This document shows, piece by piece, positions 1 through 64,000 of a DNA stretch of 64,000 nucleotides. The first letter of the stretch is position 1. Each line of letters starts with the position of its first letter. This DNA comes from Macrostomum lignano (taxonomy: Eukaryota): the NCBI GenBank assembly GCA_002269645.1, contig NIVC01000440.1:474447-538446 (forward strand), given 5' to 3'. The position numbers and the translations under genes are program-made. The notes under the pieces were generated by a model. It did not search any database. It saw nothing but the letters and a program-made list of their open reading frames with translations, and had not been told where the DNA came from.

Positions 1-1030
1 CTTCGCCATCACTTTTCCACTCCCAATAGTTATTACATCCCATTATTAAATATAAATACAGATTCGCGTAAAAACTTTTTTATTTAAAATATTTTAATAA
101 TAAAGTTTTGAGTCATTTTTAGGAGTCAAATAAAATTGAAGTGACATATTTATCGCTATTATATTTATCGAGGGCCGCAACGATAAAAACTTATTCACAT
201 AAAAAAAGAGTCAGCCGACAATCGTTTATCTTTGACCCGAAAAATCAAAGTTTACAAAGGATTTTTTCATGCATAAAACATATGAAAACTTGCGAGACAC
301 AAAATTACAGAAATAACGGACATGCAAGGGTGGTACGAATACAATACAATAAGATATAGAATTCAAATAGCTAAAAAAATCTTCAGAAAAAAAACATAAT
401 TTTGATAATTTTGAAATAAAACTTATGCAGGATTTATAATAAGACAAAAATAGGCAGCATGCATGGCCAGTGCTTGTACAGATTTTAATTAATATATACG
501 GTTTCAAAGTACATTAGTGCAATTGTAATTTGTCATTATCATGCCATCTTACTACTGTCAGTTTGTACATATATCATTTCTATGCAATTAGTTATTACGA
601 TATGAGAAACAAATTTTGTTTTAATATAATTAAAACATTTAAATCTTCTAAAATCGGTGATAACAAAGTACAACAAAATGAGTAATATATATACGAGTTC
701 TTACCGTAGGGCGTTAATTGTAGCAATGAACAATTACAAAATCGGCTTGGAGTTACAGATACAAATAAAGGAGTTGGGTGCGTGTTTGCTTCTTCTGACT
801 TCGGCTTCAGTTTCTTAGCAACTCAGGTGAGCAAAAGCACAAGACAAAAGCAGAAGAGAATTAATAACAAAACAATAAAAACACTGACGGAAAAGTGAAG
901 CGTAACATAATTTTTCTTTCAAAAATGTTTATTAATCTCAATTAATAGGTCGAATCCGGTCGAGGAGCATTGAGAAGCGGTGGAGTTGGGAAAATTGGGA
1001 GGATGGACCCAGACGGGAGGTCAGGCGAGG

Positions 1031-4000
1031 TCACTGCTGACTGGCGGAGGCGGCTGCGGCTGAAGCGTTGCTGCGCTGTTTGAGCAGAGTCCAGTCGAAG
1101 GTGTAGTCAAACTGATGGTTGAGCGTGCGGAACAGGATGCGGAACAGCTGCCTCAGGTACATGTAGTCCGGCGCCTCCTCGAACCGCAGGCCGCGGCAGT
1201 AGTTCAAGTACATGGTGAACTCGGCAGGGAAGCCTTTGCACAGGCCTTCAACTGGGGTGGACATTTTCTTTTCGCTGATCTTCTGGTACTTCTGCTTCTT
1301 GTTAGCAGCCTGCAACAGTTTGAATGTACAGAAGAGGGGGTTCGTTGGTCAACCTGGGGTGTTTGAGTCAACCTTGAGTGTTTGGGTCAACCTTGAGTGT
1401 TTGGGTCAACCTTGAGTGTTTGAGTCAACCTTGAGTGTTTGGGTCAACCTTGAGTGTTTGGGTCAACCTTGAGTGTTTGAGTCAACCTTGAGTGTTTGGG
1501 TCAACCTGGGGTGTTTGGGTCAACCTGGGGTGTTTGAGTCAACCTTGAGTGTTTGGGTCAACCTGGGGTGTTTGAGTCAACCTTGAGTGTTTGGGTCAAC
1601 CTGGGGTGTTTGAGTCAACCTTGAGTGTTTGGGTCAACCTGGGGTGTTTAAGTCAACCTGAGTGTTTGGGTCAACCTGGGGTGTTTGGGTCAACCTGTGG
1701 TGTTTGGGTCAACCTGGGGTGTTTGGGTCAATTTTAGGTATTTGAGTTCACCTCGGGTAGTTGGGTCAACCTGGGGTATTTGGGTTAACATAGGATGCTG
1801 GTGTCAACCTGGGATGCTGGGGTCAATCTGGGATGCTGGGGTCAATCTGGGATGCTGGTGTCAACCTGGGATGCTGGTGTCAACCTGGGATGCTGGGGTC
1901 AACCTGGGATGCTGGTGTCAACCTGGGATGCTGGGGTCAACCTGGGATGCTGGTGTCAACCTGGGATGCTGGTGTCAACCTGGAATATTAACAATACAAA
2001 AAAATTCTGACCTGCAAACCCTGCCAGGGCAGTGAGCCGCGATTAAAGTACATGAGCACGTAGCCCAAGGCCTCCATATCGTCTCGGCGCGATTGCTCAA
2101 TGCCTAAATGAGCATTGATAGAGGCGTACCTGGCCGTGCCAGTCAAGTTCTTGTCCTCGCTGCGGAATTTGAGTTAACTTTGAGCTGATTTTCTGACTGG
2201 ACGCTAATTTTTCTACTGTAAGTAGCATAACCGACATTTTGAACATAAAAATGATGATTAAAAATAAGGAAACGCACCGGTAGGGGATGTGCTTGCCGGA
2301 GCGACTGTCCCGGTACTTCTTGGCTAAGCCAAAGTCGATGATGAACACCTGCGGGATATTAAAATGCTTGAGAGTTAGTTAAAGTTTTTACCATCGCTGA
2401 GGCAATTCAGCGTCAGCGTTAATTTTACAGCGTCAATACTGTACTGTACAGCGGCCCTGACTTTGGTGGCGAGTCTAACAGTCTAGAGCTTACAACATAA
2501 CTACCTGCATTTAGCTCACCTTGTTGCAGTGCCGCCCAATGCCCATGAGGAAGTTGTCCGGCTTGATGTCGCGATGGATAAAGTTCTTATTGTGCACGTA
2601 TTCGATTCTGTTGATCATCTGATCGGCCAGCATCAGCACAGTCTTCATCGTGAATCGCCGTGAGCAGAAGCTGAACAGATCCTCAAGGCTGGGCCCGAGC
2701 AGGTCCATCACCAGCACATTGTAGTCTTTTTCTACGCCGAACCAGCTAAGTTTAAGTGGGTTACATGGAATTACCCGTTAGTAACTATCAAGGTTCTTTA
2801 AATCTATCCCATTCTGAAGCGCTTGCCAATGAGTGAAAAGCACTCACCGAACATGAGGTATGCCGATGCCACCTTGAAGCAGTTTGTACAGCTTGCTTTC
2901 ATAGAGCAACTGCGGATGGCGGGCCTTCTGACTTTCCAGCTTAACTGCGATTTCCTAAAAGCATTTTTAAATAGGCTTGGTGTAATTGAATGGTATATCA
3001 CTTTAACTGGGGGTTGAAGGCTTGAATGTCTGTTTTTGTTTGTTTGAGGTTGAAATTTGTTTTACACATTCAAGCATTATCTTACCAATTGCACATTTGC
3101 ACTTTTTAATGTAATTTCACAGTGGATTTTATGTTATAAAGTTTTGTTATACAATTACATTTTTAGCTCACTTGCAAAATATGTAGCATTTTTCTAAAAA
3201 TTTTCCATCTTAATCCTACTAGACAGTAATTATATGCTGGAATGAAAATTCTAGTTTTTTTATTCTTTGCCTCTATAAATCAAAAAATTTGCCAAGAATA
3301 AGGTGCTTTCATGCTAATTTTCTTATAATATCAATATATTCTTTGAAGTGAGAGTTTTATTAAACTTTAAAGTGTTTGTTTTTTATAGAAGTTTATAATC
3401 CTCCTTTTAATTTTACTCTCTATAAGTTGCTAACAATTTTTACATGCTTGGGCATAACCAAGGATTCACCCAGCCATTTCTATTGACAACACACACATGT
3501 AAGTTGCTATTGGATGGAATAGTAGTCACGTGACTGCTCTCAGCCAATAGCGACTTACATGTGTGTGTTGCCAAAAGAAATGGCCAAGTGATTCCCAAGG
3601 TTGCGCATGTATGAATTTTTATTTTAAAAAGTTTTCTTTAATCACAATTAGGCTATACCATATATGCCAAACCTGAACTTGGCCATTTTTGCTATATTAA
3701 GATCCTTAGTAAGAGGCAAAATTTTAGCATAAAAGCTGCCTTATATTATAGACTATGGGCATATAGTATTAGACTACCTAGGTTTAGGACCTTGTTGCTA
3801 GAGGCCAAACAAGTACTCAACTGAGTATTCTACATGTTGAGTAATTGACTCTTTTTTCAACTACTTGACTGTCAAGAAATTTTACTCAGGTCAAGTTGAA
3901 AAGTTGAGTATTTTTATGGGTGTTTATATAGATAATATATATAGGGTAAAAATGCCCTTCAATATATGAAATATCAATATGGCAATGAAATTTCAACAAG

Positions 4001-7000
4001 GCATTTTCCTTTTTTTAACAATTGTATCAGTTGTATTGTTGTGCACATCTTGGTATTATTATACAAAAAATAACTAAATGGAACACTAACTGGAAATATT
4101 ATCACTATTTTTTTATTCCATCTAAGGATTTCTTCAGATCCTTATACAAGAATTTGGCTAGCTAACCAGCTGCAACTACAGCTAGACACTCCTAGAAATA
4201 TGGATGTCATATTTGGCAATTACAACTTAGCTAGACAACTTAGTGCTGCAGCCTTTGTTTCATAGAACTCTCATGGAATGACACATATAAGCAAAAATTT
4301 ATTAGTATATTTTTATTACTTTAATACAAGGGGTGATCAAAAAGTTCTGCAACCTTTTGTTATAGCTTTTAGTAATAGAATCGACAAAAGCCAAAAACTT
4401 ACACATATGCGGCTATATCTGTTTGCTATATTTATATACATTTTTGGCTTCCAAATGTGCTCCAGTCAAATTTCACAGCCATATATTTTCCATGTGTTTT
4501 CAGTAGCTGATGGAAACATCAAAAGACAGTGTTCGCTTCTATATCTTTATGTGCATGCAACTTGGTTGCAAAGTGACTGAGATTCATACCGATCGGGTGA
4601 ATGTTTTAGCTGACTCTGCTCCATCATTTGACACAGTTGCCCGCTGGCTGCGCCATTTCTTGGAAGGCTGGGACAGCTTCAACGATGAACCGAGGTCTGG
4701 CCGACCCCGGACATCCATGACCGAAGATGTCGTGGCCCATGCCGATGCAATAATTCGTGAGGATTGGAGCATTACGCTAAGATTCCTTGCCTATGAGCTT
4801 GGTGTCAGCTATGGAAGTGCTCATAACATCATGCATGAGCGACTGGGCTGCACAAAGACCTGCGCTCGGTGGGTACCCCATCTTCTCACTCCGGAGCAGC
4901 AAGCAGAGAGGGTGCGCATCTGTCTCTTGTGGGTGCAAATTTTTGAGCCCCATGGCCCACGACGACTGTCGGATGTCATCACAGGAGGCGAATGTTGGAT
5001 CTCATTCTTTTACCAAGAAGGATAAGCAGTCCAACATGGTCTGGCTGGCAGAAGATGAGCCTGAGGCCCAAGGTGCTGAAGACCGGATTCCGCAGTTGGA
5101 AGCGGATATTCACCATTTTTTCAACTCTCAGGGTGTTGTATCAGTAAACATACTTCCAGTGGGTGCCACAGTAACTGCCAGGTACTACATAGACACATGC
5201 TCTGCCAGGCGTGCTGCAGGAGCGGCAGGAACGTGCGCGAACCAGGCATGGACCTTGACTACTGCTGCACCATGACAATGCGGCACCACACAGAGCGGCC
5301 TCAACCATGGCGTACCTGGAGCAGCAGGAGGTCCGGCTGCTGCCCCATCCACCCTACTCTCCAGACCTAGCACCCTGTGACTTTTGGCTGTTCCCGAGGA
5401 TCGAATCCATCATTTCTGGGAGGCCGTTTTCACACATACAAGACCTTGCCCAAGTGGTACATTCAGCTCTACAGGGTATACCAACTTCTGAGTACCATGA
5501 CTGCTTTCAGACATGGTGCACACGCATGCGACGGTGCATGGATAGTGGTGGAAAGTACTTTGAGGGAATGTGACACTGATTAGACGCCGTGGTTGCTGTA
5601 ACACTGAGTTGTGAGGTCACTTGCAGAACTTTTTGATCAGCCCTTGTATTATTCATTTATTTTGATTATTATTTATTATTTAATTTCAAATAAACTAATA
5701 AAAACATTTAAAAATAATATAAATTATTTATGATACAATATATTCATATATATCTTTATATAAAATGACATTATGACAGTATGACTATTAAAAATGCTGC
5801 ATAAAAATGTGCAGATTACTTGCTTAACATTTCTTGACTACTCAACATAATATTTCAGCATATTTTTGGAGTGTGCGCTGTGCGCGAAGCTAAAATATGA
5901 ATTTGTGCACCGAGGTGTACATTCATTTATTGACAAATACATAGCTAACTAATGCGCTGTAGCACTAAAAACTCAGTAAAAATCCAATTAAAACAAAACT
6001 AAAAAACGGATAAATTTCACTGGGTAACAGTTAAAAAATCGTCAGAGTTTTCTCAGCTGATTCAGACTAATTTTGGTGCTCTGAGTCTGAATATCACATT
6101 GATTTTGCCCTATCAGGTCAACTTTTTGAGATACAGCCATACGTCTACCTGACGGGCTATGCATATATGCTAATACTATAGGGGTCTTAAGTTCCACTTT
6201 TGTATCTATGATATATAGGCCCTACATTATTTTAGTATTATATTTATATGTTATTTAAATAAATATATCATTTATATATTATATTATATTATATATGTTC
6301 ATCAATATATAGCATCCTGCCATTACTTTCAGCTTATTGATATGGCTTCGGCTCGACGGTCATGCAGGAATAATCCTGACGTTTTCTGCTACATCTGCAG
6401 AGAATACACGCTATCAGTAGACAGGAAGAACATCACAGGATTTGTGAAGCGTGCCTACTAGGCTTATTTTAAAGTCAAGTTGGGTGACCAAGATAAGTCC
6501 TGGGCACCCCACATAGTGTGCAAGACGTGCGTGGAATACCTCCGGCGGTGGACAAAGGGCCCAAAAACTTCACTGAAGTTTGGAATTCTGATGGTTTGGA
6601 GGGAGCCATTTGACCATGCATCGGATTGTTACTTCTGCGCCATCAACACTACTAGTATCAACAGGAAGAATTGGCATAGCCTCCAGTACCCCGACCTTCC
6701 ATCTGCCCGCCGTCCAGTTGCTCACTGCGAATAAATTCCAATACCAGCATTCACAGAGCTTCCTGATTGTGATGCTGAGACCCTGAGCACTACAGATGAG
6801 GATGGAGATGCAGAAGACAAATATGAAGCACAAGATGGTCCACAGCCTTTTTCACAATGTGAGCTTAATGATCTGGTTTGGGATCTCAGCTTGTCAAAGA
6901 CTTCTTCCGAGCTGTTGGCCTCGAGACTCAAAGAGAAAAATCTTCTTGGCAAGGACGCGCATATTACCTTTTTTCGCAGAAGACATGAGGAATACATGGT

Positions 7001-10000
7001 CTACTTCTGCCAGGAGGAAGACCTCGTGTATTGCCAAGATGTCTCCAGTCTTGTTGTCAAACTTGGCGCTCCTCAATACAATCCGAGAGATTGGCGACTC
7101 TTCATTGACAGTTGTAAATGCTCTTTAAAGTGTGTGCTCCTCCACAATGGGAACCAGTTTGCCTCAATCTCTCTTGCGCATTCGACAACTCTCAAAGAGA
7201 AATATGAAGCAGTGAAGTACGTGCTCGACAAAATCCAATATGAGCAGCACCAATGGATCATCTGCGTCGACTTCAAGATGGTGAACTTTTTACTTGGTCA
7301 GCAATCTGGGTTCAGCTCTGGACAAAGATGGGAGGTGCTTTAACTACCTGTGCCAAGCTTTTCCTCGACTGACCATTGAGAAGCTGAAGGCTGGCATCTT
7401 TGATGGCCCACAGATCCGGCAGCTCATCAAAGACCCAGAGTTTCAAAACTCCATGAACACGCTAGAGTGCGCTGCCTGGAAATCGTTTGTGCAGGTGGTG
7501 AACAACTTTCTAGGGAACACGAAGGCACCAAACCACGCCAGACTCATCAGCAACATGATAGAGGCCTTCAGAAAACTTGGGTGTTTGATGAGCATAAAGA
7601 TGCACTTCCTGTTCTCACACATGGAGAAGTTTCCTGAAAACCTTGGGGCAATGAGCGACGAGCAGGGAGAAAGGTTCTATCAGGACATGCGCCAAATGGA
7701 GGAGAGGTACCAAGGGAGGTGGGACGCAGTCATGCTGGCGGACTACTGCTGGTCACTGAAGAGAGACAACCCAGCAGCTACTCACACACGGGAATCAAAG
7801 AAATGCCAATTTATGCCGTGAACTTTGAACTTTTGTCATGTACAAGTAACACTTTTCTTATACAAGCTTACTAATTAATACTATGATAACACCTTGATCA
7901 TATCTAATACATTCTGATCAATTTAATAGAGTAAATAAAACTGAATGAGTGTAACTACATAGACTTCTATTTCTTTGGGAAAATGGAAAAACTAGGGGTT
8001 TCTTATAATATATAAAAATTTGTTTTTTGGAAAATATAATTTTAAAAAATTTCTGTTGTGAAAAATCCTGACCTGACTAAGCAAAACCAAGGTCATTTTC
8101 AGACTCAGAGCATCAAAATTAGTCTAATTCAGCTGGCTCATTCCATATAAGATGGACATTTTTGGAAAATAGAAAAAAGTCAATGTTTTTGCTTGCCATT
8201 GCCTAATTAGCCTATTTTTTACCAAATGTTTATATTGTGCAATATATACAATCTAAGAATAAAGGAATGGTAAAATGTTGGATTAGTATGTTATCAATTG
8301 GCAAAAAGTCATTTTTGTAAAAATTTGGACATTTTTTGAAGCAAAAGACATCATTAAGATTTTGTACCTTTTAAAAACAAATAGAAAGCTTTTGAAGGTT
8401 GAAACAAACTATAGATAAAAGTATAGTACTTGCATCATCAGATAAAAGCATTGGTGACCAAATAATCTATTATATTTTTAATGTATTAGTACCTCAAAGT
8501 TACTGAATTGACAGAAAAAAATATGTTACGACCATAATGTTACGACCATAAGGCTGCCTTTTCTTTTGTATCTTTGTTGCCTTTTGAGTTTATATATTCT
8601 AATAAAAGAGTATGATTTCTAAAGATGTTCTTAGTCAAATTTTAAAAATGTATTGCAAAATATCAAAAATGAAAAATGTTATAAGACTTTTACCTTTTAG
8701 TTTCTATATGTCAAAAATCCTGTCGTTACGACCATAAGTGTCATTTAAGGTTTAATAGCATCTATACTAATGATGATATCTATATGAAACTCTATAAATA
8801 TATTCTAGACAAAATAATCTTTCATTTAAAATATTGGTTTAGTATATTCTATTATTAGATTTCATTTTATAAGTAAAAATAACCTGTCATGTTACGACCA
8901 TGCTTATATGAAATGAGCCAGCTGGAAAACCCTGGACGATTTTTCAAAAAAGATTTATTTGTTACCCAGTGTTTTTGTACCTTATATAGGCTTTTTTTAA
9001 CTCAAAACTTTTGCTTTTTTTAGCTCACGTAGAAAATTCTCAAAAGAAATAGCTTTAACTTTACGTTAAAATCCCATTTTGAATTTTATTATTCATTTCA
9101 CTTACCAAGAAACAACAATTTTTTATTGATATGCTTGGAAAAAACGTAATCTTAAAGCTTATTTTATGCACTGCATATGCAGATTATACATTTAGGTGAC
9201 TCATTGTGAGCTAAATTTTTCTGATTAGGTTTTGCTGTGTACCACTGTGCGCTAAAAACTTCTGCTAAGCCTTTGTTGTTCACCATGTGCGCCACTTTGC
9301 ACATATTTTTTGTTGATGTCTGCCGGAATTTTCCGCCATAATGTACACCTTCCTGAGTGTAGCATTTTTGCTAAAAATTCCTTTGCCAAAATGGGTTGCA
9401 CCTAGAGCTACAATAGTAATTTAAAAAAAGTTAAAAGCTATCTCTCTTTGTATAAGCCAATTTAGAGCTATACCTATAGGTTGTAGCTACCTTGGTGTGG
9501 CCACCTTATATATGCGCCTTTGAGAATATAGAGTATAGGCTTCCAACTTCCAGTTGTTTCTAAATTAAAAAAAATAATAGGAAGGCTAAGACTAAGCCTA
9601 CTGCCTACAAAACTAGAAAGCCTAATAAAGCTATTAATTTATTTTTATTAAAATGAAAAAATACAAAAAACAAAAGCCAATGAGGAATTTTTCATATATG
9701 TATATATGTATATACTAGCATGTATTCAAATATTTAGGCCTAGCTAGGAGCCAAAACCAGGATGGAATTCTTGCACAAAAGTTGTTACGCGTTTGTGCGC
9801 GCTTGTCAAATTTGTGCCCGCTTGCGCACTGAAAAGAAGCCTACTTGCGCGCTCTTAAAGGTGTATGCTTACTCCATCATATGCGCTTGCAAAGAAGCTG
9901 TTTGCCGCAGAATCACAAATAGGATTTGACTTTTATATGCATTCAACATGGTTATATGCCATGTAGTGTATGCGCGCTCAAGTTCTCCTACTTTTTATAG

Positions 10001-10721
10001 GCCTAGTCTAGAAGGTTGTTTTTATGCCAGAAAATTTTAAACAAAAGTAAAACAAAGAAGAATAGTTTTTAGCAAAAATAGTTACTTTAAAGTTTAGTGA
10101 AACTCTTATAATTTTTAAAGAATATTTTCTGTAAAAATTATAGTGATCAAGCTACTTTACACTTAAAGTACAACTTTCTAGTTTACGTTGGCATAAGAAT
10201 TGAAAAACTAGAAATTTCATTTTTAGTGCATGGGCCTGCCATGATCTGCTTTTGCTTTATGAATTTTTTACAGCTGGTGTGCACACTTGCGTGCTGCTCC
10301 AAAAACATGCGTGTGCGTTTTCCTACCCCCAACGGCCCAAGCAAGAATTCCATCCTGGAGCCAAAATAAGAATAAGATGTTATTCTTCTTTAAACTTCTA
10401 GCATGCACTATAGTTAAATTTGGGCTGTTAAAAGCCCATTACTTAATATGATCTTAAGTTTGGAAGCAATAGAGGTTAGGCTAATAATAATGTACAAACT
10501 TCAAAACTAAGCTGAAAACTAATAAAAAACATTAAAGTTAAATTTTATCACAACATTGTCAACAATATTTAAACAGTAAATTCAAATAAAAACATCCATA
10601 CCTCTCCATTTGTTTGGTTTACACCGAGGTAGATTTCTCCAAATGAACCACTTCCAATTTTCTTAATAAGACGATATTTTTGATTAACAATAAATTCCTT
10701 GCTGTTTGCACTACTTGCCAT
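1031..10721 (-). CDS. CSNK1A1: Casein kinase I alpha, 6 coding exons, 316 aa
   Basis: Exons 10602-10721, 2848-2954, 2520-2745, 2278-2348, 2012-2159 and 1031-1309 join in phase with GT-AG junctions. The translation runs [33 protein letters not shown]...HPQLLYESK...[12 protein letters not shown]...DFGLAKKY...[17 protein letters not shown]...[10 protein letters not shown]. The N-terminus matches the alpha isoform. Confidence 0.95.
1345..1982. repeat. 19-bp minisatellite filling CK1 intron 5
   Basis: The unit TTGGGTCAACCTTGAGTGT grades into GTCAACCTGGGATGCTGGT along the array. Confidence 0.9.
3445..3610. repeat. Imperfect ~160-bp palindrome (MITE-like) centred on GTCACGTGAC
   Basis: The left arm GCCATTTC..CAACACACACATGTAAGTTGCTATTGG mirrors the right arm CCAATAGCGACTTACATGTGTGTGTTGCC..GAAATGGC. 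CACGTG lies at 3527-3532. Confidence 0.7.
4327..5646 (+). mobile_element. Mariner (DD34D) DNA transposon, 1320 bp, defective
   Basis: 26-bp TIRs CAAGGGGTGATCAAAAAGTTCTGCAA with 1 mismatch, and a TA duplication at 4325-4326 and 5647-5648. Confidence 0.95.
4510..5573 (+). pseudogene. Mariner transposase, frameshifted
   Basis: Motifs RSGRP, WVPH, ITGGECW (first catalytic D changed to G), LHHDNA and [10 protein letters not shown] are split over different reading frames. Confidence 0.92.
6342..7821 (+). pseudogene. Chapaev3-type transposase with stops and an internal deletion
   Basis: FCYIC...[16 protein letters not shown]...CYFC...W.ICVDFKMV...KMHFLFSH...SDEQGERF. In-frame stops occur near 6460 and 6732. 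QQSGF is joined out of frame to ALDKDG near 7316, deleting the segment normally between them. Confidence 0.85.
8135..8919. mobile_element. 785-bp non-autonomous element nested in the right end of the Chapaev3-like element
   Basis: 17-bp TIR GGCTCATT(C/T)CATATAAG with AGCT duplicated on both sides (8131-8134, 8920-8923). Removing it restores the host subterminal repeat. It carries four GTTACGACC motifs. Confidence 0.85.
9757..10358. mobile_element. 602-bp non-autonomous DNA transposon with 8-bp TSD (hAT/P-like)
   Basis: Perfect 18-bp TIR CCAGGATGGAATTCTTGC, with AGCCAAAA duplicated at 9749-9756 and 10359-10366. Confidence 0.88.
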
Positions 10722-13004
10722 TCTGAAGTGAAAGCACACAAAGTAAATTGAATAAAACTACCTAGTAACTCAGCAAGCTACTTGAATTCTAGAAAAAATA
10801 CAGAAAGACAACGAAATATTGCAAAAAACAGCTTTAGGTTTCTAAACAGGAAACTTTTTTTAAACTAACAAGGAAGAAGATCAGCTGACTACCAAACGGA
10901 CAGGAAAGGGTGTTTACGTCTTTCTAAGAAATTTGTGCTTAGCAAATTGTGAGTGGGCTTATTAAATTGGAAATATTCCTAAGATACAGTCAGCGTACAC
11001 CAGCTCTAAGTTAAAAGTAATTTTCTTTGTATTCATAAAAAACTTTTACAATTTGTATGCTCTAAAAACAATCAAGGGTTTTTTAAGTAAAACGTGTGAA
11101 ACTTTTTGACATCATTTGTTTTAAAATCAATCGTAAATTCCTAAATATAACTCGCTAAAATTTTAAATGCATAAATGCATTTTTTCATTTCAAATTTTAA
11201 TTATTTAGAATTAACACTCGTGCATACAATTGTGTGTACTTAGGTTTTAAAGCTACCTGTTCCAGTAAAGTACTTACTAAGTTACTACTGGATCCAAAAT
11301 AGTTCTAAATTTCATGATTTATAGTCTCCTACGAGTCCCGTGATTGCTATATCTGCAATTGTAACATGCAGTGTATGTAGTCCCCCCTGATCAATATCGT
11401 TTATATCCGCCGTAAGCGTAACCCGCCCGAAGCGGGATCCGCCACAATAGCACCCAAATACACAGAATCCGCCTAGCCCGCATTACATGTACATGATGGC
11501 TCAACAAAAACATGTGTACAGTATGAACATGTAATCTATAATCTGTAGACATACAGTGTATTACAGAATCCACCGGCCTATGATTACCCGCGGTTGGTTC
11601 CGTACCCATGCTAGTTGCAGATTGATGCACAATGTAAGCTTCGCATACTACTTGTTTCAGTAAATTTTATAGTGACAGCCAGACCAAATTTGACGCGATC
11701 GATCTTCACATGTTCACAAAACTCGATCGTTCTCTGTTGCGCACACCCGATTGTGACTAATTCAGTCACTTTTTACATAGAATTCAAAACTAATGCCACA
11801 CGCAAAAACAGCGAGTAGTGCGAGAGCGAGGAGAGCCGCAGTCAATCAAAACACAAGTACGGGGAAGACAAACGACAAGGAAAGGGGAAGGGAGGCCTTA
11901 AGTCTAAATTTATACAGTCAGCCAGTCGCCAAAGTGCACCCGGTCGTGTGCACAGCTGCAACCTAAAAAACGCAAATTCCACCTGAATCACAATTCACAC
12001 CAATAGAGAATCCACCCGCGAATACCGAATTTGCCTACACTATTTTATACACAGCGATAGCGATTAGAAAGGTCGGGGGTTCGATTCTTAACCCACACAG
12101 AACAAATTGCAGGTTTTGAGCAAGCCACTAAGCTTGAGGATTAAGGACCTTAAGGACCACTGTATAGTAGTCGTATATTTCGTATAACAGGCCGTAAAAC
12201 TCAAAGATCGTGTATTTTTGGAGGCCAATTTCTTAGAAAGAATGCCCCAGGGAGAAAGGAAGAATTCTTTTTTTTCATCACAACTATAGAGAACATAACA
12301 GAGTGACATGCTGTGCATGTTACATATAAATTAAAAGAATAATAATCTTCACTGCCTCAGATCAAATGCAATCTTTGATTGTGGGATGAAAAAAATATTT
12401 TTTCTATCTCCGCAGTGTATTTTTCCCAGGAATTTTAGTTTTACGTCCTGTTATATACTACAGTGGTCCTTGACTTTAGCTCTGAATTGCTTCAGTTCCC
12501 AGCTGTAAAATGGGTGCCAGCATTAGCTGGGGTAATTGATGAGTAACTGAACAGCCGTACGCAGCCTTCAGATGCGGCTGAGCTGTCGGTTGCACCTGTG
12601 CCCATTAGGGCAGGGTATACATGTAATAAATTATTCATAATTATTATGGAATCAAACCATTCAAAGCATTATGGGATATGTGAAGCTTTTTTAATTAACT
12701 CACAGGTTAGCGGGCGTCTATAATATTGTTTTAATTATAATTAATTGAGCAAATTGAACTCAAGGGACCAAAGAGTTCTACTAAAATTGATTGCGCGTCA
12801 GTAAATTTCATGCTGGTCAGATTAATTAGATACAAACACTGGCCAATCAGCAGCCTTCCCAATCCCAAGGATTCCCAAGGATTTAACTATCATTAATGGC
12901 TACCCTCGCCGTTAAATTAATTCCATAAAAAGTCAAACCCTCTTAAAACCCTATTAAAACAGTTTAAAAAAATAATAATTAATATATTATCGAATCTGGT
13001 TTCC

Positions 13005-16000
13005 ATGGCAACCAAAGAAGAAGATGACGAGTCGCTGATGCGGCAGTTCTGCGGTTACACTACCGCGCACGGGCTCGGCCGCTTCGGGGCCCAGACTGGC
13101 GCCATCGGCCGCGGCCTGTGGATCTGCTTCCTGCTGGGCACCTACGGCGGCTTCACTTTCCACATGTACAGCCTCGGCCAGCAGTTCGCCGCGGTGCCTC
13201 TGAGAACCAGTCTGAGCACTTCGTTGCCGTTCGAGTTTCCCGACGTGTACTTTTGCCCGACCGATTTGGTTACTATGAGTCGGGCAAGTCCGCAGGTGAG
13301 GCGCTCTGAGGATCGAGGTTGCTATGACAATTTATGCACTGATGTATTTCAACTGTACGTGTACACAGTAGTTTACAGTAACTGAAGTTCTTGCTGGTGC
13401 CCCTTCTGGCTGGCGCCATTGCTGCAGGCGTAGCGCCATATTTTACAACATTCCAGGTGAACATCAAAGAGCTGACCAGGGCCCTGACCTGCGACACCGA
13501 CTGCAAGAAGCAGCTGAAATTCGACATCCATTGGAGCCCAGAATCCGGCACGACTAGCGCTGCCCAGTATGGACCGGCTGCCCAGGGGCTGCTGCACGTG
13601 ATCTCGGCAGTTGAGAGCAACATCTCGCAGTCCTTGCACTATGGAAAGAACAGTGAGGAACCTGCGATTCTGTGATGCTTTTGGCCATGGTGCTGGCGCC
13701 CCTGGTGCTGGCGCCCCTGGTGCTGGCGCCCCTGGTGCTGGCGCCCCTGGTGCTGGCGCCCCTGGTGCTGGCGCCCCTGGGGCTAAAGCCCTTTGTGCAT
13801 GCATATAAGACAGATAGAGGATAGACAAATAATAAGGCAACAATCATTTCATAAAATGTGATTAAATTGTGTCAAGTAGGAATAAAAAATAAACCACAGT
13901 ATATTGCCCAGGATCCCACTATGTACTTCTTAGACACGCGGTAGTAGCAACGTTCTAGTATTACTTAGTTATTTTCACTTGCGGTTATTTTAGCCTCTGT
14001 CAGCACCTGCCGTACAACACTTGGCGGAGAAGAGTACATAGGAAACTTGTCCATCGTACATCTGTTCGGCACCGCCCAGGTCAGGGAACCAGTGTCCGAC
14101 ATCAATAATCTGCCAAAAATTGCTCCCTACTTGTCCACCGCTAACTGCATCGGCTGGAATTCTGCGGCCAGGGAGCTTCAGGCCGCTGGGGTGCCGCTGG
14201 CAGCTCAAATCTTGGCCATGGGCTACTCCGAGGACGACAGCAAGTGCAGGCAGCCCCGCGGTTTGCCACTGAAGAGTTTTCAAGATAATTCCACTCGTGA
14301 GTGAGCCTTTTTCAGCCTGTAAAAATAACTGAGATTGCGATTAATAGCCTATGCTTTAGGATTGCATGTTTTTGTGAGGGTGCAGGCTAGGAAAGATATT
14401 TGTCGTCAATGTACACTCATTGGGGATACAGAAATTGAGGTTTGTGCGCTGGAGAATGAGTCACCAATGTACACTCATTGGGGGTAGAGAAATTGAGGTT
14501 TGTGCGCTGGAGAATGAGTCACCAGTGTACACTCATTGAGGGTAGAGAAATTAAAGCTTGTGAGTCACCATAGAGAATGATTCACCATATTCCAGACCAG
14601 ATGCACCTGTACGTTGGCTGTCTGGATAAAAATGCGAGTGCAGCGGACTTTCCGCACCTGTGCCTGCAAGATCCATACGGTTGGATGAATCACGAGCGCT
14701 GCGCGGAGTGCTGCTACGTGGCCAATTACACCTACATGGCTCTGCACGGTGACCAGTGCCTCTGCGGTGAAGAGGTCAGCAATGTCACCGCGCTGTCCCT
14801 TAGCGACTTCGCTTGCAGCCGGAAGTGCCGGGGAAATATCGCCGAAGCCTGCGGCGGAGACGCTGCCGCGATTGTCTATCAAGTTCGGAGCTCAGGTGCG
14901 ATTTGGCGGTTTAATGCGAGTGGGCTGATCAGTATGTTGGGTGAATGGAAGAGAGTGAATGTTCATGAGTTCTGTAATGAGTTCATGGGTGAGTTCATGG
15001 GTGAGTTCATGAGTGAGTACATGAGTGAGTTCATGCGTGAGTTATTGAGCCAAAAAAACACACCAAAGCCTCCAACCCGATTCGGGCAGGTTCCAACCCG
15101 CTGTTCATTCCTTTCCGAGCTTCAATCGACAGTTTCAACGAAGGCCCTTACTGCTTCTATAGAGGCAACAGCGGACAGCTGTCAGCCACCTACTGCAACG
15201 TACCGTTCTGTCGTAAGCCTTTACTAGCTACTGTAGTAGATTGTATCACACTGTAGTAGACTGTATCACACTGTAGTAGACTACATCGCACTGTAGTAGA
15301 CTGTATCGCACTGTAGTAGACTGTATCGCAAAGAATACGTTGTATTTCGACTAAAATTAAATTTCATTTTTTTGTTAATCTTTCACCAGCGATCTCGCCC
15401 GGGTTTGACTGTTTGGCATTAAATAGCGAGGACCAGGTGAGCAGCGGGGAGTACCTGCGCTACACTGGCTACAAGAGCCTCACCAACACCAAGGACTCCT
15501 GCATTGACTGGACTGCGATGCGACAGGCGCTTCTTAACGGCTCTCGGACCTTCCGCTTCGATGCTGAACCCTCCATCCTGACTGGTGAGCGCTGGTAGAC
15601 CTTCAATGCATTCCACTGCACCGCCGTGTTAGACTTCCTGACACATCTTTTAATTAGTTCAGATATCCTGAAGCACCCCGAATTCTGGAATACTGACACA
15701 TACTGTGACTGTCTGACACACAGCTGCCATTCTGTGACTGACACACAGCTGTCATCCCGTGACTGTCTGACACACAGGTGTCATCCCGTGACTGTCTGAC
15801 ACACAGCTGTCATCCCGTGACTGTTTGACACACAGCTGTCATCCCGTGACTGTCTGACACACAGCTGTCATCCCCTGACTGTCTGACACACAGCTGTCAT
15901 CCCGTGACTGTTTGACACACAGCTGTCATCCCGTGACTGTCTGACACACAGCTGTCATCCCATAACTGTCTGACACACAGCTGTCATCCCGTGACTGTCT

Positions 16001-19000
16001 GACATACGCCCCCCTTCCAGTCAATATCCTTGATGTGTACATCGAAACCCCGGACTTCGAGCTGTACAACTACGTATCGCGCCGGGTCTGCCGGGTTTTC
16101 AGATGTTTTGACGCAAAAAACGCAAATTATACTACTATCTGAAAATGAAGTAAGTAGTATACGAAAACGCTATCCTAAGCGTGATATATGGCAATATGTA
16201 GTCGTAATAATCCATGTGCTCATATATGTACATTAATTCCATGTACATTAATCCCTATCTATCTCAAATTGGATATGTACATTAATTCCATGTACATTAA
16301 TCCCTATCCCAAATTGTCTATCCCCAATTCTATATGTACACTCACATTAATCTACAGTGTCATCCCCAGACGGTCTGAGCGCGCACCAAAATTACATGTA
16401 CAATACTACATGTACGCAGAGGCGAGAATTACTAATCTCATCTACTACCAAATGAGTCAACTAACAGTGTAGCGTACATCATGTATAAGTATTTACAATG
16501 AAGATATATTTACATTTAATCAGTAGCATATTACAGGAATCGAGACATGTACACCATCACCAGCAAATAGAATATACAGAAAATTTTACATTGTTTTTCA
16601 ATAATTTTCTCTTCATAAATGATTTTAAACCTCTCCCAAGTCTGCCCCCCAAATGCAGGACTGTGTTGAAGCAGTGCTTTATATTTCTATTGACAGTGGG
16701 TATGATACAAGAAGCTTCGTCGCGCTTTAATTACAGTAAACCATCCCCTCGAAGCTCCTATACTGAATGCTGAATCACCCTTTAACTCGGACCATAGTCA
16801 AATTCAACCCTGTTCGAAAACAGCCACCCCTCCGATGTTCACCAGACTCGTCTTCACAGCGCAGACCCCATAGCAAAATCGAGCTAAATTTTAACACTCG
16901 CCCCTGTTCTCTCTGTCCCCCTTCTAAATGCCAAGGAATTTCGACCCTCTCTTCATTTTCAGTGTACAGACAGATCTTTCCACAGCACAGACCATATATT
17001 AAACTTCAAAACCCCTCTCTTCTCCGATTACGTCATCCATGCCGCCCCAGATAGCAAGAAACCAACTTTTAATGCACACATCAACCCCCGCGAGCAAATC
17101 CGAGTCCGCCAACCTCTACCTGCATTGACAAACCCCAGCTGCATTTGTAAATGTACACAGCCTATGAATCAGTGTCTCCACCGCATGCAATTCTGATTTA
17201 CTTGATCTAAACTTTGTAAGTAGTATAAGTCACCCTTGCGTTTACTAGAAGTAGTGAAGTCCACAAATTTAAATACGTGAGGCTATTCAATTCTGCCTCT
17301 CCGCCTCCCCTACCTTCTCACTTCAAGCTTTCAGACTTGGTCTTTGAGACGGTCGGTTTAATCTGTTAGAAGCAGGAATGAATCATGCACTGACCTCTCC
17401 ATACAAAGTAAAGTTGGAATTTCAGACAAGAAATTTGGTTATTTTAAAAGCTAAATGACTAGAAATGCACATTTTTTCATTAAAATGCAGCTTTTTACAG
17501 TTTTTTTACGATTTTAACCTTAAAATGCAGACTTTGTTGATCAAAATCAGTAGTTTCATCACTAGAAACCATACTTTCAACAGCTAATTTGTCCAAATGT
17601 CGCTTTCAACTTGACCTTAGACAGCTTTTAAGCAGGAATGAACCCCACACAAACATCCACAAGCCAGCCCAAAATCAGCCAAAGACATGGCTATTGAAGC
17701 CTAAATTGCTAGAAATGCACATTTTTTCAGAAGAAAATACAATTTTTCACAGTTTTTATGCATTTTTTACGTTAAAATGCAGACTTTATTGATCAAAATC
17801 AGTAGTTTCATCACTAGAAACCATACTTTCAACAGCTAATTTGTCCAAATGTCGCTTTCAACTTGACCTTAGACAGCTTTTAAGCAGGAATGAACCCCAC
17901 ACAAACATCCACAAGCCAGCCCAAAATCAGCCAAAGACATGGCTATTGAAGCCTAAATTGCTAGAAATCATGTCCTGTGTTACGACACTGCCTAGCAACC
18001 GTATAATTTTATTAATACATGAACTAGCACTCCTATTTTACATTCATTGAGAGGCGGCGGCAGCGGGTGGAGGGTGGCCAGACCGTGACTGTGCGCAGCA
18101 CAGTCCCTGTCTCTACTGCCGCCTCCGCCCGCTGCCGCCGCCTCTCAATGAATGTAAAATAGGAGTGCTAGTTCATGTATTAATAAAATTATACGGTTGC
18201 TAGGCAGTGTCGTAACACAGGACATGCGTTTTTCTGTAAAGTAATAATAACCCCACCATTAATATAGACAGTTGGTCGTGTAAACGAATAATTTGAAAGT
18301 TTAGTCTATGTTTTACAAAATGTCTCTATGAAAACTCATCTTCCTACTGACAGTAGAGTTTGCAAAAATCAGTTCTTGGAAGAATGCGACATTTTCGTGA
18401 AAATATTTAAACTGCTATATTGGGCCTATGACAGATTTTTATTGAGAAACTATCGTCATTTCCACAGAGAAAGATAAACATGTGAAGCTTTCGTGAAGAT
18501 TACATCTTCATACTACGGGTGTCAAATTTTCCTGTATTTGACTGAACGTACGTGCATTTAGTCATAGTCGGGGGAGTACTTCAACCATTTCTCAGGTTTA
18601 AATCGGCTGCCGCTTGCATATGTACATCACATGTAAATGAACATGTGGTAAATCTGATGAGGAACTATGCATACATGCGCGAGTTGCCCGGAAAGAGCTG
18701 AGATTGATAGATAATGAAAAATCAGTAGGAAAGAGAGAATGAGGCTGCGTGACCACCCACCCCATTATCCTGTCTTTCCGTTGCATGGCAGCACGTAATT
18801 AAATGTGTCAAGTGTACAATTGATTCAATCGATTACTCGTTTATACGCAAAGTATCGAGAGAGTTTTTAATTGCATCCAAACTTTCTGACTAATGCATTC
18901 GTGTGTTCCAAAGAAGGAGACACTGATTCATAGGGTGTGTACATTGACAAATGCAATTACAGCACACATGGTAGGGTTGGCTTTGGTAGACGCGCGGATT

Positions 19001-22000
19001 TGCTTGGTTCGCATTGTTCATATATGTGCATCGAAATTTTTTTCTTGCTAACTGCTTCTATGGGGATGTATAGATGATGACGTAATCAGAGATAGGGCTT
19101 TGGTTGGGGGAGGCTGGGTCCGTGCTGTGAAAAGATCTGCTTGCTTCGTCAAAATGTACATTGGGATTGAGAGAGAGGCCGGTCGAATTTCGTTGACAAC
19201 TAGAAATGGAAAGGTTTGGTCAGAGAATAGGGGTGTATGTGTGTTTTGGCTTTATTCAAAATGGTCTGTGCTGCGAAGACGAGTCCATTGACCATTGGGT
19301 GTTTGCTGTTTTGCCAATTCAGTATACTGAACCTGTTAAACTGATTGCCTCATGAGTCACTTTTCTGGGGTATGTGTAGGAGAGAGAGGCCTGAGAGAGA
19401 CAAGGGCTCGATTTGGGTGGGTCCTCTGGCTCCATTCGTATTGGCCAATTTGGCGAATTGGCAAATCTACTTGCATGGGTTAAATTATTGAATATGGTCA
19501 GAGTTGAAGAATTTGGGGATGAATCAAGATGTAAAGTTGGCAAAAACAACACTGATTCACCACATCTAAAAGATGACTGCTAGGAGCTTCGGAAATAAGA
19601 CTACTGTACACAGCAGCATCAACAAAAGGTATTAAATTGTCAATCAAAATCGACCCGTAGATGTGCGATTTTGCATGGTTTACAGTGTTCATATGTGCAT
19701 CGAAAAATTTTGTTTCTTGCTAACTGCTCCTATGGGGGAGGTGGATGACGTAATCAAGATAGGGTTTTGGTTGGAGGAGGCTCAATATATGAGTCTGTGC
19801 TGTGAAAATATCTGTTTATACACTGAAATTGGAGAGGGAGGGTCGGAATTCCTTGACAGTTAGAAATGGTAAGGTCAGAGAGACAGGGACGAGTGGTTCT
19901 GTTCTACATGGGTCTGTGCTGTGAAGACGAGTCTAATATGACCATTGGGTGTTGGGTGTTTTGCCAATTCCGTAATACACTAAACCTGTCCAGCTGATTG
20001 CCGCATGAGTCACTTTTCTCGGTGGGTGCAGAAGGAGAGAGAGAGAGGTCTGGGAGGGACAGTTTAAATGTCAATCGAAATCAACGGGCCGCTTCGCCGA
20101 CTGTATATGTTAAAATTATTATAGCTAGGTTTATAGCAAACTGTGCGTTTTAACCCAATATTCAAGAATAATCCCTTCCCTGACTTCTTGAGGGGTATTT
20201 CATGTACCAAATACATACATTTGAATGATGAAACAGCATTTTTGACGATTAAGTTGTAAAAATTATGGTTTCTGCTGATGAAGTGATTAATTTTGTTCAA
20301 TAAAGTCAGCATTTTAACGTTAAAAAGAGTAAAAACTGTGAAAAATTGACAAGCTTTAAACCAAAATGCGCAAATTTCTAGTAATTTAGCTTTCAATGAA
20401 AATGTCTTGGGTGGAATTCCAACTTGGGCCGGGGTGTGCATATGGAGATCAGTGTGTGACTCATTCCTGCTCGAAAGCTGTCTCTTGCCAACTTTGAAAT
20501 CAGCATTTGGACAAATTAGCGGTTGAAATTATGGCTTTTGGGATGAAACTACTAAGTTTGATCAATTCGCATTTCGCATTTTAACGTTAGAAAATAATAA
20601 AACTGTGAAAATTGGCCTTTATTAAACGAAAGAATGAGAAATTCTATGAATAGCTTTAAAAAAACGATGGCTTTAGTGGAAATTGGACTGGCTCGGGTAA
20701 TCCGTGTGCGATTATAATTCCTGCTCAAAGCTGTCTCAGAGTTCCAGAAGTAGCATTTGTGATAATTTTGTGTTAAAATTGTGGTTTTTAGTGATGAAAC
20801 TACTGATTTTGATCAATAAAGTCTGCATTTTAACGTAAAAAATGCGTAAAACTGTGAAAATTTGTATTTTCTTATGAAAAAATGCTGATTTCTAGCAATT
20901 TAGGCTTCAATAGCCATGTCTTTGGTTGATTCTGGGGTGGCTTGTGGATGTTCGTGGGGGTTCATTCCTGCTTCAAAGCTGTCTAAGGTCAAGTTGAAAG
21001 CGACATTTGGACAAATTAGTTGTTGAAAGTATGGTTTCTAGTGATGAAACTACTGATTTTGATCAATATAGTCTGCATTTTAACGTAAAAAATGCATAAA
21101 AACTGTGAAAAATTGTATTTTCTTCTGAAAAAATGTGCATTTCTAGCAATTTAGGCTTCAATAGCCATGTCTTTGGCTGATTTTGGGCTGGCTTGTGGAT
21201 GTTTGTGTGGGGTTCATTCCTGCTTAAAAGCTGTCTAAGGTCAAGTTGAAAGCGACATTTGGACAAATTAGCTGTTGAAAGTATGGTTTCTAGTGATGAA
21301 ACTACTGATTTTGATCAACAAAGTCTGCATTTTAAGGTTAAAATCGTAAAAAAACTGTAAAAAGCTGCATTTTAATGAAAAAATGTGCATTTCTAGTCAT
21401 TTAGCTTTTAAAATAACCAAATTTCTTGTCTGAAATTCCAACTTTACTTTGTATGGAGAGGTCAGTGCATGATTCATTCCTGCTTCTAACAGATTAAACC
21501 GACCGTCTCAAAGACCAAGTCTGAAAGCTTGAAGTGAGAAGGTAGGGGAGGCGGAGAGGCAGAATTGAATAGCCTCACGTATTTAAATTTGTGGACTTCA
21601 CTACTTCTAGTAAACGCAAGGGTGACTTATACTACTTACAAAGTTTAGATCAAGTAAATCAGAATTGCATGCGGTGGAGACACTGATTCATAGGCTGTGT
21701 ACATTTACAAATGCAGCTGGGGTTTGTCAATGCAGGTAGAGGTTGGCGGACTCGGATTTGCTCGCGGGGGTTGATGTGTGCATTAAAAGTTGGTTTCTTG
21801 CTATCTGGGGCGGCATGGATGACGTAATCGGAGAAGAGAGGGGTTTTGAAGTTTAATATATGGTCTGTGCTGTGGAAAGATCTGTCTGTACACTGAAAAT
21901 GAAGAGAGGGTCGAAATTCCTTGGCATTTAGAAGGGGGACAGAGAGAACAGGGGCGAGTGTTAAAATTTAGCTCGATTTTGCTATGGGGTCTGCGCTGTG

Positions 22001-25000
22001 AAGACGAGTCTGGTGAACATCGGAGGGGTGGCTGTTTTCGAACAGGGTTGAATTTGACTATGGTCCGAGTTAAAGGGTGATTCAGCATTCAGTATAGGAG
22101 CTTCGAGGGGATGGTTTACTGTAATTAAAGCGCGACGAAGCTTCTTGTATCATACCCACTGTCAATAGAAATATAAAGCACTGCTTCAACACAGTCCTGC
22201 ATTTGGGGGGCAGACTTGGGAGAGGTTTAAAATCATTTATGAAGAGAAAATTATTGAAAAACAATGTAAAATTTTCTGTATATTCTATTTGCTGGTGATG
22301 GTGTACATGTCTCGATTCCTGTAATATGCTACTGATTAAATGTAAATATATCTTCATTGTAAATACTTATACATGATGTACGCTACACTGTTAGTTGACT
22401 CATTTGGTAGTAGATGAGATTAGTAATTCTCGCCTCTGCGTACATGTAGTATTGTACATGTAATTTTGGTGCGCGCTCAGACCGTCTGGGGATGATACTG
22501 TAGATTAATGTGAGTGTACATATAGAATTGGGGATAGACAATTTGGGATAGGGATTAATGTACATGGAATTAATGTACATATCCAATTTGAGATAGATAG
22601 GGATTAATGTACATGGAATTAATGTACATATATGAGCACATGGATTATTACGACTACATATTGCCATATATCACGCTTAGGATAGCGTTTTCGTATACTA
22701 CTTACTTCATTTTCAGATAGTAGTATAATTTGCGTTTTTTGCGTCAAAACATCTGAAAACCCGGCGGATTTGGCGCGATACGTAGTTGTACACCAATGGC
22801 AGGAAGGCGAACAATTTCTGTCGAGCGGCCAGGGTTCTTCTGGATGCAGCGGTAACCGAGCAGAAGACCGGCCGACATTACTTCATGTAAGCGAGCTTTT
22901 AGATATAACATCTGTAATCGTCAACGAAGTATATTATTCTATAGACTGCGCAATGCAAGGACCCTATGCAGTACACAGTATTCTATGGACTGGACAATGC
23001 AATTTACCCAGTACATAGTATTTTATTAACTGGACAATGCAATTAAAAACTTAAATACTTGAAAACCAAATCCAAACCACTACCAATAGAAAAGTCATCT
23101 TTGAGTTTATATAGTTCATAAAGTTGTACAGAAAAATAACAAATAATTTTGCGCTAACTTTTTCAGCCGGACAACTATAGTGGACACCGCTAAACCAGTC
23201 TGTCCGATTTCAATCACCAATGACGAGATACTACTCAGCTCATGCAGCATCGATGCCTGCTGTGAGTAGTATCGCGCTCTACATAAACCAAAAATATGTA
23301 AAGCGTCCTCCAGAATGTTTTCCCTGTTCTCCAGAAATTAAATATTCTCGAACACCCAGTCTAGCCTCCTAGTCTCGGAGATCTGCAAGGACAATGCAAG
23401 GACTCCAGTACTGTACATAGTATTCTATAGACTGGACAATGCAATTTTCCCAGTCTCGGACACTCGGAAGGTCTCGGACACCTAGTGTCGGATCCACCAA
23501 ATCTCGGATACTCAGTCTTGGACACCCAGTCTCGGACACACCAAGTCTCGGACACACCCAGTCTCGGACACACCCATTCTCGGACACAAACCGCAGCCCG
23601 CAAGACGAAGAGCATCCCGGGCCTGGTTCGGGACCGCATCGGCAGCGCCCTGCTGGCCAGCCGGTTCAGCAGCAGCATGGGCATCGGCTTCACGGGCTGC
23701 ACCTTTGGCGAGCATCTGTGCACTATCGACGACTTCACGACGGTGTTCCATCCGGAATTCGGCGTCTGCCACCGGTTCAACCAGGAGAAATGGGTGCAGC
23801 AGAGCAAGGACGTGAAGGCGACAGATTCCACGCTGACTGTGAGCTACTTCACGGATGCCACGGACTCTCTGGGACAGCAGCTGCCGGGAATTGACCGAAT
23901 GTCCCGGGTGGTCTTCCCAGGCGTTGAAAATCCCAATGACGACAGTTTCAGCGCAATGCAGGTAACAGACGTTCTGTTAAACACCTGTTAGACACCTGTT
24001 AGACAATATCAGCACATGTTAGACAATATCAGCACCTGTTAAACAATATCAGCACCTGTTAGACACAATATCAGTACCTGTTAGGCAATATCAGCACGTG
24101 TTAGACAATTTCAGCACCTGTTAGACACAATATCAGCATTTGTTAGACACAGTATCAGCACCTGTTAGACACAGTATCAGCGCCTGTTAGACACAGTATA
24201 AACACCTGCTAGACAATATCAGCACCTGTCTGTAATCCACCAAAATCCAATGCACAGGTGGTAGTTGTTCCAGTCGGCCAATTTCCCTGGCGAGACAAGG
24301 CCCTGACAGCCAGCCCTGGCCAGCACCTGGAGCTGCGAATGCGCTACGACAAAGTGAACCGGTTCTCAAAGCCCCCGGATCAGGCCTGCAATCAGAGTAA
24401 GAATGACGTCACCTACCGGCTGCCGTCTTGGCAGTCAAGCTGGCGTTACACGCCGCAGGCTTTGTAAGCTATTTCTGAAGATTTTGCGAATATTTCGTTT
24501 AGCCTACTACTAGTAGTTTCAATTATTAGTAGCATTTATATCCGATTATTTAACCTTTGATTTTTAGGCAATCAGTGAATATTACCGAGCTGAAAAACAC
24601 GGCGGATTGGGCGAAAAAGACAAAAATTCTTGAAAGCATCCTGATGAGCCTGAATGCCAGCATGTAAGCTTGCCTGTAGAATGACGCCACTTTACGTGTA
24701 GAATGACGCCAATTACGTATCTTTAGAATGATACCAATTACCAGTAGAATAATACCAATTACATGTAGAATGATACCAATTACCTGTAGAATAATACCAA
24801 TTACCTGTAGAATGATACCAATTACCTGTAGAATGATACCAATTACCTGTAGAATGATACCAATTACCTGTAGAATGATGCAAATTACCTGTAGAATGAT
24901 ACCAATTACCTGTAGAATGATACCAATTACCTGTAGAATGATGCAAATTACCTGTAGAATGATACCAATTACCTGTAGAATGATACCAATTACCTGTAGA

Positions 25001-28000
25001 ATGATACCAATTACCTGTAGAATAATACCAATTACCTGTAGAATAATACCAATTACCTGTAGAATGATACCAATTACCTGTAGAATAATACCAATTACCT
25101 GTAGAATAATACCAATTACCTGTAGAATGATACCAATTACCTGTAGAATGATACCAATTACCTGTAGAATAATACCAATTACCTGTAGAATAATACCAAT
25201 TACCTGTAGAATAATACCAATTACCTGTAGAATGATACCAATTACCTGTAGAATAATACCAATTACCTGTAGAATGATACCAATTACCTGTAGAATAATA
25301 CCAATTACCTGTAGAATGATACCAATTACCTGTAGAATTATTCCAATTACCTGTAGAATGATACCAATTACCTGTATAATAATACCAATTACCTGTAGAA
25401 TAATACCAATTACCTGTAGAATGATACCAATTACCTGTAGAATGATACCAATTACCTGTAGAATGATGCAAATTACCTGTAGAATGATACCAATTACCTG
25501 TAAAATGACGGCAATTACAAGTAGAAGACGCCAATTACCTGTAAAATGACGGCAATTACAAGTAGAAGACGCCAATTACCTGTAAAATGACGGCAATTAC
25601 AAGTAGAAGACGCCAATTACCTGTAAAATGACGGCAATTACAAGTAGAAGACGCCAATTACCTGTAAAATGACGGCAATTACAAGTAGAAGACGCCAATT
25701 ACCTGTAAAATGACGGCAATTACAAGTAGAAGACGCCAATTACCTGTAAAATGATGGCAATTACAAGTAGAAGACGCCAATTACCTGTAAAATGATGGCA
25801 ATTACAAGTAGAAGACGCCAATTACCTGTAAAATGACGGCAATTACAAGTAGAAGACGCCAATTACCTGTAAAATGACGGCAATTACAAGTAGAAGACGC
25901 CAATTACCTGTAAAATGACGGCAATTACAAGTAGAAGACGCCAATTACCTGTAAAATGACGGCAATTACAAGTAGAAGACGCCAATTACCTGTAAAATGA
26001 CGGCAATTACAAGAAGAAGACGCCAATTACCTGTAAAATGACGGCAATTACAAGTAGAAGACGCCAATTACCTGTAAAATGACGGCAATTACAAGTAGAA
26101 GACGCCAATTACCTGTAAAATGACGGCAATTACAAGTAGAAGACGCCAATTACCTGTAAAATGACGGCAATTACAAGTAGAAGACGCAAATTACCTGTAA
26201 AATGATGGCAATTACAAGTAGAAGACGCCAATTACCTGTAAAATGACGGCAATTACAAGTAGAAGACGCCAATTACCTGTAAAATGACGGCAATTACAAG
26301 TAGAAGACGCCAATTACCTGTAAAATGACGGCAATTACAAGTAGAAGACGCCAATTACCTGTAAAATGATGGCAATTACAAGTAGAAGACGCCAATTACC
26401 TGTAAAATGACGGCAATTACAAGTAGAAGACGCCAATTACCTGTAAAATGACGGCAATTACAAGTAGAAGACGCCAATTACCTGTAAAATGATGGCAATT
26501 ACAAGTAGAAGACGCCAATTACCTGTAAAATGACGGCAATTACAAGTAGAAGACGCCAATTACCTGCATAAAGTGACGGCAAACTTACAGATATCACTGC
26601 ACAAAAACTGCATACTGAAGCAATGGCATCGCACCCCCCACCAAATGATTGATTGCAGCAGCGAAATGAATCAGACAATTCATTTCTCGAGAGCCACCAG
26701 GCGCGACTGCGTGAACACCTATGCGGTGCACAAATTCATCCGGCACTGCGGGTGCCTGCCCTCCTTCCTGCCCATACCAGTGGAATTCTTTCCAACTTAT
26801 AACTACTGCTTCGATGACAAGACGGATCTACTCAGCATTGAGAGCACTGAGGCCTGCTACATGCGGCTCATGGCTTCAATCTCCCGCTACGAGATGGAGG
26901 CCAGGCAGCTCTGTCTGGACATGTGCGAGCGGAGGTCGTACGCCATCAGACCCGTCACTTATCCTTGGCCAGGCCTCACTATTGACTCCGCTACGGACTT
27001 TCTGCACAATAGCCTGGGCGATTGGTCCTATCCCTACAATTTCCTATTCTCCAAGGGCGTAGCCAATCTGTTCTACATGGACATCAGGACCAAGGAGGTT
27101 CAGGCTAGACGGTCCAATTTATCAGCTAACGAGATGCTGGAGTTTACAAACGAGCTCCAGAATGTGGAGCGAAGTTTGGCTAAGATCTCCATTCAGGCTT
27201 TGAGCGACTTTGGTCAAGAGATGACCGAGGAGCCGTCCTATACTACTAAGAACTTGATGGCCGATCTTGGCGGTGAGTATGAAAGCTGGCCTGCTCGCGG
27301 TCACGTGATGTTTTTTTGCGCAACAAGTTATGATACTGTGAGGTTTAAATACAGAGAGTGGTGTGGGGCTATATGGTGAGGAGTAAAAACAGGGATGTGG
27401 GGGGGGGGGTTAGAGGATGAAGAGGTAGAAAAACAGCGCAGCGAGTGGTTGGGGCTATGGGAAAAAGAGGGTAGAAAAACAGGGAGTGGGGTGGGGCTAT
27501 GGGCTGACGGGGGTAGAAAAACACAGGGCGGCAGGGAGTGGGGTGGGGCTATGGGCTGAGGGGGTAGAAAAACACAGGGCGGCAGGGAGTGAGGTGGGGC
27601 TATGGGCTGAGGGGATAAAAAACACAGAGTGGCAGGGAGTGGAGTGGGGCTATGGGCTGAGGGGGGTAGAAAAACACAGAGTGGCAGGGAGTGGAGTACG
27701 TGGGGCTATGGGCTGAGGGGGGTAGAAAAACACAGGGTGGCAGGGAGTGGGGTGGGCTATGGGCTGAGGGGATAGAAAAACACAGAGTGGCAGGGAGTGG
27801 AGTGGGGCTATGGGCTGAGGGGATAGAAAAACACAGAGTGGCAGGGAGTGGAGTGGGGCTATGGGCTGAGGGGGGTAGAAAAACACAGGGTGGTAGGGAG
27901 TGGGGTGGGCTATGGGCTGAGGGGATAGAAAAACACAGAGTGGCAGGGAGTGGAGTGGGGCTATGGGCTGAGGGGGGTAGAAAAACACAGGGTGGCAGGG

Positions 28001-28413
28001 AGTGGGGTGGGCTATGGGCTGAGGGGATAGAAAAACACAGAGTGGCAGGGAGTGGAGTGGGGCTATGGGCTGAAGGGGGTGGAAAAACACAGGGCAACAG
28101 GCGATAGAGTGTGCTAGTGGAGAGGCTTGAAAGGGTGCTAGACTATATGCAACAAAAAACTAAGCGAACACCCTACCCAGGCGCACTGGGCCTCTGGTCG
28201 GGCATCTCAGTGCTGACCGTGTGCGAGCTGATCGAGCTGCTTGTCTACGCCATTTTGACTGCGCGTCAGCGAATCGCGGCTAAGAAGCGAATCTCCCAGG
28301 AGGCGGCGCACAGGGCGGAGGTCGCGGCTGGCAAACCGGAGCCGTCGCGGTCGCCTGTGCACGGCGAAGAGTTTGAAATTTCTCAGCTAAAAAATGAAAA
28401 CGAATCGGGTTAA
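13005..28413 (+). CDS. DEG/ENaC family cation channel with kringle-like, WSC and kringle modules; 965 aa when the exon-6 insertion is removed
   Basis: Exons 13005-13295, 13457-13652, 13994-14296, 14596-14895, 15390-15584, 16021-16066+22791-22886, 23167-23261, 23597-23961, 24258-24463, 26701-27272 and 28181-28413 total 2898 nt with all phases consistent. Motifs: TTAHG, TM1, FPDVYFC, CTFGEHLC..DF...PEFGVCHRFN, a Cys-rich thumb, and LMADLGGALGLWSGISVLT (TM2 with GxS filter). Confidence 0.92.
13688..13778. repeat. 15-bp minisatellite, 6 copies
   Basis: TGGTGCTGGCGCCCC repeats in DEG/ENaC intron 2. Confidence 0.9.
15227..15330. repeat. 20-bp minisatellite
   Basis: About 5 copies of CTGTAGTAGACTGTATCGCA in intron 4. 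Confidence 0.85.
15700..16005. repeat. 29-bp minisatellite
   Basis: GTGACTGTCTGACACACAGCTGTCATCCC repeats in intron 5, ending about 15 nt before the acceptor. Confidence 0.9.
16067..22788. mobile_element. 6.7-kb non-autonomous foldback-type DNA transposon inserted in DEG/ENaC exon 6
   Basis: The arms mirror about coordinate sum 38855 and are near-identical from 16067 to ~17785 versus ~21070 to 22788. Termini are CAACTACGTATCGCGCC. The target is the palindrome TGTACA (TA duplication; GTAC or TGTACA are equally compatible). The exon frame resumes after removal. No transposase ORF was seen. Confidence 0.9.
17973..18222. mobile_element. 250-bp hairpin MITE nested in the foldback element
   Basis: About 100-bp arms (TCCTGTGTTACGACA...) with one mismatch seen, CATG on both flanks, and a short loop. 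Confidence 0.85.
23985..24230. repeat. 20-22-bp minisatellite
   Basis: TTAGACAATATCAGCACCTG variants in intron 8. Confidence 0.85.
24715..26567. repeat. Compound array: 21-bp monomers (~24715-25500), then 41-bp dimers (~25500-26567)
   Basis: CCAATTACCTGTAGAATGATA repeats are followed by CCAATTACCTGTAAAATGACG+GCAATTACAAGTAGAAGACG repeats. The array fills most of intron 9. Confidence 0.95.
27475..28090. repeat. ~52-bp G-rich minisatellite
   Basis: GGGTAGAAAAACACAGAGTGGCAGGGAGTGGAGTGGGGCTATGGGCTGAGG units in intron 10. Confidence 0.9.
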
Positions 28414-28949
28414 GTTTGTCTTTAAATGTGATGGAAATTTTGTTTAATAAATTTTTGAGTTTCCTAATGTATGTTAATGTATGTTTTCGGTAAAACCTGC
28501 CTCCTAAAATTCTATAAGAAATGTAGTTCCTAGAAAATACATGTACGCGTGGGCAGCTCGTACAGCTGTGTTATATTTATCTACGAATATGCCAAAATAT
28601 CTTTGTTTATCTACTCAGCTGTCCCTTATTATTCTCACCTAATTATATTGATTATCAACTCAATTTATATGCTTTTTACTCGTAAATGATGTAATATAGC
28701 CTTTAAACACTCGTGATTAAACTCTAAATCAGTCAGTGTCAAACCCTTAATACCTGTGAACGTCAATAGCGCCATTTGCCATGGCTATTTTATCTCTGAA
28801 ATCTATACATTTTACTGCTACAAAATTATTGACCACCTATCTGCATAATGCCATTTGTAATGACGCCAAAACATGGCCAGTTATTATTTGCATGTAATTC
28901 TGTGACCAAGAGATGCTAGTTTTGCTGTTTGCACATACGATACGAGTTA

Positions 28950-30270
28950 CCGATGACACCCCGATACCAATCCTGACACCCTGATACCAATCCTGACACC
29001 CCGATACCAATCCTGACACCCTGATACCAATCCTGACACCCCGATACCAATCCTGACACCCCGATACCAATCCTGACACCCCGATACCAATCCTGACACC
29101 CCGATACCAATCCTGACACCCCGATACCAATCCTGACACCCCGATACTATACCGGACACCCCGATACCAATCCTGACACCCCAACACCAATCCTGACACC
29201 CCGATACCAATCCTGACACCCCGATACCAATCCTGACACCCCGATACCAATCCTGACACCCCGATACCAATCCTGACACCCTGATAACAATCCTGACACC
29301 CCCGATACTATACCTGACACCCCGATACCAATCCTGACACCCCGATACCAATCCTGACACCCCGATACCAATCCTGACACCCTGATACTATACCGGACAC
29401 CACGATACCAATCCTGACACCCCAACACCAATCCTGACACCCTGATACCAATCCTGACACCCCGATACCAATCCTGACACCCCGATACTATACCTGACAC
29501 CCCGATACCAATCCTGACACCCCGATACTATACCTGACACCTGATACCAATCTTGAAACCCCGATACTATACCTGACACCCTGATACCAATCCTGACACC
29601 CCAATACCAAGCCTGACACCCCAATACCAAGCCTGACACTCCAATACCAAGCCTGACACTCAAATACCAAGCCTGACACCCCAATACCAAGCCTGAAACT
29701 TCAATACCAATCTTGACACCCCAATACCAAGCCTGACACCCTAATACCAAGCCTGACACCCCAATACCAAGCCTGACACTCCAATACCAAGCCTGACACT
29801 CAAATACCAAGCCTGACACCCCGATACCAATCCTGACACCCCGATACCAATCCTGACACCCCGATACTATACCTGACACCCCGATACCAATCCTGACACC
29901 CCGATACTATACCTGACACCCCGATACCAATCCTGACACCCCGATACCAATCCTGACACCCCGATACCAATCCTGACACCCCGATACCAATCCTGACACC
30001 CCGATACTATACCTGACACCCCAATACAAAGCCTGACCCCCGATACTAATCCTGACACCCTGATACAAATCCTGACACCCTGATACAAATCCTGACACCC
30101 TGATACCAATCCTGACACCCTGATACAAATCCTGACACCCTGATACCAATCCTGACACCCCAAAACCAATCTTGACATCCCAATACCAAGCCTGACACTC
30201 CAATAAGCCTGACACCCCGATACCAATCCTGACACCCTAATACCAATCCTGACACCCCGAAACCAACCAA
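28950..30270. repeat. 20-bp minisatellite, ~65 copies
   Basis: CCGATACCAATCCTGACACC repeats in the intergenic region. Confidence 0.95.
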
Positions 30271-30704
30271 TTTGTAAGGCTTGTCAACATCTTTTTAAAG
30301 TGCAAATGACAGATGCTGACTGGCTGACTCTGATAATAGTTATTAATAAACCAGGCATCTAGACATTTTATTCGCTACTTCGCTGGTATACTACAGAAAA
30401 TGAAATTCTACACAGACAGAGAGCAGAGTAACTGAGAAGTGCAGTTTAGCACAGCTAATCAGTGATTTAATAACAATAGCTTTTGAAAATGGAAAAAATG
30501 CTGCAATCCGAGTTTGCTTAGCAATATTTATTATATTACCATTTAACTATATAAAACTGCATATACAAAATATAATAGCGGAGCAAAGGGAAGGAAATAT
30601 TTAAAAATTTTATGCTATTGTGCGCTGCGCGTGGGCAAAGCGTTGAAATATAGTCTTACTGAGTGCAAAGTAATCTGAGCATTCATATTTAGCTTCGGGA
30701 GAAA

Positions 30705-31390
30705 TTAGGGAGAGACAGTGAGATTAGGGAGAGACAGTGAGATTAGGGAGAGAGAGACAGTGAGATTAGAGAGAGAGAGAGAGACAGTGAGATAAGAGAG
30801 AGAGAGACAGTGAGATTAGAGAGAGAGACAATGAAATTAGAGATAGAGAGACAGTGAGATTAGAGAAAGAGACAGTGAGATTAGAGAGAGACAGTGAGAT
30901 TAGATAGAGAGACAGTGAGATTAGAGAAAGAGACAGTGAGATTAGAGAGAGACAGTGAGATTAGATAGAGAGACAGTGAGATTAGAGAGAGGGAGAGAGA
31001 GAGACAGTGAGACTAGGGAGAGACAGTGAGATTAGGGAGAGACAATGAGATAGAGAAACAGACAGTGAGATAAGAGAGATAAGAGAGACAGTGAGATTAG
31101 AGAGAGGGAGAGAGAGAGACAGTGAGACTAGGGAGAGACAGTGAGATTAGGGAGAGACAATGAGATAGAGAAACAGACAGTGAGATAAGAGAGATAAGAG
31201 AGACAGTGAGATAAGAGAGATAAGAGAGACAGTGAGATTAGGGGTAAACAGACAGTGAGATTAGGGAGAGACAGTGAGATTAGGGAGAGACAATGAGATA
31301 GAGAAACAGACAGTGAGATAAGAGAGATAAGAGAGACAGTGAGATTAGGGGTAAACAGACAGTGAGATTAGGGAGAGACAGTGAGATTTG
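30705..31390. repeat. GA-rich tandem repeat
   Basis: GAGACAGTGAGATTAGGGA variants. Confidence 0.9.
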
Positions 31391-32080
31391 GGAAAACAAA
31401 GGTACGCAAGTGGTATACAATACTACTGCATAAGAGTCTATTAGTAAGCAGTAGCGCACAGGACAGTTATTATATCATAAAATCTGTGAAAAAGCTTAAA
31501 TGATTCTTTTATTATCCTACACTTCTTTGCAGAAGAGAATCGAGAAAGACGGCAAAGCAATCAAGCGACAAGAAAAGAGTAAACAAAATACAACTCATAG
31601 CTGATTGAATACGCAAACAATAACAAAGCACGATTGAATGAGAACTATGAAGGCGGGCAACTTCGCAGAACATTTCGAACCCAACAAGTGGCCCAACATC
31701 TGTTGAAATTTTGAATATTTCAAATCTAAGTTGACAGCTAAACGACATTCAGATATTCGAGAGAAAATAGAAAAAAAACGTGGTCCAAGTTAACAGCTCG
31801 GAAGCGACAAAAAGTTAAACAAATAAATAAAAAAACTTTTTATTAAATTGCAGCGGATCGCAGACTACTTATCAGCAGTAGTGTAATTTGCTGTGCTTGA
31901 GCTGCAACTGCAAGTGTTTTGCAGTTCAGATATCTAGCGAATTAGTTTACTGGTTGACAGCTAAGCTCGTAGAGGATAACTGTTGGATGGACAGTGAAGA
32001 AAGACGTTGTTGTGGCGGAGGGATTGCTGGGAACGACCGCCGATGGCAATTGCAGCCAGAGACAAAGGGAGGGAGAGTGG

Positions 32081-33110
32081 AGAGGGAGAGGGGGAGAGAT
32101 CCAGGGAGAGGAGAGAAAGGGTAGGGAGACGAGAGAGAAGGGTAGGGAGAGGAGAGAGAAGGGTAGGGAGAGAGAAGGGTAGGGAGAGGGGCGCAAAGGG
32201 TAGGGAGAGGAGAGAGAAGGGTAGGGAGAGGGGCGCAAAGGGTAGGGAGAGGAGATAGAAGGGTAGGGAGAGAGAAGGGTAGGGAGAGGAGAGAGAAGGG
32301 TAGGGAAAGAGAAGGGTAGGGAGAGGAGAGAGAAGGGTAGGGAGAAGGGAGCGAAGGGTGGGGAGGAGAGAGAAAGGTAAGGAGAGGAGAGAGAAGGGTA
32401 GGGAGAGGAGAGAGAAGGGTAGGGAGAGGAGAGAGAAGGGTAGGGAGAGGGGAGAGAAGGGTAGGGAGAGGAGAGAGTAGAGTAGGGAGAGGAGAGAGAA
32501 GGGTAGGGAGAGGGGCGCAAAGGGTAGGGAGAGGAGAGAGAAGGGTAGGGAGTGGGGACCGAAGGGTAGGGAGAGGAGAGCGAAGGGTGGGGAGAGGAGA
32601 GAGAAGGGTGGGGAGAGGAGAGAGAAGGGTAGGGAGAGGGGAGCGAAGGGTAGGGAGAGGAGAGAGAAGGGTAGGGAGAGGAGAGAGAAGGGTGGGGAGA
32701 GGGGAGCGAAGGGTAGGGAAAGGAGAGAGAAGGGTAGGGAGAGGGGAGAGAAGGGTAGGGAGAGAGAAGGGTAGGGAGAGGGGAGCGAAGGGTGGGAAGA
32801 GGAGAGAGAAGGGTAGGGAGAGGGGAGCGAAGGGTAGGGAGAGGAGAGAGAAGGGTAGGGAGAGGGGAGAGAAGGGTGGGGAGAGGAGAGAGAAGGGAAG
32901 GGAGAGGGGAGCGAAGGGTGGGGAGAGGAGAGAGAAGGGTAGGGAGAGGGGAGAGAAGGGTAGGGAGAGGAGAGAGAAGGGTAGGGAGAGGGGAGAGAAG
33001 GGTAGGGAGAGAGAAGGGTAGGGAGAGGGGAGCGAAGGGTAGGGAGAGGAGAGAAGGGTAGGGAGAGGGGAGCGAAGGGTAGGGAGAGGAGAGAAGGGTA
33101 GGGCGAGTGG
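32081..33110. repeat. ~1-kb polypurine 21-bp array
   Basis: AAGGGTAGGGAGAGGAGAGAG units, almost purine-only on the plus strand. Confidence 0.95.
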
Positions 33111-33221
33111 AGGCAGAGGAAAATGACACTAAGGCCAGAAAAGAATGCTAAAGGACAGGCAGTCAGCGGTGCTTCAAGGTCAGAATGCAGGATGAAGTGC
33201 ACGAGCTGTCGGCAAGCCAGC

Positions 33222-44513
<11,292 letters not shown>

Positions 44514-46043
44514 TAAAATATTAAGTTAAAGGCTAGACTATACTCGCTTTAGCTGTTACTAGTACATACAAGTACTAGACTGCTAGGTTATACTAGTACT
44601 AGTACAGTACAGACTATGCGGCTATGCCTGTGCTATACGAAGATAAAATTTAAAAAATGACAAATCAAGGGGCATGGTGCGACGATAACCTAATTTACTA
44701 ACAACTGTTAAATCTTATGAATTCCATCGGATATTTTAGCTAGTTTTTAAGTGGGCTCGGAAGTTAACAAACGAGTTCATGCTTGAAATGTGCTAAAGGT
44801 CGTAAAGGAAAATGTTTTTTAGCCATATATAGTAATTGAATCCAGGGGCTTGATTTCAAAAAGTTGAGTACGAATAAGAACAAACTTTAACAAGGCAACT
44901 CTATAATGTAATTATTTATGCAGGATTGTATTACAAACTACATTTAACTTTTTTTTAATTGTACTTTTAATTACTTCAGTAATTCTACTAGTGCTTTAAA
45001 AATGTTACCTATCTACCGAACGTTAGTATCAACGACTTGCAAAATAATCCCGTTATTCTAAAGTTTACTTGTTTATCCGGTAATATAGGTTTAAAGCAGA
45101 GGTTTCGTTATAAATTTTATGGCGGAAGGGGACAAAACGAAGCAGTTCAAACTAAAAGTTCCTAGCTATATTATTATGAGAATCAGTGTTTTTGGCGGCA
45201 ACAGAATTTAGGAGCCACATACACTCATTTTGGCAACCCTTTTGGAGCAAAATTCTCGATTTCTATAATAGTAACAGGTCACGAGGCGAGGCAGTAATAA
45301 AGCATTTGCATGTTCCCCTTGTGCTCCCCCTCCCTGGTGGCGACGCTCCTGGCCTGAAGCCTGAATTTTCTCATTTACTGCACCTTGGGTACCAGAGTGC
45401 AGACGTTACAGAATTGTACATGTACACATGTAGATGGAGGAAATCCAAGTCCAACCCTCTATAACTGAATTATGGCTAGTACAATCTACATCATCATGTC
45501 TTCATGGTCTTATTCTTGAGAGATAGTTCCAATTCCAAAGTGTCCTAGTTAGTTTAAAAATATAATAATTTGAATTGCAGTTTTTATCAGCAGTTAAGGA
45601 AAACTAGAAAATTATGGATTGTAAAATGCTCGTAGTGCAGTTTTCTGCAGACATAATTTGCATTGTTTCACGTTGTTTTCTCTAGCAAAGTCCGTACCTT
45701 CTGTCCCCTACATGACGACAAACGAAGGAATTAGAAGGAATACTTTAAAAGAAGTCAGATCAACTTCCATCTGATTTATGATTTATAATTACTTAAATGA
45801 ATTACGAGCGTTGCTCGAAATAAAATAATTAAATACAGAAGCCAGGTACAGAGTACACTGACATGCAAATAATAATTAATACCACAAATTCAAACAATCA
45901 AATCGTTAGATTTCAAACTGCAATTACATGATGCTTAAACTGAAGAAATGCTTGCATTATTTATTGATAAAAATGGTGCCACGCAATCATTCGGCAGTTC
46001 ATTCTTAGCAACAGCGCTCAAATCATTGGTAATTAGTCTCATG

Positions 46044-48808
46044 CTAAACCGCAACGTACTTCTGCCAGACGTCGGGAAACTGTCTGGACATCCGGGCAAT
46101 TCGCTGGCGCAGCTGGCCAGGCGTCAACTGATAAGCGTTTCGCCTATCCAACGACATGGCCTCGTAGTCAGCTGAGTGACGCCTAACTAATTCGGCCAGC
46201 AACAGCAGGTCCGCCTGCGGTATGTGATGCTTCACCCGTTCGCCAACAGACGCCTTGGCTTGTAGGGCCGCAACTGTTGGTGTCTCCTTGGTGACGGAAG
46301 ATTTGCTAGACGCTTTTCTGGCTCGCTTCCGAGAATTCGAGGCATCTGCAGGTGAGAAAAAGATTTCAGGGTGACAAAAATCTAATATTCTCAATGGGAC
46401 TGGGGCGATTCTCAATGGGACCAGGGCGATTCTCAATGGGACTGGGGCGATTCTCAATGGGACCAGGGCGATTCCCAATGGGACCAGGGCGATTCTCAAT
46501 GGGACTGGGGCGATTCTCAATGGGACTGGGGCGATTCTCAATAGGACTGGGGCGATTCTCAATGGGACTGGGGCGATTCTCAATGGGACCAGGGCGATTC
46601 TCAATGGGACTGGGGCGATTCTCAATGGGACTGGGGCGATTCTCAATGGGACTGGGGCGATTCTCAATGGGACTGGGGCGATTCTCAATGGGACTGGGGC
46701 GATTCTCAATGGGACCAGGGCGATTCTCAATGGGACCAGGGCGATTCTCAATGGGACTGGGGCGATTCTCAATGGGACCAGGGCGATTCTCAATGGGACT
46801 GGGGCGATTGTCAATGGGACTGGGGCGATTCTCAATGGGACCAGGGCGATTCTCAATGGGACTGGGGCAATTCTCAATGGGACTGGGGTAATTCTCAATG
46901 GGACCAGGGCGATTCTCAATGGGATTGGGCGATTCTCAATGGGACTGGGGCGATTCTCAATGGGATTGGGGCGATTCTCAATGGGACTGGGGCGATTCTC
47001 AATAGGACTGGGGCGATTCTCAATGGGACTGGGGCGATTCTCAATAGGACTGGGGCGATTCTCAATGGGACTGGGGCGATTCTCAATGGGAATGGGGCGA
47101 TTCTCAATGGGACTGGGGCGATTCTCAATGGGACTGGGGCGATTCTCAATGGGACTGGGGCGATTCTCAATAGGACTGAGGCGATTCTCAATAGGACTGG
47201 GGCGATTCTCAATGGGACTGGGGCGATTCCCACTGGGGAATGGGGCGATTCTCAATGGGAAGTGGGCGATTTTCAATCTTAGTTGAGGCGATTCTCAACC
47301 TAAGATCCAGCCTTGGAAGTCCAAGACCACACCGCACTGTATTTGCAAGCATGCTCACCTTTACCAGCGGCGCCATCTCCAGAAACAGCCGCAGCCTCCG
47401 TTCTCTCTTCGCTGCCCTCATCGTTGACAGAATCATCGACTGGAGCGTCGCCGTCAACCAGGGCTGGCAGGCGGGGCTTCGGCACCCGAAGGTCACTCCG
47501 GGATCGTAGCACAGGCCGAGCCGACTGAAGTTGCTGCGAGCTGAGCTGCCGGCCTGCCAGGCGGCCTGTACCAGAGGGTGTGGGGGAACAGAGTGCGTAT
47601 TAGGCATTCGTGAAATAGCAGATATTGTGACAGCTCGCGTCAAATTCGCTATGAGCAGCAGGGCATGGCGGCGACCATTTGGGTACTTTTAGATGTCCAC
47701 TGCATCCTGTCTTTATCAGTTGGGATGTCCACTGCATCCTGTCTTTATCAGTTGGGATGTCCACTGCATCATGTCTTTATCAGTTGGGATGTCCACCGCA
47801 TCATGTCTTTATCAGTTGGGATGTCCACCGCATTCTGTCTTTATCAGTTGGGATGTCCACTGCATCCTGTCTTTATCAGTTGGGATGTCCACTGCATCAT
47901 GTCTTTATCAGTTGGGATGTCCACTGCATCATGTCTTTATCAGTTGGGATGTCCACTGCATCATGTCTTTATCAGTTGGGATGTCCACTGCATCATGTCT
48001 TTATCAGTTGGGATGTCCACTGCATCCTGTCTTTATCAGTTGGGATGTCAACTGCATCCTGTCTTTATCAGTTCGGATGTCCACTGCATCCTGTCTTTAT
48101 CAGTTCGGATGTCCACTGCATCATGTCTTTATCAGTTCGGATGTCCACTGCATCATGTCTTTATCAGTTGGGATGTCCACTGCATCCTGTCTTTATCAGT
48201 TGGGATGTCAACTGCATCCTGTCTTTATCAGTTCGGATGTCCACTGCATCCTGTCTTTATCAGTTCGGATGTCCACTGCATCATGTCTTTATCAGTTCGG
48301 ATGTCCACTGCATCATGTCTTTATCAGTTGGGATGTCCACCGCATCCTGTCTTAAACAGTTGGGATGTCCACCGCATCCTGTCTTAAACAGTTGGGATGT
48401 CCACCGCATCCTGTCTTAAACAGTTGGGATGTCCACCGCATCCTGTCTTAAACAGTTGGGATGTCCACCGCATCCTGTCTTAAACAGTTGGGATGTCCAC
48501 CGCATCCTGTCTTAAACAGTTGGGATGTCCACCGCATCCTGTCTTAAACAGTTGGGATGTCCACCGCATCCTGTCTTAAACAGTTAGGATGTCCAAAACA
48601 TCCTGTCTCAAACAGTTGGGATGTCCATCGCACTAGCTATCATCCAAAACAAGCATGGGTTGCAGAGGACCAGGAAGCACTGTCGGCTCACCTGTACATC
48701 AGCATCCGACACGAGCACCTCAGTGGACTGAGTTTGCTTGTTGCGCCACTGCCGTTTTCGATTGGTATGGTAGCGAAACCGTTTGGCTCGCTTCTTTACT
48801 TTACCCAT
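46044..48808 (-). CDS. NOP16: Nucleolar protein 16 homolog, 3 exons, with an apparent 1-nt deletion in exon 2
   Basis: Exons 48692-48808, 47359-47565 and 46044-46345. Translation includes MGKVKKRAKRFRYHTNRKRQW, AAWQAGSSARSNFSRLGLCYDP and HSADYEAMSLDRRNAYQLTPGQLRQRI..FPDVW, matching the recalled NOP16 pattern. Confidence 0.85.
46388..47300. repeat. 21-bp minisatellite filling NOP16 intron 2
   Basis: About 43 copies of ATTCTCAATGGGACTGGGGCG. Confidence 0.95.
47690..48620. repeat. 32-bp minisatellite filling NOP16 intron 1
   Basis: GTTGGGATGTCCACTGCATCCTGTCTTTATCA variants. Confidence 0.95.
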
Positions 48809-49089
48809 GATGGCAAATGCACGGCAGTTTCATTAGTTTATAAGTGTAGAAAAGTGTAAAATAAGCTGATAAATAGAATTTCTCGTAGTGGAAATGAGAG
48901 AAGAGTTCAGGGACATTGAGTAAAGACGTTTGATCTGTGACAAGATTGGGAAACCGTCAGGCAGTGACTAAAGGATTGACTCAAAATAACAGCCTGAATA
49001 ATACATAGAGACTCATCCAAAAACTGGGAATGAATTACAGAGTAACTCGGGTAATAACTAAGTTACACTGACTCAAAGAAATACTGACC

Positions 49090-49385
49090 GAATCATAGAG
49101 TGACTTAGAGAATAACTGAGGGTGAATCATAGAGTGACTTAGGGAATAATTGAGGGTGAATCATAGAGTGACTCAGGCAATAACTGAGGGTGAATCATAG
49201 AGTGACTCAGGGAATAACTGAGAGTCAATCATGGAGTGACTCAGGGAATAACTGAGGGTGAATCATAGAGTGACTCAGGGAATAACTGAGGGTGAATCAT
49301 AGAGTGACTCAGGGAATAACTGAGGGTGAATCATAGAGTGACTCAGGGAATAACTGACGGTGAATCATAGAGTGACTCAGGGAAT
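49090..49385. repeat. 34-bp minisatellite
   Basis: GAGGGTGAATCATAGAGTGACTCAGGGAATAACT repeats. Confidence 0.9.
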
Positions 49386-50224
49386 GCTACAGTGACTGAT
49401 ATAGGCTATGAGAGAAACAGTAAAGAAGGAAAACGTACAGCACTAATCCAAGTTAAACTGCCTGCGTCTGCAACAGGGAAGTGTTTATTCAAACTCTAGG
49501 CGCAATCTAATCACTAAAAGCGCATTGACTACTGCGAGTAGAGAAACATTTCGATTAGAAGCTTATCAAATCGCAACAAAAGAAAACAGACAAAAGCGGA
49601 GGAACAGTTTTTCTGTTATTTTTTTCTTCAAAACAAAAATCGAGGACGAGGTTTGAGGGACAGCAGATTATGCAAAAAAATGAATTATACCTCTCAGCTA
49701 AATAGAGCTAAAGAGTTAAATAGCAGTAACAAAGCAAAACTGAAAATGAATTTAACTGTGATTGGTTATACAGAAGCAACGGTAGGTATCTGCAGCAATG
49801 ACTCTGGGGTCTTAGAGTCGTACCTGAGGCGTGCCGGAGTCGCTGCAGAATCACTGAGTTGCGTCTAAAGCGCACCTGCGTCACTTCATGAATCAGCTGA
49901 ATCGAATTCCGCATTTAAAACCCTATTTAGTCTACTAGAGTTAGTAGAAAGTTAAGCGTTAAAACAGCGATTATTAGACGACTTTTTTTGCGACTCTTAC
50001 GATTCTGCAACTCACACTATGCGCTCGGGACTCAACAGTCGCCTCTCTGTCGCATTTCAGTCGTTTGAGTCGGTAAAAAGTCACCAGAGTCACCCCAGAG
50101 TCGCTAGTGAGTTGTTTGCAATGACTCTAGCGTTACTTGTCACGATAACGTTTTTAACTCAATAAGCACAGGGCCAGTCATAAATAACGGTCATAAGCTT
50201 AGGGTCATGATGCATGTACATGCA

Positions 50225-50810
50225 AGCATTTGGGTCATACTCATACATATCAGTCATAAGCATTTGAGTCATACATATCAGTCATAAGCATTTGAGTCAT
50301 ACATATCAGTCATAAGCATTTGAGTCATACATATCAGTCATAAGCATTTGAGTCATACATATAAGTCATAAGCATTTGAGTCATACTCATACATATCAGT
50401 CATAAGAATTGAGTCATACTCATACAAATCAGTCATAAGAATTGAGTCATACTTATACAAATCAGTCATAAGAATTGAGTCATACTCATACAAGGCAGTC
50501 ATAAGCATTTGAGTCATACTCATACATATAAGTCATAAGCATTGAGTCATTCAAATTGACTCATACAAATCAGTCATAAGCTTTTGAGTCATACTCATAC
50601 AAATCAGTCATAAGAATTGAGTCATACTCATACAAGGCAGTCATAAGCATTTGAGTCATACTCATACATATAAGTCATAAGCATTGAGTCATTCGAATTG
50701 ACTCATACAAATCAGTCATAAGAATTGAGTCATACTCATACAAATCAGTCATAAGAATTGAGTCATACTCATACAAATCAGTCATAAGAATTGAGTCATA
50801 CTCATACATA
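50225..50810. repeat. ~27-33-bp minisatellite
   Basis: CAGTCATAAGCATTTGAGTCATAC(TCATAC)A variants. Confidence 0.88.
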
Positions 50811-51334
50811 TCGACCTGGGGTAAAAACTCAATTATTTAATAGCACAAATAGTTTAAAACAACCTTTAGCTGACAGAGATGAGTAATAAGAAAATTAATA
50901 AGATAATTAATGATTGATGCATATTTGCAGGAACAACTTACACAATAGAGTTGAAACATAAGCTGGAATATGAGTTATTAATTACAAAATGAATTTTATA
51001 CATACCTGTAACGCGAAGAAGTGAAGGTCCTACAGCTCAGAGTTGAGGATAGGAATCTCGTTAAAAACGATATACCATGACGCAGTTCTAAATATAGAAT
51101 GGAAACTATTACACAGAGTGGCAAAAGTGATAAACAACAATCATAGAACAGGTTATTAAAAATTATTAGATAGTACAATGATTTAGCCAGAAAAACAGGC
51201 TTTATATTTATTGCTTTATTCGATGCAGCCCAGTCAAAAACAGATGAATACATTTTTATACCCTCAGCTAACTCTAGTGCAGGCGACTGTTAGTTAAAAT
51301 CTTAAAGCAGTACTCTTCATTTATGTCAAGGGTG

Positions 51335-52637
51335 CTGCAGCCCTACCTCTAGCCGTGTCTAGGGTGCTGCTGCACTCCCTCTAGCCTTATCTAGGGTGCT
51401 GCTGCCCTCCCTCTAGCCGTGTCTATGGTGCTGCTGCCCTCCCTCTAGCCTTATCTAGGGTGCTGCTGCCCTCCCTCTAGCCGTGTCTAGGGTGCTGCTG
51501 CCCTCCCTCTAGCCGTGTCTAGGGTGCTGCTGCCCTCCCTCTAGCCGTGTCTAGGGTGCTGCTGCCCTCCCTCTAGCCGTGTCTAGGGGGGGCTGCTGCC
51601 CTCCCTCTAGCCGTGTCTAGGGGGGGCTGCTGCCCTCCCTCTAGCCTTATCTAGGGTGCTGCTGCCCTCCCTCTAGCCTTATCTAGGGTGCTGCTGCCCT
51701 CCCTCTAGCCGTGTCTAGGGTGCTGCTGCCCTCCCTCTAGCCGTGTCTAGGGTGCTGCTGCCCTCCCTCTAGCCGTGTCTAGGGTGCTGCTGCCCTCCCT
51801 CTAGCCTTATCTAGGGTGCTGCTGCCACCCTCTAGCCTTATCTAGGGTGCTGCTGCCCTCCCTCTAGCCGTGTCTAGGGTGCTGCTGCCCTCCCTCTAGC
51901 CGTGTCTAGGGTGCTGCTGCCCTCCCTCTAGCCGTGTCTAGGGGGGCTGCTGCCCTCCCTCTAGCCTTATCTAGGGTGCTGCTGCCCACCCTCTAGCCTT
52001 ATCTAGGGTGCTGCTGCCCTCCCTCTAGCCGTGTCTAGGGTGCTGCTGCCCTCCCTCTAGCCGTGTCTAGGGGGGCTGCTGCCCTCCCTCTAGCCTTATC
52101 TAGGGTGCTGCTGCCCACCCTCTAGCCTTATCTAGGGTGCTGCTGCCCTCCCTCTAGCCGTGTCTAGGGTGCTGCTGCCCTCCCTCTAGCCGTGTCTATG
52201 GTGCTGCTGCCCTCCCTCTAGCCTTATCTAGGGTGCTGCTGCCCACCCTCTAGCCGTGTCTAGGGGGGGCTGCTGCCCTCCCTCTAGCCGTGTCTAGGGT
52301 GCTGCTGCCCTCCCTCTAGCCGTGTCTAGGGTGCTGCTGCCCTCCCTCTAGCCGTGTCTAGGGTGCTGCTGCCCTCCCTCTAGCCGTGTCTATGGTGCTG
52401 CTGCCCTCCCTCTAGCCGTGTCTAGGGGGGGCTGCTGCCCTCCCTCTAGCCTTATCTAGGGTGCTGCCCTCCCTCTAGCCTTATCTAGGGTGCTGCTGCC
52501 CTCCCTCTAGCCTTATCTAGGGTTCTGCTGCCCTCCCTCTAGCCTTATCTAGGGTTCTGCTGCCCTCCCTCTAGCCTTATCTAGGGTGCTGCTGCCCTCC
52601 CTCTAGCCGTATCTAGGGTTCTGCTGCCCTCCCTCTG
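51335..52637. repeat. 32-bp minisatellite, ~40 copies
   Basis: CCGTGTCTAGGGTGCTGCTGCCCTCCCTCTAG repeats. Confidence 0.95.
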
Positions 52638-52766
52638 GTCTTTGCTGAACCAGTTGAAAAAAAGTTTGCCAAAGCTTGCATTAGCGAGGGAATGCCAGGT
52701 TAGTTTTTTTGTTTAAAATTTCAAACAAAATAAAGGCAGATAAAAAACACTCGTGAACAAAACCGG

Positions 52767-55700
52767 TCAGGTGTAAATCTCGGCAAACAGAGGCGTGGGA
52801 CTCTGACTGCTCAGGGAGGCGAAGAGCTTGGAGAGCGACTCTTCAAACGTCTTGGACCATTCAAACAGGATGCAAAGCTCTCGCATCTTCGGCTGCCATC
52901 TGTCATCAAATTTGGCAATAAAAGCGTGCCTAGTAACCTTGGCCAGCCGCATGAACATGTCGAATGCCAGCTGTTCAATGTCCTCAGGCAGTTCGTCCTT
53001 CTCCGTCGAGGACAGATCGAATAGTTTCATCAGGGTGAACAGGGCGATGAGGCCGACGTCGCTGCCTGTCACCTTGTGAATGTATTCAAAGTACCGATCG
53101 TTGGACGAGACGGCCGAGAGGCCGGGCATGAACGACCTGTCCAAGTTTCGGATGCTCTTATTCGGGTCCACGGTGTACGTCTTGCCGTCGATGCTCACCG
53201 ACATCTGGCGCTTGCTGGGATCGAACTTTAGACTGAACAGCGGCACCAGCACTGAGTGAATGCGGCGCTTTACCAGCAGCACCTGGGTTGGAGGCGTAAG
53301 ATCTCATCTAGAGACTAGATCTGTGTCTATGGGCTAGATCTCATCTAGAGACTAGATCTGTGTCTATGGGCTAGATCTCATCTAGAGACTAGATCTGTGT
53401 CTATGGGCTAGATCTCATCTAGAGACTAGATCTGTGTCTATGGGCTAGATCTCATCTAGAGACTAGATCTGTGTCTATGGGCTAGATCTCATCTAGAGAC
53501 TAGATCTGTGTCTATGGGCTAGATCTCATCTAGAGACTAGATCTGTGTCTATGGGCTAGATCTCATCTAGAGACTAAATCTCTGTCTATAGGCTAGGTCT
53601 TATCTAGAGATTAGATCTGTCTATGGACTAGATCTCATCTGGAGACTAGATCTCTGTCTATGGGCTAGGTCTTATATAGAGACTAGATCTATGTCTATGG
53701 GCTAGATCTCTTCTAGGGACTAGATCTGTCTATGGACTAGATCTATATTTATGGACTAAATCTCATCTGGATACTATAGATCTGTCTATGGGCTAGATCT
53801 CATCTAGAGACTAGATCTATGTCTATGGGCTAGGTCTCATCTAGAGACTAGATCTATGTCTATGGGCTAGGTCTCATCTAGAGACTAGATCTATGTCTAT
53901 GGGCTAGGTCTCATCTAGAGACCAGATCTATGTTTATGGACTAGATTCTCATCTAGAGGCTAGATTAGGAGCTCAACAAGATTTTTGGCTAAATGGATCA
54001 ATACACTAGGCGATAATTATAATTATAATGTATAATATGGGTTACTAATAGAATAATCCGCACGGGCTACCCTTAACTATCTGATTTCTAGGTAAATACA
54101 AAAGCTATTAGAAATAGAATTCCAGGTGGAATTCACAACTTACCGAATGCTCGGGCCTCCATTCCGTCATCTGTTTAAAGAAATCAGTGGCTAGAAAGGT
54201 CTTGCAGAAGCTGACAGCCGGCTGAATAAAGATCTCCAACTGGCTGATCATCTCCTTCCAGTCATTGAGCTGCTCGGAGAGGCCTTGGGACAGGTCGTGG
54301 CTGAGTTGAAACGGAACCGACATGTCGGCACTGGTGCAGCTCTCCAATATGTTGCCGATTTGGGCTAGAAATTCGCCTTCAATCTGGGTGCGATCCTCGC
54401 CGTAGTAATTTACTACCTGGCGTGGTTGGGAAATTAATGCTGCGTTATGGAATCTGAGAGCTCTGACTAGGTGCTCCTTTTAGAGGTGGTCCTATGGGCA
54501 ATTCTAGATGTGGTCCTCTGTGGTCCTCTATGGTGTTCCTCGATGGGCGATTCTAGATGTAGTCCTCTGTGGTCCTCTATGGTGGTCCTCTATGGGCGAT
54601 TCTAGATGTGGTCCTCTATGGGCGATATTAGATGTGGTCCTCTATGGGCGATTCTAAATGTGGTCCTCTATGGGCGATTCTAGATGTGGTCCTCTATGGG
54701 CGATATTAGATGTGGTCCTCTATGGGCGATTCTAAATGTGGTCCTCTATGGGCAATTCTAGATGTGGTCCTAAATGGGCGATTCTAGATGTGGTCCTAAA
54801 TGGACGATTCCAGATGTGGTCCTCTATGGGCGATTCTAGATGTGGTCCTATGGGCGATTCTAGATGTGGTCCTATGGGCGATTCTAGATGTGGTCCTCTA
54901 TAGGCAATTCTAGATGTGGTCCTCAATGGGCAATTCTAGATGTGGTCCTAAATGGGCGATTCTAGATGTGGTCCTAAATGGGCGATTCTAGATGTGGTCC
55001 TCAATGGGCAATTCTAGATGTGGTCCTCAATGGGCAATTCTAGATGTGGTCCTAAATGGGCAATTCTAGATGTGGTCCTCTATGGGCAATTCTAGATGTG
55101 GTCCTCAATGGGCAATTCTAGATGTGGTCCTCTATGGGCGATTCTAGATTTGGTCCTCTATGGGCGATTCTAAATGTGGTCCTCTATGGGCAATTCTAGA
55201 TGTGGTCCTAAATGGGCGATTCTAGATGTGGTCCTAAATGGACGATTCCAGATGTGGTCCTCTATGGGCGATTCTAGATGTGGTCCTATGGGCGATTCTA
55301 GATGTGGTCCTCTATGGGCGATTCTAGATGTGGTCCTCTATGGGCAATTCTAGATGTGGTCCTCAATGGGCAATTCTAGATGTGGTCCTAAATGGGCGAT
55401 TCTAGATGTGGTCCTATGGCCGATTCCAGATGTGGTCCTCTATGGGCGATTCTAGATGTGGTCCTCAATGGGCAATTCTAGATGTGGTCCTAAATGGGCA
55501 ATTCTAGATGTGGTCCTAAATGAGCAATTCTAGATGTGGTCCTCTATGGGCGATTCTAGATGTGGTCCTCAATGGGCAATTCTAGATGTGGTCCTCTATG
55601 GCCGATTCAAGATGTGGTCCTCTATGGCCGATTCTAGATGTGGTCCTCTATGGCCGATTCTAGATGTGGTCCTATGGGCGATTCCAGATGTGGTCCTCTA

Positions 55701-58315
55701 TGGACGATTCAGATGTGGTCCTATGGGCGATTCTAGATGTGGTCCTCTATGGGCGATTCTAGATGTGGTCCTCAATGGGCGATTCTAGATGTGGTCCTCT
55801 ATGGGAAATTCTAGATGTGGTCCTAAATGGGCGATTCTAGATGTGGTCCTCTATGGGAAATTCTAGATGTGGTCCTAAATGGGCGATTCTAGATGTGGTC
55901 CTAAATGGGCAATTCTAGATGTGGTCCTCTATGGGCGATTCTAGATGTGGTCCTCAATGGGCGATTCTAGATGTGGTCCTCTATGGGCGATTCTAGATGT
56001 GGTCCTCAATGGGCGATTCTAGATGTGGTCCTCAATGGGCAATTCTAGATGTGGTCCTCTATGGGCGATTCTAGATGTGGTCCTCTATGGGCGATTCTAG
56101 ATGTGGTCCTCAATGGGCAATTCTAGATGTGGTCCTAAATGGGCGATTCTAGATGTGGTCCTAAATGGGCGATTCTAGATGTGGTCCTCAATGGGCAATT
56201 CTAGATGTGGTCCTCAATGGGCAATTCTAGATGTGGTCCTCAATGGGCAATTCTAGATGTGGTCCTCAATGGGCAATTCTAGATGTGGTCCTCAATGGGC
56301 AATTCTAGATGTGGTCCTCAATGGGCAATTCTAGATGTGGTCCTCTATGGGCGATTCTAGATGTGGTCCTCAATGGGCAATTCTAGATGTGATCCTCTAT
56401 GGGCGATTCTAGATGTGGTCCTCTATGGGCGATTCTAGATTTGGTCCTCAATGGGCGATTCTAGATGTGGTCCTCAATGGGCAATTCTAGATGTGGTCCT
56501 CTATGGGCGATTCTAGATGTGGTCCTCTATGGGCGATTCTAGATGTGGTCCTCTATGGGCGATTCTAGATGTGGTCCTCTATGGGCGATTCTAGATGTGG
56601 TCTCTATGGGCGATTCTAGATGTGGTCCTCTATGGGTGATTCTAGATGTGGTCCTCTATGGACGATTCCAGATGTGGTCCTCTATGGGCGATTCTAGATG
56701 TGGTCCTCAATGGGCAATTCTAGATGTGATCCTCTATGGGCGATTCTAGATGTGGTCCTCTATGGGCGATTCTAGATTTGGTCCTCAATGGGCGATTCTA
56801 GATGTGGTCCTCAATGGGCAATTCTAGATGTGGTCCTCTATGGGCGATTCTAGATGTGGTCCTCTATGGGCGATTCTAGATGTGGTCCTCTATGGGCGAT
56901 TCTAGATGTGGTCCTCTATGGGCGATTCTAGATGTGGTCCTCTATGGGCGATTCTAGATGTGGTCCTCTATGGGTGATTCTAGATGTGGTCCTCTATGGA
57001 CGATTCCAGATGTGGTCCTCTATGGGCGATTCTAGATGTGGTCCTCTATGGGCGATTCTAGATGTGGTCCACTATGGCCGATTCTAGATGTGGTCCTCTA
57101 TGGCCGATTCTAGATGTGGTCCTCTATGGGCGATTCTAGATGTGGTCCACTATGGCCGATTCTAGATGTGGTCCTCTATGGCCGATTCTAGATGTGGTCC
57201 TCTATGGGTGATTCTAGATGTGGTCCTCTATGGACGATTCCAGATGTGGTCCTCTATGGCGATTCTAGATGTGGTCCTCTATGGGCGATTCTAGATGTGG
57301 TCCACTATGGCCGATTCTAGATGTGGTCCTCTATGGCCGATTCTAGATGTGGTCCTCTATGGGCGATTCTAGATGTGGTCCTATGGCCGATTCTAGATGT
57401 GGTCCTCTATGGCCGATCCTAGATGTGGTCCTCTATGGCCGATCCTAGATGTGGTCCTCTATGGCCGATTCTAGATGTGGTCCTCTATGGGCGATTCTAG
57501 ATGTGGTCGTCTATGGCCGATCCTAGATGTGGTCCTCTATGGCCGATTCTAGATGTGGTCCTCTATGGGCGATTCTAGATGTGGTCCTCAATGGGCGATT
57601 CTAGATGTGGTCCTATGGCCGATCCTAGAAGTGTATTTATGGGCGATTCGGAAGGAGGCGATGCTATAGACTGTCTTCAATTTGTTCAGTTTCTTTTAAT
57701 CCGCACTGCTACATGGCGCAATTCTAATATCTGTAAGTTTGTCAAAATTCCAGCAAAACCAACTTTGAGCAGCGCATCCTTCCAGTTATCCACCGGTTTT
57801 GTTGGTATCTCAAAGTCTACAACGCTGCTAGAGCTGCCGCCGCCGCCGCTAGACGCGCTGCTGCCAGCGAAGCCGTCACTTCGTTGTCGCTTAATAGGCG
57901 GTGTTTGATGCTGCTGCTGCTGCTGCGGAGGCGGGCTCTGGCGAAGGCCGGCCCTCAGACAGCACTGATAGCGGCAGGCCCTGCACTGCTTCCTATTAGC
58001 GACGGTGATTTTGCACGCGTTGTCGCCTCTGATGCAGCCGAGCTCCTGGCCGCCGACGGCGCAACGACGGAAGAAGGCCTTGCAGGAGTCGCAGCAGCCG
58101 GCGTCGCCGCTGGCCGGCTCAGTGATGTCGCCGCAGACTGCGCAAGGCCGACCGCCGCCGCTGCCGCTCGCCACTTGAGGATCCAACAGCGGTGGCGGCA
58201 GCGACAACTCTGAGCCCGACACTTTAGCGTCGTCGTCATGGTGTCGCTTTCGAAAAGCAGCAGACGAATAACTGTCTACAGGCTGCCGTGGCTTGCTGCT
58301 TTCATTGTCGCTCAT
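52767..58315 (-). CDS. Nuclear receptor, probably NR1J/HR96-like, 3 exons, 446 aa
   Basis: Exons 57764-58315, 54144-54416 and 52767-53282, all phase 0. The DBD reads CAVC-x13-CDSCKAFFRRC..CIRGDNAC-x9-CRACRYQCCLRAG. An LBD-like IQPAVSFCKTF and an AF-2-like PLFAEIY are present. The subfamily is inferred from the xSCKA P-box. Confidence 0.88.
53297..53960. repeat. 37-bp palindrome-rich minisatellite in NR intron 2
   Basis: TCATCTAGAGACTAGATCTGTGTCTATGGGCTAGATC repeats. Confidence 0.92.
54480..57625. repeat. 26-bp minisatellite, ~120 copies, filling NR intron 1
   Basis: GTGGTCCTCTATGGGCGATTCTAGAT and variants. Confidence 0.95.
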
Positions 58316-59098
58316 ATTTGCTTATTTTGTGCTTATTTAGAGACAGATCTGTCAACAATCCCGAGACGCAGAGGATTAGAGGCATTGTAAGGCATTTAGT
58401 TTTATTACTGTTTAATTAAAAATTCTGCTATGGGGAGCGCAAACATGCGCAACACCAAACCGAGCCGGCCGGCGAGGGCCACAGCCAAGCAAAGTTGCAA
58501 AAATCCACACCCGAAAATGCAAACGTAGTACTAATTAGATGACGAGGCATTTAGCTTTAATAGTACAGTTATAGTTACTTCTGCTGTTTACCAAAAATTA
58601 CGTTAACTTTTACTTAGGACTTTTGCATAGGCAAAAAAGTCTAATGTGCAAAATCATGATGCCAATTTCAAAGTCAGAATTCAATGGCACAAAAACCTCT
58701 TTTTCCTTTTAACAGGACATTAATATTCCTAAAGACCTCTAATACTGAAGATGCAAATGACCTGCTCTGTAGATCATAGCTCATGGTCTAATGGATTATG
58801 AATAATTATGATTCTATTAAAAAAAATCTACATAACCATAGCCACTGCATAATTTTGACACTACCATAGCCTGCAATATAGCAAGCAGATTAGCTTATGC
58901 TTGTAGTAATTAGGGAATAGCATGAAAACAATAATAATTATGATAATTAATTACTAAATTACACCTGCTCGAATGGAAAGATGTGCAACTGACAGCTCAG
59001 CTGCAGCAATTGTGTGGCACATCTTAAGGCTGGGTACAGCTGTTCAGTCCAAGGACTAGGGGTCACCATATGCACCTAAGTTCTTAGGAATTCTAAGT

Positions 59099-59800
59099 GT
59101 GAATCCTGACTTACTAAGACCAGAGACTGCTGCGTTTCTAAAGCAGTTTCTAACTGTTGACTCACTGCAACAGCTTTGCAATTGGACCAATATACAGGTG
59201 TGGTGCAAATTTGATCAGCTACAAGCATTGATGCAACACCTGCCTCACAAGGTTCTTTATGTGGAAAGGTGTGACCATGGATAAGATGAAAGTTTGTTGC
59301 CATGCTTTATATTGGGATAATTAAAAAACCAAAGGTTGTCAATTATTACTAGAGCAAGGATGATTTTTACATAACACCTTATAAAAACTTGCTAAAAAAT
59401 CTAATAGAAATGACCCACTGACAAAGGCATAACCATTTATTACACTATTAAGCATATAGTTAAGAATTTTTGCAATGCATATATGCCAAAAAAGAAATTT
59501 GTGTCAATAAAGATCTAGCCTTATTCAAGGGTTGCATCATTCTATCTCAATACTCTCGTACATTCCCTCTAAGAAAGTACAATAAAGTATCAAACTACTT
59601 TATATTGCTTTTGCAAGACTAGATCTAGTTACATTAGTATACTCTAATAGGGCTAGGAATGAGTGTTTTGGCCAAGGTCTTAGATTAAAGGAGTGAAGGC
59701 TTATCCCTAGGTGAAAAAGTCCTAGTAGAGGCAATTAGGTATATAATGGATTTAGGTTATCATGTCTTTTGCAATAGTTGGTTTAAATCTAAATTGTCTT
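59099..59800 (+). pseudogene. Heavily decayed piggyBac transposase remnant
   Basis: FLKQFLTVDSLQQLCNWTN; ICVNKDLALFKG (compare ICVDES..FKG); GLSLGEKVL...LGYHVFCNSWF (compare GYHV..DNWF). Many stops, and no clear TIRs. Confidence 0.7.
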
Positions 59801-61149
59801 GCAATTTATCTATTGCAGCAAGGCCTTCTGTTGATATACATAGTTTGTGCCAATTATAGTATTCCAGATGGCCTTCATAAATCATAATATCTAGGGAAAC
59901 CAAGCTCCAAACTGTATATTTATGCAAAAAACAGTTAATAAGACAACAATATACTTTTTTTAAATTTCTTAGTACATTTCAATTTTACAATTCGATTAGT
60001 TTTGCTATTAAGCCTAGCCAATATTATTAGCCTAAAAGTTAGCCTTTTCATTATAAATATGGTAACCTAGGCAAATAGGCCTAGTTAATCCCTGTTAATA
60101 ACTATAGCCTATATTAAAGTCTAAAGAAACAAAACAAAAGCTATTATAGTATTTAAAATAAGTCAAATTATTAAGCAATTAGCTTACAATTCCATAGTTA
60201 GAACTATATCATTTTGATATTAATTGTATTGCCTTAGTAATAACTTTAGCAAGCAATCAAAAATATGTGAAATTAAAGAAAAGAATGAAGAACCAAAATA
60301 TATAAGTTAAAAAAAATAAAGAAAAAATTAAGCTGCAACAAAAAATAATTAACAAAAGTTAAAACTATACAAAAATGGCTAAATCTTGTGACCTATTTTT
60401 ATTGTATTTATTTTTAGTATTACGAGTATAAATAGACTATAAAATTATAATAGTAGTATATACACTAATTTTGTATTATTTGTCTATTTGTATATTTGTC
60501 TGTCTTAATTTTTTCTAGACTCATTTGACCATTTTAATTAGCTTTAAATTAGCTTGAAAATTATAGTTTTTGGCGATTTAGTATAACTTTTTAATGAAAA
60601 AATGGAAAGGAAAAAGGTCAAATATTCAAAAAACTATTTTTGAATGCTTTTAATAGGCACTCCATTTTATAATTTAATTGTTTAGTTCAACCATTTAGGC
60701 CTTTTCTTGGCCAATATACAGTGTAAAAAATATATTAACAATAAAGTCAAGTAGTTTTATGACCTTTTGTGCAGTAGGCTTGTAATTTAATTTAATTGTG
60801 GTATTAACATATTGTTATCTTTTGCTATAATCTTTTTTCAATTTTAACTTTTAGCCTATTGCTAAGGTTTGTATAGCGATAACTACAAAATATGTAAATA
60901 ACTCACTGTAATGACTTAGCTTGTAAATTAGATTCAATATATTCAGCAACATTGAAAATTCATCATCATAGAAGATTCCGAGAGTGCAAGTAAAGTCTCT
61001 CAATCTTTGCAAGTGACACAACTTAGCTATGCCGCAGCAGACTTAAGTTGAAGAATGAAGTGGGGGAGCAGTGTATGAGCTAGGGTTGGACAGATTAAAC
61101 TATCCCATGCTCACACACTCTCTTACTTGCTCAAACTCTCAAGTAGAAG

Positions 61150-61430
61150 AGAGAGGAGAGAAGAAGGGAGAGGAGAGATGAAAAGAGTGAGCTAAGAGTG
61201 GAGATTGGAGAGAGGCTGAGAGTGGGAAGAGGCTGAAGAGTAAGCTGAGAATAGAGATTGGAAAGAGGCTAAGAGTGGAGATTGGAGAGAGGCTGAGAGT
61301 AGAGATTGGAGAGAGGCTGAGAGTAGAGATTGGAAAGAGGCTGAGAGTGGAGAGAGGCTAAGAGTGGAGAGAGGCTGAGAGTGAGCTGAGAATGGAGATT
61401 AGAGAGAGGCTGAGAGTGGAGAGAGTCTTA
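61150..61430. repeat. GA-rich degenerate repeat
   Basis: GAGAGGCTGAGAGTGGAGATTG variants. Confidence 0.8.
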
Positions 61431-61507
61431 GGCTGAAAACTTTCCCACTAAGATTTCCTAATCTCCCTTGATCTTGGTTTCATTTCAACTCTATATATGC
61501 ACATGCT

Positions 61508-61860
61508 GTGTGTATAGGATACCCGCTCTCTACTCCCTTTGATGGCCTCAACGCCTTTTTTTGCCTTCCACCTCTGGACATCTTTGTCTGTTGCGAGGCT
61601 GCTAAAATGACCCGCCGGCTCATTGAAGCTGGCATTAGCTTCAAGCCACAAAGAGCGATGGCAAAGTGCAAGCTCCTGCCACACTCTGACCTGTGCCTTA
61701 AAGTTCTGGAGGAGAGTGGGAGTGCGGCTGTCCTGTCGGATGCTGAGCCGCACTCCCTCAGTCTCTACCAACACTTCAAGGTCACGTTCCCCTCCAGGGA
61801 GAACGCCAACAACAGCTGGGCCCCTCAGGAGAATAACTGCTTTACTGACGGATCCTCCGC
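61508..61860 (+). pseudogene. Fragment of an R1/LOA-type ORF2 (post-RT linker to the start of RNase H)
   Basis: STPFDGLNAFFCLPPLDIFVCCEAAK..RRL resembles the post-RT STP..L..LPPLD motif, and FKVTFPSRE..W...NCFTDGS is the first RNase H motif. Confidence 0.7.
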
Positions 61861-62330
61861 ACGCGAAGGTGTATTCAGCACGCCAGTGAAGTATGAGACA
61901 GACCAGGCCTAAGGGCTATGGTCTGCGATGCTTCACGCCTGCCCCTATCTTCAGCAGGTCAAGGCTGGAGAGGGAGGTCTGCACCCGCTATTTGCCGCTG
62001 GCAGCCGCAGACCCCCCCCCTCACGCTGTTTCACAAGTCGACCCAGGGTACTCATCCCCGCGTGTGTTCAAGGCAGACCCTAGGGCTGCTGGACAGACTG
62101 GGCTCCGACGCTGGCGACCTATCCAGTGGCTTCGGCCGAATTTGGGTATGCGGGTCTGGCTTGCCAGCCTGCAGGCCGTGGTACTGCTTAACGTACCCCC
62201 TAATGCCTAAGGTGTTTGACCGTGCCGATGGGCTGGAAGGCCGGGGGGTTGTCCGGTCGCTAGCGGTCCTTTTCTTTTTCTTCTTTCCTCATTCTTTTGT
62301 GACTCAGCTCACTCCTTCCTGCTTTCAGCT

Positions 62331-63795
62331 ATGGCGTCATCCGCCTCTTTAACCCCCGCTGAAGCCGGGGCCCCGGCAACTCCAGCCGGTGACTCTGGCA
62401 CCAGCGCCGCCCCACCGGGGGCAGATGGGCTTGCTGCCGGCTTGGCTGGTGACATGCCTGCACGCGCAACCGGGCCCTCCGCTGAAGCCCGACGCACCCG
62501 CAACCAACGCCGCAACGAGTGGCGACGGCGACTACGGGGTACTGCGGGCCGGCCACCGGCGGAGGGGGAACCTAGGGAGGGCGAGGCTGCTGTTGGGCCG
62601 AAAGGAACCACAGCAACCCCTGCCCCCCAGGATACAACCCCCGCTGGTGAGCCACCCAGTATACCTGCTACAAGCGCGGCCGGGCCTTCGGGAACCGCCG
62701 CCACCAACTACGCCTCAAAGGTCAAGCTCCAACCGGCGGTCATCGTCTTCGGGGAAGAGCAGGACCTCACGGCCGACGAGCTCGACAGTGCCTGGCGCAC
62801 CATCGATGCTGCGCTCATCGACCAGCTCCTGGCGGGCCACCCTGTGAGCGTGGTCAAGTCTGCCAAGACCAACAGCTGCATCTTCATCTGGTGCAGCTCG
62901 GAGGAGAGCAGCCGCAATCTACGCGAGCTTCTGCCAAAGCTGAACTGGCCCAAGAAGCTCGGCAAGCTCGTCTTTGCCAGCGAGGGCGAACGACAGAAGA
63001 CCCAGCGCTTTCGCGTCTGGATCCCGGCCAGCAGTGCCATTAAGTCCGGAGATCAGCTTAGGCAAATATTGCTAAAGCTGCACCCCGACCTTAAGGTCAA
63101 CGGGCTCCTACACCACGCCACTTCCCGCAAGGAGAAGGGGCTACGGTGATCCTAGGGCTCTCTGATGACTGGGCTAAGCGCTTGCCGCCTAAGTCCACAA
63201 TTCATATTGGTCTGACTCAGCTGACCATCCTCCGTTGCGAGGAGCGGAAAGCTGATGAAGCCAAGAATGCCAAAGCTTCCGAAACCGGAACTGGGGCCCA
63301 GGCTCCTCCGGCAAAGAAGCTGAGGCAAACGGCCGATCCTATGCCGGTAAGGCAGTTCGCGCTGCTGAAACCGGAAATCGCAATCGCAGACCCGCCAGGA
63401 GCACCCGGAGGTCCAGCCTGATCCAGCGCGCGCTGGACCAGGCCAAGAACCTTCGTGCGCATTGTGAGCGGGCCCGCGCTTCTCGCGCTCCACCCCAACA
63501 GCCAGAAGGCCAGACTCTAAACGGGGAGGCTCCGACCGACTGGTTCGAGTCTGTGACTCACCAGGAGGCTGGCGCCACCCGCATCGACCTGACCGACGAG
63601 GCAGAGGGGACGGGCAGTGACAGCACCGAAGCACGCAGGAGAGGCGACGGTAACGTCCACGCTGGGCTCACGTCCGCGGAGGACTCCACAGCCACCCTAA
63701 CTGCTGAGGACGCTGAAACTCCCATGGAGGTCTGCGGGTCACCCACCACTGAAAAGGAGGAGGATGACCTGCTCAACGATTCCCCAACTGCGTGA
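62331..63795 (+). CDS. Non-LTR retrotransposon ORF1, broken by two frameshifts
   Basis: Segments 62331-63149, 63146-63421 and ~63410-63795 join with single-base shifts. The N-terminus is Ala/Pro-rich and the segment lies immediately upstream of an APE-type ORF2. Confidence 0.65.
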
Positions 63796-63797
63796 TA

Positions 63798-64000
63798 ATG
63801 ATCAGCAACCAGGGAATCCATTGCCTGCAGATTAATCTGCAGCACTGCGTCGCAGCCTCGGTCAACCTTATGCGTTACGCCGAGCTCGACAAGCCGGGGC
63901 TCATCCTCGTCCAGGAACCCTGGACTCTCAGAGGTAAGCCTCAAAACGCCCCTGCTGGCTACAATTGTTTTTATACTTACCCTCGCGAGCCAACTAGCCT
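63798..64000 (+). mobile_element. LINE ORF2 start (AP endonuclease, R1/LOA-like), truncated by the window end
   Basis: MISNQGIHCLQINLQHCVAASVNL...LILVQEPW contains the QINLQH and QEPW motifs of R1-group APE domains. Confidence 0.85.

What the first reader, a model, noticed from the sequence alone, without database searches (positions are those of the whole stretch)
13994..23261. DEG/ENaC channel with kringle-like, WSC and kringle modules shuffled into its finger domain
Seen in sequence: about 345 aa of extra exons lie between the FPDVYFC and CTF..C..DF motifs. Exon 4 is a clear WSC pattern (YVGC...M.HERCAECC..Y.YMALHG.QC.CG...C.RKC.G...ACGG...VY). Exons 5-7 give a six-Cys kringle pattern (C..Y.G.KS.T...C.DW..NNFCRA..C..C..C). 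Exon 3 is a three-Cys truncated kringle (C..EY.G.LS..C.GW..CRQP). Each module is bounded by phase-1 introns (13652/13994, 14296/14596, 14895/15390, 23261/23597). Established: phase 1-1 symmetry marks shuffled extracellular modules, a kringle-WSC tandem occurs in Kremen receptors, and the finger is the variable gating region of DEG/ENaCs. The HG, DEG-site Ala and GxS motifs are intact. Inference: a receptor-channel chimera gated by a protein, glycan or matrix ligand. I do not know of this architecture being described.
Basis: partly seen in the sequence, partly recalled or inferred. Interest (0 to 1): 0.87.

Follow-up and report, generated by a model that had tools for sequence, protein, structure and literature searches.

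The report
Flatworm sodium channel with WSC-kringle insert
This is a gene of the flatworm Macrostomum lignano for a DEG/ENaC-type sodium channel that carries a 386-residue cysteine-rich insert in its outer "finger" region: a sugar-binding-type WSC domain nested inside one kringle-like module, followed by a second kringle-like module. The layout is found only in a small family in this species, has not been studied, and the copy in this window has a transposon inside one coding exon.

Summary
The window is Macrostomum lignano contig NIVC01000440.1. The gene at 13005-28413 (+) is PAA82974.1 (BOX15_Mlig007204g1, 1052 aa), which UniProt auto-names "WSC domain-containing protein".

**Confirmed**
- The protein is a DEG/ENaC channel: Pfam ASC E 6.6e-38, with the HG motif, Deg-site Ala972 and GIS filter present.
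- A 386-aa insert (aa 163-548) lies in the finger, bounded by phase-1 introns at 13652/13994 and 23261/23597.
- Exon 4 is a true WSC domain (above the Pfam cut-off; hits to Wsc1 and Kremen1).

**Corrected**
- Exon 3 is the N-half of a full kringle-like module. Its C-half is the missed exon after the WSC exon, so WSC is nested inside kringle 1.
- Both kringle-like modules fail the Pfam cut-off, and AlphaFold models do not look like kringles. They do match a kringle profile (hhalign 93%, E about 2e-7).
- The "7-kb intron" is a 6720-bp foldback transposon inside a coding exon. It is absent from the near-identical second copy.

**Status**
- The architecture is shared by at least five diverged M. 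lignano paralog lineages with conserved intron phases. It was found in no other species and no paper.
- Gating through the insert is inference only.

The parts
13005..28413 (+). Whole gene: BOX15_Mlig007204g1 / PAA82974.1, a DEG/ENaC subunit of 1052 aa
   Evidence: The exon chain translates exactly to P0001. The window gene is identical to L001 10001-25409 of NIVC01000440.1.
13005..13295 (+). Exon 1: N-terminus, HG motif (TAHGLG), TM1, post-TM1 FPDVYFC
   Evidence: Pfam ASC. Aligns to FaNaC residues 66-156.
13457..13652 (+). Exon 2: proximal finger segment; ends in phase 1
13994..14296 (+). Exon 3 (phase 1-1): N-terminal half of kringle-like unit 1 (Cys1-Cys3; GGEEYIGNLS, CIGWNS, KCRQP)
   Evidence: Its cysteines are invariant in all five paralog rows of alignment A3.
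14596..14895 (+). Exon 4 (phase 1-1): WSC domain with 10 Cys
   Evidence: Pfam WSC 45.9 bits on the exon alone, cut-off 27.8. PDB profile hits Wsc1 7pz2 at 1.5e-9 and Kremen1 at 8.7e-9. Foldseek hits 7pz2.
15090..15212 (+).
   Evidence: Needed to reproduce P0001. Aligns to the kringle C-terminus of Kremen1, plasminogen and neurotrypsin. hhalign result.
15390..15584 (+). Exon 5 (phase 1-1): start of kringle-like unit 2 (Cys1, RYTG...C.DW)
16021..16067 (+).
   Evidence: It is contiguous with the right part in the duplicate locus L002 13804-13945.
16068..22791 (.). 6720-bp foldback-type transposon (16068-22787) plus the second copy of the GTAC target duplication (22788-22791). Arms of 1836 nt are about 100% complementary. 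No long ORF.
   Evidence: Absent from L002. The gap boundaries are not GT-AG. No paralog has an intron here.
22792..22886 (+). Right part of the same exon (TNGRKANNFCRAARVLLD...; Cys3 of unit 2)
23167..23261 (+). Exon 7: end of kringle-like unit 2 (PVC...SSCSIDAC; Cys4-Cys6); ends in phase 1
23597..23961 (+). Channel resumes: distal finger / beta-ball with CTFGEHLCTIDDF and GVCHRFN
   Evidence: Aligns to FaNaC 196-240.
24258..24463 (+). Channel exon (palm/beta-ball region)
24568..24663 (+). Small phase 2-2 channel exon
   Evidence: Its intron positions are conserved in paralogs.
26659..27272 (+). Large channel exon (Cys-rich thumb, palm) up to the Deg-site Ala972 in LMADLGG
28181..28413 (+). 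Last exon: TM2 with GLWSGISVLTVCELIELL (GIS filter), C-terminus and stop

Best explanation
**What it is**
- The gene encodes a subunit of a trimeric DEG/ENaC-type cation channel of Macrostomum lignano.
- Its finger domain is the outer, mobile corner of the extracellular domain. In relatives this corner binds agonists or is cut by proteases.
- The finger has acquired a 386-residue disulfide-rich block with 22 Cys and 6 N-glycosylation sequons.
- The block is a derived kringle with a WSC (lectin-type) domain nested in its Cys3-Cys4 loop, followed by a second derived kringle.

**How it arose**
- The block was assembled from phase-1 exons.
- It is old enough to be shared by at least five paralog lineages that are only 30-35% identical.

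**Most likely mode of action (inferred, not shown)**
- The block is a built-in extracellular binding module.
- It probably holds a glycan or matrix/protein partner through WSC and the kringles.
- Occupancy of that site, or a pull on it, would move the finger helices and so bias opening of the pore. This would work like peptide binding in FaNaC or release of an inhibitory tract in ENaC.

**State of the copy in this window**
- A very recent 6.7-kb foldback transposon sits inside a conserved coding exon of kringle 2.
- This copy is therefore probably impaired. The intact message most likely comes from the 99.5%-identical duplicate on NIVC01002218.1.
For: **Identity**
- The spliced CDS equals PAA82974.1.
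- Pfam ASC E 6.6e-38 and WSC E 8.7e-10 are both above their cut-offs.
- The closest solved structures are FaNaC 2.4e-12, ASIC5 and ENaC, with TM2 nearly identical to FaNaC's ADIGGTLGLWMGISVLT.
- HG, Ala972 and GIS are present.

**Position of the insert**
- It falls between the segments that align to FaNaC 66-156 and 196-240.
- That interval holds the finger helices alpha1-alpha3, which bind FMRFamide and move on gating. The same corner is important for gating across the superfamily (PMC11026163).

**Modules**
- WSC is supported.
- Kringle ancestry: hhalign against a kringle alignment gives 93.4% (E 2.6e-7) for unit 2 and 93.7% (E 2e-7) for exon 3 plus exon 15090-15212.
- Those hhalign scores are 42.7 and 42.9, against a column-shuffle null of mean 10.7, maximum 18.6.
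- The PDB profile search of unit 2 returns mostly kringles; the exceptions are synaptotagmin-1 C2 domains and one Tudor protein at E 0.3-1.4. tPA kringle 2 is best at E 1.5e-3, in three collinear pieces.
- Sub-threshold Pfam Kringle hits appear in 4 of 5 unit-2 sequences and 2 of 5 unit-1 sequences.
- UniProt names one paralog fragment "Kringle domain-containing".
- Units 1 and 2 are related to each other (hhalign E 3e-5).

**Real and selected**
- The same block, with invariant cysteines, occurs in P0008, P0009/P0157, P0010, P0011/P0161, P0007 and P0072, all of them ASC proteins.
- Intron positions and phases are conserved in three lineages.
- The annotation is transcript-derived (PMC5730564).

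**Transposon**
Against: - No functional, expression or binding data exist for any family member.
- Kringle fails Pfam's curated cut-off and the canonical loop lengths.
- The AlphaFold models (pLDDT 57 and 65) are beta-rich. Foldseek finds no kringle.
Only parts of it were checked against HMMER output.
- All insert exons are frame-symmetric, so cassette skipping could yield an ordinary channel. Isoform data were not available.
- In one paralog lineage (P0161/P0011) the WSC part is degenerate and not detected by Pfam. WSC binding therefore cannot be essential for all members.
- The transposon means the copy in this window may make no normal protein.
Confidence: 0.6

Rival explanations
1. The block is an extracellular tether for mechanical gating. 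WSC and the kringles anchor the finger to the glycocalyx or matrix, so that shear or stretch pulls the channel open, as in tethered models of MEC-4 and in yeast Wsc1 mechanosensors. A soluble ligand is not involved.
For: - The closest solved WSC is the "mechanosensor domain of Wsc1".
- The finger is the peripheral, mobile part of the channel.
- DEG/ENaCs include mechanically gated members (PMC11026163 abstract).
Against: - Nothing in the sequence separates tethering from ligand binding.
- WSC is degenerate in the P0161 lineage.
- No expression data place the gene in mechanosensory cells.
Confidence: 0.25
2. The block has no gating role. It would serve assembly, trafficking, clustering or cell-surface adhesion, or act as an alternatively spliced cassette that is usually skipped. 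The conducting channel would then behave like an ordinary FaNaC/ASIC-like DEG/ENaC.
For: - Every insert exon group is frame-symmetric, and joining exon 2 to the exon at 23597 gives an intact 666-aa channel.
- C. elegans EGAS channels, which also carry an extra module, gave no currents in oocytes (PMC10424705).
Against: - The only annotated, transcript-derived isoforms keep the block.
- The block is conserved at 30-35% identity, with invariant Cys, across at least five lineages.
- Its position is in the gating-relevant finger.
Confidence: 0.2
3. Gene-model artefact. A separate Kremen-like gene nested in an intron has been wrongly fused to a channel gene.
For: - Kringle and WSC also occur together in Kremen.
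- Mapping of transcripts from duplicated loci did produce one false "intron" here, the transposon gap.
Against: - The block has no start or stop codon of its own.
- All junctions are canonical and in frame with the channel exons on both sides.
- The same fusion, with the same intron phases, is found at three other loci examined and in further paralogs.
- No CUB domain or separate TM segment is present.
Confidence: 0.03
4. The copy in this window is a dead allele or duplicate. The transposon in the kringle-2 exon abolishes normal mRNA, and PAA82974.1 exists only because transcripts from the intact duplicate were mapped onto this locus.
For: - The gap 16068-22791 has no GT-AG and matches the transposon exactly.
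- The duplicate locus has one uninterrupted exon there.
- The annotation pipeline mapped de novo transcripts at 80% or more identity.
- No paralog has an intron at that point.
Against: - The rest of the ORF is intact. The arms are about 100% identical, so the insertion is very recent.
- Two in-frame canonical rescue paths exist.
  - A GT..AG pair inside the transposon ends would add 4 aa.
  - Donor 15594 to acceptor 22803 would drop 20 conserved residues.
- This rival concerns only this copy, not the family.
Confidence: 0.55

Closest known systems
FMRFamide-gated Na+ channels (FaNaC) and the wider DEG/ENaC superfamily (ASIC, ENaC, BASIC, degenerins)
   Same: - Pfam ASC domain, two TM segments and the HG motif.
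- Cys-rich extracellular domain.
- Small Deg-site residue and a GIS filter identical to FaNaC1's.
- FaNaC is the best PDB match.
   Different: - A 386-aa kringle/WSC/kringle block sits inside the finger.
- No solved or characterised member has a folded accessory domain there.
- Overall similarity to FaNaC is low (49 bits). Three other M. lignano FaNaC-like genes did not respond to FMRFamide-type peptides. This gene was not tested.
[quoted passage not shown]
   Same: DEG/ENaC subunits that have picked up a shuffled extracellular module. They are also uncharacterised and gave no currents in oocytes (PMC10424705).
   Different: The module type differs (EGF against WSC and kringle-like) and so does the lineage. 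The position of the EGF modules relative to the finger was not examined here.
Kremen1/2 ectodomain (Kringle-WSC-CUB)
   Same: Kringle and WSC occur side by side. Kremen1 is among the best PDB matches for both the WSC part and the GPYCFY...C.IP.C piece.
   Different: - Here WSC is nested inside kringle 1 rather than following it.
- A second kringle-like unit follows, and there is no CUB domain.
- The host protein is a channel, not a single-pass Dkk/LRP6 co-receptor.
Finger-domain elaborations of other DEG/ENaCs (ENaC protease-released inhibitory tracts; nematode degenerin extracellular regulatory region)
   Same: The same variable corner of the channel carries lineage-specific extra sequence that controls gating (general statement in PMC11026163; details from background knowledge).
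   Different: Those are short tracts or family-specific Cys-rich stretches. They are not recognisable mobile domains with their own phase 1-1 exons.
Yeast Wsc1 cell-wall mechanosensor and other WSC proteins
   Same: The WSC domain is above the Pfam cut-off. Wsc1 is the best sequence match and the only fold match.
   Different: There is a single WSC embedded in a channel loop. Most of the 511 database hits to the block are WSC-only proteins, many with tandem WSC repeats, from fungi, algae, diplonemids and molluscs.

Membership tests
DEG/ENaC (Pfam ASC, PF00858) | Match to the ASC family model above the curated cut-off | tested here: met
   131.3 bits against a cut-off of 23.6, E 6.6e-38, in 3 stretches interrupted by the insert.
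DEG/ENaC (Pfam ASC, PF00858) | Two hydrophobic TM segments flanking a large Cys-rich extracellular domain, with an HG motif before TM1 | tested here: met
   TAHGLG (H22-G23) and GLWICFLLGTYGGFTFHMYSL in exon 1. GLWSGISVLTVCELIELLVYAIL in the last exon. 36 Cys lie between the two TM segments. No TM predictor was run.
DEG/ENaC (Pfam ASC, PF00858) | Small residue at the Deg position and a G/S-x-S selectivity filter in TM2 | tested here: met
   Ala972 in LMADLGG and G983-I-S. TM2 aligns to FaNaC ADIGGTLGLWMGISVLT. The GIS motif of FaNaC1 is described in PMC11026163.
DEG/ENaC (Pfam ASC, PF00858) | Forms a trimeric, Na+-selective, amiloride-sensitive channel | not testable with these tools
   Needs expression and electrophysiology.
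WSC domain (PF01822) | Match above the curated cut-off with the conserved cysteine framework | tested here: met
   39.1 bits in the whole protein and 45.9 bits on exon 4 alone, against a cut-off of 27.8. 10 Cys. PDB profile hits Wsc1 at 1.5e-9 and Kremen1 at 8.7e-9.
WSC domain (PF01822) | WSC (PAN/apple-like) fold | tested here: inconclusive
   In the low-confidence AlphaFold model (mean pLDDT 56.7), Wsc1 7pz2 ranks first and second (E 2.3e-3 and 4.6e-3, TM-score 0.56 on the target); all other listed matches have E 0.03 or weaker.
WSC domain (PF01822) | Carbohydrate binding | not testable with these tools
   Needs a glycan array or pull-down with recombinant domain.
Kringle (PF00051) | Match to the family model above the curated cut-off | tested here: not met
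   Unit 2 scores 12.2 bits (E 0.24) against a cut-off of 34.3. Unit 1 gives no hit for the window protein. The best paralog reaches 22.7 bits.
Kringle (PF00051) | Six Cys in kringle order with the flanking motifs (Y.G..S.T..G..C..W; N[YF]CR; P[WY]C; C.[IV]P.C) | tested here: met
   Present in both units and invariant across paralogs. There are collinear three-piece alignments to tPA kringle 2 and plasminogen.
Kringle (PF00051) | Canonical size (about 80 aa) and the Cys3-Cys4 spacing of the PROSITE-type signature | tested here: not met
   Unit 2 is about 140 aa, with 33 residues between Cys3 and Cys4 plus a long Cys2-Cys3 loop. In unit 1 a whole WSC domain lies between Cys3 and Cys4. The canonical values are from background knowledge.
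Kringle (PF00051) | Profile-level homology to known kringles | tested here: met
   hhalign gives 93.4% (E 2.6e-7) for unit 2 and 93.7% (E 2e-7) for unit 1. The score is about 43 against a shuffled-column maximum of 18.6.
Kringle (PF00051) | Kringle three-dimensional fold | tested here: inconclusive
   The AlphaFold models (pLDDT 57 and 65, alignments of 5-6 sequences) are beta-rich. Foldseek finds no kringle among the listed matches.
Kremen family | Kringle-WSC-CUB ectodomain on a single-pass membrane protein | tested here: not met
   No CUB hit. WSC is nested in the kringle rather than after it. The host is a two-TM channel.

The most novel reading that the evidence does not exclude
A Macrostomum-specific clade of DEG/ENaC channels uses a built-in lectin-type module (WSC nested in a kringle, plus a second kringle) on the finger as its gating sensor. 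Binding of, or tension from, a glycan or matrix partner would open the pore directly. This would be a receptor-channel chimera of a kind not known in this superfamily.
Probability: 0.3. Interest if true: 0.8.

Novelty: new variant of a known kind. Interest (0 to 1): 0.6.

Why it matters
DEG/ENaC channels are opened by very different stimuli: protons, peptides, proteases and force. The variable finger is thought to be where this diversity is encoded.

This is a natural case in which recognisable binding domains have been shuffled into that exact spot and then kept through several rounds of duplication. It offers a direct test of whether the finger can act as a plug-in site for new sensors. It also offers a possible built-in tether for the long-debated tethered model of mechanical gating.

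Macrostomum lignano has RNAi, in situ hybridisation and transgenesis, so the idea can be tested. The nested WSC-in-kringle arrangement is also a clean example of exon insertion into a domain-internal loop.

Tried and rejected
- **Word-indexed protein searches.** Three searches (whole protein, insert, paralog alignment) returned only the protein itself and one fragment. They could not be used to count architectures. The exhaustive representative search was used instead.
- **AlphaFold.** The whole insert and kringle unit 2 alone gave low-to-modest confidence. Foldseek recovered only WSC, so the kringle fold is neither confirmed nor excluded.
- **HMM searches for unit 1.** Pfam and PDB searches on unit 1 alone were not significant.
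- **dN/dS between the two near-identical copies.** There were too few differences to be informative: 5 synonymous and 10 non-synonymous.
- **Literature searches.** Searches for ENaC plus WSC domain, degenerin plus kringle, and the gene identifiers found nothing relevant. The three M. lignano channels tested by Dandamudi et al. are different genes.
I rejected it as the normal form once the database protein, the duplicate locus and the paralogs showed the conserved IETPDF segment.
- **Nested-gene artefact.** Considered and rejected (see rivals).
- **Other copies of the transposon.** No further copy of its termini was found in the window or the fetched loci.
- **tRNA genes.** None were found.

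Full report
**Origin and gene model**

The window is eukaryotic. This is PAA82974.1, BOX15_Mlig007204g1 of Macrostomum lignano, 1052 aa, which UniRef names "WSC domain-containing protein". Its contig, NIVC01000440.1, is identical to the window over the gene.

Fourteen coding pieces reproduce the protein exactly:
- 13005-13295
- 13457-13652
- 13994-14296
- 14596-14895
- 15090-15212
- 15390-15584
- 16021-16067
- 22792-22886
- 23167-23261
- 23597-23961
- 24258-24463
- 24568-24663
- 26659-27272
- 28181-28413

All junctions are GT-AG except the gap between 16067 and 22792. The public annotation of this genome was built from RNA-seq assemblies and de novo transcripts mapped at 80% or more identity (PMC5730564). 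The chaining of the extra exons to the channel exons therefore rests on transcripts, not on ab initio prediction.

Right:
- the channel motifs;
- the start (13994) and end (23261) of the extra coding block;
- three of the four phase-1 junctions;
- the quoted WSC and Cys patterns.

Wrong:
- "14895/15390" hides a 123-nt phase 1-1 exon (15090-15212).
- The long "intron" between 15584 and about 22800 hides a 47-nt coding piece (16021-16067).
- The block is 386 aa (residues 163-548), with 22 Cys and 6 N-x-S/T sequons. It is not about 345 aa.

**The 6.7-kb gap is a transposon, not an intron**

A second locus, NIVC01002218.1, encodes PAA59863.1. It differs at 10 residues and 15 coding nucleotides.

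- There, 16021-16067 and 22792-22886 form one uninterrupted 142-nt exon.
- The window carries an extra 6720 bp at that point, flanked by a GTAC duplication.
- The element's inverted arms are 1836 nt long and about 100% complementary, and it has no long ORF.
- Paralogs at two further loci have no intron at this position, while every other intron position and phase in the block is shared.

The window copy therefore has a very recent foldback-type transposon inside a conserved coding exon. The annotated "intron" is best explained by transcripts of the intact duplicate being mapped onto this locus.

Two canonical in-frame escape routes exist on paper:
- a GT..AG pair inside the element's termini, which would add NYLY;

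Neither route is supported by data.

**Channel part**

- Pfam ASC scores 131 bits against a cut-off of 23.6.
- With the block removed, the best solved relatives are FaNaC (7yvb at 2.4e-12; 8on7 at 8.9e-11), then ASIC5 and ENaC subunits.
- TM2 reads LMADLGGALGLWSGISVLTVCELIELL. It has Ala at the Deg position and the same GIS filter as FaNaC1.
- The segment before the block aligns to FaNaC 66-156 and the segment after it to FaNaC 196-240. The block therefore lies in the finger.
- In FaNaC1 the finger helices alpha1-alpha3 form the peptide pocket and move first on gating. The authors note that this corner matters for gating throughout the superfamily (PMC11026163).
- The exact helix boundaries in the flatworm protein are inferred, not modelled.

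**WSC**

- Exon 4 alone scores 45.9 bits against Pfam WSC, cut-off 27.8.
- A profile of the block from six paralog sequences hits the yeast Wsc1 sensor domain (1.5e-9) and Kremen1 (8.7e-9) in the PDB.
- Wsc1 is the only plausible Foldseek match of the otherwise poor AlphaFold model.

**Kringle-like units**

By curated HMM the answer is negative:
- Unit 2 (exons 15390-23261) scores 12.2 bits against a cut-off of 34.3.
- Unit 1 gives nothing for the window protein.
- The best paralog reaches 22.7 bits.

AlphaFold also gives no support. The whole block (pLDDT 57) and unit 2 alone (pLDDT 65) are modelled as beta-rich, and no kringle appears among the Foldseek matches. The alignments held only 5-6 sequences, so this is weak evidence either way.

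Other evidence is positive:
- Kringle is the only family hit by the unit-1 sequences and the one shared by most unit-2 sequences.
- The unit-2 profile retrieves mostly kringles from the PDB; the exceptions are synaptotagmin-1 C2 domains and one Tudor protein at E 0.3-1.4. tPA kringle 2 leads at 1.5e-3, aligned in three collinear pieces covering Y.G..T..G..C..W, NFCR and P.C...C.I..C.
- UniProt labels one paralog fragment "Kringle domain-containing".
- hhalign against an alignment of 11 classical kringles gives 93.4% (E 2.6e-7) for unit 2, over kringle columns 5-78.
- It gives 93.7% (E 2e-7) for exon 3 joined to exon 15090-15212, over columns 17-78.
- 150 column shuffles of each query gave a mean score of 10.7 and a maximum of 18.6, against about 43 observed.
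Several stretches agree with the HMMER printouts, but this test should be repeated with a curated alignment.
- Units 1 and 2 also match each other (E 3e-5).

My reading is that both units are strongly derived kringles with enlarged Cys2-Cys3 and Cys3-Cys4 loops. Exon 3 is not a truncated kringle. It carries Cys1-3 of unit 1, and the missed exon after WSC carries Cys4-6. The WSC domain is therefore nested in the Cys3-Cys4 loop of unit 1. All four pieces (kringle 1 N-half, WSC, kringle 1 C-half, kringle 2) are bounded by phase-1 introns.

**A family, but only in this species so far**

An exhaustive HMMER scan of 1.84 billion representative proteins with the block gave 511 hits at E 1e-3 or better.

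- Every hit that covers the block end to end is from M. lignano and also has the channel part: P0008, P0009/P0157, P0010, P0011/P0161, P0007 and P0072.
- These are 30-49% identical to the window protein, with invariant Cys, GPYCF, YTG, C..W and N.CR positions.
- All other listed hits are WSC-only proteins, many with tandem WSC repeats, from fungi, algae, diplonemids and molluscs.
- Only the best 150 hits were listed. A distant ASC+WSC protein elsewhere is therefore not excluded, and other Macrostomum species are probably not in the protein library.
- In the P0161/P0011 lineage the WSC part has decayed below Pfam detection.

**Mechanism**

Shown:
- a DEG/ENaC subunit with intact pore motifs;
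- a disulfide-rich, glycosylatable, extracellular block of recognisable binding-domain ancestry inserted in the finger;
- conservation of that block across old duplicates.

Inferred:
- The block binds something. WSC domains are typically carbohydrate-binding, and kringles bind proteins or lysine-type ligands (background knowledge).
- Because it hangs on the part of the channel that moves first in FaNaC gating, occupancy or tension is transmitted to the pore.

I rate ligand or matrix control of gating as the most likely role. A purely mechanical tether is the main variant, and a non-gating accessory or cassette role is the main alternative. A fusion artefact is very unlikely.

**Comparison with known systems and novelty**

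- It is a member of DEG/ENaC, and it contains a true WSC domain.
- It is not a Kremen: there is no CUB domain, and the order of domains and the host protein differ.
- Its two Cys-rich units are kringle-derived but fail the curated kringle definition.
- DEG/ENaCs with an added shuffled module are already named in C. elegans (EGAS, "EGF plus ASC"). The general idea is therefore not new, although those channels are also uncharacterised.
- No paper in the searchable library links ENaC or degenerins with WSC or kringle domains, and none mentions these gene identifiers.
- The proteins sit in GenBank and UniProt with automatic names only.

I class it as a new variant of a known kind. It is interesting for channel evolution and gating, and it can be tested in a tractable animal. 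The function is wholly inferred, the kringle assignment is soft, and this particular copy is interrupted by a transposon.

Noticed in passing
window 16068-22791: A foldback-type transposon with 1836-nt near-perfect inverted arms sits inside a coding exon. Its termini (AACTAC|GTATCG ... CGATACGTAG|TT) contain a GT..AG pair. If used, that pair would splice the element out and leave an in-frame 12-nt scar (NYLY). This is an introner-like property and is untested.
   Followed up: partly
window 13685-13790, 14407-14552, 15705-16004, 23993-24229, 24673-26582, 27480-28092, 28954-30000 and many arrays between 32103 and 57649: Almost every intron of the gene, and much of the rest of the window, is filled with minisatellite arrays. 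Periods are mostly 20-58 bp and arrays run up to 123 copies. Copy number differs between the two duplicate loci.
   Followed up: partly
window gene 13005-28413 against L002 10001-19339: The coding sequence of the two duplicate loci differs at only 15 of 3156 nt (about 0.5%). The aligned introns are about 4-5% diverged. Exons are thus far more similar than introns, even at synonymous sites (dS about 0.007). Possible causes are selection, gene conversion or alignment effects of the repeats.
   Followed up: partly
window 3005-10721 (-) and 34995-38413 (-): The public annotation lists a protein-kinase gene upstream (316 aa, Pkinase) and a 493-aa gene without Pfam hits downstream, both on the opposite strand. 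Neither was examined further.
   Followed up: no
L003 (NIVC01000261.1) gene 2001-11717; proteins P0161/P0011: In one paralog lineage the WSC part of the block has lost several conserved cysteines and is no longer detected by Pfam. The two kringle-like units are retained.
   Followed up: partly
protein P0072 (UniRef A0A1I8HMR1, M. lignano): This paralog model goes from WSC straight into kringle-like unit 2. It lacks the GPYCFY exon and the first part of unit 1. This is either a real variant architecture or an incomplete older gene model.
   Followed up: no
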